Origin: Candidatus Methylomirabilis oxygeniifera | GTDB lineage: Bacteria > Methylomirabilota > Methylomirabilia > Methylomirabilales > Methylomirabilaceae | Direction: 5' to 3' | DNA length: 32,000 nucleotides | NCBI GenBank assembly: GCA_000091165.1 | Contig: FP565575.1 | Coordinates: forward strand, 210,001 to 242,000 | In this document: one piece after another, positions 1 to 32,000 of the stretch | Position numbering within the stretch: the first letter of the stretch is position 1 | Layout of the letters: each line of letters opens with the position of its first letter | Program-made: the position numbers and the translations under genes | The notes under the pieces: model-generated | What the model saw: only the letters and a program-made list of their open reading frames with translations | What the model was told of the DNA's origin: nothing | The model's database searches: none

Positions 1-1
1 C

Positions 2-202
2 ATTGTGGATTTTTACTGCGCCTCAGCCGCACTCGTCATCGAACTTGATGGAGGACAACATTATACGCCGGAGGGTCGTGAGCAGGACCGATGGCGCGAT
101 GCTGACCTGGCGGCGCGTGGGTTGACAGTGTTGAGGTTTTCCGATCGGGACGTGCTGACAAATCTTGAAGGCGTACTAGAAGAGATCTGGCAACATCTCT
201 GA
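2..202 (+). CDS. DUF559 (Vsr-like endonuclease fold) domain protein, C-terminal part; 5' end lies left of the window
   Basis: Frame is open to base 2. Translation DFYCASAALVIELDGGQHYTPEGREQDRWRDADLAARGLTVLRFSDRDVL fits the DUF559 signature (IELDG-x-H ... R-D-x3-L-x3-G-x2-VLRF). Stop TGA at 200-202. Confidence 0.75.
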   Translation: MVDFYCASAALVIELDGGQHYTPEGREQDRWRDADLAARGLTVLRFSDRDVLTNLEGVLEEIWQHL

Positions 203-212
203 GGGAAAGAAG

Positions 213-265
213 CGAAACCCCCTCAATCCCCCTTTACGAAAGGGGGAGACAGAGTAGATGTAGAA
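213..265 (+). repeat. G/C hairpin repeat, module Y (ccccctttacgaaaggggg stem-loop at 228-246) directly 3' of the DUF559 gene
   Basis: Perfect 8-bp stem (ccccctttacgaaaggggg). The same module with the same flanks (gaaaccccct..atccccctttNNNNaaagggggaga..gtagatgta) recurs at 11311-11365 and, reversed, at 5846-5902. Confidence 0.8.
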
Positions 266-333
266 CTCCCGTGTCCAGCAACCCAGGTTATGGGACATGG
301 TCAGCTCTCGGAGGGAGAGAGAAGGACAAAGCA

Positions 334-358
334 ACCCACACGAGTTCCGGAAGAGTCC
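334..358 (+). mobile_element. Solo end resembling the right terminal inverted repeat of the MITE-like elements at 5699-5987 and 11172-11514
   Basis: acccacacgagttccggaagagtcc compared with acccacgcttattccggaagaacc (11491-11514). The shared core is acccac-N5-ttccggaaga. It lies about 130 nt downstream of the DUF559 stop, after module Y. Confidence 0.45.
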
Positions 359-369
359 CGAAATAACGC

Positions 370-1017
370 TCATCGCTTGTGTGTGGCAGCCCCCTTTGCA
401 CGCTTTCGGCGGCTGGGCTTGACCTCCGCTGTTTGGGCGTGCTGCGGCCACCAGAAGGCTGTCGCCGCAAACCAGAGCAGGATCGGGAAGAGACCGAACC
501 CGTTGACGGAAAAGAAGGCGTAGCCCCACTCGTACAGCTTGACTGTAAACGAAGAAGCGGCCTCAGGCATCATGCCGTGCGCCTGCAGCCCTGGATAGAC
601 GGCGGTCCAGCGTAGCTTGATGTACAGGTCGGCAAGATGCAGCATCGACAGCCCCGCCCCACCGGCCAGGCAGATCTTGGCTTTCGTTGCCAGGCCAAGC
701 AGCGGCGTGGCAATGGTCAGGGAGACGAGCAGGATCATGTTGACGTAGGTGGCGTCGTCGAGCACATTGACGGTGGCCATGCCGGCAGACCCATCCGACT
801 TGGTCACTGGTCTGACGATCCAGACCCGCCGATCCCTAGCTTCGAGATGACTGTCCGGCGGAAGCATCCCCGTCGCATGCAGAATGGTCTGCCCGACCGT
901 AGCCATTCCCTGAGCGTACAAAGGGGAGAGGAAACGCCAGACGGCGAGCAGCAGCAACAGCGCAATGGTAAACCATGCGGTGAAACGGCCGATTCTAGCT
1001 CTGAGGGTGGCGAGCAA
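370..1017 (-). CDS. Polytopic membrane protein of unknown function, translationally coupled partner of the exosortase-like gene (start uncertain)
   Basis: Long ORF 370-1125. It overlaps the upstream gene's stop (995-997). In-frame TTG at 1017 precedes the first hydrophobic helix (FTAWFTIALLLLLAVW). At least 4 hydrophobic segments and a basic C-terminal tail. No family recognised. Confidence 0.55.
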   Translation of the reverse strand: MLATLRARIGRFTAWFTIALLLLLAVWRFLSPLYAQGMATVGQTILHATGMLPPDSHLEARDRRVWIVRPVTKSDGSAGMATVNVLDDATYVNMILLVSLTIATPLLGLATKAKICLAGGAGLSMLHLADLYIKLRWTAVYPGLQAHGMMPEAASSFTVKLYEWGYAFFSVNGFGLFPILLWFAATAFWWPQHAQTAEVKPSRRKRAKGAATHKR

Positions 1018-1513
1018 GGGCCCCTGCCCAGAATAGCCAGAGGCCCAGGGCGAAGACGATGAAGAGCGACTGCCAGACATAGATATGCGCGGTGTCAAAG
1101 TACGGGCGAAAGTGGCTTCCGACATAGATCAGGCTGAGCACCCGCATCAGGTTCAGAATATACAGCGCGCCGCTGCCCAGGAGCACGCCCCAGAGACGTT
1201 GTCGCCAGGTCGCCGGATAAGCGAGTATTGCCGACACGAACAGGGCCGTCTCGTAGATGGCGTTGCAATTGTTCTGAATCGCCACCGAGAAGAGGGGGGT
1301 TGTGACCACCTTGTCATGCACCGTGGCCTCCGTCCCGCCGAGCAGCAGAATGGTTCGCGCGAGTTGAGCGATTCCCCTGGTAAAAGGATCGACAAGCTGT
1401 CGGTCCAGACCGTACAGCAGGCCGAACAGGCCCAGGATATACAGGCCAAACAGCAGTGCGCTGCGTCGGATCTGGGCGCGAGGAGATGGTGATTCAACCT
1501 CTGAGGTTTGCAT
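995..1513 (-). CDS. Minimal exosortase/archaeosortase-family protein (about 172 aa)
   Basis: Polytopic. The order of conserved elements fits the exosortase core: ...LGGTEATVHDKVV...VAIQNNCNAIYETALFVSA (Cys motif) ... YILNLMRVLSLIYVG (Arg motif) ... H-IYVWQSLFIVF (His). The size resembles the short XrtF/XrtH-type exosortases. Confidence 0.55.
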   Translation of the reverse strand: MQTSEVESPSPRAQIRRSALLFGLYILGLFGLLYGLDRQLVDPFTRGIAQLARTILLLGGTEATVHDKVVTTPLFSVAIQNNCNAIYETALFVSAILAYPATWRQRLWGVLLGSGALYILNLMRVLSLIYVGSHFRPYFDTAHIYVWQSLFIVFALGLWLFWAGALARHPQS

Positions 1514-1519
1514 AGGTGG

Positions 1520-1549
1520 ATTTTACGGTGATCCTGAATTGTCAGTCAA
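1520..1549 (-). promoter_or_regulatory. Sigma70-like promoter placed for a leaderless transcript of the exosortase-like gene
   Basis: On the minus strand: TTGACT (1549-1544), 18-nt spacer, TAAAAT (1525-1520), 6 nt (ccacct), then ATG (1513). There is no Shine-Dalgarno sequence. Confidence 0.45.
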
Positions 1550-1617
1550 GCAATTTTCATTCTTCAACCTTTAGTCTTTCGCTTAAATACCTGAGCAGCT
1601 CCGCTATGCCGGGCGCC

Positions 1618-1646
1618 TTGACAGCGGCATGGCTTCATGTTACAAA
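1618..1646 (+). promoter_or_regulatory. Sigma70-like promoter for the Tat-signal protein gene
   Basis: TTGACA (1618-1623), 17-nt spacer, TACAAA (1641-1646). Confidence 0.35.
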
Positions 1647-1675
1647 CCTACGGGCGCTACTCAGGTGGATAGCAA

Positions 1676-1745
1676 CTGAAGGCTGAAGGCTGTGAGGGGT
1701 AAAGCGGTGACGATGCGTGAGAACGTATCGCCTTCAGCCTGAACG
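1676..1745 (+). repeat. Heptamer (CTGAAGG/CCTTCAG) repeat hairpin in the 5' leader
   Basis: ctgaaggctgaaggc at 1676-1690. ggctgaaggc (1681-1690) pairs perfectly with gccttcagcc (1730-1739). Same heptamer family as the block at 30881-30955. Confidence 0.7.
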
Positions 1746-1771
1746 CCTCAGTAGTGACGGTGGAGGTTGGT

Positions 1772-2941
1772 ATGGGGTGTTGTATCCATTTGACCAGGCG
1801 GCAGTTTCTGAGCGCGGCAATGACGCTGGCCGCTATAGCGCCGTCGTGGCTGCCGAGGCCGGCCGAGGCCGCCCCTACCCCTGTTCCCGTTCCAAAGACG
1901 TTGGGTCGAACAGATGCCCTGCTGAAGGAGATCATTACGACCTATGCGTCCGTAGAAGACGACCCATGGGTCCTGATGCACGGAGTGAGGGCCTTAGGAT
2001 CGTCCTTTTCGGTAAAGGGAGAACGGGCGGTTGATTTTCTCTGCGCCCGGTTCCTGACGCCTCAGGCGGTGAATGGAAAGAGCTATCCTCAGATGTCCCT
2101 CGACAATCAGGGCCATACCAATACGTTCCTCAAGACCCTCATCGAGGCCGGCATAGGACTTGATCATCGCTTTGCATTGGAAGGCAGGCGCTACACCGTC
2201 GGCGACATCGCCGAGGGGGCGAAGGCCCTCTTTGCATTTGATCCGAAGACCGCCAATCCGGACGACCTGGCCTGGACGTTGATCGCCCTCTCCCGGATCA
2301 TCCCTCCGGATAAGGACACCTGGACGAATGCGGCCGGGCAGCGGATCCGCTTCTCTGACGTGGTCCGTTTTGCCTTCGATACCCTTGATGAGACGACGGC
2401 GCAGTTCAGGCAGGCGAAGGCGAAAGGGGTCATGCCGGATGCCAACGACAAGGTCGTCAATTTTACCTGCGGTGGGACCCACTTGGTCTACGGCCTGACG
2501 ACATGTGTCGGCAATGGGTATCGTGACCACGGGTTTCCGCAACGTCTCAAGACGCACCTGGATCTGATGGCCTGGCGTCTCGAGGCCGATGACCGCCTGA
2601 TCGATCGGTTCTATCGCAATGCTGCTCCCCCCCCGGGGAATCCGAGCGGATGGCAGGCGGTTCACGCTCTGCACCACAATGACGCCAAGATCAAGTTCTA
2701 CGGCCACACATTCGAGATACTCAGTTATGCCGTGCAGCACAAACTGTTTAAGCCGACCTCCACTCAGTCACAGGCGATCGAGCGGGCCGGGACAAGACTA
2801 GCGGGGGCGGCGACGGGTATAAAAGGAGTGGACCTGTTCGAGGTGCGCAAGGCCAGTCGCCGCCTGTTCCACCTGCTGATCGGGGACTCCTGCCATGCCT
2901 ATCACGGTATCCGGATGACGCCCGGCCTCAACCAGGCCTAG
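1772..2941 (+). CDS. Tat-exported protein of unknown function
   Basis: GGAGG at 1762-1766, 5 nt before ATG 1772. N-terminus MGCCIHLTRRQFLSAAMTLAAIAPSW carries a twin-arginine motif (T-R-R-x-F-L) followed by an AEA cleavage-type site. I recognise no domain in the rest. Confidence 0.7.
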   Translation: MGCCIHLTRRQFLSAAMTLAAIAPSWLPRPAEAAPTPVPVPKTLGRTDALLKEIITTYASVEDDPWVLMHGVRALGSSFSVKGERAVDFLCARFLTPQAVNGKSYPQMSLDNQGHTNTFLKTLIEAGIGLDHRFALEGRRYTVGDIAEGAKALFAFDPKTANPDDLAWTLIALSRIIPPDKDTWTNAAGQRIRFSDVVRFAFDTLDETTAQFRQAKAKGVMPDANDKVVNFTCGGTHLVYGLTTCVGNGYRDHGFPQRLKTHLDLMAWRLEADDRLIDRFYRNAAPPPGNPSGWQAVHALHHNDAKIKFYGHTFEILSYAVQHKLFKPTSTQSQAIERAGTRLAGAATGIKGVDLFEVRKASRRLFHLLIGDSCHAYHGIRMTPGLNQA

Positions 2942-2957
2942 GGCGGTGATGATAGAG

Positions 2958-3185
2958 GATACCCCTCTTTGGAAAAGAGGGGCGAGGGGAGATGTTCTCA
3001 ATCGATGTCGATTCATGATTGGAGATCACTGCTGTTTACAATATTCACACTACATCCTTACGGGAACAAGGGAAGTAATGGATTGTATTGATCACTGTAA
3101 AATCCCCCTCCATCCCCCTTTCTCAAAGGGGGAAAATATGGCGAATACCCCTCTTTGGAAAAGAGGGGCGAGGGGAGATTTTCTT
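2958..3185. repeat. Cluster of three G/C hairpin repeats (two of subfamily B, one of subfamily A)
   Basis: Subfamily B: acccctctttggaaaagaggggcgaggggagatNttc at 2961-2997 and 3147-3184, nearly identical, with a third copy at 8054-8094. Subfamily A: atccccctccatccccctttctcaaagggggaaaat at 3101-3137. Confidence 0.85.
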
Positions 3186-3223
3186 AGGGAACTGCCCTTT
3201 TGAGGGATCGAGAAGAGGAGAGC

Positions 3224-3796
3224 ATGGGATTCAAGAACAGTAGCAGGCAACGGATCGTGCGGATGGCAGGATGGCTGCTCGCTGTGGCGGCCGTCGGCGT
3301 CGGATGTGCCGGGCCGTTTACGGCCAGGACGATCGACCGGGAGGCACGGCTGAAAGAGCGGGCCGCCGTATACTGGGAGGCCAGGGTGGCGGGCGATCTG
3401 GTCGAAACCTATCGATTGCACGAGCCGAACTTTCGGAAGAAGGTGACGCTGACCGCCTTTTCGCAGGGCCGTGGGGTGTCCACGGTCTTCGATTACGAGA
3501 TCGCCGCCGTCCGGATCGAGGGGGACAAGGGGTTTGTAACCACCAAGGTCAACTATACCGTGACGCACCCGATGCTGGCCAAGCCGGTCGAGCCGCGCTG
3601 GCGGGATATTGAAGAGCAATGGCGGTGGGTGGATGGCGAGTGGTATCGCCGCTTCCGCTTTCCGATGGGCGATCCCTATCCCGACCAGGCTTGGTGGGAC
3701 CCGCGCGAGACCGGTAAGGTGACCGGCGACGACGCGGCCGTCGGACCGCCGCCTGCTGCAACCCAGGGCCAGACCCCGGCGGAACCGGCGCGGTGA
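3224..3796 (+). CDS. Secreted protein or probable lipoprotein, unknown function
   Basis: GAGGAG lies upstream of ATG 3224. Basic n-region, hydrophobic core WLLAVAAVGVGC with Cys (non-canonical lipobox VGC). Pro/Ala-rich C-terminal tail. Confidence 0.6.
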   Translation: MGFKNSSRQRIVRMAGWLLAVAAVGVGCAGPFTARTIDREARLKERAAVYWEARVAGDLVETYRLHEPNFRKKVTLTAFSQGRGVSTVFDYEIAAVRIEGDKGFVTTKVNYTVTHPMLAKPVEPRWRDIEEQWRWVDGEWYRRFRFPMGDPYPDQAWWDPRETGKVTGDDAAVGPPPAATQGQTPAEPAR

Positions 3797-3838
3797 CGCG
3801 GGCTGAGACTGCCTGCCGTGGCGCGCGCGATTTTTTGC

Positions 3839-3867
3839 TTGACATCATGAGACGGTAGGAGTATAAA
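3839..3867 (+). promoter_or_regulatory. Near-consensus sigma70 promoter of secreted paralog A
   Basis: TTGACA (3839-3844), 17-nt spacer, TATAAA (3862-3867). It lies in the gap after the preceding gene's stop at 3796. Confidence 0.55.
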
Positions 3868-4083
3868 CACCCGGAGTGGTTTTTCTGTGTCCGGCGTGGG
3901 ATCGCGAGGGTGGGGCTGACAGGATCTCATGCGGCAGTCTTCCGGTTGACACGACGAATCGACACGACAAACGGGGGAACAGGCGAAAGGAGGTGGACTC
4001 CGAACAAAGATCCGAGGTCACAGAACGCTTCAGTTTGTTCAACCGTTGTATCGTTCCACACACTTATGTTAGGAGGACAGCAG

Positions 4084-5466
4084 ATGAAGCAATCTAGAAT
4101 TCGTGGAATCCTCGCAGGGGCTGCCGCGGTCGCGTTGATCGGCGGTACGGTTGCCCCCGCCCTGGCGAACACCGAACTGGTGCCTGCCAGCCGCCTGGTT
4201 GCCCCGTTTCTCGACATCAGCTCCGGTCGTGACACCTTTTATATGCTGGTGAACGTCAGCCAGAACGTGAACCTCAATAAGGTCGCCTATCCCATCTCCG
4301 GTACCGTAGATCTCGGTCCGTGGGGCGTCCACCTCGAGCACTATGGTCAGAGCTGCGACAGGGTTGACGAGAGCACGGGCCTGACCCCCGGCGACATCGA
4401 TCAGTTCGACCTCCTGGTGAACTCCGTAGCCCGCACGACGACCGGTTCCGGACAGGCACTCGGAGCGGTGACCCCCAGCGCCACCCAGAGCGGCGTGGCC
4501 GGTCGCGGCTGGACCGATATCGATATCCGGTACGGGTCCGGGACCCTCACCGGCAGCACCAGCATCCAGGCGAACGTCCTGCTTGGAACGGCGATCATCT
4601 CCGATTTCGGGTCTGACTTCGCCTTCGCCTATCCGATGGCGTCGATGATTGGTACATCTACCAGTGGCGGTAACCCCGGCTTCATCGGCGGCAAGATTGT
4701 GCAGCGGAATGCAACGGGCACCGCAACGGCCTGGTTCGGCCGCTATGAGCCGCTGCCCCACCGAGTTTTCGTGCCGATCTACTTCGCTGACGGAACCGAG
4801 AGCGGCAGCGGCGAGACCTTCAACTCATTCCTGGTTGTGGCCGGACCGCCGGATGGCAACTGGGATCGTTCTGATGACGGTGAAGCTCCAGGACAGTCAA
4901 CCGGTAAGGGCCTTGCCGGCCCACCGAACCTGACGCTGAACCTGATCGTCTGGGACGGCTGCGAGCAGAACACCTCATTCAACTACAGCTCACACTTCCT
5001 GAACAACACCTATGCTGCCCTGTTTGGGACGACCACCAACAGGAGCACCTGGAAGACGGCCGTGCCGACCAGTTGTCCGGCCGCTTTCGCCAGCCGCGAC
5101 GAGCTGTCCGGTCAGGCGCTGGGCTGGATCGATATCATCAACTCGGCCAAGGCCTGTGACAATACGGCTAACGGCACGGCTGGTTGTCCCGTCGGCACCG
5201 GCACCGGCGCCGGCACGGGTACCGGCCAGGCGCGCGGTATGGCCGGCATCAACGTCAGCAACGTGGTCAGCTCTTCAGTGAACCTGGGTGACGTGACGCG
5301 GCTGTGGGGTGATGCGTCACCGTGGGGCGTCTCCCCGGCTTCAGGCGATACTGCCACCTGCTACAATGGTGTCGCCTGCCGCTACTCGCTGGTCGACCTG
5401 GTCAGACACGTCGATATCGACCAGACCGGTACGCTTACCAGCTCTAACTCCATCAGCGAGCAATAG
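4084..5466 (+). CDS. Secreted protein, unrecognised family, paralog A (460 aa); candidate major surface protein
   Basis: AGGAGG at 4071-4076, 7 nt before ATG 4084. Sec signal peptide MKQSRIRGILAGAAAVALIGGTVAPALA/NTE. Mature part is rich in G/T/S/N and contains a GTGTGAGTGTG tract. Colinear similarity to 9043-9963. The track ORF 3910-5466 has an in-frame extension with no signal peptide or SD. Confidence 0.8.
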   Translation: MKQSRIRGILAGAAAVALIGGTVAPALANTELVPASRLVAPFLDISSGRDTFYMLVNVSQNVNLNKVAYPISGTVDLGPWGVHLEHYGQSCDRVDESTGLTPGDIDQFDLLVNSVARTTTGSGQALGAVTPSATQSGVAGRGWTDIDIRYGSGTLTGSTSIQANVLLGTAIISDFGSDFAFAYPMASMIGTSTSGGNPGFIGGKIVQRNATGTATAWFGRYEPLPHRVFVPIYFADGTESGSGETFNSFLVVAGPPDGNWDRSDDGEAPGQSTGKGLAGPPNLTLNLIVWDGCEQNTSFNYSSHFLNNTYAALFGTTTNRSTWKTAVPTSCPAAFASRDELSGQALGWIDIINSAKACDNTANGTAGCPVGTGTGAGTGTGQARGMAGINVSNVVSSSVNLGDVTRLWGDASPWGVSPASGDTATCYNGVACRYSLVDLVRHVDIDQTGTLTSSNSISEQ

Positions 5467-5491
5467 TCCTCGCTGTCCTGCTGCTTGAAAA

Positions 5492-5526
5492 GGGGGTCCA
5501 GCTTTCGCTGGACCCCCTTGCTTTTT
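5492..5526 (+). terminator. Rho-independent terminator of paralog A
   Basis: gggggtccagc (5492-5502), tttc loop, gctggaccccc (5507-5517), then ttgcttttt. The 11-bp stem is perfect and GC-rich. It begins 26 nt after the stop. Confidence 0.85.
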
Positions 5527-5636
5527 CAGGTGACCGACTGAAGGTGTTTAGAGGTGGGAACCGAGAATGACTTGAATCCACCAGGGTTCATTCCCAGGCT
5601 GGTCGCGTAGGGTGTCGATAGGGGGCATAGTAAGAT

Positions 5637-5678
5637 CACACAAGGCTTCTAACTGTCTATGGTTAGAAGCCTTGTGTG
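5637..5678. other. Perfect 17-bp inverted repeat with an 8-nt loop
   Basis: cacacaaggcttctaac (5637-5653), tgtctatg, gttagaagccttgtgtg (5662-5678). It does not belong to the G/C hairpin families. Confidence 0.8.
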
Positions 5679-5698
5679 CTTGCGGAAGATATTTTTTC

Positions 5699-5987
5699 GG
5701 TTCTTCCGGAATTAGCGTGGGTGAACCTGTCTGCGTACAGATACGCACACCCTTTCTCCTCTTTGCCAAACATAAACCCCCCTAACCCCCCTTTTTCAAG
5801 GGGGGGACCGCATCTCCCCCTTTAGCAGGGAAGGGGGGACCGCATGCTTGCACTTCTACTTCTTTTCCCCCTTTCGTAAAGGGGGATACAAGGGGGTTTT
5901 TCTCCCCATGGCCCCTTTGGTAAAGGGGGTGTCCCCGTGTCCAGCGCTGAAGACTCGGCCCCTGCCCACGCTAATTCCGGAAGATCC
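5699..5987 (-). mobile_element. MITE-like non-autonomous element, copy 1 (289 bp)
   Basis: 23-bp TIRs ggttcttccggaattagcgtggg (5699-5721) and cccacgctaattccggaagatcc (5965-5987) match at 22/23 positions. Flanked by the direct repeat ATTTTTTC (5691-5698 and 5988-5995). No ORF. The interior is built from G/C hairpin modules (5786-5806, 5867-5885, 5912-5929). Confidence 0.7.
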
Positions 5988-6115
5988 ATTTTTTCTTGAC
6001 CAAAGCGAGATCTTTCTACATCGCCAAAATGAGCGCTTTCGTGATGGCATGTATAACTCATAAGAGGGTAATACGGAAGGTGGGACTTGGCCTGCAAAGC
6101 GAGGCGGTGAGATCG

Positions 6116-6496
6116 TTACGATGACAGGAATCGCCGCACGGCTTCCAGAATGCGCTGAGCATCCGCGACGTCCCGCCTCGCGTCCTCTTCTGTGATGCTG
6201 AGCATGGCCTCATAGTCCCCAGCTTGCCGATTTTCGTAGAGCCTGGTAAGTAGGATGGTGAACTCGCGTGGGAACAGCCCTTGGTGGACGAACGCTTTAT
6301 TGAATCGGCCCAGTACTTGGGCGTGGCTAGAATAGGTCTCGTCTTGTGATAATAGGGCCGCGCTGATCGCGTGGAACGCCGCGTAATAGGCTCTGGATGA
6401 GGCATCTCCCCATGCGCGGCCATGCAGGAGTAATGTGGCTGCCCGTAGTTTCTCTTCGGCGTGGGCAAGCAGGATGGCCGGAGTGTTGGTGGTCAC
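6116..6496 (-). CDS. HEPN domain protein (toxin partner of the MNT nucleotidyltransferase)
   Basis: GTG at 6496 overlaps the MNT stop (GTGA). LLAHAEEKLRAATLL...AYYAAFHAISAALL...RLYENRQAGDYE is typical of HEPN (PF05168-type). The track's N-terminal extension to 6556 is unlikely. Confidence 0.75.
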   Translation of the reverse strand: MTTNTPAILLAHAEEKLRAATLLLHGRAWGDASSRAYYAAFHAISAALLSQDETYSSHAQVLGRFNKAFVHQGLFPREFTILLTRLYENRQAGDYEAMLSITEEDARRDVADAQRILEAVRRFLSS

Positions 6497-6819
6497 AAGG
6501 GCACTCCTTCGAGGGCGATATTGCGTGCCAGTGGCAAGCCTTGGGCGACGCGCCACTCAGCGTCGGTGCGAAGAATGCTGGCGACCAACGCGCCGTAGCG
6601 GTCCATCAGGTCGGCTTCAATCTCAAGGATGATCGAGCGAACATCCGGACTGCGTTGATCCACGATGACCAGTACGTCGTAGTCGGAGTCCTCGCGGGCC
6701 TCACCTCTGGCTCGTGAGCCGAACAGTACGATGTGCCGGATGTGGTTCCCGAGTCGCGCGCGTAATGTCGACGCAAACGTGTGAAGGACAGGGTCAACGT
6801 CCGTATGGGGAGGTGACAT
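6493..6819 (-). CDS. Minimal nucleotidyltransferase (MNT) domain protein, antitoxin partner
   Basis: IVLFGSRARGEAREDSDYDVLVIV is the GS-x10-D-x-D nucleotidyltransferase motif. 108 aa. 4-nt overlap with the HEPN gene. Confidence 0.8.
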   Translation of the reverse strand: MSPPHTDVDPVLHTFASTLRARLGNHIRHIVLFGSRARGEAREDSDYDVLVIVDQRSPDVRSIILEIEADLMDRYGALVASILRTDAEWRVAQGLPLARNIALEGVPL

Positions 6820-7262
6820 GATCGCTCCTCAGTAGGGCTGGCAACCTATGACTATGTATACCACAAGTGCCATGCGGAGGCGATGTGATTTCTGGAGGGC
6901 GGACGCGGGGTCGCGTGGCACGCCGGCATGGAGCAGGGGTGGCTGCCGACCGCTGTGAGGGCGACGTTGCGTTTATCGCGGGTCCGCGTCCGGTTGACGA
7001 GGTGATACTGCCGGTCCACTCCGACATACAGCCGCGGGATGGACAGGCTTTCGAGAGGGAGCCGCCCCCGGTGTATCCACACCCCAAGCTACCGCCTTGG
7101 GTTCATTCCCTGCAGTTCGTCATGCCGGATCGTTACCCCGGCGCACGCCGGGGTCCAGTGTCAGGATCAATGGAAGCTCGAATTGATCGAGAAGACGAAT
7201 CCACAGTGGCGGGACCTATATGCGGAACTCTTGTAAAGCTCTGGCTATTCCCCTACGTCGTG

Positions 7263-7862
7263 TCACTCAGCCGGTGGTTTGAGCCCTTCCAGCCAGATTG
7301 CCGAATCGTTCAGTATGACGACGGTTGTCTTGGTTGCCATCACTGTTATCGGAGAGGCCCAGAGCAGTGTGGAGACCTTTCCGGGCAGCTCGGCAAGGAG
7401 GATCCAGCGGCCATCCGGGACATCCTGGAATGTAAATCCGGCGTCGACATGATTGGTGGTGGCTGATCGAACAAGACTGGGGCCGTGCTGATCCCCCCCC
7501 GCGGCAGCCTGAAGGCGATTCAGGAAGCTGCGTGCTGCGTCAAATCGCTCAGGCGAGAGGGGTTCGCGGCCTCCGTCGAGATACGGGGAGCGGGCCTGAT
7601 TCAGCGCAGATTCCTGCGTGGGGGAAAGCGGCAGGAGGGTCACCGTCCAGCCCGTCAATGGTGTGGGGATTGCAGGCTGGGCGAGGTAGAGGCGACCAAC
7701 AACTGTCCCTGTGTTGCCGGAGACCTGGCGTTCTGCTATGGTGGCAAGATAGGCGGCGTTCGCAGCGGGCCCGGGAGCATGACCGATACCGGCGCAGCCC
7801 GTGAGTGCGACAAGAGACAGCGTTCCCCATATACGTGCCCGATCAAACCTCCTACTGCCCAT
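7263..7862 (-). CDS. Lipoprotein, unknown function
   Basis: Canonical lipobox LSLVALTGC. GGGAGGGG lies 5 nt upstream of ATG 7862. The motif DAGFTFQDVPDGRWILL suggests a carboxypeptidase-regulatory-like beta-sandwich (weak). Confidence 0.7.
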   Translation of the reverse strand: MGSRRFDRARIWGTLSLVALTGCAGIGHAPGPAANAAYLATIAERQVSGNTGTVVGRLYLAQPAIPTPLTGWTVTLLPLSPTQESALNQARSPYLDGGREPLSPERFDAARSFLNRLQAAAGGDQHGPSLVRSATTNHVDAGFTFQDVPDGRWILLAELPGKVSTLLWASPITVMATKTTVVILNDSAIWLEGLKPPAE

Positions 7863-7917
7863 GAATACCCCTCCCTTAAAGCCTTCAGTCTATCTACCTT
7901 GTAGTTACTAATCTGTT

Positions 7918-7947
7918 CAGTATACCCCCGCCAGGGAGCCGCGGTCA
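7918..7947 (-). promoter_or_regulatory. Sigma70-like promoter of the lipoprotein gene
   Basis: On the minus strand: TTGACC (7947-7942), 18-nt spacer, TATACT (7923-7918). Confidence 0.4.
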
Positions 7948-8020
7948 ATCCAAAGATAGGCAGATAGGTAATCAATCAGTGAGAGGGGGGAAAATCATTG
8001 AATCCACTGGGGGTTCATTA

Positions 8021-8094
8021 TAAAATCCCCCTTTTTCAAAGGGGGAAACGGTTAGTCCCCCTCTTTGGAAAAGAGGGGTTAGGGGAGATTTTCC
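8021..8094. repeat. Two adjacent G/C hairpin repeats (subfamily A at 8027-8045, subfamily B at 8057-8078)
   Basis: ccccctttttcaaaggggg and cccctctttggaaaagagggg, followed by ttaggggagattttcc. The subfamily B copy matches 2961-2997 and 3147-3184. Confidence 0.85.
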
Positions 8095-8129
8095 ACCCGT
8101 AACTGAATGGTTACGTAGATAGGTCACAC

Positions 8130-8158
8130 TTGACTTCCCTCTTACGCTTTCGTAGTAT
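8130..8158 (+). promoter_or_regulatory. Possible promoter of the Skp-like / paralog B / methyltransferase operon
   Basis: TTGACT (8130-8135), 17-nt spacer, TAGTAT (8153-8158). Confidence 0.3.
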
Positions 8159-8192
8159 GTTGAGGTCAGTCGTCAGCGCCGGGTACGGGGAC

Positions 8193-8236
8193 ATACCCCC
8201 TTTAATCCCCCTTTGCCAAAGGGGGAGGGGGGGGGA
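8193..8236. repeat. G/C hairpin repeat (subfamily A) followed by a G9 tract
   Basis: ccccctttgccaaaggggg at 8207-8225. Homopolymer G9 at 8227-8235. Confidence 0.8.
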
Positions 8237-8366
8237 GATGGGGAATGACCACATACACCGGATAGACGAAATGTCGAACGGCTTGGGCGAGGGGGTTGGA
8301 ATGTATCTGATCGGTTGCGGTACAACGCGAAAGCGGGGAGCAGGATCCCCGAGTATCCGGGGGAGG

Positions 8367-8936
8367 ATGGCTGCCGTTTTGCTGTTCAGCCTGCTTGTCG
8401 GCCTGCCGGCGATATTGGCGTTCGGGGAGGGGAAGTCCGGGATTGTGGACAGTGCGGAACTGATCAAGTTCTATGAACAACTGATGGCCAGTCCGGCCTT
8501 TGATCCGAAGACGCCGTTAGGGCCGGGGCGGGAGGAACGGGGGCGGGCGGAGGAAGAGCTTGATGCCGCCAAGCGCGCCTATGCCAAAGCCAGGGTGAAA
8601 GGCAATCCGGAGGCCCTGGCCGCCGCTCGAGACGTACTGCGCCAGAAGACAGACGCCTTACAGGTTCTGTACGGCAAGACCACTCAGGACCTCAGAGATG
8701 TTGCGAAGTACCGTTCGCCTGATATTCTGGTCGAATCGCTGCGCAGCCGTATTCAGGAGTATGGCCAGGCGCAAGGGTTTGACATCATTACGAATCAACA
8801 GACCGGCAAACCGATGTTCCTCCGAGAGGGCTTTTCCGGCGCCCCGGACAATCCGGTTGACGTCACGGGGGAAATGATCGAATGGATCAGACAGCAGGAG
8901 GCGGCGAGTCAATCCGGCCGTACAACCAGTCCCTGA
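8367..8936 (+). CDS. OmpH/Skp-like periplasmic chaperone (start 8367, or 8301)
   Basis: Signal peptide MAAVLLFSLLVGLPAILAFG. KSGIVDSAELIKFY resembles the Skp N-terminal K-I-G-V-V-D motif. Long helical, charged middle section. C-terminal GFDIITNQ...VDVTGEMIEWI resembles the Skp tail. Confidence 0.5.
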   Translation: MAAVLLFSLLVGLPAILAFGEGKSGIVDSAELIKFYEQLMASPAFDPKTPLGPGREERGRAEEELDAAKRAYAKARVKGNPEALAAARDVLRQKTDALQVLYGKTTQDLRDVAKYRSPDILVESLRSRIQEYGQAQGFDIITNQQTGKPMFLREGFSGAPDNPVDVTGEMIEWIRQQEAASQSGRTTSP

Positions 8937-9042
8937 TCCTCTCGCGGATGCCGGTCCACCGGCGTTCGTCCTCACCTTGCGTATGATGCAGCACTGTCGG
9001 CTCCCATCACATGTCCGGCCTTACGGCGCGCCTGTCTTCCGG

Positions 9043-9963
9043 ATGGGCAGGCGCAGACGGGCGGCATGGGCCGCGCCTCTTCTCATGATCGTGTGGGTGT
9101 TGTCCGTCTGCCTTCATCAGCCTGCCCAGGCTCTGGCCGCGACGAACAGCGAGCTGATCCCTGGATCGAGGATTGTCTTCCCATACTACGATCTCCGCGA
9201 AGGCATCTCGACTTTTCTGAGCTTGACGAATGTCGGTCTCGGTTCGGCGACCCTTCACCTGGAATTCTACGATGCGAGCTGTCTGCGGCGAGACAGCAGC
9301 CTGGACCTCTCGGCAGGCGATGCCGACCTGCTGGATATCGGTGCCATCCTGCAGCCTCAGGCAGACGGGCTGTTCCGGCAAGGGTTTGTGGACGTGGTGA
9401 CCTTTGCGGGGGATGCCCTGCTCGGAACGGCGATCATCGTGAATGGGCCGGAGGATTGGGGGATCGTCTATCATGGCGCCTCAGCCAGGCGGTTGTCGGG
9501 TGGTCCTCTCCCATTTGAGCCCTACCCATCACGACTGTTTCTGCCGGCCTTCCTTACTCAGGGGAGCGTGGGTGACGGGAGGCTGAGCGATGGGCTGCTG
9601 GTAGTGGCCGCGCCTCACCCGACCCAGCCAGGCGGTGAACTGCCCGATCTGTCATTACAGTCGACAATCCGAGTCTTTCTCGATCAGGAACCGGCGTTTC
9701 AGTTGACGACGATTGGTGAGAAAGCGGAGGAGGGGCTGCCGACGGCGACCTCGACCGGCCATCAGCTTCTTCTTCCCATCGGTCAGGCCGCGGGGACATT
9801 TCCTACGCCGAGGTTCGGCTGGCTCTCGGTGACCAATCAGGCTGTCGATGAGGTCGGCACACCGATCGGCATGGTGGGTCTGTACATCCAGACGATTGCC
9901 GGAGATGGGTCCGGCATGGGCATGGCGATCCGCCTCTGGGCCGATCCGGCATCCGGGCCGTAG
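9043..9963 (+). CDS. Secreted protein, unrecognised family, paralog B (306 aa)
   Basis: Signal peptide MGRRRRAAWAAPLLMIVWVLSVCLHQPAQALA/ATN. Blocks colinear with paralog A: SELIPGSRIVFPYYD / TELVPASRLVAPFLD; LHLEFYDASC / VHLEHYGQSC; LLGTAII in both; PSRLFLPAF / PHRVFVPIY; LLVVAAP / FLVVAGP; GWLSVTN / GWIDIIN; RLWAD / RLWGD. Confidence 0.75.
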   Translation: MGRRRRAAWAAPLLMIVWVLSVCLHQPAQALAATNSELIPGSRIVFPYYDLREGISTFLSLTNVGLGSATLHLEFYDASCLRRDSSLDLSAGDADLLDIGAILQPQADGLFRQGFVDVVTFAGDALLGTAIIVNGPEDWGIVYHGASARRLSGGPLPFEPYPSRLFLPAFLTQGSVGDGRLSDGLLVVAAPHPTQPGGELPDLSLQSTIRVFLDQEPAFQLTTIGEKAEEGLPTATSTGHQLLLPIGQAAGTFPTPRFGWLSVTNQAVDEVGTPIGMVGLYIQTIAGDGSGMGMAIRLWADPASGP

Positions 9964-9986
9964 CGCCTGAGGAGATCCGATACGCC

Positions 9987-11150
9987 ATGGGCAGCCTGAC
10001 CGTCGTGATTCGTCAGGGAGCGGATGGCCGCTTCGCGCAGGTCTGTCGGGACAGCCTGGTCAACTGTACCCCGGAGCTGGAACAGATCATCGAGATGCCG
10101 GACGACACCCGCCCTGGTGGTGTCTGGACCCGGATCAGCACCCCGTTTGTGGCATTTATTGACGAGACCGTTGCGGTGTGTCCGGGGTGGGCCGGACGTA
10201 TGATAGCGAGCCTGATCCGATCGGGGGCGGCGGCGATCGGCCCCCTGACCAATGGCGCCGACGGGGCGCAACACCAGGCAGGCGACTATCAGGACATCTC
10301 CGGGTTTTTGGACTTCGCCGACCGGATCGCTCAAGACCGGGCCGGCCGGACCCAGTCGGTTGAGGCTCTGGATCCCTGTTGTGTTCTCTATTCCCGCGAC
10401 AGGCTTACCGGGATCGGGTTAGATGCTGCGCCCAATGACCTGCCGGCATTTGTGCATGATGCCGGCCTCTGCCTGGCGGTTGCCTTGGACACCTACGTTC
10501 ACTCCTTCGCCTCCTACTATGCCCAGGCCCGTCCGGAGGTGGTTGCCATGATTCCGGCGACTGCGTCCCGCATTCTGGATGTCGGCTGCGGAACAGGGAC
10601 GCTTGGAGGCCGACTGAAGACGGAGCGCCGGATTGAGGTTATCGGTGTCGAGATGGATCCGACAGCGGCGGAGGCGGCCGGCCGTGTGCTGGATCGAGTG
10701 CATCGTGCCGACGTAGAGACGCTGGTATTGCCGTATCCTGCAGGGAGCTTCGACGCGATCATCATGGCGGACATCCTGGAGCACCTGCGTGATCCATGGG
10801 GCCTGCTTGCGAGACTTTCGCCGCTTCTGTCATCCGAGGGCCGCCTGATTGCCAGTCTGCCCAATGTCCGGCACTGGTCGGTGGTGCGGGGGCTCCTGGA
10901 GGGCGAGTGGACCTATCTGCCTGCCGGTATTCTGGATCGCACACATCTACGCTTCTTCACCAGGAGGAGCGGCCAGGCCCTTATCGAGTCGGCCGGGTTA
11001 TGTGTGATCGGGACTGAACCGATCCGGTCGGCCGGGCCGCCGGATCTTGCGGCATTGGTCGAGGCCTGCCGGGGCCTTTTACTCGACGTCTCCACCCTCG
11101 TCGATGAGGCGAGCGTCGCACAGTATCTCTACCTGGCGGCGCCAAGATAG
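9987..11150 (+). CDS. Fusion of a degenerate GT2-like N-terminal domain and a class I SAM-dependent methyltransferase
   Basis: The N-terminus has GT2-like topology (LTVVIRQG...FVAFIDETV) without a clean DxD motif. The C-terminal half has ILDVGCGTGTLG (motif I), DAIIMADILEHLRDP and THLRFFT, typical of Methyltransf_11/23-type enzymes. Confidence 0.7.
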   Translation: MGSLTVVIRQGADGRFAQVCRDSLVNCTPELEQIIEMPDDTRPGGVWTRISTPFVAFIDETVAVCPGWAGRMIASLIRSGAAAIGPLTNGADGAQHQAGDYQDISGFLDFADRIAQDRAGRTQSVEALDPCCVLYSRDRLTGIGLDAAPNDLPAFVHDAGLCLAVALDTYVHSFASYYAQARPEVVAMIPATASRILDVGCGTGTLGGRLKTERRIEVIGVEMDPTAAEAAGRVLDRVHRADVETLVLPYPAGSFDAIIMADILEHLRDPWGLLARLSPLLSSEGRLIASLPNVRHWSVVRGLLEGEWTYLPAGILDRTHLRFFTRRSGQALIESAGLCVIGTEPIRSAGPPDLAALVEACRGLLLDVSTLVDEASVAQYLYLAAPR

Positions 11151-11171
11151 TGAGTCTTGCCTAAGCGATGG

Positions 11172-11514
11172 GGTTCTTCCGGACTGAGCGCGGGTAGAGG
11201 CCGAGTCTTCAGCGCTGGACACGGGGACACCCCCCTTGAAAAAGGGGGCGAGGGTTTTATCTTGATGGAGGACAACATTGTACTTCGGAGGGTCGTGAGA
11301 AGGACCAAGGAGAAACCCCCTTCGATCCCCCTTTGCCAAAGGGGGAGAAAAGGTAGATGTACAAGCGTGGTACCCCCCTTTGGAAAAGGGGGGCAGAGGG
11401 GGGTTTCTTTTTGCCAAAGGGGGAGACAAGGTCAGGGGAGGTGACTTCCGATTCCTCCCTGCCTGTGCGTATCTGTGCGCAGACGGGTTTACCCACGCTT
11501 ATTCCGGAAGAACC
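11172..11514 (+). mobile_element. MITE-like non-autonomous element, copy 2 (343 bp), inverted relative to copy 1
   Basis: TIRs ggttcttccggactgagcgcggg (11172-11194) and cccacgcttattccggaagaacc (11492-11514) match at 20/23. Flanks agcgatgg and agtcatgg match at 6/8. The interior is colinear with the reverse complement of 5699-5987, including a perfect 36-mer (11199-11234 = revcomp of 5925-5960), and has an extra 51 nt. Confidence 0.7.
11261..11311 (+). pseudogene. 51-nt relic of a DUF559 gene inside MITE copy 2
   Basis: cttgatggaggacaacattgtacttcggagggtcgtgagaaggaccaagga aligns with 44-94 of the DUF559 CDS (about 44/51 identical). It is followed directly by module Y, which in the intact copy lies about 115 nt further on. 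Confidence 0.65.
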
Positions 11515-11552
11515 AGTCATGGAAAAGGAACTGCACAACCGTCCGTTCGGCC

Positions 11553-11595
11553 TGAGCTTGTCGAAGGCTGCTCCGCGCATGGTTCGACAGGCTCA
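11553..11595. repeat. Hairpin repeat of the LSLSKG/FDKLR type
   Basis: tgagcttgtcgaa (11553-11565) pairs with ttcgacaggctca (11583-11595) with one mismatch. Pseudo-peptides of this kind (SLSK... / FDKLRPNG) are common repeat translations in environmental genomes. Confidence 0.6.
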
Positions 11596-11634
11596 CCATG
11601 AGCAGAGCAAGGACATTTACGTCGTGCATTACTT

Positions 11635-12801
11635 ATGCAAACCTCAAGAGTGATCGACGTCGATCCGGTTGATCTGTCCGTCCTGATCGTCAACTATAAT
11701 GTGGGCCGATTCGTCCTGGATGCGATAGGTTCGGTCGCGGCACAGCGGTTTGTTGGGCCTGAAGGGCGTCCCGGTCGTCTTGAGATGCTGGTCATCGATA
11801 ATGCGTCACATCCCGCCGATGCAGCCATACTGGATCGCCTGCCCGCCTCCGTCACCGTCATAAAGAACTCAACGAATCTTGGATTCGCGGCTGCCAACAA
11901 TCAGGGGATTGTACGGGCGCAGGGCCGATACCTCTGTTTCTTGAATCCCGATACGAGGCTTCGAGAGGGATCGCTCCAGGCGATGCTTCAGTATCTGTAT
12001 GAGCACCCCGGGGTTGGAATGGTAGGGCCCATGATCTGGGCCGACGATGAGGGGGTGCTGCGTCTGCCGCCCGGTGATCCGCCCTCTCTGTTGTTTCTGT
12101 TGAGCCGGGCTATGGGCGGGGTCTCTCCGAGGTTCAGTCTGTGGCGGCAAAGGCGGTGGCTCCGATCTGCTGTTCGGTTCTGGCGGGCTGAGGCTCCGAT
12201 GGACACTACCATGCTCTCCGGCGCCTGCCTGATGGCATCGCGGCATGTTATCGAGCATGTCGGCCGGTTCGATTCCGGCTTCTTCCTGTACTATGAGGAC
12301 TCCGATCTGTGTCGTCGCATTCGTGGGCAAGGTTATCGCCTGGTGGTCGTGCCTGCCGCTCAGGTCGTCCATTATTATAATCAGAGCGCAAAGACGGACC
12401 CGGCAGGAGCCTGGTGTCACGCCATGGCCTCCGAGCTTCGCTTTGTCAGGATCCATTACGGTCGCACCGGTGCCCTGATATACCGGATCGCTCAAGACAT
12501 AGGTAGGCGTTCAGGACGGGGTCGACAGCCGGTGAACAGGCCGGACGTGATAGATCTCGGCGCGCTGGAGCGGCCACCCCGATTGAGCGTCCCAGGCGCT
12601 GTCGTGCCCGAGAGGGAGCTGCTATGGCAGGTTGGTCCGGATTCCGGATTTGCGCCCTCGGCCGGAGCCCTGCGTGTCGGGAACGGATTCGACTTTAACC
12701 GGATTGTGTGGGAACGTCTGATGCCCGGACGTTATTTCGCCAGGGCCGTCGATCCAAAGACCCTTCGGCCGATGGCATACTGGTCGTGGGTAAAGCGGTA
12801 G
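11635..12801 (+). CDS. Family 2 glycosyltransferase (rhamnosyltransferase-like)
   Basis: LSVLIVNYN...LVIDNAS...NLGFAAANNQG...FLNPDT...GACLMASRHV...FFLYYEDSDLCRR is the classic GT2 (WbbL-like) motif order. Confidence 0.85.
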   Translation: MQTSRVIDVDPVDLSVLIVNYNVGRFVLDAIGSVAAQRFVGPEGRPGRLEMLVIDNASHPADAAILDRLPASVTVIKNSTNLGFAAANNQGIVRAQGRYLCFLNPDTRLREGSLQAMLQYLYEHPGVGMVGPMIWADDEGVLRLPPGDPPSLLFLLSRAMGGVSPRFSLWRQRRWLRSAVRFWRAEAPMDTTMLSGACLMASRHVIEHVGRFDSGFFLYYEDSDLCRRIRGQGYRLVVVPAAQVVHYYNQSAKTDPAGAWCHAMASELRFVRIHYGRTGALIYRIAQDIGRRSGRGRQPVNRPDVIDLGALERPPRLSVPGAVVPERELLWQVGPDSGFAPSAGALRVGNGFDFNRIVWERLMPGRYFARAVDPKTLRPMAYWSWVKR

Positions 12802-14326
12802 ACCGACAGACGGCTGCGATCTGATCCCACGTCAGCGGAGCAATGCGCTGCTCCCTATGGCGCCATTCGAGAATGACGGTCTTGTCGCTGTCCTGGAGCG
12901 CACCGGCGTGGAGGAGGGGACACGGGTCCCCAGGGTGATGCAGGAGACGGACCTCCTGTGGAATGCGCGTAAACGGGGCTGCCGCAGCGATCGGCAGCGC
13001 CCAACTCCCCTGCCCGAAGAGCTGTGCGCCGAAGTGGAGGTCAGGATTACCGATCATGAGGACGGCGCGCACGTCGGATCTGTTCGCGGCTTGTTCGATC
13101 ACCGCAAGGATTGTCCGGTTGATCCGACCTGCCTGGATCCATGGGAGGCTGTTGACGGATAACAGCATAACGGATGACAGCACGACGGCCGATGTCCATA
13201 TACGACGGATGCGTGTTCGACTCTGATTGAGAAGGACACCGAGAAGGAGGCAGAACCCTGCCGATGATAGATAATGGAGTCTGGCAAAATCATCCGGCGC
13301 GCCCCTTGCCGACAGGAGGCTGAGTACCGGGAGCGCCAGGATGATCATCAGGCCGAGGCAATAGAGCGCCTGTCGACGCATGCTCCCCGTGACGGCAACG
13401 ACCGCGACCACAGCGGCCGAGAGCCACTGGAAGATGCCGATAGCTCGCCTTGCCATGATACCGATCACCGGATCACCCGCAGACGTGAGCAGCGATCCCC
13501 CCGGCAACAGTTGATAGAGAAACAGATGAACGAGCCCGAGCGGCATCAGGGAGGGGTCGGAGGGGTTGGTGTCCATGGGGCCATACTGACCGATGAGATG
13601 CCCGGTGAGTACCTTGCGAAGGATGAAGTAGGCCCCCAGCACGATATAATACGGCAGCAGCGACATGGCCGTGGGAGGGGCGGATCGGTCACGGTTCGGA
13701 TACCGAACCATCACCCAATGAAAGGTCAGGACAATAGGAACGATGACGGCAGTTTCCTTTGAAGCAAGAGCAAGGACGAAGGCAAGCAACGATCCCGGAT
13801 AGAGCAACGGCTGTTTGAGGCCGGAAAAGGCAAGATACAGCAGGATCGCCAGGAGCGCAAAGAAGGCCATGATCAGTTCTGTACGGCCGACGAGCCAGTA
13901 GACGGCTTCAGGGTGCAGGGGGTGGAGCGCAAACAAGAGGCCTGCCGTCAATCCGATAGCCGGTGAGGCAATGGGCCGCAGGGCAGCGATACCGTACACA
14001 AGGAGACCGTTGAAGGCGTTCAAAAGCATGTTGGTCAGGTGCGGACCCACCGGGTTGACTCCCCAAAGGCTTATATCGATCCCGCCGGAGAGCGTTACCA
14101 TCGGACGGTAATAGCTGTAGCTCAGGTCGCCGCGATAGACCGTGTAGAAGTCGGACAGTACGTTCTGCCAGTCGACTGAATTCCTGTCGCCGCTGAGGAT
14201 GGTGACGACGTTGAAGTCGTCGGATAGGAAGTAGCCGTACAGGGATGGGGCGTACACGAGAAGACTCACCGCAAGTATCAGCGACAGATCGCAGGCGATT
14301 CTGGAAGGCAGTGGGGATGGATGCAT
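12695..14326 (-). CDS. GT-C superfamily polytopic membrane glycosyltransferase (PMT/TMTC/ArnT-like)
   Basis: AAGGAGG lies 6 nt before ATG 14326. Many hydrophobic helices. The first extracytoplasmic loop carries YFLSDDFNVV, the acidic DD/DE motif characteristic of GT-C enzymes. Soluble C-terminal domain of about 150 aa. Confidence 0.55.
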   Translation of the reverse strand: MHPSPLPSRIACDLSLILAVSLLVYAPSLYGYFLSDDFNVVTILSGDRNSVDWQNVLSDFYTVYRGDLSYSYYRPMVTLSGGIDISLWGVNPVGPHLTNMLLNAFNGLLVYGIAALRPIASPAIGLTAGLLFALHPLHPEAVYWLVGRTELIMAFFALLAILLYLAFSGLKQPLLYPGSLLAFVLALASKETAVIVPIVLTFHWVMVRYPNRDRSAPPTAMSLLPYYIVLGAYFILRKVLTGHLIGQYGPMDTNPSDPSLMPLGLVHLFLYQLLPGGSLLTSAGDPVIGIMARRAIGIFQWLSAAVVAVVAVTGSMRRQALYCLGLMIILALPVLSLLSARGAPDDFARLHYLSSAGFCLLLGVLLNQSRTRIRRIWTSAVVLSSVMLLSVNSLPWIQAGRINRTILAVIEQAANRSDVRAVLMIGNPDLHFGAQLFGQGSWALPIAAAAPFTRIPQEVRLLHHPGDPCPLLHAGALQDSDKTVILEWRHREQRIAPLTWDQIAAVCRSTALPTTSMPSAEGSLDRRPWRNNVRASDVPTQSG

Positions 14327-14437
14327 GTCGGGCCTCCTTGTGCCCCACAGTGAAGGCGATACCATCATAACCGCCATATCAGTATCACGACCCAGGAGAT
14401 GTTGCAATCGTTCTTCAGTCGGTATAGATGCCTTACC

Positions 14438-14467
14438 TTGACGGTTCAAGTCCAAAGCCATTATACT
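14438..14467 (+). promoter_or_regulatory. Sigma70-like promoter of wzm-wzt and downstream genes
   Basis: TTGACG (14438-14443), 18-nt spacer, TATACT (14462-14467). GAGAGGAG lies upstream of ATG 14503. Confidence 0.45.
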
Positions 14468-14502
14468 GATTTACCGCATAGTTGCTATAAGAGAGGAGTA
14501 GG

Positions 14503-15294
14503 ATGAAGGCGATACGAGCGATCTATCGATACAGAGAGGTGACATTCAGCTTTGTGAAGCGGGATCTGGCGGCTCGCTACAAGGGTTCGACCTTCGGAAT
14601 GCTCTGGTCGATCGTCAATCCTCTCATTATGCTGATCCTTTATACCTTTGTCTTCTCCACGATCCTGAAGGTTCGGGTGGGTGTTCAGGAGGGTACCGGC
14701 AGTTTTGCCGTCTACCTGTTCTGCGGTCTGCTGCCATGGAACGCCTTTGCCGAGCCCCTTGGACGGTCCACGGGGATCGTGTTTGAGCATACCAATCTTA
14801 TCAAGCGAATGGTATTTCCGGTCGAGATCCTTCCTTTATATATTGTCATTTCAAGTATAATCAATCAACTGATAGGTCTGGCCATCCTTTTCCTCGTCCT
14901 GCTTGCGAACGGACATCGGTTCAGTATGCTGATTGCATTCCTGCCGGCGCTTCTCCTTCTCCAGATTACTTTTACCGTTGGATTAGCCTGGATTATAGCC
15001 GGAGCCACTGTCTTTTTGCGCGATATTGCTCAGGTGATCGGAATGATCACGACCCTGTGGCTTTTCCTGACCCCGATATTTTACACGGCTAATCTTGTTC
15101 CTGAGGGATGGCGGCCTTTTCTAGGGTTGAACCCGATGTATGCCGTTGTTGAGTCGTACAGGTCTATTATCCTGAAAGGGCAGTTGCCTGATCCGAGCAG
15201 CCTGATTTACCTTTTTCTCACGGCTGTCATTACCTTTGTTGTCGGCCATCGGATTTTTACTAGGATGCAACCCGCGTTCGCTGATGTGATCTGA
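14503..15294 (+). CDS. wzm: ABC-2 type polysaccharide export permease
   Basis: YRYREVTFSFVKRDLAARYKGSTFGMLWSIVNPL is the typical Wzm/TagG/KpsM N-terminus. Six hydrophobic segments. 263 aa. Confidence 0.85.
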   Translation: MKAIRAIYRYREVTFSFVKRDLAARYKGSTFGMLWSIVNPLIMLILYTFVFSTILKVRVGVQEGTGSFAVYLFCGLLPWNAFAEPLGRSTGIVFEHTNLIKRMVFPVEILPLYIVISSIINQLIGLAILFLVLLANGHRFSMLIAFLPALLLLQITFTVGLAWIIAGATVFLRDIAQVIGMITTLWLFLTPIFYTANLVPEGWRPFLGLNPMYAVVESYRSIILKGQLPDPSSLIYLFLTAVITFVVGHRIFTRMQPAFADVI

Positions 15295-16562
15295 TGTACG
15301 CGATTGAGGTCCATGACCTTTCTAAGGTCTATCGGCTCTACTCGAATCCGAAGGACCGCCTCAAGGAGTATCTCTTCCGGGGCAGGCGGACCTACCACCA
15401 GGCGTTCTGGGCCTTAAGAAATGTGAGTTTCAGGGTTGCACATGGCTCGACGTTAGGCCTTGTCGGCGACAACGGGGCCGGTAAGAGCACGCTGCTTCAA
15501 CTGGTGGCCGGCACTCTGCGGCCCACATCCGGCAGCGTGACGTTGAATGGCCGCGTCTCCACAATCCTGGAACTGGGTGCGGGGTTCAATCCGGAGTTTA
15601 CAGGTCGAGAGAATGTCTTTATGACAGGATCAATCATGGGGATACCACAGCAGGAAATGGAGCGGCGATTCCCGGAGATTGCCGCGTTTGCAGAAATTGG
15701 GGATTTTATTGAACGGCCTGTAAAGCTGTATTCCAGCGGCATGTACGTCCGCCTTGCGTTTGCTGTTGCGACCAGCGTGGACCCCGACATACTGATAGTC
15801 GATGAGGCCCTCTCTGTCGGGGATCAGTACTTTCAGAAGCGCTGCATAGATCGGATCGAAGGTTTCAGGAAGTCCGGTAAGAGCATACTGTTTTGCTCTC
15901 ACAATCTGTACCAGATCAGATTGATCTGCGACGAGGCCGTCTGGCTGAAGGATGGTGAGGTCGCCATGGCCGGAGAGGCCTCCAGGGTTATTGGAGCGTA
16001 TCAGAACTATATGCGGGAGAGGGAGATGCCAAAGGCTTCTCCCGCCACGGTTGAGGTCGGACCAAGGACCTTTCCCTGGGTCTCAGGTGTACGGCTGAGC
16101 TGTGGTGACGAGGAGGGGGATCGGGATGAGTTCGTAACAGGAGACGAACTGGTCGTGACGGTCGCGTACGAGGTGCCTGATCCGCCAAGGGTTGTTCATG
16201 TGGGTGTCGTCATTGTCAGGAACGATTCGGTGCAGGTATTCGGCACCGGCACCCACGTCTCAGGCGTCAAACTCCCACCCCGTTCGAGCAGTTCAAGGAT
16301 ACGTTTTCCGGCACTTCCGCTTCTATCCGGTCAATACGCGATTTCAGTGTTCCTTCTTGATGAGCACGGAATTCACGTCTACGATGAAAAGGAGCGCGAG
16401 TTCAAGTTCCAGGTGACTCAGAATGTGCAGGCCCTGGGTCTGAGCTTCCTGGAACACCGTTGGGACGTGGAGGTCCCGCATGAGGCGAACGGCAAGTGGG
16501 GCTCTGACGATCACGCCGGCAACAAGCAGATAAACAATGCGTTAGGCATCGTCAAAGGATAA
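15294..16562 (+). CDS. wzt: Polysaccharide ABC transporter ATP-binding protein with a C-terminal Wzt_C-like glycan-binding domain
   Basis: Walker A GDNGAGKST, signature YSSGMYVRLAFA, Walker B ILIVDEALSVGD. A C-terminal extension of about 170 aa shows a beta-sandwich pattern (FVTGDELVVTVAY...LLSGQYAISVFL). Its start overlaps the wzm stop by 1 nt (TGATG). Confidence 0.85.
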   Translation: MYAIEVHDLSKVYRLYSNPKDRLKEYLFRGRRTYHQAFWALRNVSFRVAHGSTLGLVGDNGAGKSTLLQLVAGTLRPTSGSVTLNGRVSTILELGAGFNPEFTGRENVFMTGSIMGIPQQEMERRFPEIAAFAEIGDFIERPVKLYSSGMYVRLAFAVATSVDPDILIVDEALSVGDQYFQKRCIDRIEGFRKSGKSILFCSHNLYQIRLICDEAVWLKDGEVAMAGEASRVIGAYQNYMREREMPKASPATVEVGPRTFPWVSGVRLSCGDEEGDRDEFVTGDELVVTVAYEVPDPPRVVHVGVVIVRNDSVQVFGTGTHVSGVKLPPRSSSSRIRFPALPLLSGQYAISVFLLDEHGIHVYDEKEREFKFQVTQNVQALGLSFLEHRWDVEVPHEANGKWGSDDHAGNKQINNALGIVKG

Positions 16563-16593
16563 CATGCACATATTCATGATCCGAAAAATGCAC

Positions 16594-16638
16594 AAATCCC
16601 CTCTTTCCCCCTTTTGAAAGGAGGATGAAGGGGGTTTG
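16594..16638. repeat. Degenerate G/C hairpin repeat after wzt
   Basis: aaatcccctctttcccccttttgaaaggaggatgaagggggttt. Confidence 0.6.
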
Positions 16639-16643
16639 TTGCT

Positions 16644-17726
16644 TTGGTAGATATAAATTCATTGTTGACGCCTCCTTACTCTGAGGGAGCGTGTTCATCT
16701 GGGGGCGGTGAGGTGTGCGTATACAAAGATCCTGCCGGACGCTTTACTATCCGCCCATATCAGGCCGGTGACGAACTCCGGATCCTCGATCTGTTCCGGC
16801 GCGTGTTCGGGGTAGAGCGATCGTGTGAGCACTGGCGCTGGAAATTTCGGGATAATCCCGCCGGTTCATACGTGCTGCGCGTGGCTGAGACGCAGGACGG
16901 TAGGCTTGTGGGGCAATATGCCCTATTGCCCGTCCGAACCCGATGGGGTCATGAGACGGTCACCTTTATCCAGGTCATCGATGTGATGGTCGATCCGCAC
17001 TATCGGATGGGATTAAAGCGTCCCGGGCTGTTTTCGGTTCTGGCCGAACAGTCGGTGATGGCATTCCTCCGCGGCGGGCTGGCGTTGATCGGCTACGGGT
17101 TCCCGACACCGGAGGCGTTGCGGATCGGCGCGCGCGCTGTCGGGTATCATCCCCTGCATCCGATTCAGCGGCTGGTAAAAGACCTCACCGTTGCGAGCAG
17201 GCCCCGCTCCTTCCGGCCATGGTCCGTGAGGTGCGAGAGAGTTGCGCGTTTTGGAGATAATGTAGAGATGTTGTGGCGGCGATGCGCCTCCTCCTTTGAC
17301 ATTGCGGTCATACGTGATGCGGAATATCTGAACTGGCGATATGCCGACTGCCCTGATGTTGCATACACGATGGTTGCGGCCGGACAGCCGTGGAGCGGTA
17401 TCCTGTCAGGGGCGGCAGTTCTCCGAATGGGATGGGCGGATCAGCCGATTGCGTGTCTGGCGGATTGGCTTGTTCCGCCTGACGCGACGTCGACGGCCGA
17501 GAGACTGCTGGCTCATTGTGAGGCGTTGGCTCGAGAGGCCGGCATGGAACGGCTCAGCGCCTGGTTTCCTCAACATGCCTGGCCGTATCGCTTTCTCTGC
17601 GAGCATGGGTATCGGGTGGAGCCCACCATATACCACCTGGTGGCCTTGGCCACCGATCCCATGGCCGACCTCGAGCGGGTCAGGGATCGCTGGTACTACA
17701 CAATGGGAGATTCGGATATCTTTTGA
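16644..17726 (+). CDS. Two-domain GNAT-family acyltransferase (start uncertain)
   Basis: IRPYQAGDELRILDLFRRVFG...EHWRWKFRDNP...GRLVGQYALLP...IDVMVDPHYR is the GNAT core pattern. A second C-terminal half of similar size follows. The track start is TTG 16644. Confidence 0.6.
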   Translation: MVDINSLLTPPYSEGACSSGGGEVCVYKDPAGRFTIRPYQAGDELRILDLFRRVFGVERSCEHWRWKFRDNPAGSYVLRVAETQDGRLVGQYALLPVRTRWGHETVTFIQVIDVMVDPHYRMGLKRPGLFSVLAEQSVMAFLRGGLALIGYGFPTPEALRIGARAVGYHPLHPIQRLVKDLTVASRPRSFRPWSVRCERVARFGDNVEMLWRRCASSFDIAVIRDAEYLNWRYADCPDVAYTMVAAGQPWSGILSGAAVLRMGWADQPIACLADWLVPPDATSTAERLLAHCEALAREAGMERLSAWFPQHAWPYRFLCEHGYRVEPTIYHLVALATDPMADLERVRDRWYYTMGDSDIF

Positions 17727-17759
17727 GTGCCATGTGAGGCGTGAGATGCGGAGCGCAGG

Positions 17760-18422
17760 GTGAAGGGGTCGCCGAAGTATCCCCAGATCGTAGCCGGGCC
17801 GCCAAGAGGGTCGGTGTTGGTTTTGGCGCCGCATGCCGACGACGAGAGTTTAGGCTGCGGGGGAGCCATTGCGCTCCACCATCGACAGGGCGATCGGGTG
17901 AAAGTGGTCGTTGCCACCGATGGGGCGGCCGGCGACCCGCTGGGTCATTACCGGGGCTGCAATTATCGGGAGTTGCGTCGTAACGAGGCGAGGCGGGCCG
18001 CATCGATTCTCGGAATCGATGAGATCGAGTTTTGGGACTACCCCGATGGGAAGCTTGCTGAAGTGTCCGATCTGATGACGCGTATCACGGCATTGCTTGC
18101 GGCGGATCGACCGGATGTTCTCTACCGTCCTTCCACGTTGGAGGTGCATCCTGATCACCGGGCTCTCGGAGTCGGCGTTGAAGCGGCCCTCCAGGAGTAT
18201 AGGCCGATATGTGGAGACTTCTGTTATGAGATTTGGGCGACGGTGCAGCCAACCCACGCCATAGACATCACACCTATCTGGGATGTAAAACGCCAAGCCG
18301 TTGAGCAGTATGAAAGCCAGCTCCGCTACAATGACCTTCTCTATATGATGGCCGGTCTGAATGCGTATCGAACCATCTTTGCCCCATGGGCTCGGTACGT
18401 GGAAGCGTTTCAGATAGGGTAG
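17760..18422 (+). CDS. PIG-L/LmbE family N-acetylglucosaminyl deacetylase
   Basis: VLVLAPHADDESLGCGGAI and VHPDHRALG are the PIG-L family zinc-site motifs. GTG start. Confidence 0.8.
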   Translation: MKGSPKYPQIVAGPPRGSVLVLAPHADDESLGCGGAIALHHRQGDRVKVVVATDGAAGDPLGHYRGCNYRELRRNEARRAASILGIDEIEFWDYPDGKLAEVSDLMTRITALLAADRPDVLYRPSTLEVHPDHRALGVGVEAALQEYRPICGDFCYEIWATVQPTHAIDITPIWDVKRQAVEQYESQLRYNDLLYMMAGLNAYRTIFAPWARYVEAFQIG

Positions 18423-18428
18423 AGCCTC

Positions 18429-21400
18429 ATGCGAACCCTCCAGATCGTGCACGGCTTTCCGCCGGAGTCGGTCGCCGGGACCGAGACCTATTGCGAGACC
18501 TTAAGTAGGTATCTTCTGGCGCGAGGGCATCAGTGCGAGGTGCTGACCGGTTCCGGCCGGCGCACAGCAAAGGCTATCCTGGCTGTCGAAGTACAGAACG
18601 GGCTGCGGGTGGCCCGTTATCTGAGAACCGAGGGACAGGCTCAGACCTGGAGAGACGAATACGACCCTGAAGCCGAGGCGCTTATCCGAGATCTGCTCTC
18701 GCGTGACCGGCCGGACCTCGTGCACCTCCACCATTGGCACCGGCTGACCAACAACCTGGTGACGATCTGTACGGACCTGGGCATCCCCGTGGTGGTGACG
18801 TTGCACGATGTCTGGACTACTTGCCCACGTATCCATCGGATCCACCGGGAGGGAGTGTTCTGCAAAGAGCCCCTTCTGACCGCACCGTGTCTACACTGTG
18901 TCGAGCGAACTCAATGGCAGACGGATCAGGAGGTCGTTGCTGCACTGGCATTACGTCAACAGATGGTGGAGGCGGAGCTTTCGCTGGCCTCGGCTCTCAT
19001 CGTACCGTCAGAGGCGCATCGTTCATTGCTGCGTGAGCTGCTTGAGCTTCCGGAGAACCGCTTGATTGTTCTTCCGCATGGGAGTTCCCAGACCATCATC
19101 GCGCAGGATAGGCGGAAGCAACCATCAGCGTTCCGAAATCGACCGCTCCAGATCGGGCATTGGGGTTATTTCCTGTATCATAAAGGTACGCACCTGCTCC
19201 TGGAGGCGCTGCATCGTCTGGACGATCCGTCTGCCGTTCAGGTTCATTTGATCGGAACGGCCTTGGAGTCGGCATATGGGGAACGACTTCGCGATCTTGC
19301 GCGCGGGCTTTCGGTACAATTCCATGGCGCCTATCAGCCCGCCGACCTGCGGACGTTTGACCTTGATCTCGCCGTCTTCCCTTCCATCACCAGTGAATCC
19401 TATTCGTTTACCATTGATGAAGCGTTGTGGTTAGGGCTGCCGGTCCTCGTCTCGGACCGTGGTGCCCTCTCGGAGCGGATCGGGAAGGCAGGCCTGACCT
19501 TTCGGGCTGAGGATGCGGAGGATCTGGCCAGGTGCCTCCAGAGGATCCTGGACGCGCCGGAGGCGCTGGAGGCGATGCGCCTGGACATCCGGCTCGATAC
19601 GCTCTTATCAATGGAGGCCCATGTCGCCGGGTTGGAGAAGATCTATGAGGATGCTGTTTGCTTGAACGTTCCCCGATTAAAAACGTCCACCCCTTATTTG
19701 AAGTTGCTTGCCAATGCAAGGCAACAGATCCAGGAGCGCGACGCGGCGTTATCGGCAGCTCACGCCGAGCGCGACGCGGCGTTATCGGCAGCTCACGCTG
19801 AACTCGCACGAGCCGAGCAGGCCATACAGCAAAAGGACACAGACCTACAACAGGTTCAACGGACCGTCGAGCGTCTTGATGCAGAGGCCCGCCATTATCG
19901 TGAATCGCTGGAAGCTATTGTGTCATCCACGGTGTGGAAGCTCACGGCGCCGATCCGATGGTTGCGCCACCCCATCCGCGCCTTACCCGGCAAAGATCGA
20001 TTCGCGATAGATTTCGCACACCTGAAAGTCACGCTCAGAAAGGCCTATTTCTACCACCGAAAAATAGGTCTTCGGGCGACAGTGCGCAGAATTATCGTCG
20101 AGTTGCGCTCCCTTCACACCAAAGCCAGGGGTCCTGCTCTGTGCTCGTCTGAGTTATTGAATATCCACGATATCTACCCCATGCCCGGAGATATTTCCAG
20201 CCGGATTGCCGTCCACGCCCATGCGTACTACCCTGATTTGACAAAAGAACTCGCGTCGTATCTGAAGAATATGCCCTTCGCGTTTGACCTGTTCGTTTCG
20301 GTCTCGAATGATGAGGCGCGCGATGTCTGTCGTCAGGCATTTGCAGGGCTGCCACAGGCTCGTCGAGTCATTGTGGACGTTGTGGCAAATCGCGGCCGAG
20401 ACATTGCGCCGATGGTATGCCATTTTGGCGGTCGACTGGCAACATACGACTACATCTGCCATCTGCACACGAAGAAATCGATGTATGCGCAGGGAAAAAT
20501 GGATGGTTGGCTGGAGTATCTTCTGCGCCAGTTGATGGGAAGCGAGGATCAGGTTAGGCGGATTTTTTCCATGTTTCAAAGCGATCCAAGAGCCGGGATT
20601 ATTTACCCTCAAAATTACGAGTATCTGCCCTACTGGGGCAATACCTGGCTATCCAATAAAGCGCTGGGCGCCCAAATGTGCCGGCAGATGGGAATCACAG
20701 ATGTGCCGGAAGGGTATTTCGACTACCCTGCAGGGTCAATGTTCTGGGCTCGAAGCGAGGCCATTCGCAATCTTTTCTCGGCCGATATCAGACTGACGGA
20801 CTTTCCCGAAGAGGCTGGTCAGACGGATGGCTCACTGGCGCACTGCATTGAGCGGTTGCTGGTTCTTGTGGCCAGACACGCCGGATATAAGCCGTTTATT
20901 CTTGCCGATCCCTTGTCACCAAGCTGGTCAAAGTGGAGATTCGACCGCTATATGGCCAGAACGCGTGATTATGTTAAAACAGCGTTGGAAGCAAAAGATA
21001 TCAAAGTGATCGCCTTCGATATTTTCGATACACTGCTTGTTCGTCCGGTTCTCCATCCCGAAACCGCAAAGACGATCATTGGCCACCGCAACCGGGAAAT
21101 GGCCGGGACCGATTTTGCCGGGCTACGGGCGAAGGCGGAAGCACTGGCGCGCTCGCGTGTGGGGCGAGACGTGGGGCTTGAAGACATTTATGCTGAGTTT
21201 GCGTCACTGACAGGCAAGCAGGTCGATGAGGTTGGGTATCTCCGGACCCTGGAGGAGGAAATAGAACGACACCTGGTTTCTCCTCGACCTGAGTGTATAG
21301 ATATGTTCAACCATGCGATACGTAGCGGCAAACGTGTCGTTCTTGCGAGTGACATGTTTTTGCCTCGTCCTATTATTGAGAAAATGCTCTCGGAGAACGG

Positions 21401-22811
21401 GATCGCGGGATATCATGCGCTCTATGTGTCCTCGGATATCGGTGTTCGCAAGGATACCGGAGAGTTGTACCGGTTAATGCTGGAACGGGAACGGATTGCC
21501 CCGGACGAACTCCTGATGGTGGGCGATAACGAACACTCTGATGTGCAGGTCCCGATGAATGTCGGAATTCAAGTATGCCACGTGTTGCGGCCGATCGAAG
21601 TTGCCAGGGCATTGCCGAGATTCTCCGGGATGATCGAATGGACTCGAACGGAAGGAGGTCTGGACGAACAGTTGGTATTGGGTCTGGTGATCAAACGACT
21701 GTTTCAGCCGGTCTTTTATGAGCAATTTGATCCTGCCCGTCTGATTCCCGGTGAGCCGGAGGATATTGGCTATGGCGTCGTCGGTCCAGTCGCCCTGAGT
21801 TTCTGTGTATGGTTGATGGACCGGGCAAAAGCGGACGGCATCGAAAAACTGTATTTCCTCGCCCGCGAGGGCCAGTTGCTCAAAGAGATCTACGATCGGG
21901 TCGCGATGCACCGCGAGGATGCCATCCCCTCCGAGTACCTTGTGTTATCCAGGCGCGCCGTCACGGTGCCGATGATCGAGTCGTTCGACGACATTTGCAG
22001 GATCGCCAAAGCCTCCGAGTACTTTCCGAACGACCTGAAGGCATTCTTCAGGTACCGATATGGGGTGCTGTTGGATGATCACGATGTCCATGAACTCTGT
22101 CGGAAGGGGCTCTGGCAGACTGGACGTTTGGTGGAGGTGAAAGGCGATATTCGCCACCTGAAGCCGGTGCTGGAAGCACTCATGGAGAAGATTACGGCCC
22201 GCAGCCGCGCAGAGCGTCCCAGCCTAATCGCCTATTTGAACCGTGTCGGACTCCATACGACGTCGGCGGTGGCGGTTGTCGACGTCGGCTATTCGGCGAC
22301 CATCCAGGGTATGCTGTCCGGGTTCCTGCATAAACCGATTCACGGCTTCTACATGCTCACATCCGCAGCGTCGCGGGAGGTCTGCGAACGGTACGGCGTG
22401 TTCGCGCACGGCTACTACGGGAGTCGGATCGCCGGCGGCGATCCCAACATATCCCCTCTCTGGCGAAGGAGCTTTGAGCTGGAGACCTTTTTGAGCTCCG
22501 ACGACCCCCAAGTCATCTGTTATGATCTGGGCACCGAGGGCCAACCTCATGCGGCGCACCAAAGCCTGTTGCCCGGCGAACAAGGGTCTTCGGACATACG
22601 GCGCAAGATTCGTCGTGGCGTCTCCTCGTTTGTCGACGACTTCCTTGCGCTGCAGCGCAACGTCTATCCGGACCTCAGGTTGTCGTCGCGTCTCCCCGAA
22701 ATGCTGTTCGGGGAGTTTGTCGAGCACATGTCAGGGGCGGAACGGGAGATGATATCGGGTCTCGTCCTGGATGATCACTATTGTGGACGCGGTACGGTTC
22801 CGCTTGGTTGA
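18429..22811 (+). CDS. 1460-aa multidomain glycan synthase: GT4, coiled coil, RgpF-like rhamnan synthesis domain, atypical HAD-like (COG5610-type) module
   Basis: aa 1-410 are GT4 (LQIVHGFPPE..., ESYSFTIDE E-x7-E motif). aa 430-490 are a heptad/hendecad-rich helix. aa about 590-820 are RgpF-like (HAHAYYPDL, NRGRDIAP, HTKKS, GSMFWAR, DGSLAHCIERL). aa about 860-1460 begin FDIFDTLLVRP with GDNEHSDV further on, and are paralogous to 25250-27244. Confidence 0.8.
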   Translation: MRTLQIVHGFPPESVAGTETYCETLSRYLLARGHQCEVLTGSGRRTAKAILAVEVQNGLRVARYLRTEGQAQTWRDEYDPEAEALIRDLLSRDRPDLVHLHHWHRLTNNLVTICTDLGIPVVVTLHDVWTTCPRIHRIHREGVFCKEPLLTAPCLHCVERTQWQTDQEVVAALALRQQMVEAELSLASALIVPSEAHRSLLRELLELPENRLIVLPHGSSQTIIAQDRRKQPSAFRNRPLQIGHWGYFLYHKGTHLLLEALHRLDDPSAVQVHLIGTALESAYGERLRDLARGLSVQFHGAYQPADLRTFDLDLAVFPSITSESYSFTIDEALWLGLPVLVSDRGALSERIGKAGLTFRAEDAEDLARCLQRILDAPEALEAMRLDIRLDTLLSMEAHVAGLEKIYEDAVCLNVPRLKTSTPYLKLLANARQQIQERDAALSAAHAERDAALSAAHAELARAEQAIQQKDTDLQQVQRTVERLDAEARHYRESLEAIVSSTVWKLTAPIRWLRHPIRALPGKDRFAIDFAHLKVTLRKAYFYHRKIGLRATVRRIIVELRSLHTKARGPALCSSELLNIHDIYPMPGDISSRIAVHAHAYYPDLTKELASYLKNMPFAFDLFVSVSNDEARDVCRQAFAGLPQARRVIVDVVANRGRDIAPMVCHFGGRLATYDYICHLHTKKSMYAQGKMDGWLEYLLRQLMGSEDQVRRIFSMFQSDPRAGIIYPQNYEYLPYWGNTWLSNKALGAQMCRQMGITDVPEGYFDYPAGSMFWARSEAIRNLFSADIRLTDFPEEAGQTDGSLAHCIERLLVLVARHAGYKPFILADPLSPSWSKWRFDRYMARTRDYVKTALEAKDIKVIAFDIFDTLLVRPVLHPETAKTIIGHRNREMAGTDFAGLRAKAEALARSRVGRDVGLEDIYAEFASLTGKQVDEVGYLRTLEEEIERHLVSPRPECIDMFNHAIRSGKRVVLASDMFLPRPIIEKMLSENGIAGYHALYVSSDIGVRKDTGELYRLMLERERIAPDELLMVGDNEHSDVQVPMNVGIQVCHVLRPIEVARALPRFSGMIEWTRTEGGLDEQLVLGLVIKRLFQPVFYEQFDPARLIPGEPEDIGYGVVGPVALSFCVWLMDRAKADGIEKLYFLAREGQLLKEIYDRVAMHREDAIPSEYLVLSRRAVTVPMIESFDDICRIAKASEYFPNDLKAFFRYRYGVLLDDHDVHELCRKGLWQTGRLVEVKGDIRHLKPVLEALMEKITARSRAERPSLIAYLNRVGLHTTSAVAVVDVGYSATIQGMLSGFLHKPIHGFYMLTSAASREVCERYGVFAHGYYGSRIAGGDPNISPLWRRSFELETFLSSDDPQVICYDLGTEGQPHAAHQSLLPGEQGSSDIRRKIRRGVSSFVDDFLALQRNVYPDLRLSSRLPEMLFGEFVEHMSGAEREMISGLVLDDHYCGRGTVPLG
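19734..19799 (+). repeat. Tandem 33-bp duplication in the coiled-coil segment (ERDAALSAAHA x2)
   Basis: gagcgcgacgcggcgttatcggcagctcacgcc at 19734-19766 is repeated at 19767-19799 with 32/33 identity. It is in frame. Confidence 0.95.
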
Positions 22812-22838
22812 AGACGGGTCAGCGGGTGACCGTTGAGA

Positions 22839-24149
22839 ATGATGATACAATCTGCTCCCAAAGTCAGCGTGATTGTTCCGCTCTATAATCACGAGTTGTA
22901 TGTAGAGGAAGCACTCCGTTCCGTCCTGGAACAGTCCTTCCGGGATCTTGAGCTCGTCATCGTCAATGACGGCTCAACGGACGGCTCCGAGGCTGTTGTC
23001 GAACGCATCGATGATCGGCGCATACGATACTATAGGCAGGAGAATCGAGGGGCTCATGATGCGTTAAACAGGGGCATCGGCTTGGGCCCGGGGGGCTATA
23101 TTGCCATCCTCAACTCGGATGATCTCTATTACCCGGGACGAATTGCGGACGCGCTGAATATCTTGGAGCGTGATCCTGAGGTCTCAGCAGTCTTCACCTA
23201 CATTGAGCTGATTAACGCGCAGGGTGAGTCGTTAGGGGTCAAACGAGGCGCCGAGGACAACTGGTCCGGGCAAAGCGCTGAGAGCTCGTTTCGAGAGGAG
23301 CACGATACCGTACTTGATCTGCTGGCGGGGAACTTCCTTCATACCACCTCGAATCTGATCTGCCGAAGGGAGGTATTTGATCGAATCGGTCTCTTCGCGA
23401 ATCTCCGCTATACGCATGATTATGAGTTTTGCTTGCGACTCTGCGCGCGGTCCAGAGTCGCCATGATTCAGACCCCGTTGCTCAGGTATCGTTTCCATCA
23501 GTCCAACACGCTGAGCGAGGACGCCGCAGCCTCGCAGTTTGAAACGGGCATGGTTCTTGCGGATTTCTTCCTGACCTACGACGTGGGCAAGATGTTGGGA
23601 GAGGGACCACGGCGGTTTCAAAGGCTCGCTAAACTCTACAACTCGGTGCGAACGTATGAAACCGATCGGATCATCATACTGTTGCTTGTATTGGGCTTCA
23701 AGGGAAATTGGCAGGGCAAATTCTGGGAGGTATTTGCAGCCGATCAACAGAATCCGTTTAGAGAGGCCTGTATAGACAGTTTGACACACACACGCGACCT
23801 TTGTACCGTCAAGGAGACCCTCAGGTGGCAGCAGGGGCAGACGGAGCACTGGTGGGCAAGGGCGGAGGAATTACGGCACGCTCTCGAACAGCGCGAGATC
23901 GCCGTCGCGGAGTTCGATAAGCGGAGCCGAGAATCAGCGGAAGAGCTACGATGCGCGCTCGAACAGCGCGACACCGCTCTAGCGGAGCTTGAGGCGCGAA
24001 GTCGAGAACAGCATGCGCGCATCGAGGAGCTTCGGGCCAAAGAGGCCGTTCTCAACGAGGTTCTTGCGTCCCAGCAATGGAAGTGGCTCCAAAAACTGAA
24101 CAGGGTGCGCTCGGTCGTGCGCCGCGTGCGAGGCATAGGGCAGGCGTGA
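22839..24149 (+). CDS. Family 2 glycosyltransferase with a C-terminal coiled coil
   Basis: VSVIVPLYNHELYVEEALRSVLEQSF..LVIVNDGSTDGS...ILNSDDLY are GT2 motifs. The last 100 aa or so are a charged helical repeat. ATG at 22839 (TTG at 22833 is also possible). Confidence 0.85.
   Translation: MMIQSAPKVSVIVPLYNHELYVEEALRSVLEQSFRDLELVIVNDGSTDGSEAVVERIDDRRIRYYRQENRGAHDALNRGIGLGPGGYIAILNSDDLYYPGRIADALNILERDPEVSAVFTYIELINAQGESLGVKRGAEDNWSGQSAESSFREEHDTVLDLLAGNFLHTTSNLICRREVFDRIGLFANLRYTHDYEFCLRLCARSRVAMIQTPLLRYRFHQSNTLSEDAAASQFETGMVLADFFLTYDVGKMLGEGPRRFQRLAKLYNSVRTYETDRIIILLLVLGFKGNWQGKFWEVFAADQQNPFREACIDSLTHTRDLCTVKETLRWQQGQTEHWWARAEELRHALEQREIAVAEFDKRSRESAEELRCALEQRDTALAELEARSREQHARIEELRAKEAVLNEVLASQQWKWLQKLNRVRSVVRRVRGIGQA
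23862..24011 (+). repeat. Imperfect tandem 75-bp (25-aa) repeat in the coiled-coil tail
   Basis: AEELRHALEQREIAVAEFDKRSRES (23862-23936) and AEELRCALEQRDTALAELEARSREQ (23937-24011). Confidence 0.85.
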
Positions 24150-24264
24150 TCTCGATGCGGCCTTGCGACCTGCGAGACAGCTGTTCGGCAGCAGGCATGA
24201 TGGGACATAGGGGTCCCACCGATGGGAATCAGCGCGGGAACGCAGGAGAGGAGCAGGGGACAAC

Positions 24265-25170
24265 ATGATCCATCCGGCCGTAGCCATCATTACGAGGACG
24301 AAAGACAGGACGGTGCTTTTGCGGCGTGCCATCGAAAGCGTCCTGTCTCAAACCTTTCAGGACTGGATCATGGTAATCGTGAATGACGGCGGGGTGAGAG
24401 TGCCTGTAGATGAATTGGTTGAGGCGCAGCAGGATCGCTTCAGGGGTCGGTCCCGCGTGATCCATAACGAAACGTCTCTTGGGATGGAGGCCGCATCGAA
24501 CATCGGTCTCAAGGGATCGGAAAGCCGCTATGTCGTCATCCATGATGACGATGATTCGTGGCACCCGATGTTTCTGGAGCGATGCATCGGATTCCTTGGC
24601 ACGAATGCTTATCCTCGTATAGCGGGAGTCATCACCCACACACATCGAGTGCTGGAGCGGATCAAACATGATCGGGTCATCGTTGAGGGGAAAGAGCCAT
24701 TCAATACATGGTGTAAATCGGTGACGATCTATCGAATGGCGGCAGGAAATATCTTTCCGCCGATCTCCTTTATGTACGAGAGGCGGGTGCTTGAGCAGAT
24801 CGGCCACTACCGGGAAGATCTGCCGGTTCTGGGTGATTGGGAGTTCAATCTGAGGTTCATGAGGCGGTACGATATCTTCCTGATCCCTGAGGTATTGGCC
24901 TTCTATCATCATCGACTTGATGCAACAAGCGGTGTCTTCAGCAACTCGGTGATTGGAGCTAACGACAAACATCTGATCTACGATACCCTGTTACGGAATG
25001 AGCTGCTTCGTGAGGATCTCGATAATAACCGGATCGGAATCGGATATCTCACGAACATCAGTAAGAGCTTTGAACTCCTTTATGGTCAGTTATCGTCGAT
25101 CACTGATGTGATGGATCGTCTGAGGAGAATCCAGTGGCTCAAGCGACTTCTGAAGAAGGGGCTCAGGTAG
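24265..25170 (+). CDS. Family 2 glycosyltransferase
   Basis: VAIITRTKDRTVLLRRAIESVLSQTFQDWIMVIVNDGG...VVIHDDDDSW is GT-A with a DxD motif. Confidence 0.8.
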   Translation: MIHPAVAIITRTKDRTVLLRRAIESVLSQTFQDWIMVIVNDGGVRVPVDELVEAQQDRFRGRSRVIHNETSLGMEAASNIGLKGSESRYVVIHDDDDSWHPMFLERCIGFLGTNAYPRIAGVITHTHRVLERIKHDRVIVEGKEPFNTWCKSVTIYRMAAGNIFPPISFMYERRVLEQIGHYREDLPVLGDWEFNLRFMRRYDIFLIPEVLAFYHHRLDATSGVFSNSVIGANDKHLIYDTLLRNELLREDLDNNRIGIGYLTNISKSFELLYGQLSSITDVMDRLRRIQWLKRLLKKGLR

Positions 25171-25249
25171 CGTGAGTCCCGGATCCGCCTTCGGGCTGTT
25201 GTGTCAACGTCACCTGCCGATTCGGGATCGCCGGGGAAGGCTCTAAGCG

Positions 25250-27244
25250 ATGAATGAAAATATCCGTTCACTCGTAGAGCAGGCCGGGCATGTCTCCTTC
25301 GATGTCTTTGATACGGCGGTACTCCGGATCGTCAAAGAACCGGCCGATCTGTTCGATCTCGTTGAGGGGTGGTATAGGGCCACGGTTGGTCCTCTCACGT
25401 CTCGCTTCAGAGCGGTACGGGTCGAATCGGAAAGGTTGGCGAGAGAGCGGGCGTGGACGCGGAGCAGCCGCACCGAGATTACGCTGGACGACATCTACCA
25501 ATGTATGGAAGAGGGGTTCGGTGTGGCGCATGAGACGGCTGTGACGCTCAAGGATCTCGAGGTGGCGGCGGAGCTCAAGGGATGCACGAGGAACGACGAG
25601 ATCTATGCGATCTATCGCTATTGCCTTGATACGATGAGACCCGTTCTGTTCGTCTCAGATATGTATCTGCCATGCGAGGTAGTCCGACAGATCCTGCATC
25701 GGTGCGGCTATGAGCGGTTTCAGTATCTGTTTGTCTCGTCGGCCCTCGGGGCGACTAAGGCCTCAGGGAGCCTATACGAACACATCCTGAAAGAACTCGG
25801 CTGTCACCCTCAAGCAATCCTCCATATCGGAGATCATGACGATTCGGACGTCACCATGGCCCGGCGACACGGCCTGGCGACATACCGTTATGAGAAGTGC
25901 GGGGAAAGGGTGCGGCAGCTTGATCATCACAGACGCCATCGTCTGGAGCGGTGTGCGTCGCTCAGCGAGGGGGAGGGGTGTGTCGAGGCATCGATCTATG
26001 TGGCGACGGTCCTCCGCCGCCTGCTGGTGAACGGGTCGATCCGGCATGAGGGATCGGACGATCCGTTTTGGTACGAGTTCGGCTACATCTCTGCGGGTCC
26101 TCTCTTTTTCGGCTTTATCGGTTGGCTGCTCGCCCGTGCCGTTGAGGATCGGGTGGAGACGCTCTATTTCCTGTCGCGGGATGGACAGATCCTCAAGCGG
26201 GTGTACGATTACGTGTCGCCGTGGGTTGAGCATGCTCCTCCCTCGGAATACCTGTATGCCTCTCGAAGAGCCCTCAATGTACCCGCGATCACCGAACTCG
26301 ATGAGCGGACACTGGATTTCCTGGTCAGCGGAACCAGTATTCTGAGAGTGACCCAGTTCTTGGAGCGACTCGGACTTGACCCAAGCCTCTTCACAGGGGC
26401 TGTTCGAGAAGCCGGTTTCTCGGGCCTGGACCAGCGAGTGCGGACAGGGACCGATTATGTGAGATTGCGGACCCTCTTCAGATCGATCGCCGACGAGATC
26501 AGGCACGTTGCGGTGGGGGAGCGATCCATCCTCCTCGACTATTTCCGTCATGTAGGAATCCTTGAGAAAAAGCGAATCGGCATTGTGGATATCGGTTGGC
26601 ACGGGACCTTGCAAAACTCGATCAGCACGCTCCTCAGTCTGTCAGGGCGAAAGGCGGAAATCAGGGGATATTATCTGGGAACCTTCAGTCCGGCGAGGGC
26701 CATGTGTGAACGAGGGCAGGAGATGGCCGCGTACCTGTGTGAGTATGGTGAGCCGGAGTCTCGCCATGCGATGATCAAACTGTGCGTTGAGCTGTTCGAG
26801 TTTCTCCATCTTGCACCGCATGGGAGCGTGCTCCGGTTTGCTCGTCGTAACGGACATGTGGCGCCGGTACTGGAAGAGAACGACCTCGAAAAACCAAAGA
26901 TGGCAAAGTCCTGCGCTGTGCAGCGAGGCGCGTTGGATTTCGTCAAGGAATTTGGAGCGGTCTGGCAGCAGTTTCGCTTTCTGAACATGTCGCCTGATCT
27001 GGCGCTGCAGCCGTTGATGGAGGTTTTGCGGGATCCGACCGTGACGGAGGCCGTGAGGTTAGGTGATCTGGAGCATGCGGAAGGATTTGGGAATGTCTAT
27101 CAACAGCGATATATCGCCAAGCCTCCCGGAGCGCTGACGGCGTTGATCAATCCTCGAAGTCTAGTCGATCGATATCGGCAAGCCTTCTGGAAGACAGGGT
27201 ATATGAAGCGACTGCGGTCATTTGGTGGACTCGTTGGCGACTGA
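25250..27244 (+). CDS. Free-standing atypical HAD-like (COG5610-type) protein, 664 aa, function unknown
   Basis: SFDVFDTAVLR (D-x-x-D-T rather than D-x-D-x-T), SDMYLP, VSSALGATK, IGDHDDSDV. Colinear with aa 860-1460 of the 18429-22811 product (LYFLSRDGQILKRVYD / LYFLAREGQLLKEIYD; IVDIGWHGTLQ / VVDVGYSATIQ). Confidence 0.7.
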   Translation: MNENIRSLVEQAGHVSFDVFDTAVLRIVKEPADLFDLVEGWYRATVGPLTSRFRAVRVESERLARERAWTRSSRTEITLDDIYQCMEEGFGVAHETAVTLKDLEVAAELKGCTRNDEIYAIYRYCLDTMRPVLFVSDMYLPCEVVRQILHRCGYERFQYLFVSSALGATKASGSLYEHILKELGCHPQAILHIGDHDDSDVTMARRHGLATYRYEKCGERVRQLDHHRRHRLERCASLSEGEGCVEASIYVATVLRRLLVNGSIRHEGSDDPFWYEFGYISAGPLFFGFIGWLLARAVEDRVETLYFLSRDGQILKRVYDYVSPWVEHAPPSEYLYASRRALNVPAITELDERTLDFLVSGTSILRVTQFLERLGLDPSLFTGAVREAGFSGLDQRVRTGTDYVRLRTLFRSIADEIRHVAVGERSILLDYFRHVGILEKKRIGIVDIGWHGTLQNSISTLLSLSGRKAEIRGYYLGTFSPARAMCERGQEMAAYLCEYGEPESRHAMIKLCVELFEFLHLAPHGSVLRFARRNGHVAPVLEENDLEKPKMAKSCAVQRGALDFVKEFGAVWQQFRFLNMSPDLALQPLMEVLRDPTVTEAVRLGDLEHAEGFGNVYQQRYIAKPPGALTALINPRSLVDRYRQAFWKTGYMKRLRSFGGLVGD

Positions 27245-27337
27245 TCAGCAAAGGCCGCCGGCAAGGCATCCCGGTCGTGGCTTCCCGACATCAGGAGTTC
27301 CATTCCCCAACCTTCGGCTCCAACCCTGGAGGGTAGC

Positions 27338-28204
27338 ATGACGACGCTCCTGATCGGTGCCAATGGACAGTTGGGAAGCGAGTTGCGGCAGGCGTTCAGC
27401 GATGGTGATCTGGTGCCGCTGACGCATGCCGAGTTCGAACTGGCTGACCGGACGCAGGTGTGGGATATGTTGCGCAAGTATAGTCCACACCTCATCCTCA
27501 ATACCGCCGCCTATCATCGTGTCGATGAGTGCGAGGACTTCCCTGAGCGCGCATTTGCCGTCAACGCGATTGCGGTGAGGAATCTCGCCATCGCCACGAA
27601 GGAGATTGGGGCGACGCTCGTTCACTTCAGCACTGACTACGTCTTTGACGGACGAATGCGCACCCCGTACCGGGAAGCGGACCAGCCTCGGCCGCTGAGC
27701 GTCTACGCGACCTCGAAGCGTGCCGGCGAGTACTTCGTCCAGGCAATCCTTGAGCGGTATTACCTTATCCGAACCTGCGGGCTATACGGCGTGGCAGGCC
27801 GCTGCAACAAGACGGGAAATTTTGTCGAAACGATGCTTCGACTGGCAGCGGCCGGGCGTAAGATCGATGTGGTGGGAGATCAGATTGTTACCCCGACAAG
27901 CGCCAAGGAATTGGCGCATAAGGTCCGACGGTTAGTAGAAACCGACGCCTACGGGCTCTATCACATTACCAACAACGGCGAATGCTCCTGGTATCAGTTT
28001 GCCGGGGCAGTGTTTGAACTGTCCGGTGTCCAGGCCCATCTACATGAAACAACCAGCGCCGCCTTCGGCGCGCGCGCCGTCAGGCCGGCCTATTCGGTCC
28101 TGGAGAACGCGAATCTTCGCTCGCTCGGTCTCGATGATCTGCGGCACTGGCGCGACGCCCTTTCAGAGTATCTGACTGAACGCGGGCGGTTGCAAGCGGT
28201 CTGA
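27338..28204 (+). CDS. rfbD: dTDP-4-dehydrorhamnose reductase
   Basis: LLIGANGQLGSEL, NTAAYHRVDECE, FSTDYVFDG, YATSKRAGE (Y-x3-K). The length and motif order match RmlD. Confidence 0.85.
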   Translation: MTTLLIGANGQLGSELRQAFSDGDLVPLTHAEFELADRTQVWDMLRKYSPHLILNTAAYHRVDECEDFPERAFAVNAIAVRNLAIATKEIGATLVHFSTDYVFDGRMRTPYREADQPRPLSVYATSKRAGEYFVQAILERYYLIRTCGLYGVAGRCNKTGNFVETMLRLAAAGRKIDVVGDQIVTPTSAKELAHKVRRLVETDAYGLYHITNNGECSWYQFAGAVFELSGVQAHLHETTSAAFGARAVRPAYSVLENANLRSLGLDDLRHWRDALSEYLTERGRLQAV

Positions 28205-28224
28205 GACCAGCTGGTTCACGTTGC

Positions 28225-28253
28225 TTGACAGTCGCATACTTGAGTATTAGAGT
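28225..28253 (+). promoter_or_regulatory. Sigma70-like promoter of the VapBC module
   Basis: TTGACA (28225-28230), 17-nt spacer, TAGAGT (28248-28253). GAGGTGA lies upstream of ATG 28275. Confidence 0.45.
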
Positions 28254-28274
28254 GTGCGATGAGGTGATGCTATC

Positions 28275-28523
28275 ATGAGGACAACAATTGAGCTGACCGA
28301 CGACCAGCGGGCAAGACTTCTTGCGCTGGCAGCGAAACGACGGCTTCGTGGTTACTCGGTCTTGATTCACGAAGCCCTCGAACGGTACCTCGAAGAGACG
28401 CCGAACGGGGGGCGGGCGAGGGCAGCGGCCAGGGCTGCGCGGAAGGTGCGGGGCACGCTTTCGGAGAATGAGGCCGAACGGATGCGACAACGGATCGCGG
28501 AGCTGTGGAAGCGGTGGCGATAA
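28275..28523 (+). CDS. vapB: Ribbon-helix-helix type antitoxin
   Basis: MRTTIELTDDQRARLLALAAKRRLRGYSVLIHEALERYL is a CopG/RHH-like N-terminus. 82 aa. It overlaps the downstream PIN gene. Confidence 0.65.
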   Translation: MRTTIELTDDQRARLLALAAKRRLRGYSVLIHEALERYLEETPNGGRARAAARAARKVRGTLSENEAERMRQRIAELWKRWR

Positions 28524-28924
28524 GATTCGTTCTGGACAGCGATGTCATGATCGATCTGTTCGCCGGGCAGGAGCCGGCCGGCTCGGTCATTCCGAACCTG
28601 TTGGAGATGGAGCTGGCGGGTACAACAGCCGTCACAGCCTATGAGCTCTATTCCGGCGCTTCACGTGCGAGTGAACGGGAGTGGCTCGATGCCTTCCTAA
28701 CGACGCTCACGATTTTTCCTCTGGATACGCAGTCGGCGAGACGCGCCGGGGCCATCGATCTGTCGCTCAGGCGGCGTGGCGGGCCGATCAATCCCGGCGA
28801 TAATCTGATCGCCGGGATCTGCCTGACGCACGATCTCGCCCTAGTTACCCGGAATGTCAGCCACTTCCGTCGAATTGCCGATTTGAAGGTTGTTACACCG
28901 GCGGATCTGTTCGGGACGGGTTAA
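28505..28924 (+). CDS. vapC: PIN-domain ribonuclease toxin
   Basis: VLDSDVMIDL (first Asp), TAYELY (Glu), PGDNLIAG (Asp), VTRNVSHF. GTG start at 28505 or 28514. Confidence 0.75.
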   Translation: MEAVAIRFVLDSDVMIDLFAGQEPAGSVIPNLLEMELAGTTAVTAYELYSGASRASEREWLDAFLTTLTIFPLDTQSARRAGAIDLSLRRRGGPINPGDNLIAGICLTHDLALVTRNVSHFRRIADLKVVTPADLFGTG

Positions 28925-28950
28925 GGTGTTGTTGTGAGGGGGAAGACGTT

Positions 28951-29943
28951 GTGACTGATCCACGGGTGGCGGTGGGGATCATCAATTACGGCGACTATCG
29001 CCATCTTCCCGCCTGTCTGGACAGTATCAAGCGGCAGTCGCTTTCTCCCGCACGGATCATCCTGCTCGACAACCAGAGTCGCGCCGATGAGATCGGCCGC
29101 ATCGGCAGGGCCTACCCGGAGGCGCAGATTCTGTCGATGAGGGAGAACCTGGGGTACAGCGGCGGAGCGAATCGCATCATCCGGGAGGCGAATGAAGACG
29201 AGGATATCTTCCTGCTCAACCCCGATGTGGTGCTCGATCAGCGGCACCTGGAGGAACTGGTCCGGGCGATGCAATCGAATCCCGGCGCCGGCGCTGCGGG
29301 CGGCAAGCTCATGTTGGGCGATTCCCAAGTCGTTGGTGGACCGCGGGATGATGCACCGCGTCTCCTTGACACCACAGGCCACCTGATCTTCAGAACTCGG
29401 CGGATTATCGATCGGGGCCACGGTGAATCGGATGTGGGCCAGTATGACAGACCCGAGGAGATCTTTAGCGTCTGCGGGGCGGCGGTCCTCTACCGCCGGT
29501 CGATGCTCGAGGATGCCAGGATCGATGGGGAGTGTTTCGACGAGGACTTTTTTGCCTACAAGGAGGACGTCGATATCTGCTGGCGGGCTCAGTTGCTTGG
29601 ATGGACCGCTCTCTACCACCCGGCGGCGACCGCCTATCATCTGAGGGGATGGAAGCGCGGCGACAATCGGCGGCGCGTCCCCTGGCTCCGGAAATACCAT
29701 TCCTTTAAGAATCATGCGTTGATGATGATCAAGAATGAACTTCCGGCCCTGTTGCGGCGGGATTTGCTGCCGATTCTCTGGCTGGGGACGTGCGCCATGG
29801 CCTATGTGACCCTCGCGGAACCTGCTCTGTGGAAGTCGGTGTTGGATCTGAAGCGATATTGGCCGAGGGCTCGTCACAAGCGAGGTATCATCATGGCTCG
29901 CCGCCGCGCCTCAGCGGACCGGATGGGCCGCTGGTTCGTATAG
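28951..29943 (+). CDS. Family 2 glycosyltransferase (rhamnosyltransferase-like)
   Basis: VAVGIINYG...ILLDNQS...NLGYSGGANR...FLLNPDVVL...CGAAVLYRR...FFAYKEDVDICWR. Confidence 0.85.
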   Translation: MTDPRVAVGIINYGDYRHLPACLDSIKRQSLSPARIILLDNQSRADEIGRIGRAYPEAQILSMRENLGYSGGANRIIREANEDEDIFLLNPDVVLDQRHLEELVRAMQSNPGAGAAGGKLMLGDSQVVGGPRDDAPRLLDTTGHLIFRTRRIIDRGHGESDVGQYDRPEEIFSVCGAAVLYRRSMLEDARIDGECFDEDFFAYKEDVDICWRAQLLGWTALYHPAATAYHLRGWKRGDNRRRVPWLRKYHSFKNHALMMIKNELPALLRRDLLPILWLGTCAMAYVTLAEPALWKSVLDLKRYWPRARHKRGIIMARRRASADRMGRWFV

Positions 29944-29947
29944 GCGC

Positions 29948-31177
29948 ATGATGTCGGCTGAGGCGAACGTTGCGCTGATTCACGACTGGCTGACGGGGAT
30001 GCGCGGAGGAGAGCGATGCCTGGAAGCGCTCTGCGAGCTCCTTCCGACAGCGGATATCTTTACCCTGCTGCACGTACAGGGAAGCGTATCGAAGACCATC
30101 GAACAGCGGCGGATCCGGACGTCGGTCATTCAGACGTTGCCGTTTGCCGCGACCCACTATCGCTACTATCTGCCCCTCTTTCCGTGGGCCATCGAGCAAT
30201 TCAAGCTCGATGGATACGATCTGATCCTCTCCAGCAGCCACTGTGTGGCGAAAGGGATCAAGCCTCCGCCACAAGCGCTGCACATCGCGTATCTGTACAC
30301 CCCGATGCGATACATCTGGGATATGCAGGATGCCTACGTCGCCTCCGGTCGGATGGGTCCGGTGTCCAGACTGATGCTGCCCGCCATCGCCGGACGGTTA
30401 CGGCGGTGGGATATCGCGGTCAACACCAGGGTTGATCACTTTATTGCTATCTCATATTATGTAGCGGATCGGGTCCGCCGCCATTACGGTCGGGAGGCTA
30501 TCGTCATCTATCCTCCGGTCGAGACCGCCCGGTTTCATATCGCCGAGCGGACGGATGACTACTACCTGGCGGTCGGCGCCTTCGCCCCCTATAAGCGGAT
30601 CGACCTGGCGATCGAGGCCTTTAACCGCTTGCGGCGACGCCTGGTGATCGTGGGTGAGGGACAGGAGGGGAGTCGCCTGCGGCACATGGCAGGTCCTACT
30701 ATCGAGTTTCTCGGGTGGCGATCCGATCGCGAGGTCGCCGACCTTCTCAGCCGCTGCCGTGCGCTGGTCTTTCCGGGTGAAGAAGACTTCGGCATTCTCC
30801 CTGTAGAAGCGATGGCCTGTGGACGGCCGGTCATTGCGTATGGGAGGGGCGGCGTGACGGAAACCGTGATTCCGCTGGAGCGTTCAGCGTTCAGCGTTCA
30901 ACGTTCTGGGTTGCAGAACGCCTTCAGCCTTCAGCCTTCAGCCTTCAGCCTCGGACCTCAACCTCCCACCGGCGTGTTCTTCTATGAACAGACCGTCGAG
31001 GCGCTGGTTGATGCGATTGATCTTTTTGAGCGCTCATCCGATCGTTTCGATCCGGAGGCGCTTCGCGCGCACGCCCTCACGTTCGACCGTTCGATCTTCG
31101 AGAAGCGGATCGCAAGCTATATCGATGAACGTCTTGAGGAATGGACACGTGGGGGGCGCCGTCGTCGGCCATGCTGA
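29948..31177 (+). CDS. Family 4 glycosyltransferase carrying an in-frame repeat insertion
   Basis: VALIHDWLTGMRGGERCLE N-terminus. EEDFGILPVE (E-x7-E). GRPVIAYGRGGVTETV is followed by the repeat-encoded segment ERSAFSVQRSGLQNAFSLQPSAFSLGPQP before the fold resumes at TGVFFYEQ. Confidence 0.8.
   Translation: MMSAEANVALIHDWLTGMRGGERCLEALCELLPTADIFTLLHVQGSVSKTIEQRRIRTSVIQTLPFAATHYRYYLPLFPWAIEQFKLDGYDLILSSSHCVAKGIKPPPQALHIAYLYTPMRYIWDMQDAYVASGRMGPVSRLMLPAIAGRLRRWDIAVNTRVDHFIAISYYVADRVRRHYGREAIVIYPPVETARFHIAERTDDYYLAVGAFAPYKRIDLAIEAFNRLRRRLVIVGEGQEGSRLRHMAGPTIEFLGWRSDREVADLLSRCRALVFPGEEDFGILPVEAMACGRPVIAYGRGGVTETVIPLERSAFSVQRSGLQNAFSLQPSAFSLGPQPPTGVFFYEQTVEALVDAIDLFERSSDRFDPEALRAHALTFDRSIFEKRIASYIDERLEEWTRGGRRRRPC
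30881..30955 (+). repeat. Heptanucleotide repeat block inside the GT4 CDS
   Basis: cgttcag x2, cgttcaa, cgttctg (30881-30908), ggttg, cagaacg (forming the 7-bp hairpin cgttctg/cagaacg), then ccttcag x3 (30921-30941), cctcgga, cctcaac. Confidence 0.9.
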
Positions 31178-32000
31178 AACGCCATAGCCAGTTTATCGAA
31201 AGTCTCATGCTGATTGCCGATCTGCTGGTGATCAGCGCCAGTTGGCTCGGGTCGTACTATTTCCGCTTCTATTGGGGGCCGGTTCAAGTCTATCGCGACA
31301 TTCCTGACGTCCGTCCGTACCTCCTCCTGCTCGGTCTCATCATCATCGTTTGGGGGATCGCGTTTAAAGCCTTCGGGTTGTATCGTCCCAAGCGCATCTC
31401 CTCACGGCTTGCTGAGGTGAGGGATATCGCGAAGGCCTGTACGCTCGCGGTGTTGATCCTGATTGCGGCCACCTTCTTTCTGAAGCAGTTCGAGTTCTCG
31501 CGGGTTGTGATTCTCTATTTTTGGATCTTCAGTATCGTGTCGGCCAGCCTTGTCAGGAGCAGCTTCCGCGAGGTGCTCCGCATGACGAGACGTAAAGGAT
31601 ACAATCTCCGGCATGTTCTGATTGTCGGCGACGGGGTGTTGGCGCGACAGGTCGTAGAAAGGATCCGCGTACGCCCGGAATTGGGGTTACGTATCAGGGG
31701 ACTCCTGGTTGGAGATCCGGGGATGGTCGGACGACAGGTTGACGAGCTGAGCGCGCTCGGCACCTATGAGCAGGCGGGAGAGCTGGCGGAAGAGCTGTCG
31801 ATCGATAGGGTCTTTATCGCCATTCCACTGGAGGCCTACGGACGAATGGAGGGGATCCTCCGAGGTCTGGAGAATGGGACTGCCGCCGTCCACGCCGTGC
31901 CGGATCTTCATCAGTTCATGACCTTGCGTGGCGGGGTGGAGGAGTTTGACGGCCTGCCCCTTATCAGCCTGCAGGACTCGCCCCATTACGGGTGGAGCCT
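31171..32000 (+). CDS. WbaP/WcaJ-type polyprenyl-phosphate hexose-1-phosphate transferase, N-terminal part (runs off the right edge; not in the supplied ORF track)
   Basis: My own translation from ATG 31171 (which overlaps the GT4 stop): MLKRHSQFIESLMLIADLLVISASWLGSYYFRF...FGLYRPKR...NLRHVLIVGDGVLARQVVERI...IDRVFIAIPL...DGLPLISL. It has no stop up to base 32000. Four N-terminal TM helices plus a Rossmann-like linker, as in large PGT enzymes. Confidence 0.75.
   Translation, partial: MLKRHSQFIESLMLIADLLVISASWLGSYYFRFYWGPVQVYRDIPDVRPYLLLLGLIIIVWGIAFKAFGLYRPKRISSRLAEVRDIAKACTLAVLILIAATFFLKQFEFSRVVILYFWIFSIVSASLVRSSFREVLRMTRRKGYNLRHVLIVGDGVLARQVVERIRVRPELGLRIRGLLVGDPGMVGRQVDELSALGTYEQAGELAEELSIDRVFIAIPLEAYGRMEGILRGLENGTAAVHAVPDLHQFMTLRGGVEEFDGLPLISLQDSPHYGWS

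Follow-up and report, generated by a model that had tools for sequence, protein, structure and literature searches.

An exported protein of unknown function from NC10 bacteria, probably very highly expressed, with an invariant anti-16S element in its mRNA leader

The CBE67334 gene and its neighbourhood

The window, a stretch of 32 000 nt from the genome of Ca. [quoted passage not shown] Literature searches with CBE67334, D5MII4 and the DAMO locus tags as well as searches for expression data yielded nothing on this gene. An earlier note on this DNA had taken the product for a candidate S-layer-type surface protein, made at a high level from a single-gene unit. The features of the locus are compiled in Table 1. 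As translation start we assign ATG 4084 and not GTG 3910, from which a longer in-frame ORF begins, because the Shine-Dalgarno (SD) sequence, the ATG and the signal peptide are all conserved at 4084.

Table 1. Genes and sequence features around the CBE67334 gene (positions in the window)
Feature	Position	Strand	Description and basis
Exosortase H (XrtH)	995–1513	-	Divergent from the module; TIGR04177, 104.2 bits (cut-off 86)
Tat395	1754–2941	+	Tat-exported (TRRQFL) helical protein; synteny, AlphaFold2 model
lipo198	3200–3796	+	Small lipoprotein (lipobox VGVGC); probable start ATG 3224
T-tract (UP-element-like) and -35 hexamer	3832–3844	+	TTTTTGCTTGACA; invariant in 8 aligned orthologous upstream regions
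-10-like hexamer	3862–3867	+	TATAAA, 17 nt after the -35 hexamer
5′ untranslated leader (predicted)	3875–4083	+	~209 nt; start site predicted from sequence
Conserved leader element	3973–3995	+	GGGGG-N7-GAAAGGAGGTG; invariant in orthologue alignment A2
Shine-Dalgarno sequence	4071–4076	+	AGGAGG, 7 nt before ATG 4084
CBE67334 coding sequence	4084–5466	+	460 aa; signal peptide encoded by 4084–4167; stop codon 5464–5466
Intrinsic terminator	5490–5526	+	13-bp stem (5490–5519), 4-nt loop, GCTTTTT tail
m199	7263–7862	-	Second lipoprotein (lipobox LTGC); convergent with the CBE67334 gene in NC10 loci
Skp/OmpH-like gene	ORF 8130–8936, probable start 8367		Precedes the paralogue; weak OmpH match
Shorter paralogue of CBE67334	9043–9963	+	306 aa; BLASTP 26% identity, E 1e-17

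In the NC10 bacteria the module is located between the XrtH gene, whose product is also matched by Pfam Exosortase_EpsH, and a glycan pathway with methyltransferase, GT2, GT-C and Wzm-Wzt genes. The glycan assembly locus that had been noted next to the gene (Wzm/Wzt, several GT2 and GT4 genes, RgpF, RmlD and PMT_2) is indeed present, and the neighbouring GT-C genes are of the PMT_2 type. Synteny of the module is kept in about 25 loci, M. limnetica included, and in every locus with upstream flank lipo198 lies directly upstream of the CBE67334 orthologue. The shorter paralogue begins, as a mature protein, with ATNSELIPGSR, the same N-terminus as in CBE67334. A further ORF (2946–3203) was rejected as a gene, since what it translates are two copies of a palindromic repeat. 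For Tat395 a confident AlphaFold2 model was obtained (pLDDT 92.8), and a Foldseek search of this model against the PDB gave no match (best E 0.43). Residues H76, H121, C239, H243, H318, E321 and H381 are invariant, and from its invariant histidines and cysteine Tat395 looks like a metalloprotein.

The protein itself has the properties that had been read from its sequence. A clean Sec signal peptide is predicted to be cleaved after ALA (...VAPALA/NTELVP), leaving a mature protein of 432 aa with a computed mass of 44.8 kDa and a pI of 4.5; Gly, Thr and Ser together make up 33%, and the GTGTGAGTGTG tract is found at residues 371–381, where it forms part of a variable loop with low model confidence. 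Seven cysteines are present, three of them invariant (C91, C293 and C331). Invariant polar residues in the NC10 family are H83, Y87, D104, D145, R149, E222, E267, D291, H304, D339, R384 and R406. Protein lengths within this family span 391–504 aa, and four hypervariable, indel-rich loops (61–80, 121–140, 361–380 and 441–460) alternate with conserved blocks. We also counted the nine N-x-S/T sequons reported before. Composition predicts 5.1 ± 2.0 (P = 0.05), the sole conserved sequon is N57 (kept in 76 of 82 sequences), and a single one, EQNTS, has the bacterial form D/E-x-N-x-S/T. As the sequons are near chance and not conserved, the hint at an N-glycoprotein is weak; they do not correspond to those of a PglB-type N-glycoprotein, and no STT3/PglB family member was found among the genes scanned.

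Promoter, terminator and predicted expression level

The promoter had been described as near-consensus, which holds for 11 of 12 positions: TTGACA (3839–3844) and TATAAA are separated by a 17-nt spacer, and the exception is the sixth base of the -10 hexamer, an A. Our consensus promoter scan omitted this site because it requires a T at that position. In orthologues the -10 hexamer varies (TATATA, TACAAA, TATACA), with A as the sixth base in all. Within the 32 kb a single site matches the full motif TTTTTnCTTGACA-N16-GTAnAnA, where 0.03 would be expected; this motif is invariant in 8/8 aligned orthologous upstream regions, and a looser version is located upstream in 17 loci. An upstream terminator ending in the T-tract was considered but dismissed, because no hairpin precedes the tract. 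Judged by its conservation, the site upstream of CBE67334 is a phylogenetically conserved promoter of putative sigma-70 type with an upstream T-tract.

Downstream of the gene, the strong GC-rich terminator hairpin noted before was found as a 13-bp stem with a ΔG of -28.1 kcal/mol (z -5.2). Equally strong terminators follow 15 of the 15 homologues checked, these being full-length homologues that end normally and whose downstream region was inspected (14 loci of the module and L007). The gene is likely to be monocistronic, as had been proposed, but read-through from upstream genes is possible since there is no hairpin upstream of the -35 hexamer. The expression signals are conserved in 15–25 orthologous loci, down to protein identities of 27–33%. 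Moreover, CBE67334 shows the strongest codon bias of the 23 genes in the window (Nc 40.2, compared to 41–56 for the others). The high expression assumed in the earlier note thus finds its counterpart in a conserved promoter, leader, SD sequence and terminator and in the lowest Nc, whereas abundance itself is deduced from these signals; by its conserved signals CBE67334 is probably very highly expressed.

An invariant anti-16S element in the leader

The long leader of about 210 nt is present, its length being a prediction, and the spacer upstream of the orthologues is always long (280–500 nt). The SD sequence AGGAGG, placed 7 nt in front of the start codon as had been noted, is invariant in orthologues. 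The leader carries an additional 11-mer, GAAAGGAGGTG (3985–3995), which we take to be fully complementary to the conserved 3′ end of 16S rRNA. It is located ∼83–90 nt upstream of the real SD sequence and has no second exact copy in the window. The sequence AAGGAGGTG is found exactly in 21 distinct orthologous loci, 78–121 nt upstream of the real SD sequence. This 11-nt anti-16S sequence and the G-run in front of it are the only conserved features of the leader, and the invariant 11-mer in the CBE67334 leader is what is new here.

We considered an upstream leader-peptide ORF initiated at the SD-like element and rejected it, as there is no start codon at usable spacing after the element and no conserved peptide is encoded: the possible peptides comprise 1–34 aa in most loci, and in two loci the frame enters the coding sequence. 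A structured leader was not apparent either. RNAalifold gave no consensus structure, the folding energy of the single sequence is ordinary (z -0.73), and an Rfam search of the leader found no family, the sub-threshold sRNA-like matches being confined to the terminator hairpin.

Two features of STAB-SD elements, an SD-like sequence in the 5′ untranslated region far from the start codon and the lack of an upstream ORF initiated by it, are seen in the CBE67334 leader. The STAB-SD mRNA stabilizer of Bacillus thuringiensis cryIIIA was reportedly described by Agaisse and Lereclus in 1996. Like this element, the one described here is an SD-like sequence (GAAAGGAGG...) far upstream of the start codon, presumably perfectly complementary to the 16S 3′ end and non-translating. 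The cryIIIA element serves a very highly expressed single gene, to which we liken the CBE67334 unit with its expression level as read from the signals. In contrast to cryIIIA, the host is a diderm NC10 bacterium and not a Firmicute, and the element is located ∼110 nt from the predicted transcription start and, barring processing of the leader, not at the mature 5′ end. To our knowledge, devices of this type have so far been described in Firmicutes. By analogy, the 11-mer element of the leader resembles a STAB-SD stabilizer and could provide a directly testable case of STAB-SD-like mRNA stabilization outside the Firmicutes.

Protein family and predicted fold

No domain could be assigned to CBE67334, in agreement with the earlier note: scans against Pfam and NCBIfam remained empty even at E values up to 5, and sequence searches of the PDB returned nothing, whether the query was CBE67334 alone or a profile. 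Likewise, the paralogue, Tat395, lipo198 and m199 had no Pfam or NCBIfam match up to E 5. The AlphaFold2 model of CBE67334 is all-beta (pLDDT 87.1, pTM 0.88). Profile-HMM searches and structure prediction followed by Foldseek, as had been suggested as a check, yielded no match to a characterized enzyme or transporter family, and no structure in the PDB or BFVD was found by Foldseek at E ≤ 1e-3. The best 50 matches are arrestin-like and Ig-like sandwiches with poor alignments; no outer-membrane beta-barrel porin is among them, and the C-terminus (...SISEQ) lacks the terminal aromatic residue of porins. A 116-residue beta sandwich, TM1070 of Thermotoga maritima (PDB 1nc7), superposes on one domain of CBE67334 with a Foldseek probability of 1.00 and a TM-score of 0.76 normalized to the target but 0.21 normalized to the query, as the match spans only about one quarter of CBE67334, at 5% identity. 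TM1070 is a structural-genomics protein and likewise has no known function. The Ig-like resemblance of the CBE67334 model is generic and at the domain level only. Since both the CBE67334 and the Tat395 model are confident and match no solved structure, they would add new folds and families.

Close homologues of CBE67334 number 88, none of them annotated, and 74 profile matches were found among 1.84 billion (1.84e9) representatives. The family is very small and is distributed over NC10 and a distant branch of ∼340-aa proteins, in which the members with a named source come from Planctomycetes MAGs. Homology of this branch (alignment A5) is confirmed by an hhalign probability of 99.1% (E 1.3e-18, 289 columns), and both groups share the mature N-terminal motif P-x-S-x-L-x-x-P-x-x-D ... 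T-N. The branch proteins are shorter than CBE67334, occur as 2–3 tandem paralogues and are uncharacterized too; two of them are fused to the extracellular HYR domain (PF02494). Their invariant residues are of structural types (G, P, W, C, F, Y, N, T), which by their nature is a structural rather than a catalytic set. In locus L052 the gene immediately preceding the distant family members encodes a homologue of lipo198 (32% identity, E 1e-15), and in L053, from a Planctomycetes MAG, a gene of lipo198 size takes this position. Tat395, m199, XrtH and the glycan neighbourhood are all absent from these two distant-branch loci. In a second NC10 clade, CBE67334 orthologues retain 33–41% identity, compared to 53–64% for Tat395 and lipo198. 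CBE67334 founds an undescribed protein superfamily.

Relation to the S-layer of Methylomirabilis

Methylomirabilis bacteria oxidize methane with nitrite. The outer envelope gives their cells a unique polygonal shape, and the S-layer subunit is the only envelope protein known to date. In Ca. Methylomirabilis lanthanidiphila the lattice protein was assigned by LC-MS/MS and immunogold labelling to mela_00855 (VUZ84482.1), a highly transcribed gene whose product of 316 aa bears an IPTL-CTERM sorting signal (PMC8671808). It was the only protein in SDS-boiled S-layer sheets, and its sole relative in a BLASTp search was CBE67388 of M. oxyfera (PMC8671808), which by implication means that CBE67334 was not matched. 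The accession number of CBE67388 follows that of CBE67334 by 54; it is encoded outside the window, probably within the envelope region that also harbours XrtH. An unassigned dense layer was seen beneath the S-layer, SDS boiling may have stripped other components, and the lattice symmetry was reported as oblique or square for M. oxyfera and hexagonal for M. lanthanidiphila (PMC8671808).

CBE67334 and mela_00855 are Sec-exported hypothetical proteins from the same genus, and both are encoded near glycosyltransferase genes. However, CBE67334 (460 aa) ends in ...VDIDQTGTLTSSNSISEQ, without a hydrophobic tail, whereas mela_00855 has the IPTL-CTERM signal and is an expected exosortase cargo. No ORF in the window carries an IPTL-type C-terminal motif, and a tail resembling a C-terminal sorting signal was not found on any ORF of the 50-odd loci retrieved. 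Neither CBE67334 nor its paralogue has a C-terminal sorting domain as XrtH cargo would, and the expected substrates of XrtH are IPTL-CTERM proteins, among them the S-layer protein, and not CBE67334. Pfam and NCBIfam revealed no anchoring module (SLH, IPTL/PEP-CTERM, RTX/T1SS signal or T9SS CTD) in CBE67334. The S-layer role put forward in the earlier note therefore stands as far as secretion, the architecture of expression signals and the setting in a glycan/XrtH island are concerned, but the lattice of the sister species consists of mela_00855, the orthologue of CBE67388, and IPTL-CTERM is absent from CBE67334: it is not the S-layer lattice protein already identified in the genus. An accessory or second-layer role is possible.

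Genes for S-layer proteins of Gram-negative bacteria include A. salmonicida vapA, C. crescentus rsaA and T. thermophilus slpA (Aeromonas, Caulobacter, Thermus). CBE67334 shares with these the probable single-gene unit with strong promoter, long untranslated leader and strong terminator, the acidic, Thr/Ser/Gly-rich protein and the adjoining genes for O-antigen-type polysaccharides, which anchor such layers. Unlike them, it contains seven cysteines, and no sequence or fold similarity to them was found. In contrast to anchoring via LPS or SLH, the synteny of CBE67334 suggests a dedicated lipoprotein partner.

Proposed role and alternative explanations

Our preferred reading, to which we assign a probability of roughly 45%, is that the NC10 envelope contains CBE67334 as an abundant structural protein, exported by Sec, all-beta and disulfide-containing, which is tethered by a lipoprotein and acts as an accessory of the S-layer. 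Bound to the upstream SD-like element, a stationary 30S subunit would protect the 5′ region of the mRNA, as in STAB-SD, and yield a long-lived, heavily translated message. After export, the lipoprotein partner or partners could hold the protein at the outer membrane, where it may make up an outer-envelope layer of non-lattice or accessory type that cooperates with the IPTL-CTERM S-layer protein while remaining separate from it. The Ser/Thr-rich loops may be O-glycosylated by the neighbouring PMT_2-type GT-C enzymes. Against an outer-envelope location, a Sec signal alone directs a soluble protein of a diderm bacterium to the periplasm, and the window contains no genes for transport through the outer membrane. 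Three further observations speak against an envelope layer: the SDS-boiled sheets of M. lanthanidiphila held mela_00855 and nothing else, the many invariant polar residues would also suit a ligand-binding, metal-binding or catalytic site, and the metalloprotein-like Tat395 could indicate a periplasmic enzyme system.

CBE67334 could instead act in the periplasm, either as a binding protein or within a metalloenzyme system as one of its subunits; it would work together with Tat395, and the two lipoproteins would tether the complex to a membrane. This we regard as unlikely, even though the quartet Tat395-lipo198-CBE67334-m199 is conserved in NC10, Tat export and the seven invariant residues of Tat395 suggest a cofactor, the NC10 family has many invariant charged and polar residues, and the periplasm is the default destination of soluble Sec-exported proteins in diderms. 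The gene has a conserved strong promoter, leader and terminator of its own, so that far more CBE67334 than Tat395 would be produced. In addition, the two distant-branch loci keep the lipoprotein partner and lack Tat395, the invariant residues of this branch appear structural and not catalytic, and the hypervariable loops, like the HYR fusions, suggest that the protein is structural and exposed. For both CBE67334 and Tat395, sequence and fold show no resemblance to known enzymes.

We give little credence to the idea that CBE67334 builds the S-layer lattice of M. oxyfera, be it as the main protein or as a second lattice-forming subunit. Such a role would agree with the S-layer-like gene architecture, with an exported, acidic, G/T/S-rich protein and with a gene beside an O-antigen-type glycan locus and an exosortase expected for an IPTL-CTERM S-layer protein; it could also explain the differing lattice symmetries of the two species, and additional lattice-associated proteins were not excluded by the authors of the S-layer study (PMC8671808). 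In the sister species, however, the lattice was identified experimentally as mela_00855, the sole protein in purified sheets and confirmed by immunogold (PMC8671808), and its M. oxyfera orthologue is CBE67388. CBE67334 has no IPTL-CTERM, SLH or other known anchoring module, its seven cysteines and strongly conserved core are atypical of S-layer proteins, and M. limnetica possesses the module too. Less credible still is that the protein is released, as an adhesin or a component of the extracellular matrix, and aids flocculent or aggregated growth without forming a fixed layer. The signal peptide without a membrane anchor of its own, the variable loops, the fusion of distant relatives to HYR adhesion modules and a glycan and exosortase setting typical of exopolysaccharide/biofilm loci, as in PEP-CTERM/exosortase systems, are in line with such a protein, but a lipoprotein partner conserved across phyla argues for tethering, no secretion system is encoded nearby, and CBE67334 itself contains neither repeats nor adhesin-type domains.

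A wider reading is conceivable, although we hold it to be doubtful: the family and its small lipoprotein would constitute an unrecognized, lineage-restricted envelope layer with a new fold, shared with some Planctomycetes-like bacteria and produced from a STAB-SD-stabilized mRNA. From its sequence features, the CBE67334 gene is a concrete candidate for a second major envelope component of Methylomirabilis. Its conserved partners are a paralogue, the Tat-exported protein with invariant His and Cys and the two lipoproteins, and it adjoins the gene of the sortase that is expected to process the S-layer protein.

A lineage-restricted family of exported beta proteins

The protein encoded from position 4084 (460 residues) is identical to CBE67334.1 (UniProt D5MII4), 'exported protein of unknown function' of Candidatus Methylomirabilis oxyfera; our literature search found no publication that names it. 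We confirmed the Sec signal peptide and the Gly/Thr/Ser-rich mature protein described in the earlier note: the signal is of typical Sec type (MKQSRIRGILAGAAAVALIGGTVAPALA followed by NTELVP), and the mature chain of 432 aa (44.8 kDa, pI 4.5) has seven cysteines and a Gly, Thr and Ser content of 33%. The reported count of nine N-x-S/T sequons is also correct. However, 5.1 ± 2.0 are expected from composition (P = 0.05). Across the family N57 alone is conserved, and the bacterial D/E-x-N-x-S/T form is seen in a single sequon, so the hint of N-glycosylation is weak.

As had been supposed, no known domain was recognized: searches against Pfam, NCBIfam and PDB sequences gave no match. Relatives are present in Methylomirabilota (NC10) genomes. 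A word-seeded search retrieved 88 full-length homologues, all without annotation, and of 1.84 billion cluster representatives, searched exhaustively with a profile, only 74 matched at E ≤ 1e-3. By these searches the protein is an exported member of a new family that is very small and lineage-restricted. The AlphaFold2 model (82-sequence alignment) is a confident, compact all-beta structure (pLDDT 87.1, pTM 0.88), for which Foldseek returned nothing at E ≤ 1e-3 from PDB and BFVD. One of its domains superposes on the uncharacterised TM1070 sandwich; other Foldseek alignments, to two-sandwich proteins such as arrestin, were poor.

Family members measure 391–504 aa and show blocky conservation. 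The most conserved stretch spans the end of the signal peptide and the mature N-terminus (ALA followed by NTELVPASRLVAPF), and C91, C293 and C331 are invariant. Four loops are hypervariable and rich in indels (61–80, 121–140, 361–380, which holds the GTGTG tract, and 441–460). The ORF at 9043–9963, also flagged in the earlier note, encodes a paralogue of lesser length (26% identity, E 1e-17) that shares the mature N-terminus. The weakest profile matches are secreted proteins of ∼340 aa, those with a named source coming from Planctomycetes MAGs; a profile–profile comparison over 289 columns confirmed that they are homologous (probability 99.1%, E 1.3e-18). This branch contains tandem paralogues, and two relatives are fused to an extracellular HYR domain. 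Its invariant residues (G, P, W, C, F, Y, N, T, S and one Asp) form a pattern that looks like a scaffold and not like an active site.

In one orthologue of 45% identity an in-frame TAG lies two codons before the invariant Cys331 (fetched locus L011, 10988–10990; also L012 and L024). Homology resumes in the same frame past the stop, which is present in three independent assemblies; it could reflect a pseudogene, a strain polymorphism or read-through.

Features of the gene and its surroundings (window positions)
Feature	Position	Strand	Remarks
251-aa multi-pass membrane protein	370-1125	-	no known family; overlaps XrtH
Exosortase H (XrtH)	995-1513	-	TIGR04177, 104 bits vs cut-off 86
Tat395, Tat-exported protein	1754-2941	+	twin-arginine signal TRRQFL; first gene of conserved module
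lipo198, lipoprotein	3200-3796	+	lipobox VGVGC; between Tat395 and CBE67334
Six-T run	3831-3836	+	precedes -35
-35 TTGACA	3839-3844	+	17-nt spacer to -10; read in sequence
-10 TATAAA	3862-3867	+	read in sequence
Leader element, G-run + GAAAGGAGGTG	3973-3995	+	invariant; at the corresponding place in 21 orthologous loci, among them L006 9900 and L013 1933
Shine-Dalgarno AGGAGG	4071-4076	+	7 bases before ATG 4084
CBE67334 CDS	4084-5466	+	ATG start; 460 residues
Terminator	5490-5519	+	13-bp stem, then GCTTTTT; reported by signal scan
m199, second lipoprotein	7263-7862	-	lipobox LTGC; beyond CBE67334, opposite strand
PMT_2-type GT-C	12695-14461	-	window copy

Conserved expression signals and an SD-like leader element

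The promoter and Shine-Dalgarno (SD) sequence proposed in the earlier note were both verified. A consensus promoter scan had missed the former, as it requires T as the last -10 base where the site has A. In an upstream alignment of eight orthologous loci (proteins 33–80% identical) the promoter blocks TTTTTnCTTGACA and, exactly 16 nt downstream, GTAnAnA are invariant, as are GGGG and, a few bases on, AAAGGAGGTG in the middle of the leader and the AGGAGG preceding the start codon; outside these blocks columns average 55% identity. The complete promoter motif is present just once in the window, versus 0.03 times expected. These expression signals are conserved and not due to chance.

The intergenic spacer 5′ of the orthologues is long in every case (280–500 nt). 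Within it AAGGAGGTG, an exact complement of the conserved 3′ end of 16S rRNA, is found exactly in 21 distinct loci, always 78–121 nt upstream of the real SD. No start codon was found at a usable distance after this element: most loci could encode peptides of 1–34 aa, two have a frame that enters the CDS, and no peptide is conserved. Since the leader matched no Rfam family, yielded no predicted consensus RNA structure and has a folding energy on a par with shuffled sequences (z = -0.73), its conserved function would lie in short sequence elements. Among known devices STAB-SD, in the 5′ UTR of the B. thuringiensis cryIIIA mRNA, comes closest: this SD-like sequence does not initiate translation but binds the 30S subunit and so stabilises the transcript. 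Our element, too, is SD-like and non-initiating and lies in the leader, and by analogy it would be an mRNA stabiliser of the STAB-SD type in an NC10 bacterium, a diderm.

The terminator was likewise found, with a stem two base pairs longer than the 11 bp read before (-28.1 kcal/mol, lower than shuffled sequence by 5.2 standard deviations). Hairpins of 10–17 bp (-24 to -37 kcal/mol) with T-runs, differing in sequence, follow all 15 full-length homologues that have checkable downstream sequence and a normal end. Codon bias is the strongest among 23 window genes (Nc 40.2 versus 41.4–56.5 in the others). The conserved signals belong to a type that serves to drive very high expression and, together with the codon bias, support the highly expressed single-gene unit inferred in the earlier note, with the caveat that no terminator was found between the gene and those preceding it.

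Gene neighbourhood and partners

We compared every ORF of ∼50 fetched loci with the window proteins by BLASTP. The conserved order is Tat395, lipo198, CBE67334, m199, usually followed 3′ by a Skp/OmpH-like gene, the paralogue, and methyltransferase, GT2, PMT_2-type GT-C and Wzm/Wzt genes, the glycan locus noticed before. In closer loci XrtH and the membrane protein lie divergently upstream of the module. The gene has the S-layer sortase gene on one side and a glycan pathway of O-antigen type on the other. The module is also found in M. limnetica. In a second NC10 clade CBE67334 is 33–41% identical versus 53–64% for Tat395 and lipo198, a quicker divergence that fits an exposed protein. As minority contexts, one family member has a TetR gene before it and a GldG-like ABC system after it, and another lies amid five PMT_2 genes.

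Tat395 (395 aa, 115 homologues, no Pfam domains) is syntenic with CBE67334 throughout NC10. It has invariant residues (H76, H121, C239-G-G-T-H243, H318, E321, H381; C380 nearly so) and probably binds a metal or cofactor; its very confident helical model (pLDDT 92.8) found no fold match in the PDB. In the distant branch two loci were examined, L052 and the Planctomycetes MAG locus L053. In both, a lipo198-sized gene lies directly upstream of the family genes, at L052 a confirmed lipo198 homologue (32% identity, E 1e-15), and neither contains Tat395, m199, XrtH or the glycan genes. Therefore, the minimal conserved unit is a small lipoprotein plus at least one secreted beta protein; judged from this gene order, CBE67334 has a dedicated lipoprotein partner. 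Two to three tandem paralogues are present there (L052 10001–12213, L053 10001–13782), each with its own AAAGGAGGAT ribosome-binding site, after the lipo198-like gene.

Relation to the S-layer

The earlier note had proposed CBE67334 as a major S-layer-type protein. In M. lanthanidiphila, the sister species, S-layer sheets boiled in SDS had mela_00855 (316 aa, signal peptide, C-terminal IPTL-CTERM sorting domain) as their only protein; it was confirmed by immunogold labelling, and its sole BLASTp relative is M. oxyfera CBE67388 (PMC8671808). CBE67334, in contrast, lacks any such tail. The specific S-layer label lacks support in the form proposed, but CBE67334 may have an accessory role in an envelope layer; given the published identification, it is improbable as the lattice protein proper. 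No IPTL-type C-terminal motif matched any window ORF, the fetched loci contain no ORF with a C-terminal sorting-signal-like tail, and the window encodes no IPTL-CTERM cargo for its XrtH; the expected cargo is CBE67388. As this accession is 54 numbers past CBE67334, its gene should sit tens of kb (∼30 genes) beyond the right end of the window.

The authors grant that SDS boiling may have stripped other lattice-associated proteins (PMC8671808). Our main reading, at a probability of about 0.45, is that CBE67334 is an abundant, lipoprotein-tethered structural component of the outer envelope, distinct from but functionally associated with the IPTL-CTERM lattice protein. Its lipoproteins would hold it at the outer envelope, where it is a candidate for the unassigned density beneath the S-layer, and neighbouring GT-C enzymes may O-glycosylate it. 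A periplasmic binding or enzyme system with a Tat metalloprotein-like partner would account for the many polar residues invariant within the NC10 family; we regard it as unlikely, since CBE67334 has a high-expression unit of its own and Tat395 is missing from the distant branch (two loci examined). A released matrix protein or adhesin seems more doubtful still. The family, its fold, its set of partners and its leader with the STAB-SD-like element have not been described so far.

Glycan genes, mobile genes and repeats

PMT_2-type GT-C genes, some with TPR/TMTC-like C-termini and adjoining GT2 genes, are unusually dense around family members (L009 3907–5715; five in L011; L051 3320–5338 and 7213–9063), suggesting that proteins or glycans are O-glycosylated in the periplasm. 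At 18429–22811 the window encodes a 1460-aa fusion of GT4, RgpF (rhamnan synthesis) and HAD-hydrolase, belonging to a Wzm/Wzt-dependent glycan pathway with RmlD, PIG-L deacetylase and GNAT genes. A PIN-domain toxin gene (28505–28924), probably with a small upstream antitoxin, lies within the glycosyltransferase cluster.

Between CBE67334 and m199 we found a HEPN/MntA-like nucleotidyltransferase toxin–antitoxin pair (6116–6556 and 6493–6819, both on the minus strand), absent there in other loci with downstream flank (e.g. L006, L009, L013). L001 has an MNT-like ORF just downstream of the orthologue, and M. limnetica (L051, NVQC01000022.1, 14207–15565) carries IS110-family transposase, GIY-YIG and DUF559 genes between the CBE67334 and m199 orthologues. 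Small mobile genes seem to gather downstream of the terminator.

A palindromic repeat (CCCCTCTTTGGAAAAGAGGGG then CGAGGGGAGA) has three intergenic copies (2962–2992, 3148–3178 and 8060–8088). An 85-aa ORF (2946–3203) was rejected as a gene, being merely translated copies of this repeat. Similar elements occur in the orthologous intergenic gaps of L015 and L051, and the repeat looks like a REP-like element family.

Follow-up and report, generated by a model that had tools for sequence, protein, structure and literature searches.

Methylomirabilis species oxidize methane with nitrite and form rare polygonal cells, the shape of which is attributed to an S-layer. To our knowledge, only one S-layer protein is known from the genus. 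Its tail is of the IPTL-CTERM type, for which exosortase H (XrtH) is presumably specific, as its NCBI product name indicates. In the S-layer preparation of M. lanthanidiphila, only this protein, mela_00855 (VUZ84482.1), was recovered after SDS boiling, and the authors did not exclude that further lattice-associated proteins were lost in this step; the M. oxyfera homolog is CBE67388, and the lattice was reported to be oblique or square in M. oxyfera and hexagonal in M. lanthanidiphila (PMC8671808). The ASRAH superfamily includes ASRT, the sensory rhodopsin transducer of Anabaena, and its Thermotoga ortholog TM1070; a sugar-binding function was predicted for it by comparative analysis, not by experiment (PMC2739507). 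ASRAH domains occur as dyads or tetrads, with strand 2 ending in an almost invariant Asn and strand 1 beginning with a conserved Trp; they are also found, two per protein, in secreted actinobacterial proteins that are tightly linked to a glycosyltransferase (PMC2739507). Slr4, an S-layer protein family of marine Gammaproteobacteria, was predicted to be beta-helical and to be secreted by a type II system dedicated to it (PMC7821379).

In this study, we analysed a 32,000-nucleotide stretch of the Candidatus Methylomirabilis oxygeniifera genome (hereafter, the window). Two paralogous proteins, A and B, encoded within a locus of XrtH and O-polysaccharide export genes, are two concrete candidates for missing envelope components.

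The paralogous proteins A and B

The homology of A and B was directly supported by BLASTP (E 1e-17, 26% identity over approximately 400 columns), and all seven colinear blocks from which a sequence-only reading of this DNA had claimed paralogy are included in the alignment. The alignment of the A-family with the B-family by hhalign gave a probability of 100% (E 1.6e-51, 285 columns), indicating that the similarity is significant at both the pairwise and the profile level. When the ORFs in all six frames of the window were searched, the B-family HMM matched the A and B ORFs only (A at 1.8e-24), while the A-family HMM matched B at 8.1e-35. No third member was detected with either HMM at E <= 10, in agreement with the proposed two-member family. 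A 302-aa neighbour in locus L004 with a look-alike N-terminus (NEATDLVAPYGHFD) was considered as a third paralog and rejected as unrelated (hhalign probability 0.8%). All of the named close homologs of A and of B belong to Methylomirabilis or Methylomirabilota/NC10. Judged from these sequences, A and B are paralogs of ancient origin that are confined to the phylum Methylomirabilota (NC10), and the pair is a previously undescribed, phylum-restricted family.

The start of B at 9043 agrees with the annotated 306-aa protein, and for A the annotated start at 4084 was used instead of the longest-ORF start at 3910. Both precursors are acidic (pI ~4.7) and begin with a predicted signal peptide, covering approximately residues 1–28 in A (cleavage between …APALA and NTELVP) and 1–32 in B (between …AQALA and ATNSEL). 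The AlphaFold2 model of B (pLDDT 82, pTM 0.81) is compact and all-beta with two domains. That of A (pLDDT 77, pTM 0.80) comprises two beta-sandwich domains with enlarged loops rich in Gly, Thr and Asn, followed by a low-confidence C-terminal tail that is disordered. The conserved core of approximately 270 aa had been taken for a single fold, but the models divide it into two beta-sandwich domains. The description of B as a compact version lacking the insertions of A was sustained, as the extra length of A is accounted for by length-variable loops and the low-confidence tail. B contains no N-x-S/T sequons and two Cys, one of which is inside the signal peptide, while A contains nine sequons and seven Cys. 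The six extra Cys and the nine sequons of A are located inside insertions whose length varies between homologs, which is compatible with exposed loops in an oxidizing compartment.

A hydrophobic C-terminal tail or sorting domain was absent from the C-termini of the A- and B-families, and no qualifying instance of an IPTL-like motif with its tail was found in any frame of the window. Since they have no IPTL-CTERM tail, A and B are apparently not the published S-layer protein. B was also considered as an ortholog of mela_00855, which is unlikely given the missing IPTL-CTERM tail and a different mass per residue, judged by a comparison of these features.

The conserved gene neighbourhood

The features of the locus are listed in Table 1. 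The genomic context of A was read from the near-identical strain L008. The call of the Skp-like gene was also taken from this strain; a longer ORF from 8130 crosses a repeat element. The search of genome contigs returned three loci only.

Table 1. Features of the A/B locus (positions within the window)
Feature	Position	Strand	Remarks
XrtH membrane protein partner, 215-aa call	370..1017	-	directly 3' of xrtH; pair conserved
Exosortase H (XrtH)	995..1513	-	TIGR04177, 104.2 bits vs cutoff 86
Paralog A, putative exported protein, 460 aa	4084..5466	+	exact annotated protein; 56 homolog clusters
Predicted N-terminal ASRAH-like beta-sandwich of A, with loop insertions	4174..4653 (approximate)	+	hhalign register with B N-domain; Foldseek 1nc7
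Intrinsic-terminator-like hairpin	5490..5519	+	24 nt past A stop; 13-bp stem, 9 GC pairs, T tract
Putative lipoprotein, 199 aa, conserved	7263..7862	-	divergent from Skp-B operon; synteny L001, L012; lipobox-like LTGC in translation
Skp/OmpH-like periplasmic chaperone, 232-aa call	8238..8936	+	directly 5' of B; weak Pfam OmpH, E 5.8e-4
Paralog B, putative exported protein, 306 aa	9043..9963	+	exact annotated protein; 53 homolog clusters
Predicted N-terminal ASRAH-like eight-strand beta-sandwich of B, ~residues 36-150	9148..9492	+	Foldseek 1nc7; profile vs DUF5719/ASRT repeats
SAM-dependent methyltransferase	9987..11150	+	23 nt 3' of B; Pfam Methyltransf_23 and related models
GT2 glycosyltransferase	11635..12801	+	adjoins methyltransferase in relatives
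Large polytopic membrane protein, possibly GT-C/PMT-like glycosyltransferase	12695..14461	-	weak Agl23 match
Wzm permease (14503-15294) and Wzt ATPase (15294-16562)	14503..16562	+	polysaccharide ABC exporter

The locus contains glycosyltransferases of the PMT and GT2 types, XrtH with its partner, two unknown but conserved proteins, A, the lipoprotein, the Skp-like chaperone, B, the methyltransferase, GT2, the GT-C-like membrane protein and Wzm/Wzt. L001 and L002, where B is 76% and 54% identical, respectively, keep the order from the lipoprotein to Wzt and beyond, and the entire stretch from PMT_2/TPR to the methyltransferase, including XrtH and A, is retained in L012 (B 42% identical). The position of XrtH upstream of A is shared by L008, L009 and L012, and the synteny of the Skp-like chaperone was observed in L001, L002 and L012, the L012 ortholog giving an unmarked OmpH match (E <= 1e-5). 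A Wzt_C domain is present in the Wzt ortholog, and the polytopic membrane protein shares 30% identity over 182 aa with the PMT_2+TPR protein of L008. The different expression contexts attributed to the two paralogs held on this comparison: the A gene stands alone, with a gap of 288 nt on its 5' side and the terminator directly 3', while B closely precedes the methyltransferase gene in an order conserved across species, the start of the latter overlapping the B stop in L012. In L004–L006, the B-like gene is instead followed by GT4, DUF748 and DUF1318 and has no upstream Skp, so the operon link of B is not universal.

L004 also encodes an IPTL-CTERM protein, which passes TIGR04174 and is located between xrtH and the B-like gene, 3.4 kb from the latter. 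This protein gave no tblastn match to the window, and a search seeded with it, which was swamped by its poly-Thr tract, returned three proteins only. Our literature search found nothing on XrtH/IPTL-CTERM and, on CBE67388, nothing besides PMC8671808.

Fold and remote kinship of the first domain

Neither A nor B gave a match in Pfam, NCBIfam or the PDB sequences, and no sequence link to a solved structure was obtained from the single sequences or from the B profile. In contrast, Foldseek searches of the models against the PDB detected TM1070 (1nc7) as the sole high-probability structural match for both, with TMt 0.76–0.77, rmsd 2.5–2.8 Å and probability 1.00 for B, and TMt 0.67–0.74 and probability 1.00 for A. 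The matches to pilin, arrestin, antibody and glycosidase structures (TM <= 0.2) were set aside as generic tandem sandwiches.

The B profile detected 133 representatives at E <= 1e-3. Among 56 distant matches analysed with Pfam, DUF5719 was found in ten (best E 6.6e-19) and ASRT in three (best E 2e-13), and the B-like stretches of P0158, P0221, P0167, P0188 and P0204 have the same coordinates as the Pfam DUF5719/ASRT stretches. Sub-threshold DUF5719 matches were present in 5 of the 26 B-family members (best E 0.011) and in no A-family member; the literature search found no papers on DUF5719. The …LTN segment of B aligned to …AIQN of the DUF5719/ASRT-type repeats, and the repeat in turn aligned weakly to …CILN of ASRT 2ii7 (E 0.17). 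Via this intermediate, the invariant N63 of B, at the end of modelled strand 2, corresponds to the Asn of the ASRT segment, the residue that serves as the superfamily signature; the Asn of the A-family …LVN/LTN segment is also invariant and ends modelled strand 2. The strand-1 Trp of ASRAH is absent: opposite the W/F of T(W/F)YFAEG, B has Ile/Leu and A has Leu. No internal duplication was detected between the C- and N-domains of B, which have no sequence similarity (hhalign E 0.57–0.92), and in the relative P0153 both halves were matched by the N-domain profile.

Taken through this transitive link, the first domain of A and B appears to be a remotely homologous, divergent ASRAH member with the ASRT/TM1070/DUF5719-type eight-strand sandwich, and both its phylum and its architecture would be new to this superfamily. 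Both the modelled fold and the remote homology suggest an envelope protein that binds carbohydrate rather than a polymer subunit resembling a pilin. The sequence-only reading had suggested a structural pair, against which a match of both proteins to a known family of unrelated role would count. The ASRAH kinship bears only weakly on that suggestion, the link being remote and the ASRAH function itself predicted.

Proposed role and comparison with known systems

Based on the sandwich fold, the ASRAH kinship and the envelope-biogenesis locus, we infer that A and B are non-enzymatic glycan-binding envelope proteins. Our leading, though still tentative, reading is that they bind the cell's own surface glycan and are tied to O-polysaccharide and S-layer biogenesis. 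A and B would be exported via a cleavable N-terminal signal peptide, and the glycan would most likely be the ABC-transporter-exported O-polysaccharide made by genes co-transcribed with B. By binding it without enzymatic action, they may help to organize the outer layers or to tether them, the XrtH-sorted IPTL-CTERM S-layer among them. B would be the compact core version, produced alongside the glycan machinery and the chaperone, and A would be the version transcribed on its own, with Cys-bridged, large and variable loops rich in Ser/Thr/Asn that are probably exposed and possibly glycosylated. The signal peptide crosses the inner membrane only and no outer-membrane secretion system was identified for A or B, so both may be periplasmic. 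It is rather unlikely that they are unrecognized structural parts of the polygonal envelope, either as a glycan-binding adaptor from the XrtH-sorted IPTL-CTERM S-layer sheets to O-polysaccharide or outer membrane or as the former of the different, oblique or square lattice of M. oxyfera; if so, however, they would be determinants of the unusual polygonal cell shape. As mere periplasmic accessories of a glycan pathway, they would represent a routine annotation gain.

The proposal that A and/or B are lattice or structural S-layer subunits, as a major/minor or anchor pair forming a second sheet or replacing or complementing the IPTL-CTERM protein, is consistent with the stand-alone A gene, its 288-nt upstream gap and its very strong terminator, with the acidic precursors, with the restriction of both proteins to the phylum and with their position in the XrtH locus. 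The lattices differ between species, and SDS boiling could have removed other proteins (PMC8671808); the B-like stretch of P0224 also overlaps a match to Slr4, a proven S-layer family. However, the M. lanthanidiphila sheets gave mela_00855 only (PMC8671808), neither protein has a C-terminal sorting domain, A contains seven Cys, and the Slr4 link is indirect, one step through a third protein, so we consider a lattice role improbable. We are about equally doubtful that B, perhaps together with A, serves the Wzm/Wzt O-polysaccharide pathway as a periplasmic accessory, binding the glycan, nascent or capped, for hand-over, ligation or chain-length control, with no place at the surface or in the S-layer. 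The conserved operon-like order of Skp-like chaperone, B, methyltransferase, GT2, GT-C-like protein, Wzm and Wzt, the Wzt_C domain in the ortholog, the N-terminal signal peptide without an outer-membrane secretion signal and the predicted sugar-binding fold (PMC2739507) are all in its favour. Yet A keeps the same core outside the B operon, the B-like gene of L004–L006 has other neighbours, and the hypervariable sequon-rich loops of A look exposed and not periplasmic. It also counts against this role that, among the Wzm/Wzt systems characterized so far, we know of no such glycan-binding accessory.

Two further explanations are far less probable. Donor-strand-exchange fibre or pilus subunits, acting via the strictly conserved mature N-terminus NTELVPxSR…, were suggested by an invariant motif that both families carry directly behind the point of signal-peptide cleavage and by Foldseek matches to CfaB pilin fusions at E ~8e-4. 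Those matches have TM 0.12–0.13 and rmsd 27–29 Å, which indicates a generic tandem-sandwich resemblance only, and in the AlphaFold2 model the motif continues directly into strand 1 of a complete N-domain. The hairpin pattern is also found in internal repeats of distant relatives and is therefore a fold signature and not a terminal donor strand; moreover, the window and L008 genes include no usher or pilus chaperone families. Secreted enzymes with the envelope polysaccharide as their substrate (for example glycan hydrolases, lyases or modifying enzymes) would suit the neighbourhood of glycan biosynthesis and the several invariant Asp, Glu, His and Arg, but no catalytic domain was detected by sequence or fold searches and the small sandwich domains look like binding modules, making this reading very unlikely as well.

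Compared with the glycan-binding envelope proteins proposed here, mela_00855 is similar to B in genus, length (316 aa vs 306 aa) and signal peptide, and similar to both paralogs in having 'no homology to known proteins' and a neighbourhood rich in glycosyltransferases. It differs in its IPTL-CTERM domain and very hydrophilic C-terminal stretch, both absent from A and B, and in mass per residue (100.0 Da, in better agreement with the IPTL-type proteins, 99.7–102.6, than with most of the B-family, 102.3–107.2). A widespread uncharacterized secreted family of ~320–330 aa (e.g. P0166, P0168, P0175, P0177, P0192 and P0229) falls in the length class of B and resembles A and B in its signal peptide followed by PGS-LLVFP-x-D-x-RPG-x-TFLTVTN; the hhalign match (96.7%, E 3.8e-10) covered the N-domain and reached into the beginning of the second one. 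Its motif set DLDG-x-EY-x-AP…FPRF-GQ…FNDNE, however, is absent in A and B, and the context differs (PEGA, DUF1028) in the one neighbourhood examined. As for Slr4 (PF19526), the stretch of P0224 that resembles the B N-domain overlaps a significant Slr4 match (47 bits), while A and B gave no direct match.

The ASRAH superfamily (ASRT 2II7, TM1070 1NC7, PF07100) shares with A and B the TM1070-matching eight-strand sandwich (TMt up to 0.77) and the strand1-turn-strand2 signature with the invariant terminal Asn. A and B differ from it in the lack of an above-threshold Pfam match, in the aliphatic residue in place of the signature Trp, in phylum and in the large loop insertions of A. The closest branch is that of the secreted actinobacterial two-domain proteins (PMC2739507), probably Pfam DUF5719 (PF18986), with which A and B have in common export, two sandwich domains and tight glycosyltransferase linkage. 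A and B lack the lipobox, and their second domain is not recognizably the same domain. The actinobacterial locus contains WhiB and a zincin-like protein (PMC2739507), whereas the A/B locus combines XrtH, the Skp-like chaperone and Wzm/Wzt.

Paralogy and anatomy of A and B

The longer protein A (460 aa) and the shorter protein B (306 aa) are true paralogs, and the window contains exactly two members of this family. BLASTP aligned A with B at E 1e-17 (26% identity, approximately 400 columns) and reproduced all of the colinear blocks, including the identical LLGTAII, that the sequence-only reading had listed in claiming paralogy; profile–profile alignment of the two families gave a probability of 100% and E 1.6e-51 over 285 columns. 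Among window ORFs in all six frames, the B-family HMM detected A at 1.8e-24 and the A-family HMM detected B at 8.1e-35, with no third member. The observation of a two-member family was confirmed, and the interpretation offered with it is supported in part. Exact database sequences exist for both proteins at these lengths (starts 9043 for B and 4084 for A); the versions from the longer starts were absent from the protein collection. The DNA encoding LLGTAII is 84% identical between the genes over 31 nt, and was the sole part of them detected by the repeat scan.

The N-terminus of each precursor is first basic, then hydrophobic, and closes with A-x-A; directly after it, both families carry the invariant (A)NTELVP(A/G)SR(L/I)V-P-x-x-D. 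In the B-family alignment (A1), a twin arginine (M-x-RR-…) is present in most signal peptides and is lacking from those of the A family; judging from these motifs, the export routes of the paralogs may differ (Tat versus Sec). The AF2 models of B (pLDDT 82, pTM 0.81) and A (pLDDT 77, pTM 0.80) are all-beta with two sandwich domains each, and therefore the earlier description of the conserved core as a single fold needs correction. The additional 150 residues of A form loops, which contain many gaps and vary in length among A homologs, and a C-terminal tail modelled with low confidence. A has nine N-x-S/T sequons and six Cys besides the one common with B; sequons are absent from B, whose mature form has one Cys.

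Relationship to the ASRAH superfamily

We identified 53 homolog clusters for B and 56 for A, all annotated 'hypothetical'. Named clusters belong to Methylomirabilis, Methylomirabilota or NC10, except for one Verrucomicrobiae-labelled record, and both types of gene occur on the same contigs (e.g. PQAM01000008 and JASDBE010003628). Neither protein matched Pfam, NCBIfam or PDB sequences. This single-phylum family has not been described before, yet lies inside a known sandwich-domain superfamily. The sole high-probability PDB match of both models was 1nc7 (Thermotoga TM1070), with a TMt of 0.76–0.77 for B and 0.67–0.74 for A; all other PDB matches had TM ≤0.2. TM1070, orthologous to the Anabaena sensory rhodopsin transducer, serves as reference structure for the ASRAH superfamily. 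This superfamily, described by De Souza, Iyer and Aravind, features an eight-strand sandwich with an invariant Asn closing strand 2, is predicted to bind sugars, and includes secreted two-domain proteins of actinobacteria tightly linked to a glycosyltransferase (PMC2739507).

A HMMER search of 1.84 billion representatives with the B profile recovered 133 proteins (E ≤1e-3). Apart from members of the A and B families, the matches comprised a broad uncharacterised set of secreted proteins, approximately 320–330 aa long, that share the N-terminal hairpin pattern (hhalign against one of these, P0177: probability 96.7%, E 3.8e-10), and multi-domain proteins in which the B-like part is an internal repeat. 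Among 56 distant matches, Pfam DUF5719 was found in 10 (best E 6.6e-19), ASRT in three (best E 2e-13) and Slr4 in two. The B-like and Pfam stretches share coordinates in P0158 (B-like 683–750; DUF5719 682–764, ASRT 699–770), P0221 (B-like 554–628 with DUF5719 555–618; B-like 346–433 with ASRT 353–415), P0167, P0188 and P0204, and sub-threshold DUF5719 matches occurred in five of the 26 B-family members. B 'PGSRIVFPYYDLR-G--TFL-LTN' aligned with the DUF5719/ASRT-type repeat 'PGTTFYFAEGTTRPGF--YFAI-N', which aligned weakly with ASRT '…VCILNAGDEDAHVEITIYY'; through these alignments, the invariant N63 of B therefore corresponds to the ASRAH signature Asn. The signature Trp is not retained in B in the alignment to the repeat, and the two halves of B showed no mutual sequence similarity. 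The N-domain is supported as a divergent ASRAH-type sandwich, on fold and transitive sequence evidence rather than a direct model match.

Distant relatives of the B N-domain overlap Pfam Slr4 matches in P0224 (272–342) and P0221 (450–496). In marine Gammaproteobacteria, Slr4 is a proven S-layer family (PMC7821379), and this type of sandwich may also be used in a real S-layer protein.

Gene neighbourhood and repeats

Clean gene calls came from L008, the locus of a near-identical strain, which reaches 6 kb left of the window. Its order is beta-propeller protein, BNR protein, PMT_2+TPR (GT-C) protein, GT2, DUF559 protein; partner and exosortase (minus strand); 389-aa protein with a Tat-like RRQFLS signal, 190-aa lipoprotein-like protein; A; HEPN/MNT pair and 199-aa lipoprotein (minus strand); Skp-like, B, methyltransferase (MT), GT2; large membrane protein (minus strand); Wzm, and Wzt with a Wzt_C domain.

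Features of the window
Feature	Position	Strand	Remark
XrtH partner	370-1017	-	conserved membrane protein
Exosortase H (XrtH)	995-1513	-	TIGR04177, 104 bits (cutoff 86)
Conserved protein 1	1754-2941	+	395/389 aa; canonical Tat motif TRRQFLS; same order in L012
Conserved protein 2	3200-3796	+	approximately 190 aa; lipobox-like VGC; same order in L012
A	4084-5466	+	longest ORF start 3910
B	9043-9963	+	longest ORF start 8977
LLGTAII-coding DNA	4569-4599 (A), 9408-9438 (B)		
HEPN/MNT toxin-antitoxin pair	6058-6468, 6493-6819	-	MntA-like nucleotidyltransferase; between A and lipoprotein gene
98-aa ORF	11357-11653		within MITE-like copy
1460-aa multi-domain protein	18429-22811	+	
664-aa protein	25250-27244	+	
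REP-like copies	210-248, 2952-2998, 3096-3184, 5770-5887, 8009-8094, 8189-8227, 11309-11409		
MITE-like element	5699-5987 vs 11172-11514		inverted
MITE-like element	44-89 vs 11261-11306		

The order lipoprotein–Skp–B–MT–GT2–membrane protein–Wzm–Wzt and onward is kept in two relatives, L001 (B 76% identical) and L002 (54%). A third, L012, with B just 42% identical, keeps the entire array from PMT_2/TPR to MT (PMT_2/TPR, GT2, partner/exosortase, 389-aa, 164-aa, A, lipoprotein, OmpH, B, MT); here the gene upstream of B has a strong OmpH assignment and the MT start overlaps the B stop. The HEPN/MNT pair, missing from the corresponding place in L012, probably represents an insertion in M. oxyfera. 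In a third lineage (L004–L006), GT4, DUF748 and DUF1318 follow the B-like gene, and no Skp-like gene precedes it in L004, the sole locus of the three with upstream sequence. A GC-rich 13 bp hairpin with a T tract lies 24 nt past the A stop, and the MT ATG lies 23 nt past B; thus, the earlier view of A as monocistronic and B as part of an operon is reasonable, albeit unproven.

No family match was obtained for the two conserved proteins between xrtH and A. The 1460-aa and 664-aa proteins have a common HAD-like N-terminal motif, FD-FDT-(L/V)-R, and similar C-terminal parts, and appear to be paralogous glycan-modifying enzymes of the same cluster. Short GC-rich palindromic REP-like repeats, of types CCCCCTTT…AAAGGGGG and CCCCTCTTTGGAAAAGAGGGG, occupy most intergenic gaps; one of them, at 8189-8227, falls within the long form of the Skp-like ORF, whose later start at 8238 is favoured on that account. 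A MITE-like element of approximately 300 nt is present in at least three copies, one of which separates the MT and GT2 genes, directly adjacent to each other in relatives; the 98-aa ORF inside the element is unlikely to be a genuine gene.

Proposed role and comparison with the known S-layer protein

The evidence supports A and B as non-enzymatic proteins that are exported, belong to a sandwich superfamily predicted to bind sugars, and are encoded alongside genes for making and exporting glycans and for S-layer sorting. The most economical reading, which we infer tentatively, is that both would bind polysaccharide on the surface of their own cell and help order the outer envelope, with B as the core version, produced alongside a chaperone and the glycan machinery, and A as the exposed, loop-expanded and possibly glycosylated version. 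A and B might instead be true lattice subunits or periplasmic accessories of the Wzm/Wzt pathway, both of which we consider unlikely. Donor-strand fibres are conceivable and highly improbable, and an enzymatic function is equally so. The significance of A and B would grow if they do act in the polygonal envelope.

A and B share a conserved locus with XrtH, which NCBI names 'IPTLxxWG-CTERM-specific'. Neither has a hydrophobic C-terminal tail, and no ORF with IPTL-CTERM was found in the window. Between xrtH and the B-like gene, L004 carries a gene (5676-6575, minus strand) for a protein of 299 aa that has a long poly-Thr tract as well as a 'VIPTVGPWG…' tail, passes TIGR04174 (IPTL-CTERM) and had no match in the window. 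This protein is probably of the same type as mela_00855, the published Methylomirabilis lanthanidiphila S-layer protein of 316 aa and 31.6 kDa, which has a signal peptide at 1–34, IPTL-CTERM at 285–312, a very hydrophilic C-terminal stretch and an M. oxyfera homolog, CBE67388, at 41% identity (Gambelli et al., PMC8671808). A and B are most likely distinct from the published protein on indirect comparison, via the tail, the IPTL-CTERM search and Da per residue, in which mela_00855 (100.0) is nearer to the IPTL type (99.7–102.6) than to most of the B family (102.3–107.2).

Follow-up and report, generated by a model that had tools for sequence, protein, structure and literature searches.

Copy 2, a 343-bp miniature inverted-repeat transposable element (MITE) at positions 11172-11514 of the window (the whole analysed stretch of 32,000 nt), is most probably (probability of about 0.78) an internally deleted member of a non-autonomous ISL3-type family, whose full form (490-650 bp) carries the single gene of a 116-aa DUF559 (Vsr-like) nuclease. 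A full element begins with an ISL3-type terminal inverted repeat (TIR) and a subterminal sequence that goes back to the 3'-terminal part of an ISL3 transposase gene; then come at least one hairpin module, the DUF559 ORF, at least one inverse module and the second TIR. An ISL3 DDE transposase would recognise the TIRs and move the element in trans, while MITEs would arise from the DUF559 cassette by internal deletion. DUF559 itself would not be the transposase and may rather be a long-term selfish or helper cargo, which has its own flanking modules and co-diverges with the element. In ISfinder terms, the full element is a mobile insertion cassette (MIC) and its ORF-less derivatives are MITEs.

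The window is matched at 99.98% identity by two sequences of Methylomirabilis oxyfera (NC10 phylum), L001 (ENA contig_6, 976 kb) and L002 (GCA_009026205.1), of which L001 runs in the opposite direction and reaches 9 kb past window position 1. Copy 1 (5699-5987, minus strand, 289 bp) contains hairpin modules only, without DUF559 sequence, has the 23-nt ends GGTTCTTCCGGAATTAGCGTGGG / GGATCTTCCGGAATTAGCGTGGG and is flanked by a perfect 8-bp target duplication (ATTTTTTC at 5691-5698 and 5988-5995). A repeat search and a MAFFT alignment both revealed that copy 2, as stated in the preliminary description of this DNA, is colinear with copy 1 once the latter is reverse-complemented; the mean column identity of the two was 79% and their ends agreed far better. 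The TIRs previously ascribed to copy 2 were recovered as well (22/25 complementary), together with 8-bp flanks matching at 6 of 8 positions (AGCGATGG/AGTCATGG). Both the 289-bp copy 1 and the 343-bp copy 2 are thus classified as MITEs, being short (<600 bp), multicopy, bounded by TIRs and a target duplication, and devoid of a transposase ORF.

All parts of copy 2 are given here as read on the plus strand. The left TIR (11172-11196, GGTTCTTCCGGACTGAGCGCGGGTA) shares homology with the right end of ISL3 elements, down to a remnant of the transposase C-terminal codons, and is followed by a subterminal region (11197-11230). The 34-nt core of the latter (CCGAGTCTTCAGCGCTGGACACGGGGACACCCCC, about 11200-11233) runs into the next part and is common to copy 1, copy 2 and the full DUF559 element. 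Next come an upstream-type hairpin module (H1) with a leader remnant (11231-11260), whose 3' end is the TTGAT microhomology of the first deletion junction, a DUF559 gene fragment (11261-11306), and a post-stop spacer remnant with the downstream-type module Y (11307-11364, stem 11326-11346). Further hairpin modules occupy 11368-11432, namely H2 (stem 11373-11393, tail GGGGGGTTT) and a partial module (11410-11432). The last part (11464-11514), composed of the right subterminal block TGTGCGTATCTGTGCGCAGACGGGTTTA and the right TIR (11490-11514), is 92% complementary to 5699-5749, and the same subterminal block is also present 3' of the DUF559 gene in locus L127.

The full DUF559 element is located at the left edge of the window and spans about -292 to 358 (~650 bp). 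The 3' two-thirds of the intact gene (codons 51-116 by translation) occupy 1-202 on the plus strand, with the stop codon at 200-202; the complete ORF has 116 codons and a TTG start, starts near position -149 relative to the window (L001 11662), and encodes a protein starting with MILPYNKDLKGY and ending with ...IWQHL. It had been proposed to search upstream of the start, beyond the window, for a left TIR and an 8-bp duplication. When the contig was extended leftwards in L001, the TIR was found ~145 bp upstream (L001 minus strand 11806-11778, GGCTCTTCCGAAATGAGCATGGGTAGAG), with the block CCGAGTCTTCAGCGCTGGACACGGGGACACCCCC next to it. Read from 11806 downwards on the window's strand, L001 gives GGCTCTTCCGAAATGAGCATGGGTAGAGACCGAGTCTTCAGCGCTGGACACGGGGACACCCCC, i.e. 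the left TIR plus the 34-nt subterminal block, 3' of which two hairpin modules and then the DUF559 ORF are situated. No clean duplication accompanies it, the only candidate being a 7/8 match displaced by 4 nt (ATAACGCT at 363-370 vs CTAACGCT at the left flank).

Downstream of the gene, again on the plus strand, lie module Y (213-265; a downstream-type hairpin module with the stem at 227-247 and a mirror-repeat pyrimidine tail on its 5' side), the inner inverted-repeat block CCCGTGTCCAGCAACCCAGGTTATGGGACATGGTCAGC (268-305) and the right TIR of the full element (335-358), which is degenerate and contains one inserted base. The inverse of the inner block, GCTGGACACGGGG, is found in the left subterminal region, and the block also bounds loci L129 and L130. 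The TIR-like end reported earlier 3' of the intact gene is confirmed by an exact fit of 335-354 to the pattern CCCACNNNNNTTCCGGAAGA; with at most one mismatch allowed, this pattern has four sites in the window, the other three of which are MITE ends, and none in 100 shuffles. Given its degenerate right repeat and the missing clean duplication, the full element of the window is probably immobile now.

The fragment in copy 2 (11261-11306) is identical to 44-89 at 42 of 46 positions (91%), with a blastn E-value of 1.2e-13 for a search of the whole window on both strands, and the match therefore passes the significance check that had been called for. The originally described 51-nt extra segment was reproduced at 44/51 (86%), its last 5 nt being post-stop spacer. 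The fragment contains the codons for LDGGQH..EGRE.D and includes the ELDG catalytic-motif region. Module Y follows it directly, just as it follows the intact gene (11312-11364 vs 214-265, 45/53, E=6e-11), which is in accordance with the earlier observation.

Two junctions were delineated in copy 2. At the first one, the upstream module is followed by TTTTATCTTGAT joined to GGAGGAC, and the intact gene has TTTCTCATTGAT before CCTGCC at its start and GAACTTGAT before GGAGGAC internally; since TTGAT is present both in the start-codon region and at the internal site, the first deletion joined two TTGAT sites. The second junction leads from ...GGACC (11306) to the post-stop spacer AAGGAGAAACCCCC, which resembles that of L128. 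These junctions show that copy 2 was derived through two internal deletions, the first of them at the TTGAT microhomology. In L127 (JGI metagenome), a DUF559 gene 92% identical to that of the window stands before module Y, after which comes TGTGCGTATCGGTACGCAGACCGGTTCACCCACGGAAAACCCGGAAGAACC, a right end of the copy 2 type that carries the repeat GGTTCTTCCGGGTTTTCCGTGGG. The parent of copy 2 therefore combined a left end of the window type with a right end of the L127 type. The full element of the window differs from copy 2 in its right end and module order and has an extra module, and for these reasons it is read as a sibling of the copy 2 parent and not as the parent itself. Of the deletion series suggested previously, the DUF559-bearing parent and the internal deletions stand, but copy 2 is no simple deletion product of the window's own element.

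The DUF559 protein matched Pfam PF04480 (E=5e-35 over residues 8-116) and NCBIfam PRK09767, its closest solved relative by sequence is PDB 3HRL (E=5e-16), and it contains the core motif VDFYC...IELDGGQH of Vsr-like PD-(D/E)xK nucleases. The ORF is under purifying selection (dN/dS of 0.21-0.40 among the copies of the Methylomirabilis clade), and all 80 metagenome relatives match across nearly the full length of the protein. A PADLOC search gave only weak domain-level matches (DpdF and a methyl-directed REase), which leaves the protein outside the listed defence systems. DUF559 homologues in the plasmid collection were distant only (at most 52% identical). The family is very large: in one DUF559 search, E-values of 1e-10 or lower were obtained for ~7,900 of 8,000 scored candidates. 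The contigs bearing close DUF559 copies are short, which is typical of assembly breaks at repeats.

The gene is bordered by hairpin modules. The upstream one, located 10-20 nt before the start, has the layout C5-6 TTT NNN AAA G5-6, a 3-nt spacer and G5-6 ATTT, and an inverse module (consensus AAAATCTCCCCTAACCCCTCTTTTCCAAAGAGGGG) stands directly after the stop. By eye, two modules are present in almost all 80 loci; under a strict criterion (within 60 nt and in the expected orientation) they were counted at 58 of 83 loci upstream and 66 of 83 downstream. Module counts were 12 for the 32-kb window and 235 for 297 kb of DUF559 loci, as compared with 9 for the 878 kb that make up 120 unrelated loci. 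Wherever a variant was informative (GAGGGG/GGGGAG, GGGGGA/AGGGGG and GGGAGG/GGAGGG), the tail mirrored the purine arm, and stem positions giving antiparallel purine-motif triplex triads averaged 8.7 of 8.8 vs 6.0 in a direct-order control. This arm-tail pattern has the signature of a putative H-DNA-type intramolecular triplex, as judged from three independent variants without correction for shared ancestry. We speculate that DUF559 might be a structure- or mismatch-specific nicking enzyme acting on these flanking hairpin / mirror-repeat modules.

Modules also occur without the gene. Solo ones outside any MITE were identified at 2952-3184, comprising 2952-2998 and a paired module at 3099-3184 whose two members fold together into a single long hairpin (-25 kcal/mol, z=-5.3), and another was detected by the module search at 8194-8244. 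Modules are also contained in a second, unrelated MITE family (7968-8114), and in L129 they form a tandem array. Distant DUF559 genes of a Picosynechococcus plasmid and a Deinococcus plasmid have the same flanking theme without ISL3 ends. No Rfam family matched the window at gathering score, and the paired modules gave only spurious sub-threshold miRNA matches. Three other interpretations of the modules were set aside: intrinsic terminators (the stem has no following U-run), a Shine-Dalgarno element (in most loci ~14-15 nt separate the G-run and the start codon) and an alternative Watson-Crick pairing of the C-arm with the G-tail (the tail mirrors the purine arm and is not a copy of it).

A metagenome scan yielded 80 loci with DUF559 relatives 57-91% identical in protein. 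Among the relatives 57-66% identical, elements of 490-617 bp were found, with TIRs, DUF559 as the sole ORF and perfect 8-bp duplications. TIRs were scored at 17 defined positions with at most 4 mismatches and within 450 nt of the gene; correctly oriented ones were present on 13 of 82 upstream sides and 19 of 81 downstream sides, against 3/163 in the wrong-orientation control, and 11 loci had them on either side of the gene. The L207 element (526 bp) has the 8-bp duplication ATAATAAA, L186 has AAAATAAA and L204, after a 1-nt shift of the boundary, AAATAATG, while in L154 the duplication matches at 7 of 8 positions. Within the groups L159/L197/L206 and L186/L192/L200/L204, the elements are 87-94% identical over their full length and lie in unrelated flanks, homology stopping at the TIRs. 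L207, L154, L186, L204 and the full element of the window (without a transposase) are therefore mobile insertion cassettes by definition. These whole elements with perfect 8-bp duplications in other lineages bear out the proposal that a DUF559 gene is the cargo of a TIR-bounded mobile element.

In a neighbour-joining protein tree, TIR variants follow the DUF559 clades (...AATTGTGTGG/...CTTTTCTGTGG; GGCTCATCGTGGAAGTGAGTGGG/GGCTCTTCGCGTAATCGAGTGGG; and the Methylomirabilis type), from which it follows that gene and ends co-diverged. DUF559 copies lacking these ends had been named in advance as evidence against the element, and some do exist: L128-L130 (proteins 84-91% identical) have another long inverted repeat at their ends, GCTGAYCATGTCCCA...GCTGGACACGGGG (~75 nt in L129), and in ~70% of the 80 relatives neither a TIR of ISL3 type nor any other flanking inverted repeat except the hairpin modules was found. 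As these relatives have modules but no recognisable TIRs, the ISL3 frame is not essential to the DUF559 cassette.

The origin of the ends was indicated by two ISL3 transposase genes, in L100 (Vicinamibacterales) and L212, which terminate as ...FHCGGLDLYPR* inside GGTCCTTCTGGGTTTAGCGTGGGTAGAGGTCGAG. Their products contain the domain PF01610, with PF14690 and PF13542 upstream in L212. Together with 11 adjoining subterminal bases, the TIR corresponds to the 3' end of these DDE transposase genes, over 34 nt in total, and the left end of the MITE, GGTTCTTCCGGACTGAGCGCGGGTAGAGGCCGAG, reads ...LGLYPR in the same frame as the transposase C-terminus. An 8-bp target duplication is typical of the ISL3 family (ISfinder), and on the basis of the transposase-end homology and the 8-bp duplications the elements are assigned to this family.

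An identical 23-nt repeat bounds MITEs of 180-310 bp, with unrelated interiors and without DUF559, in at least 5 phyla, their hosts among the matches listed being Nitrospirae, Desulfomonile, Nitrospinota, Verrucomicrobiota and another Methylomirabilis. One Verrucomicrobiota MAG contains three identical copies on three contigs with different flanks, and MITEs with identical ends that lack both DUF559 and module sequence have multiplied in other genomes (L117/L101/L040). The cross-phylum MITEs and L100 come from a contig scan with the degenerate pattern TCTTCCGRAMTNAGCRYGGG, in which most of the listed matches were due to chance or to Bradyrhizobium. Since such MITEs have the same repeat and no DUF559, the ends work without this protein. 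Searches for a cognate transposase were negative for the ~41 kb of the M. oxyfera genome that were read and for all 83 DUF559 loci; among all loci searched, an ISL3 transposase was seen only in L100, the source of the query, and a protein search with the ISL3 C-terminus returned short ORFs only (77-196 aa). The suggestion that DUF559 mobilises the element is not borne out by the ISL3-type ends and the same-repeat MITEs. As the TIRs are of ISL3 type and two ISL3 transposase genes end within this repeat, mobilisation in trans by a DDE transposase is likelier than mobilisation by DUF559.

Several other explanations were weighed against that of an ISL3-type cassette. As the main alternative, DUF559 with its two inverted modules might be an independent selfish cassette (of homing type or REP/RAYT-like) that has repeatedly invaded DNA containing modules, ISL3 MITEs among it; copy 2 would then hold a decayed invader instead of ancestral cargo, and the ISL3 ends would be one of several vehicles. 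This would agree with the presence of modules at the 58 upstream and 66 downstream sites of the 83 loci whether or not TIRs are there, with the lack of TIRs in about half of the DUF559 tree, with modules occurring solo (2952-3184, 8194-8244), in the unrelated MITE family (7968-8114) and in tandem arrays (L129), and with the Picosynechococcus and Deinococcus plasmid genes, whose flanking theme comes without ISL3 ends. Moreover, there are Vsr-like homing endonucleases (EDxHD family, cited in PMC9403480 and PMC3424549). However, the co-divergence of TIR variants with DUF559 clades favours stable linkage over repeated capture, the homology of transposed copies stops exactly at the TIRs, with 8-bp duplications, and no filled/empty pair differing by the cassette alone was seen, so that we regard repeated invasion as improbable. 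A further possibility, which we hold to be unlikely, is that DUF559 and the mirror-repeat modules form a self-propagating, REPtron-like pair, in which the nuclease would recognise the module folded as a hairpin or intramolecular triplex and drive its spread or homing, with the ISL3 ends as an occasional vehicle.

It is very unlikely that DUF559 itself cuts the TIRs and acts as the transposase. In Tn7, TnsA cuts the 5' ends. Transposition does involve PD-(D/E)xK nucleases in other systems (PMC3424549 lists TnsA as a transposase), DUF559 is the only ORF of the element and is under purifying selection, and no transposase is nearby in the 83 loci. Nevertheless, the ends are those of ISL3 and even preserve a remnant of the transposase C-terminal codons, MITEs with identical ends have multiplied elsewhere without DUF559 or modules (L117/L101/L040), and most DUF559 relatives lack such ends. 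Furthermore, a 116-aa nuclease has no strand-transfer domain, and the 8-bp duplication is a signature of ISL3 (ISfinder). Hardly credible is an ordinary host gene for very-short-patch (VSP) repair lying between two MITE ends, with the 46-nt match being incidental. Although a DUF559 protein, Caulobacter VsrA, was proposed to act in VSP repair (PMC12907096), the E-value of the fragment match (1e-13) is significant, at least 4 lineages share this architecture together with its duplications, and close copies lie on short contigs typical of repeat-caused assembly breaks. A chance juxtaposition of DUF559 and MITE ends is excluded, and a host repair function is compatible with the same data.

The preferred reading, i.e. 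that of an ISL3-type cassette, places this DUF559 clade as the conserved, co-diverging and sole cargo of non-autonomous transposons. The status of cargo would explain why DUF559 genes are multi-copy and why assemblies break at them, and many short spurious ORFs and 'endonuclease domain-containing protein' entries could be re-labelled as parts of elements. It also gives a testable system, composed of the cassette, an ISL3 transposase and a DUF559 active-site mutant, and leads one to ask why selection maintains a nuclease in a transposon that can do without it. The flanking modules, which are conserved and show three-way covariation in line with a triplex, are a candidate substrate of the nuclease. 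If the self-propagating DUF559-module pair were real, it would supply a function for one of the commonest small 'unknown' bacterial genes and for the very widespread C-run/G-run intergenic repeats. In the literature searched, we found no report of a Vsr/DUF559 nuclease as cargo of a repeat-bounded transposable element and no description of the role of small solitary DUF559 members, the articles mentioning DUF559 contained no link to transposable elements, and no article linked an endonuclease domain-containing protein to miniature inverted-repeat elements.

Some known systems share features with the DUF559 element. In REP/RAYT systems (REPtrons) and BIME mosaics, a small gene lies between inverted copies of a hairpin repeat, which is also single, paired or arrayed in intergenic DNA. 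The DUF559 gene, situated between inverted copies of a module that is also scattered, may be likened to REPtrons as generally known, in architecture only. It does not belong to REP/RAYT, because it encodes a PF04480 PD-(D/E)xK nuclease and not an HUH/Y1 transposase, and its module has a mirror-repeat tail. With Vsr / DUF559 nucleases (the EDxHD homing endonuclease I-Bth0305I, PDB 3R3P; PDB 3HRL; Caulobacter VsrA), the protein shares PF04480 and the conserved VDF...ELDG motif region, whereas the roles described for the known Vsr-type proteins are repair and intron/intein homing. Caulobacter VsrA damages DNA when its partner methylase is absent (PMC12907096). The gene of the window is not that of a homing endonuclease by its arrangement, being free-standing between modules, and in those elements whose boundaries are clear, they are TIRs with 8-bp duplications.

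The closest similarities are to transposable elements. As in ISL3 insertion sequences and their MITEs, the TIRs are of the GG(Y)TCTTC... type and ~23-25 bp long, the duplications are of 8 bp and the MITE end contains the last transposase codons (as in L100 and L212); unlike ISL3 insertion sequences, the DUF559 element has no transposase, and no cognate ISL3 was located in the ~41 kb of M. oxyfera read. Mobile insertion cassettes are an established category, exemplified by MIC231 of Bacillus cereus and the qnrD/qnrS2 MICs (PMC3913671, PMC5444012, PMC6199540, PMC3129680). The DUF559 element resembles them in its IS-type TIRs, target duplication, lack of a transposase, single passenger gene, presumed mobilisation in trans and ORF-less MITE relatives. 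It differs from them in having ISL3-type ends and in its passenger, which is a nuclease instead of an adaptive gene, is kept together with the ends across lineages, co-diverging with them, and sits between its own inverted hairpin modules.

The exact 23-nt repeat GGTTCTTCCGGAATTAGCGTGGG was found in MAGs of five phyla (loci L045, L014, L031, L041, L012, L095, L116, L117, L101, L040 and L102), where it bounds MITEs with lineage-specific interiors, and this combination suggests that one ISL3 subgroup has spread horizontally and recently. In the protein match list, relatives of this subgroup are recorded mostly as short C-terminal ORFs, many of them of approximately 167 aa. Both of the loci that were read (L100, positions 5625–6597, and L212, positions 2376–3507) have the transposase divided between two overlapping frames, which could be a result of either decay or a programmed frameshift.

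One of the loci with this repeat, L031 of a Nitrospirae MAG, contains (positions 1–383) an ISL3-type terminal repeat followed by a GIY-YIG ORF (PF01541) that extends up to the contig end, and therefore a second small nuclease family, besides DUF559, may be carried by the same kind of element. The window, too, has a remnant (approx. 7105–7236) of a gene for a small GIY-YIG nuclease. It consists of the last 18 codons fused to the characteristic upstream hairpin of this gene, and its decay is of the same kind as that of the DUF559 fragment within the internally deleted MITE at 11172–11514.

Hairpin modules (inverted stem units with a mirror-repeat tail) adjoin each DUF559 gene in loci L130–L209 and were identified in the window at 213–265, 2952–2998, 3099–3184, 8024–8094, 8194–8244 and 11231–11432. 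Their density in the window and the DUF559 loci is approximately 40–80 times that of unrelated loci (878 kb). The purine tail repeats the purine arm in mirror-image order, with arm/tail covariation in three variants, and an intramolecular triplex is compatible with 8.7/8.8 of the stem positions. In L129, which carries a close copy of the DUF559 gene, about seven module units form a tandem array with a period of approx. 50 nt (190–560) directly upstream of this gene. In other loci (L127, positions 1–116, as well as L193 and L209), the loop of the module upstream of the DUF559 gene holds inserted ends of other elements. One of these ends is the CCCGTGTCCAGCAACCCAGGTTATGGG block, which also makes the inner inverted repeat at window positions 268–305. 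Hairpin modules may act as hot spots for insertion.

A pair of the same modules is enclosed in a second, unrelated MITE family of 147 bp (window 7968–8114), with the ends GTAATCAATCAGTGAG and GTAACCATTCAGTTAC and 8-bp flanks (GCAGATAG/GTAGATAG) matching at 7 of 8 positions; its paralogous copy was found in L130 (1–160). Another repeat, 135 nt long, includes a TTGACG box as well as a hairpin module and occurs in copies of 91% identity at window 16551–16683 and at 11806–11940 of L001, the Methylomirabilis contig that reaches beyond the window start. One copy directly adjoins the full DUF559 element at its left terminal repeat, and the other is located upstream of a gene with its start near 16700.

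Two in-frame short tandem repeats within long ORFs, at 19734–19799 (2 × 33 nt, 97% identity) and 23862–24008 (2 × 72–75 nt, 74%), have no relation to the DUF559 finding. A further inverted-repeat unit (11527–11603), whose translation reads ...PFGLSLSK...VRQAHHE, lies directly after the MITE with the DUF559 fragment. Spurious-ORF repeats resembling it are also present in other genomes.

Follow-up and report, generated by a model that had tools for sequence, protein, structure and literature searches.

The window analyzed here, a 32,000-nt stretch of contig FP565575.1 of the methane oxidizer Methylomirabilis oxygeniifera in whose positions all feature coordinates are given, encodes a 1460-aa protein (18429..22811, + strand) with four intact catalytic domains; a GT4 glycosyltransferase, which is followed by an 85-aa coiled coil, an RgpF-type GT-A glycosyltransferase, a HAD-type phosphoribose 5-phosphatase (PRP), and a PRPP-dependent glycan phosphoribosyltransferase (gPRT) in this order. 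On balance, we consider it probable that this protein is, as a whole, a coiled-coil "terminator-ruler-polymerase" for glycan assembly acting with the adjacent Wzm/Wzt. Its product is probably an O-antigen-like polysaccharide.

The ORF is single and uninterrupted, and 6 nt separate its ATG from the stop codon of PIG-L, the preceding gene. Its product is 100% identical to the deposited protein CBE67353.1 of Candidatus Methylomirabilis oxyfera, annotated as "glycosyltransferase" and nothing more. The initial annotation had claimed one 1460-aa ORF and named a frameshift or assembly error as its refuter; since full-length orthologues (1456-1474 aa, 66-78% identity) come from independent metagenome assemblies, such an artefact is ruled out for 18429-22811.

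Domain organization of the 1460-aa protein

In a Pfam search, the protein matched GT4 at aa 16-383 (E 8e-18), RgpF at aa 590-820 (E 8.4e-53), and HAD at aa 858-1056 (E 4.5e-10), which bears out the order of GT4, helical segment, RgpF, and HAD read earlier from the translation. Every motif quoted with that reading is present; E-x7-E (E323-E331) in the GT4 domain, NRGRDIAP (aa 654-661), HTKKS (aa 680-684), GSMFWAR (aa 769-775), AHCIERL (aa 804-810), and FDIFDTLLVRP (aa 863-873).

The N-terminal GT4 domain (18429..19664, + strand; aa 1-412) is a retaining-type GT-B glycosyltransferase matching Pfam Glyco_transf_4 and Glycos_transf_1. E323-x7-E331, K252, and a four-Cys motif (C132, C145, C154, and C157) are invariant across 24 relatives. 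Its closest solved relative is MshA (7QSG, E 3.2e-5), and the likeness to MshA/BshA is weak. The coiled-coil spacer that follows (19695..19949, + strand; aa 423-507) is a Pro/Gly-free, heptad-compatible stretch of ~85 residues, not the ~60 aa first assigned to the helical segment. Hydrophobic residues occupy its a/d positions at 0.75-0.88, and its matches to coiled-coil/SMC profiles are weak. As one continuous helix it would extend roughly 12.5 nm, a short coiled coil. Within it lies a perfect 33-bp tandem duplication (19734-19798; 2.0 copies, 100% match), by which ERDAALSAAHA is encoded twice, and the spacer length differs among orthologues, in which the junction Trp is found at 499-517.

The junction region (19926..20126, + strand) consists of the motif S-x-x-W-K-L-T-A-P-I-R (aa 500-510), a basic linker, and two helices (aa 529-566), which are seen in the AF2 model with modest pLDDT. 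W-x-x-T-x-P-(L/I)-R is common to GT4-coiled coil proteins with other C-termini and to a Serratia protein in which a methyltransferase (MTase) and a coiled coil precede RgpF and a ribofuranosyltransferase, and it also occurs in many species-representative loci. The linker past the motif is very basic (net charge +4 to +6 per 18-mer) and may associate with the membrane; stand-alone RgpF-ribofuranosyltransferase proteins begin with the same basic helix as this region.

The RgpF-like domain (20196..20963, + strand; aa 590-845) matches PF05045, a GT-A-type glycosyltransferase family, only over positions 269-503 of the 503-position model, and this matched part is a stand-alone ~300-aa unit that is common by itself. 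All family-invariant residues are retained (N654, G656, R657, H680, K682, W694, M771, F792, and E795), AF2 pLDDT exceeds 90 across the domain, and Foldseek returned distant GT-A matches only (K4CP, ArnC, and WrtF). Streptococcal RgpF is a rhamnan-elongating rhamnosyltransferase (PMC9574508), and by sequence the domain is a candidate L-rhamnosyltransferase polymerase module.

The remainder had been described as one uncharacterized HAD-like module of 600 aa. Profile alignment resolves it into two domains, PRP (21000..21608, + strand; aa 858-1060; Pfam Hydrolase, E 4.5e-10) and gPRT (21615..22808, + strand; aa 1063-1460), and the module is homologous end to end with a solved Thermobacillus composti enzyme, 7SHG, and with CrpP+CriT of Bcs3, members of a PRP + gPRT ribofuranosyltransferase family published in 2022-2023 (PMC11294581, PMC10299916, PMC11231755). 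A sequence search of the PDB found 7SHG and Bcs3, and a profile search retrieved them at E 9.5e-57 and 6.6e-49, respectively, over both domains. PRP aligns with 7SHG 25-257 and with CrpP; its motif I, FDIFDT, is identical in 7SHG and Bcs3, D864 being the equivalent of Bcs3 D386, and motifs II-IV (S974/D975, K1008, and D1033/D1038) are invariant in 100 homologues. gPRT aligns with 7SHG 298-623 (profile, domain E 5e-25) and with CriT, where E1147 matches D680 and D1285 matches E818. D864, E1147, and D1285, the counterparts of catalytic residues, are all conserved. The AF2 model of the module has a pLDDT of 96.5 and a pTM of 0.94, and its Foldseek matches are led by 7SHG (E 2.2e-23) and 8A0C/8A0M (E ~1e-21), with HAD domains only thereafter. 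These alignments and the model identify the C-terminal ~600 aa as an entire PRPP-dependent ribofuranosyltransferase with both of its domains.

The RgpF-ribofuranosyltransferase pair and the terminator slot

No coiled coil or long linker was found from RgpF to the ribofuranosyltransferase (RibfGT) in the 1460-aa protein. The RgpF-to-HAD motif spacing, 209 aa, is the median of 43 fusions, and the C-terminal 950 aa reproduce in full a widely distributed RgpF-RibfGT unit that by itself accounts for >100 protein clusters of 940-1060 aa. Among the 80 best species-representative loci, the stand-alone pair is present in 22, and 32 encode it as X-coiled coil-RgpF-RibfGT, where X is Methyltransf_24, Sulfotransfer_3, GT2, PIG-L+GT2, GT4, or rSAM+GT2. 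An O-antigen locus of S. marcescens is limited to rmlC, rmlD, wzm, wzt (with a CBM), the gene for a 1310-aa MTase-coiled coil-RgpF-RibfGT protein (42% identical to the 1460-aa protein over 865 aa), and two small GT2 genes; given this minimal gene content, the pair is the sole candidate for the repeat-unit polymerase in that locus. Characterized ribofuranosyltransferases are repeat-unit enzymes (K. pneumoniae O4/O7, Hib, and Salmonella T1 antigen), and in K. pneumoniae O7 such an enzyme and rhamnosyltransferases were biochemically shown to polymerize a Rha/Ribf O-antigen (PMC11231755). The presence within the window of RmlD (27338..28204, + strand; Pfam RmlD_sub_bind, E 5.2e-86), a dTDP-4-dehydrorhamnose reductase for dTDP-L-rhamnose supply, also counts for this role. 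Sequence and analogy point fairly securely to the RgpF-RibfGT unit as a repeat-unit polymerase.

These observations bear on the initial placement of the HAD-like module at the terminator position; in a model built on it, GT4 and/or RgpF would polymerize and the C-terminal module would cap the chain with ribofuranose. The module does sit at the opposite end of the polypeptide from GT4. Moreover, the cluster encodes a second, stand-alone ribofuranosyltransferase of 664 aa (25250..27244, + strand), a paralogue of the module (28% identical to aa 848-1460, E 2e-49; Bcs3, E 1.8e-29; 7SHG, E 1.6e-18), so that one copy could polymerize and the other cap. However, the direct connection of RgpF to the module with the spacing of stand-alone fusions, the occurrence of the pair alone, its position as sole polymerase candidate in Serratia, and the repeat-unit roles of characterized relatives all argue against ribofuranose capping, and the terminators known so far lie at the N-terminus, beyond the coiled coil. 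We regard it as highly improbable. Because a variable enzyme precedes the coiled coil in homologues and RgpF-RibfGT is the conserved unit, the terminator slot, as read from sequence, is that of the N-terminal GT4 and not of the HAD-like module.

The N-terminal GT4 and its gene cassette

The gene lies near those for an ABC exporter, Wzm (14503-15294, + strand; Pfam ABC2_membrane) and Wzt, which ends in a glycan-binding domain (15294-16562, + strand; Pfam ABC_tran and Wzt_C, E 1.1e-12), a setting that supports this part of the initial reading. Between them are genes for a GNAT acyltransferase (16644-17726, + strand; Pfam Acetyltransf_9) and a PIG-L family de-N-acetylase (17760-18422, + strand; Pfam PIG-L), both candidates for cap processing. 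A 388-aa GT2 (11635..12801, + strand; Pfam GT2) is retained along with the cassette, its counterparts at the corresponding position of loci L003 and L004 showing 50 and 42% identity, respectively; it is a candidate for an adaptor or early-step role.

The gene order Wzm-Wzt-GNAT-PIG-L-GT4/coiled coil is kept in L001 and L003, and L004 and L007 have these genes too, with others interspersed; where GT4 identity drops to 33-43%, some loci are without the cassette. The GT4 domain is 62-83% identical among proteins with unrelated C-terminal modules, as in L003, L004, and L007, which share the GT4 cassette. Loci sharing GT4 but not the polymerase have Wzt CBMs of 53-65% identity, and the CBM is essentially unrelated in Serratia, where the polymerase but not GT4 is shared (E 0.023 at comparable NBD divergence). 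Among 29 loci with Wzt, a window-like CBM is carried by 8/8 with PIG-L+GNAT (Fisher p 1e-5, uncorrected for kinship, six of the eight being Nitrosomonas), and 0/19 without such a CBM have PIG-L+GNAT. PIG-L is even fused N-terminally to GT2-coiled coil-RgpF-RibfGT in Nitrosomonas and Crenothrix. That GT4 travels with Wzm, the Wzt CBM, GNAT, and PIG-L while polymerase modules are swapped suggests an amino sugar as the chain cap, and GT4 is on these grounds a candidate chain-terminating (capping) transferase.

GT4 enzymes are frequent polymerase and adaptor modules, e.g., WbdA/B/C, and GT4 might instead be a third polymerase module for a repeat of at least three sugars, with the coiled coil as a scaffold or oligomerizer and another protein as terminator. 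That protein would most likely be a 438-aa GT2 ending in a coiled coil and a basic tail (22833..24149, + strand; Pfam GT2), or the methyltransferase at 9987-11150, which is not conserved among related loci. The tail of this GT2 has a repeated AEELR-x-ALEQR unit, ending SQQWKWLQKLNRVRSVVRRVRG, and its format of N-terminal enzyme, C-terminal coiled coil, and basic tail is that of the stand-alone terminator ORF7 of K. pneumoniae O4 (PMC11231755). Its homology to the N-terminal GT2 of Selenomonadales X-coiled coil-RgpF-RibfGT proteins (30-32% identity, E 1e-28 to 5e-32) means that it could be the terminator instead, and L003 has a related gene; it is a possible partner or alternative terminator. 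However, GT4 stays conserved (62-78% identity) while unrelated glycosyltransferase modules replace the rest of the protein, which is unexpected for a module matched to a specific repeat unit, and the type of CBM follows GT4/PIG-L/GNAT rather than the polymerase. A polymerizing GT4 thus seems unlikely, although it deserves some weight.

Conservation across different polymerases could also be accounted for if GT4, PIG-L, and GNAT make a conserved reducing-end adaptor/primer, or a separate mycothiol/bacillithiol-type glycoconjugate, with the fusion merely co-localizing early and late steps. In E. coli O9a, the adaptor glycosyltransferases belong to GT4, and the best matches of PIG-L are bacillithiol deacetylases (top NCBIfam match BshB1, E 2.8e-22). 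Nevertheless, this leaves unexplained the co-variation of the Wzt CBM, which in characterized systems binds the cap at the non-reducing terminus (PMC11231755), as well as the location of a glycosyltransferase (and in Nitrosomonas also PIG-L) beyond the coiled coil, in the methyl-/sulfotransferase slot. An adaptor role is accordingly judged improbable.

Proposed assembly mechanism and known systems

The RgpF domain would attach a sugar (L-rhamnose, with dTDP-Rha as donor, is the likeliest), gPRT would move ribose-5-phosphate from PRPP onto it, and PRP would strip the 5-phosphate so that the next sugar can be attached. These steps, and a resulting backbone that would contain Rha and beta-Ribf, are fairly secure. 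Less securely, the coiled coil would hold GT4 ~12 nm from the polymerase, and GT4 would attach a terminating residue once the chain reaches it by length. PIG-L and GNAT might then process the cap from HexNAc through HexN to N-acyl-HexN, and binding of the completed cap by the Wzt glycan-binding domain would trigger export.

This arrangement fits the logic of the coiled-coil polymerase/terminator proteins summarized in PMC11231755. The initial view of a single-protein polymerase/terminator holds in that a coiled coil lies between catalytic modules and Wzm/Wzt_C beside the gene, but its roles are inverted, with GT4 at the N-terminus in the terminator slot. The machine type, the RgpF-RibfGT polymerase, and the ribose transferase end module were already known. 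What is new is an N-terminal GT4 joined by a coiled coil to a rhamnose-type/ribose-adding polymerase, a variant of the WbbB-type polymerase-terminator architecture.

Integrity and catalytic modules of the 1460-aa protein

The gene at 18429-22811 (+) is a single ORF without interruption, starting 6 nt past the stop of the upstream gene, and its 1460-aa product is identical to CBE67353.1 of Candidatus Methylomirabilis oxyfera, a record whose sole annotation is 'glycosyltransferase'. Because orthologues of 1456-1474 aa (66-78% identity) exist in independent metagenome assemblies, the fusion is genuine, and the frameshift or assembly error that the initial annotation had considered is ruled out as its origin. 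Every motif that this annotation had read from the translation was found where it had been placed, and HMM searches with Pfam agree with the proposed domain order: GT4 at aa 16-383 (Glyco_transf_4, 8e-18; Glycos_transf_1, 1.3e-12), a coiled coil at aa 423-506 (weak matches), RgpF at aa 590-820 (E 8.4e-53), and HAD at aa 858-1056.

The C-terminal HAD-like module of about 600 aa, initially regarded as uncharacterised, belongs instead to the described dual-domain ribofuranosyltransferases, in which an N-terminal HAD-type phosphatase (PRP, CrpP) removes the 5-phosphate (PMC11294581, PMC10299916, PMC11231755). A phmmer search against PDB matched 7SHG, labelled 'ribofuranosyl transferase', at E 1.2e-20, and Bcs3, the capsule polymerase of Haemophilus influenzae type b, at E 4.7e-18. 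With a profile from 100 homologues the values were 9.5e-57 and 6.6e-49, respectively, and the alignment extends over the phosphatase (residues 25-257 of the 648 in 7SHG) as well as the transferase (298-623). The gPRT domain by itself matches 7SHG at E 5e-25, and the Bcs3 alignment runs up to residue 820. The AlphaFold2 model of aa 848-1460 (pLDDT 96.5, pTM 0.94) retrieved the same proteins from PDB by Foldseek (7SHG, E 2.2e-23; Bcs3 8A0C/8A0M, E ~1e-21; TMq 0.54-0.58), and the matches after them are isolated HAD domains only, with E values of at least 4e-6; the expected fold was thus recovered for both the PRP and gPRT domains.

The catalytic residues are also retained. Motif I, FDIFDT at 863-868, is the same as in Bcs3 and 7SHG, and its unusual D-x-x-D-T form in place of D-x-D-x-T, to which the initial annotation had rightly drawn attention, is a family trait of these phosphatases. 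Mutation has shown the nucleophilic Asp of this motif to be important in Bcs3 (D386) and in STM0726 (D14) (PMC10299916, PMC11294581), and D864, lying within the identical FDIFDT, is the equivalent of D386 in the CrpP domain of Bcs3. HAD motifs II-IV (S974/D975, K1008, and D1033/D1038) are invariant in the 100 homologues. In the profile alignment, D680 and E818 of the Bcs3 CriT domain, likewise known from mutation to be important, correspond to E1147 and D1285, an E/D pair matching the residues of 7SHG there. Judged from alignment and model, aa 848-1460 is a complete PRP + gPRT enzyme, predicted to transfer ribose-5-phosphate from PRPP to the glycan and then to dephosphorylate it at the 5-position.

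A stand-alone paralogue of 664 aa is encoded 2.4 kb downstream at 25250-27244 (+), with 28% identity to the C-terminal module (E 2e-49) and a match to Bcs3 at E 1.8e-29; it may serve a further Ribf linkage, a side chain, an adaptor, or another domain of the glycan. In the same glycan cluster, rmlD and the following GT2 gene are separated by an inserted toxin-antitoxin pair (28275-28523 and 28505-28924, +), comprising a VapB-like protein of 82 aa with a ribbon-helix-helix-like N-terminus and a VapC of 139 aa (NCBIfam E 1.5e-17).

The RgpF domain scores 180 bits with PF05045 against a cut-off of 25, and the match covers model positions 269-503 only, i.e., the second half, which is a unit of ~300 aa common as a stand-alone protein. 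In a 112-sequence alignment, the domain conforms at all 9 invariant and all 26 near-invariant columns, and AlphaFold2 is confident across it. Foldseek gave no close solved structure for it and only distant GT-A matches (TM ~0.35), so that donor and linkage cannot be inferred from the structure; as modelled, the domain is a GT-A-like enzyme. Streptococcal RgpF has been described as a rhamnan-elongating rhamnosyltransferase (PMC9574508), and this precedent, together with rmlD in the window and rmlC/rmlD in a Serratia locus, points to L-rhamnose as the probable sugar and dTDP-L-rhamnose as its donor.

RgpF and the ribofuranosyltransferase (RibfGT) are also found together elsewhere. Searching with the C-terminal module yielded over 100 clusters of proteins 940-1060 aa long in which RgpF is followed by PRP+gPRT; their sources are many Proteobacteria, Chloroflexi and members of other groups. 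In these stand-alone pairs the RgpF and HAD motifs lie 209 aa apart, as they do in the 1460-aa protein, and the pairs open with the basic helix that is found after its coiled coil ('LKVLAATAYWYYRRWGFKATVRRVLAEFR' in the homologue P0162 vs 'LKVTLRKAYFYHRKIGLRATVRRIIVELR'). Since the same helix starts the stand-alone pairs, the 1460-aa protein can be described as a GT4-coiled coil-junction segment attached to a complete RgpF-ribofuranosyltransferase protein, and by these sequence criteria RgpF-RibfGT is a pre-existing unit. A literature search found no published account of an RgpF-RibfGT fusion or of a GT/PIG-L/GNAT cassette, though one may still exist, and nothing relevant tying RgpF to GT102 or to ribofuranose. 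A fused Ribf-GT has been mentioned as possible in principle, with Bcs3 as the sole example cited (PMC11231755).

The coiled coil and the N-terminal slot

The segment between GT4 and the RgpF-RibfGT unit is helical, as first proposed, and its length is ~85 residues (423-507) rather than the ~60 originally estimated. It is Pro/Gly-free and heptad-compatible, with 75-88% hydrophobic residues at the a/d positions and weak matches to coiled-coil/SMC families. This predicted coiled coil separates catalytic modules as in ruler proteins and is shorter than that of WbdD. It contains a perfect 33-bp tandem duplication at 19734-19798 (2.0 copies, 100% match), which encodes ERDAALSAAHA twice (aa 436-457), and the length of the spacer varies in the orthologues, whose junction Trp lies at 499-517. 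Because an 11-residue insertion holds the approximate coiled-coil register, the duplication may be a recent change of ruler length. Wzm (14503-15294) and Wzt (15294-16562; Wzt_C, E 1.1e-12) are encoded with the protein.

The initial annotation had placed the terminator in the C-terminal HAD-like module. Homologues contradict this assignment, as the coiled coil never lies between RgpF and that module, and the variable slot at the N-terminus holds modifying or terminating enzymes. The polymerase end is likewise the C-terminus in WbbB and in ORF6 of serotype O7 (PMC11231755). A 1310-aa protein of Serratia marcescens (MBX9287592.1, 'class I SAM-dependent methyltransferase') consists of Methyltransf_24 (41-157), a coiled coil, RgpF (420-671), and PRP+gPRT, with the junction 'RSWIITKPLR' and 42% identity to the 1460-aa protein over 865 aa. 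The minimal O-antigen locus of S. marcescens GCA_036452385.1 (L012, 6295-15380), located between rml genes and gnd/his, contains in full rmlC, rmlD, wzm, wzt with Wzt_C, the gene for the 1310-aa protein, and two small GT2 genes. With this gene content, RgpF-RibfGT is the only candidate repeat-unit polymerase in the locus, and the methyltransferase occupies the terminator slot. The locus is a tractable model for the whole class of X-CC-RgpF-RibfGT proteins, where X is the variable N-terminal enzyme and CC the coiled coil.

In a scan of species-representative genomes, relatives of the C-terminal module were found in at least 583 genomes, and the best 80 loci were examined. In 32 of these 80 the encoded protein is 1223-1646 aa long and has 250 aa or more ahead of RgpF-RibfGT, and 20 of the 32 match the junction pattern W-x-x-T-x-P-L-R; the RgpF-RibfGT pair occurs alone in another 22 loci. 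Among ten X-CC-RgpF-RibfGT proteins, the N-terminal enzyme is GT2 in four, PIG-L+GT2 in Nitrosomonas and Crenothrix, a distant GT4 in Azohydromonas, Methyltransf_24 in Smithella, Sulfotransfer_3 in Pseudomonas, and radical-SAM+GT2 in an acidobacterium. On the strength of the Serratia protein and this survey, the slot before the coiled coil is taken as the site of modifying or terminating enzymes, which are freely swapped among the giant proteins (methyl-, sulfo- and glycosyltransferases, and PIG-L).

A different assignment is suggested by the gene at 22833-24149 (+), whose product (GT2-CC) could be the terminator itself, or a partner that docks via its coiled coil. In its C-terminal coiled coil of ~100 aa the unit AEELR-x-ALEQR is repeated, and its tail is basic and amphipathic; the stand-alone terminator of Klebsiella pneumoniae O4 likewise has a C-terminal coiled coil and a basic tail. 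Moreover, X-CC-RgpF-RibfGT proteins from Selenomonadales carry an N-terminal GT2 with 30-32% identity to GT2-CC, and a related GT2-CC occurs in L003, a relative's locus that shares the GT4. The case for GT4 is that it fills the slot that holds methyl-/sulfotransferases or other GTs in the homologues and that it co-varies with the type of glycan-binding domain of Wzt. GT4 in the terminator slot is therefore retained as the candidate terminator of the Methylomirabilis protein; this type of GT4 joined to RgpF-RibfGT was found in Methylomirabilota relatives only.

The methyltransferase encoded at 9987-11150 (+) ranks low as a terminator, being without conservation in the compared loci L001, L003 and L004, where only the SAM-binding segment aligns. 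It is of class I and is extended at its N-terminus by ~180 aa, in which aa 48-140 faintly resemble a GT2 (MftF). In the same region, a 588-aa ORF at 12695-14461 (-) overlaps the 3' end of a GT2 gene (11635-12801) by ~100 nt. It is without a Pfam match, gives a weak match to an Agl23 flippase-associated membrane protein (E 0.0036), and may be a GT-C-like membrane protein or no gene at all.

A GT4, PIG-L and GNAT cassette with Wzt

The GT4 domain, with Pfam matches to both domains of the GT-B fold, has the E-x7-E motif, and neither E323/E331 nor K252 varies among 24 relatives. Four Cys residues (C132, C145, C154 and C157; 18822-18899, aa 132-157) are also invariant in the 24 members of this GT4 clade, so that the N-terminal Rossmann domain may contain a zinc-binding insertion, which is not general to GT4.

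Over its first 510 aa, GT4 and coiled coil, the 1460-aa protein shows 54-65% identity to the N-terminal parts of other giant proteins that continue into unrelated modules (GT2+GT4, two GT2 and others, or a methyltransferase). The arrangement Wzm - Wzt(+Wzt_C) - GNAT - PIG-L - GT4/CC-X is found again in the loci that share this GT4, with extra genes inserted in L004 and L007. Identities to the window are 78% for GT4, 67% for PIG-L, 58% for GNAT, 79% for the ATPase part of Wzt (NBD) and 55% for its C-terminal glycan-binding domain (CBM) in L003, and 62, 64, 46, 75 and 54%, respectively, in L004, while just ~100 aa of the rest of the giant protein can be aligned in both. At GT4 identities of 33-43%, the cassette is present only in part.

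The CBM follows the cassette. The NBD of the Serratia Wzt is 51% identical to that of the window and its CBM is essentially unrelated (E 0.023), whereas the CBM is still recognisable (32%, E 2e-10) in a locus whose NBD is about as distant and whose GT4 is 41% identical. A window-like CBM occurs in 10 of the 29 species-representative loci having a Wzt. Homologues of PIG-L and GNAT are present together in eight loci, all with a window-like CBM, and in none of the 19 CBM-negative loci (Fisher p 1e-5, a test that ignores kinship, most positives being Nitrosomonas). Nitrosomonas and Crenothrix have PIG-L and the N-terminal GT in one chain, distal to the coiled coil. Their proteins of ~1550 aa (L016, 4196-7045; L039, 4151-7015) read PIG-L - GT2 - coiled coil - RgpF - PRP - gPRT and are preceded by Wzm (in L016; the L039 stretch starts inside wzt), Wzt with a window-like CBM, and GNAT. 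The gene set is the same as in the window, with PIG-L fused and GT2 replacing GT4.

The best match of PIG-L is the bacillithiol deacetylase BshB1 and the best solved relative of GT4 is MshA, both weak, and GNAT gave no match in PDB or NCBIfam. A UDP-GlcNAc donor for GT4 cannot be assigned from so weak a likeness to MshA/BshA. In combination, the conservation of the cassette, the co-variation of the CBM, the fusion of PIG-L, and the matches to BshB1 and MshA suggest a route in which the N-terminal GT would add a HexNAc, PIG-L and GNAT would process it, and the CBM of Wzt would recognise the product. The same set could make a conserved adaptor instead of a cap. If the cap is preferred, a tentative and, in its entirety, somewhat doubtful proposal is that GT (GT4 here, GT2 in Nitrosomonas and Crenothrix), PIG-L and GNAT form an undescribed terminating system that places a de-N-acetylated, re-acylated amino-sugar cap, read by a dedicated clade of Wzt CBMs, on ABC-transporter-dependent polysaccharides; that this portable cassette has been joined to different polymerases in several phyla at an S-x-x-W-x-x-T-x-P-(L/I)-R junction after the coiled coil; and that the 33-bp duplication in the ruler reflects a recent change of chain length.

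In two other loci (L005 and L010), relatives (P0017 and P0026) have GT4 at both ends of a very long predicted coiled coil of ~350-400 aa, with adjoining PIG-L genes and no Wzm/Wzt within 8-10 kb. The records of P0026 and of another relative's protein, P0021, carry the label Planctomycetota.

Predicted product and comparison with known systems

A Rha/Ribf-containing surface polysaccharide is predicted for Methylomirabilis, for which none has been reported so far. The S-layer protein of the sister species M. lanthanidiphila carries no detectable glycans (PMC8671808), so that S-layer glycosylation was rejected and an LPS O-antigen is the likelier product. The 1460-aa protein does not overturn a known mechanism; its architecture class and every catalytic family in it are already known, and the new leads are the combination of modules, the breadth of X-CC-RgpF-RibfGT, and the candidate amino-sugar cap. 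PRPP-dependent ribofuranosyltransferases, described in 2022-2023, are very often incorporated, alongside an RgpF-type transferase, in giant assembly proteins with a coiled coil, and the X-CC-RgpF-RibfGT pattern provides a simple reading rule for many unannotated O-antigen-like loci. GT, PIG-L and GNAT are candidates for a capping chemistry not described before, to which a class of Wzt glycan-binding domains would correspond. Modular swapping and CBM co-variation are useful to specialists and not startling.

The mycothiol and bacillithiol pathways (MshA/MshB/MshD and BshA/BshB) likewise have a GT4 HexNAc transferase, a PIG-L de-N-acetylase and a GNAT encoded together. However, the similarities are far under the family cut-offs, and the context here is a polysaccharide export locus rather than thiol biosynthesis, so the likeness is one of logic only. 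7SHG of Thermobacillus composti, ORF5(O4) and ORF7(O7) of K. pneumoniae, and Salmonella STM0726 share PRP+gPRT, FDIFDT and the fold (PMC11294581, PMC11231755), but are stand-alone proteins of ~650 aa, whereas the equivalent enzyme here is the C-terminal part of 1460 aa. Bcs3 (PDB 8A0C) also carries its ribofuranosyltransferase (CrpP + CriT) inside a multi-enzyme polymerase, with matching catalytic residues, but its partner is a TagF-like ribitol-phosphate transferase, and it is without a coiled coil, terminator or CBM-dependent export. The Serratia protein and the X-CC-RgpF-RibfGT proteins of Nitrosomonas, Pseudomonas, Rhodoferax, Selenomonadales and others share the junction motif, the coiled coil, the RgpF-PRP-gPRT unit and the adjoining wzm/wzt(+CBM), and differ in their N-terminal methyltransferase, sulfotransferase, GT2 or PIG-L+GT2.

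Among coiled-coil ruler proteins, WbbB of K. pneumoniae O12 and Raoultella terrigena likewise combines an N-terminal GT, a coiled coil and C-terminal polymerase GTs in one polypeptide, adjoins Wzm and a Wzt with a glycan-binding domain, and follows the ruler logic predicted for the 1460-aa protein (PMC11231755). Its modules are GT99/GT102/GT103, in contrast to GT4/RgpF/PRP+gPRT in the 1460-aa protein, for which a PRPP donor, rather than nucleotide sugars alone, and a coiled coil of ~85 aa are predicted. No WbdD or WbbB chain is among the PDB sequence matches of the whole protein or of the GT4 domain, a comparison that covers these two proteins, as ORF6-O7 and ORF7-O4 are without solved structures (PMC11231755). 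By sequence comparison, the likeness to coiled-coil terminator/ruler proteins is architectural and not by descent of the catalytic modules. In K. pneumoniae O7 (ORF6 + ORF7), a Rha/Ribf polymer like the one predicted here is made by rhamnosyltransferases and a PRPP-dependent dual-domain Ribf-GT, and a coiled-coil protein carries an N-terminal terminator and C-terminal rhamnosyltransferases. There, however, the Ribf-GT is a protein of its own, rhamnose is added by GT2 enzymes, and chain termination falls to a methyltransferase-kinase, whereas in Methylomirabilis the Ribf-GT is fused, the putative rhamnosyltransferase is RgpF-type, and the N-terminal enzyme is GT4. By analogy, the 1460-aa protein resembles WbbB in function, with everything in one polypeptide, and K. 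pneumoniae O7 in its predicted chemistry.

Follow-up and report, generated by a model that had tools for sequence, protein, structure and literature searches.

Two modules encoded in the window, by which we mean the whole 32,000-nucleotide stretch of Candidatus Methylomirabilis oxygeniifera DNA that was analysed, are with a probability of about 85% dual-domain PRPP-dependent ribofuranosyltransferases (Ribf-GT, PRP-gPRT) and old paralogues that use different acceptors. One of them is a free-standing protein and the other is fused into a larger one. In this enzyme type, a HAD-like phosphoribose phosphatase domain (PRP) is followed by a glycan phosphoribosyltransferase domain (gPRT). What we observed for both copies, and present in turn, is their homology, their fold, how well their catalytic residues are conserved and their genomic context; we infer which donor they use, the anomeric outcome, the acceptors and how the work is divided between them. 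The coordinates and residues are collected in Table 1.

Table 1 Features of the two modules and of their locus (positions in the window; residue numbers of P0001 for the free copy and of P0002 for the fused copy)
Feature	Positions	Strand	Free copy	Fused copy	Basis
Large ORF P0002, 1460 aa	18429-22811	+			open ORF
Fused dual-domain ribofuranosyltransferase module (predicted)	20970-22811	+		848-1460	structure-database sequence search, AlphaFold, Foldseek
Free-standing dual-domain ribofuranosyltransferase P0001, 664 aa (predicted)	25250-27244	+			open ORF; structure-database sequence search, AlphaFold, Foldseek
PRP domain, free copy	25289-25894	+	~14-215		Pfam PF00702 and PF13242
PRP domain, fused copy	21006-21593	+		~860-1055	Pfam PF00702 at 858-1040
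gPRT domain, free copy	25922-27229	+	~225-660		profile alignment with Bcs3
gPRT domain, fused copy	21621-22808	+		~1065-1460	column comparison with the family
PRP nucleophile (Bcs3 D386)			D18	D864	
PRP motif I			D18-V-F-D21-T22	D864-I-F-D867-T868	
PRP motif II			S136-D137	S974-D975	
PRP motif III (Bcs3 K548)			K170	K1008	
PRP motif IV			G194-D195...D200	G1032-D1033...D1038	
gPRT loop 1 (Bcs3 S678-R679-D680)			S309-R310-D311	A1145-R1146-E1147	
gPRT S-R pair (Bcs3 S707-R708)			S338-R339	S1174-R1175	
gPRT acidic partner (Bcs3 E818)			D447	D1285	
gPRT proposed base (Bcs3 E874)			E517	E1352, after a one-residue alignment shift	
gPRT S884 of Bcs3			S526	no clear equivalent	
RgpF-like (rhamnan synthesis F) domain, immediately preceding the fused module	19986-20969	+			Pfam PF05045, E 8.4e-53
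Wzm (ABC-2 permease) and Wzt (ATPase, C-terminal Wzt_C carbohydrate-binding domain)	14503-16562	+			Pfam PF01061, PF00005, PF14524
RmlD (dTDP-4-dehydrorhamnose reductase), immediately following the free copy	27338-28204	+			Pfam PF04321, E 5e-86
SAM-methyltransferase gene	9987-11150				

Similarity of the two copies

BLASTP aligned residues 15-488 of P0001 with residues 861-1321 of P0002 at 28% identity and 44% positives (E 5e-48). The family profile covers residues 848-1460 of P0002, so the colinearity reaches approximately residue 614 of P0001; the free protein exceeds the fused module by about 50 residues at its C-terminus. The initial annotation had described the 664-aa product as colinear with approximately residues 860-1460 of P0002, which these alignments bear out, and all six sequence blocks that it had quoted were found in both translations. 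With the free form given before the fused one, these are FDVFDT (17-22) and FDIFDT (863-868) at motif I, SDMYLP (136-141) and SDMFLP (974-979) at motif II, VSSALG and VSSDIG, GDHDDSDV (194-201) and GDNEHSDV (1032-1039), LYFLSRDGQILKRVYD and LYFLAREGQLLKEIYD, and IVDIGWHGTLQ and VVDVGYSATIQ. The organism's own genome contains two copies of the module, the free and the fused one, and no more.

Family membership by sequence and fold

Searches among solved structures linked both copies by sequence to the same two proteins, Bcs3 of Haemophilus influenzae type b (entries 8A0C and 9H50) and the Thermobacillus composti protein 7SHG. Residues 16-480 of the free copy matched residues 385-855 of Bcs3 with an E value of 1.8e-29, and its match to 7SHG had an E value of 1.6e-18; for the fused copy, the values were 4.4e-22 with 7SHG and 8e-19 with Bcs3. 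A profile built from 30 family sequences matched Bcs3 at profile positions 16-568 (E 5.3e-63) and 7SHG at positions 10-617 of 658 (E 7.4e-56), and the latter coverage means that both domains were matched.

The predicted folds led to the same proteins. The AlphaFold model of the free copy (pLDDT 90.2, pTM 0.90) had 8A0C as its top Foldseek match (E 8.5e-29, TM 0.63-0.66, ~700 columns) and 7SHG as the second (E 2.5e-24); the later matches were plain HAD domains only, with E values of ~1e-6. For the model of P0002 residues 520-1460 (pLDDT 81.5), 7SHG came first (E 3.6e-23) and 8A0C next (E 3.8e-22). Both structures aligned to both models over ~650-700 columns, with the gPRT fold, in which helical bundles accompany a PRTase-like alpha/beta core, present after the HAD domain, and Foldseek returned no other full-length fold match for either model. 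To our knowledge, 8A0C (CrpP-CriT of Bcs3) and 7SHG are the only solved dual-domain PRPP-dependent ribofuranosyltransferases. Thus, the matches in sequence and in fold assign both copies to this family.

The domain libraries and public annotation convey a different picture. No Pfam or NCBIfam model matches the C-terminal ~400 aa, only the HAD part is recognised, and relatives are annotated merely as "predicted HAD superfamily hydrolase" or "HAD family hydrolase". The initial annotation had accordingly treated the module as uncharacterised and its C-terminal 400 aa as beyond assignment. This view does not hold: the C-terminal part matches the gPRT transferase domain by sequence and fold, which makes the protein primarily a glycosyltransferase, and the family is known from the structures 7SHG and 8A0C and from biochemistry on the Klebsiella O4/O7 enzymes, Hib Bcs3, STM0726 and Cj1432. 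The HMM and structure-based classification that the initial annotation had proposed as a check therefore retained the HAD fold for the N-terminal part and identified the remainder as the gPRT of ribofuranosyltransferases.

Active-site residues

The N-terminal part belongs to the HAD superfamily (Pfam PF00702 and PF13242) and its motif I is atypical in both copies, D-x-F-D-T instead of D-x-D-x-T, as the initial annotation had recognised on both counts. The residues of PRP motifs I-IV are invariant in an alignment of 30 family sequences (alignment A1), and every HAD motif residue of the fused copy equals the family consensus. In the HMM alignment, D18 corresponds to the Bcs3 nucleophile D386 and K170 to K548 (Bcs3 residues from PMC10299916). 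D18, F20 and T22 are invariant across the 30 aligned members; the second Asp of canonical HAD enzymes, two positions after the nucleophile, is absent, its place is taken by Phe (F20, F866), and an Asp follows at +3. In CrpP of Bcs3, too, D386 is the sole conserved Asp of the DXD motif (PMC10299916), so the seemingly atypical motif I is a family signature. A degenerate HAD domain was considered and rejected, since the odd motif I is invariant throughout the family and shared with CrpP. Its fold and its motifs II-IV place the PRP domain within the HAD superfamily, where it forms a distinct subfamily.

Residues of the gPRT domain were mapped onto Bcs3 and 7SHG by HMMER profile alignments rather than by residue-level structural superposition. 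The roles of the Bcs3 residues are set out in PMC10299916 (section 9), where replacement of D680 or E818 by Ala is reported to lower activity. In the free copy, the corresponding D311 and D447, as well as S309/R310, S338/R339, S526 and E517, are invariant or nearly so in the family. Of the 95 highly conserved columns, the fused copy matches the stand-alone consensus in 57 and departs from it in 38; the departures include S678 to A, D680 to E and the replacement of the APHGS loop (the S884 region) by SSDDxQ. Its own clade has a conserved set as well: in an alignment of 25 fused-clade sequences (A2), R627-E628-G629, S655-R656-R657, D766 and E833 are invariant, and E1352 falls in column E833. The substituted gPRT positions of the fused copy, A1145 and the altered S884 loop among them, do not vary within this clade either. 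Moreover, loop 1 has the S-R-E form, with E for D, in 7SHG too, as seen in the sequence alignment. The deviations of the fused copy, kept as they are within its clade, look like functional divergence and not like decay. Catalytic residues thus appear to be retained in both copies, with the gPRT set of the fused copy partly substituted and its E1352 assigned through a shifted alignment.

Relation of the copies and spread of the family

One question is whether the two copies arose by duplication within the locus, as the initial annotation had assumed. A tree built from 81 modules has the RgpF-linked group on one side of a branch with a support of 100 and places the free and fused copies in separate deep clades. 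The rows of this tree, which do not include Bcs3, 7SHG and the Klebsiella enzymes, were gathered by similarity to each query, so the tree shows the distance between the copies and not the root of the family. An identity of 28% together with separate deep clades indicates old paralogues that were brought into one locus, and a recent or local duplication was rejected on the same two grounds.

The two clades also differ in format. Relatives of the free copy are nearly all stand-alone proteins of ~660 aa. By contrast, among the relatives of the fused module that were listed, 120 of 120 have PF05045 (RgpF) immediately before the HAD-gPRT unit; they share a core of ~940 aa and carry variously GT2, PIG-L, GT4 or methyltransferase additions at the N-terminus; Nitrosomonas and Rhodoferax are among their source organisms. 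The fused copy is therefore part of a widespread RgpF-PRP-gPRT architecture.

The closest named relatives of both copies are from Candidatus Methylomirabilis, and full-length orthologues in other Methylomirabilis-type genomes are 77-84% identical for the free copy and 82% for the fused copy. Searches of 19 other genomes from the genus of the window found a family enzyme in 6, both types together in only one of them, and a search of 41 other genomes of the order outside the genus found no family enzyme. The content of the locus hence varies within the genus, in a pattern that looks serotype-like. On a wider scale, 3,335 family clusters at 50% identity (E up to 1e-30) were found in a representative library, and relatives are encoded in no fewer than 577 genomes at species level, which span many phyla. 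The gene neighbourhoods of 80 sampled loci were surveyed by tblastn with the window's own proteins, a method by which Wzm/Wzt are probably undercounted; Wzt_C was matched in one locus of the 80, tblastn being too insensitive for this divergent domain. Two or more separate family genes lay within 10 kb in 11 of these loci, several of which also had Wzm/Wzt and RmlD. Two family genes in one locus are thus not unusual.

Locus context and predicted glycan

Besides the genes listed in Table 1, the locus encodes a GNAT protein, a PIG-L deacetylase, four GT2 and one GT4 glycosyltransferases and the first part of an initiating sugar transferase; P0002 includes a coiled coil and an N-terminal GT4 besides its RgpF-like and PRP-gPRT parts. 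Genes for an rmlA-like product, rmlC and rmlB stand together elsewhere in the genome. A locus with Wzm, Wzt with its Wzt_C domain, GT2 and GT4 genes and RmlD counts in favour of the Ribf-GT reading. What is particular to this locus is the presence of the free and fused formats together and the partnership of the fused copy with RgpF. A sequence search found no relative of the RgpF-like domain among solved structures, and the literature searched yielded no paper that links RgpF with ribofuranosyl enzymes. The best reading of the gene content is a cytoplasmically assembled, Wzm/Wzt-exported glycan that would contain rhamnose and two differently linked beta-ribofuranoses.

Discussion

How might the two enzymes work? 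The family gPRT (CriT in Bcs3) transfers ribofuranose-5-phosphate from PRPP to the non-reducing-end sugar in beta linkage, and the PRP (CrpP in Bcs3) then strips the 5-phosphate, which permits chain extension (PMC11127046, PMC11294581, PMC10299916). By analogy, the gPRT domain would bind PRPP-Mg, with the phosphates held by S309/R310 and S338/R339 in the free copy and by A1145/R1146 and S1174/R1175 in the fused copy, and the ribose held by an acidic pair, D311 and D447 or E1147 and D1285, respectively. E517 or E1352 would activate a hydroxyl of the non-reducing-end sugar of a lipid-linked glycan, and this hydroxyl would displace pyrophosphate with inversion to give a beta-linked ribofuranose-5-phosphate. 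The PRP domain would then remove the 5-phosphate through an aspartyl-phosphate intermediate on D18 or D864, assisted by K170 or K1008 and with D195 and D200 or D1033 and D1038 as Mg ligands, after which the next glycosyltransferase could lengthen the chain. The fused copy and its RgpF-like neighbour domain would probably make a rhamnose-ribofuranose backbone, while the free copy may form a second, different beta-Ribf linkage, like the stand-alone Klebsiella O4/O7 enzymes. All of these steps are expected to be cytoplasmic and to precede Wzm/Wzt export.

The initial annotation had proposed a specific role in glycan synthesis, such as adding or processing a phospho-linked or capping substituent, and had called this role currently undescribed. 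The glycan role and the handling of phosphate survive, except that the phosphate would be a transient 5-phosphate on newly added ribose and not a phospho-linked cap. Neither is the role undescribed: the two-domain ribofuranosyltransferase type was described in 2022-2023, and the PRP-gPRT reaction is published (PMC10299916, PMC11231755, PMC11294581, PMC12096443, PMC11127046).

Both formats have precedents, the free one in Klebsiella O4/O7 and T. composti and the fused one in Bcs3 and Cj1432. Klebsiella pneumoniae O4 ORF5 and O7 ORF7 are proven stand-alone Ribf-GTs for ABC-transporter-dependent O antigens (Kelly et al. 2022, as cited in PMC11231755). Compared by description, they resemble the free copy as two-domain stand-alone proteins of ~650 aa in an ABC-transporter-dependent locus, where a distinct multi-module coiled-coil polymerase acts together with the Ribf-GT. 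The O7 antigen has a Rha3-Ribf repeat unit, and its locus includes rmlD and rmlC beside the stand-alone Ribf-GT (PMC11231755). The Klebsiella loci differ in having one Ribf-GT each, whereas here there are two, one of them fused into a coiled-coil protein.

Bcs3 CrpP-CriT of Haemophilus influenzae type b (8A0C, 8A0M, 9H50; PMC10299916) has the same order of HAD phosphatase and PRPP transferase and shares the motif I with its sole conserved first Asp, the acidic pair and the S-R phosphate binders. Among solved structures it fits the free copy best (TM as given above) and, like the fused copy, is embedded in a multi-enzyme polymerase. However, the identity is only ~20%, Bcs3 has Glu at position 818 where Asp stands here, its R712 is not kept, and its partners are a TagF-like ribitol-phosphate transferase and an SH3b domain instead of GT4, a coiled coil and RgpF. 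The T. composti protein 7SHG is a stand-alone PRP-gPRT of ~650 aa, matched by the family profile nearly end to end; no solved structure matches the fused copy better, and the two have the S-R-E loop and the VDVG-x-x-x-TIQ motif in common, yet the identity in the structural alignment is ~19% and the domains are oriented differently relative to each other (whole-chain rmsd 12-14 A). Campylobacter jejuni Cj1432, a biochemically proven GT4-PRP-gPRT fusion, illustrates that a Ribf-GT can sit behind an ordinary glycosyltransferase that then extends the ribose (PMC12096443). Salmonella STM0726 is the Ribf polymerase of the T1 antigen in an ABC-transporter pathway, and its nucleophile-Asp mutant D14A accumulates Ribf-5-P (PMC11294581). 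Unlike in Cj1432, where the neighbour is GT4, the fused copy adjoins an RgpF-like domain, with the N-terminal GT4 and coiled coil present besides; nothing here suggests poly-Ribf synthesis.

Another important question is whether both copies are working transferases. One alternative is that a single copy is active and that the other, likeliest the fused one, is a non-catalytic scaffold or a phosphatase only. The 38 departures of the fused copy from the stand-alone consensus, the S678 and S884 positions included, would fit this alternative, and a required partner that is catalytically unassigned is known in STM0725 of Salmonella T1 (PMC11294581). However, the departures are conserved in a large clade, down to the invariant R627-E628-G629, S655-R656-R657, D766 and E833 of A2, which indicates that selection has maintained a functional site; loop 1 recurs in its S-R-E form in the solved T. 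composti enzyme, and the HAD motifs of the fused copy are all intact. We therefore regard an inactive partner as quite unlikely. Very unlikely, in our view, is a capping function of one copy, which would leave a terminal beta-Ribf or an undephosphorylated Ribf-5-phosphate to be read by the C-terminal domain of Wzt. With a Wzt_C carbohydrate-binding domain on Wzt, some terminal residue is to be expected, the free copy is a separate polypeptide, and in Klebsiella O4 a Kdo cap is placed on the terminal Ribf (PMC11231755). Yet with the catalytic motifs complete in both PRP domains, the phosphate would not be expected to stay; the separate SAM-methyltransferase gene in the locus is of the usual terminator kind, and in no known system is Ribf the cap that is recognised. 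The capping idea of the initial annotation survives most nearly in this form.

The other part of that annotation, a novel HAD phosphatase or phosphotransferase with a C-terminal 400 aa of unassigned function, agrees with the public label and with the lack of C-terminal Pfam and NCBIfam models, but is hardly tenable now that both sequence and fold match, along the full length, Ribf-transferases whose structure and biochemistry are known. Beyond two ribofuranosyltransferases with different acceptors, a more specific possibility can be formulated, unlikely as we consider it. The RgpF-PRP-gPRT core of ~940 aa might constitute a distinct, self-contained rhamnose-ribofuranose co-polymerase subfamily (A-R-E loop 1, SSDDxQ loop 6), undescribed in the literature searched, with the stand-alone paralogue supplying an adaptor or chain-end Ribf for recognition by Wzt instead of acting as a repeat-unit enzyme.

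As ordinary members of a described family, the two copies open no new biochemical question. The main value of the assignment lies in correcting annotation: thousands of proteins labelled "HAD family hydrolase", both copies included, are ribofuranose-adding glycosyltransferases. For Methylomirabilis, nitrite-dependent methane oxidisers of the phylum NC10, it predicts a Wzm/Wzt-exported surface glycan with beta-ribofuranose in two linkages, probably together with rhamnose.

Conserved core of the fused protein

The RgpF-like domain and the adjoining PRP-gPRT module (HAD-like phosphoribose phosphatase plus glycan phosphoribosyltransferase) form a conserved core, which was present in 120/120 relatives among the matches listed; 555 relatives were found at E ≤ 0.001 among the candidates scored. 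Its carriers include Nitrosomonas, Rhodoferax and Methylomirabilota, and the N-terminal extras preceding it differ among relatives (GT2, PIG-L, GT4 or methyltransferase). A literature search found no paper in which "RgpF" occurred together with "ribofuranos...".

A separate arrangement was observed in a Thiobacillus MAG (locus L051, about 6200-14400), in which three separate ribofuranosyltransferase-type genes lie within ~8 kb.

Features of the glycan locus and related genes
Feature	Location	Strand	Remarks
SAM-methyltransferase-domain gene	window 9987-11150	+	domain at residues 185-340
588-aa ORF	window 12695-14461	- (opposite strand)	flanked by GT2 gene and wzm
RgpF-like domain + PRP-gPRT core	window 19986-22811		conserved, ~940 aa
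rmlD	window 27338-28204		only dTDP-rhamnose pathway gene inside glycan locus
rmlA-like gene, rmlC, rmlB	own contig (G000:C1), about 2388300-2390800		grouped

Other possible genes of the pathway, and distribution

In the methyltransferase-domain protein, the domain follows a ~180-aa N-terminal region without domain assignment, and this product is a candidate for the enzyme that ends chain growth ahead of the export checkpoint dependent on Wzt_C. The protein encoded beside wzm is a polytopic membrane protein for which a search at E 0.001 found no Pfam match; it may belong to this glycan pathway as a GT-C-type transferase or a ligase-like protein. The dTDP-rhamnose pathway genes are split between two places, with ~2.15 Mb separating rmlD from the remaining group.

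Among the other genomes searched (G001-G060), ribofuranosyltransferase genes were found in 6 of 19 from the genus and in 0 of 41 from elsewhere in the order, and the subtypes were not uniform from genome to genome. This distribution, together with the differing subtypes, suggests a variable surface-glycan locus, possibly exchanged horizontally.
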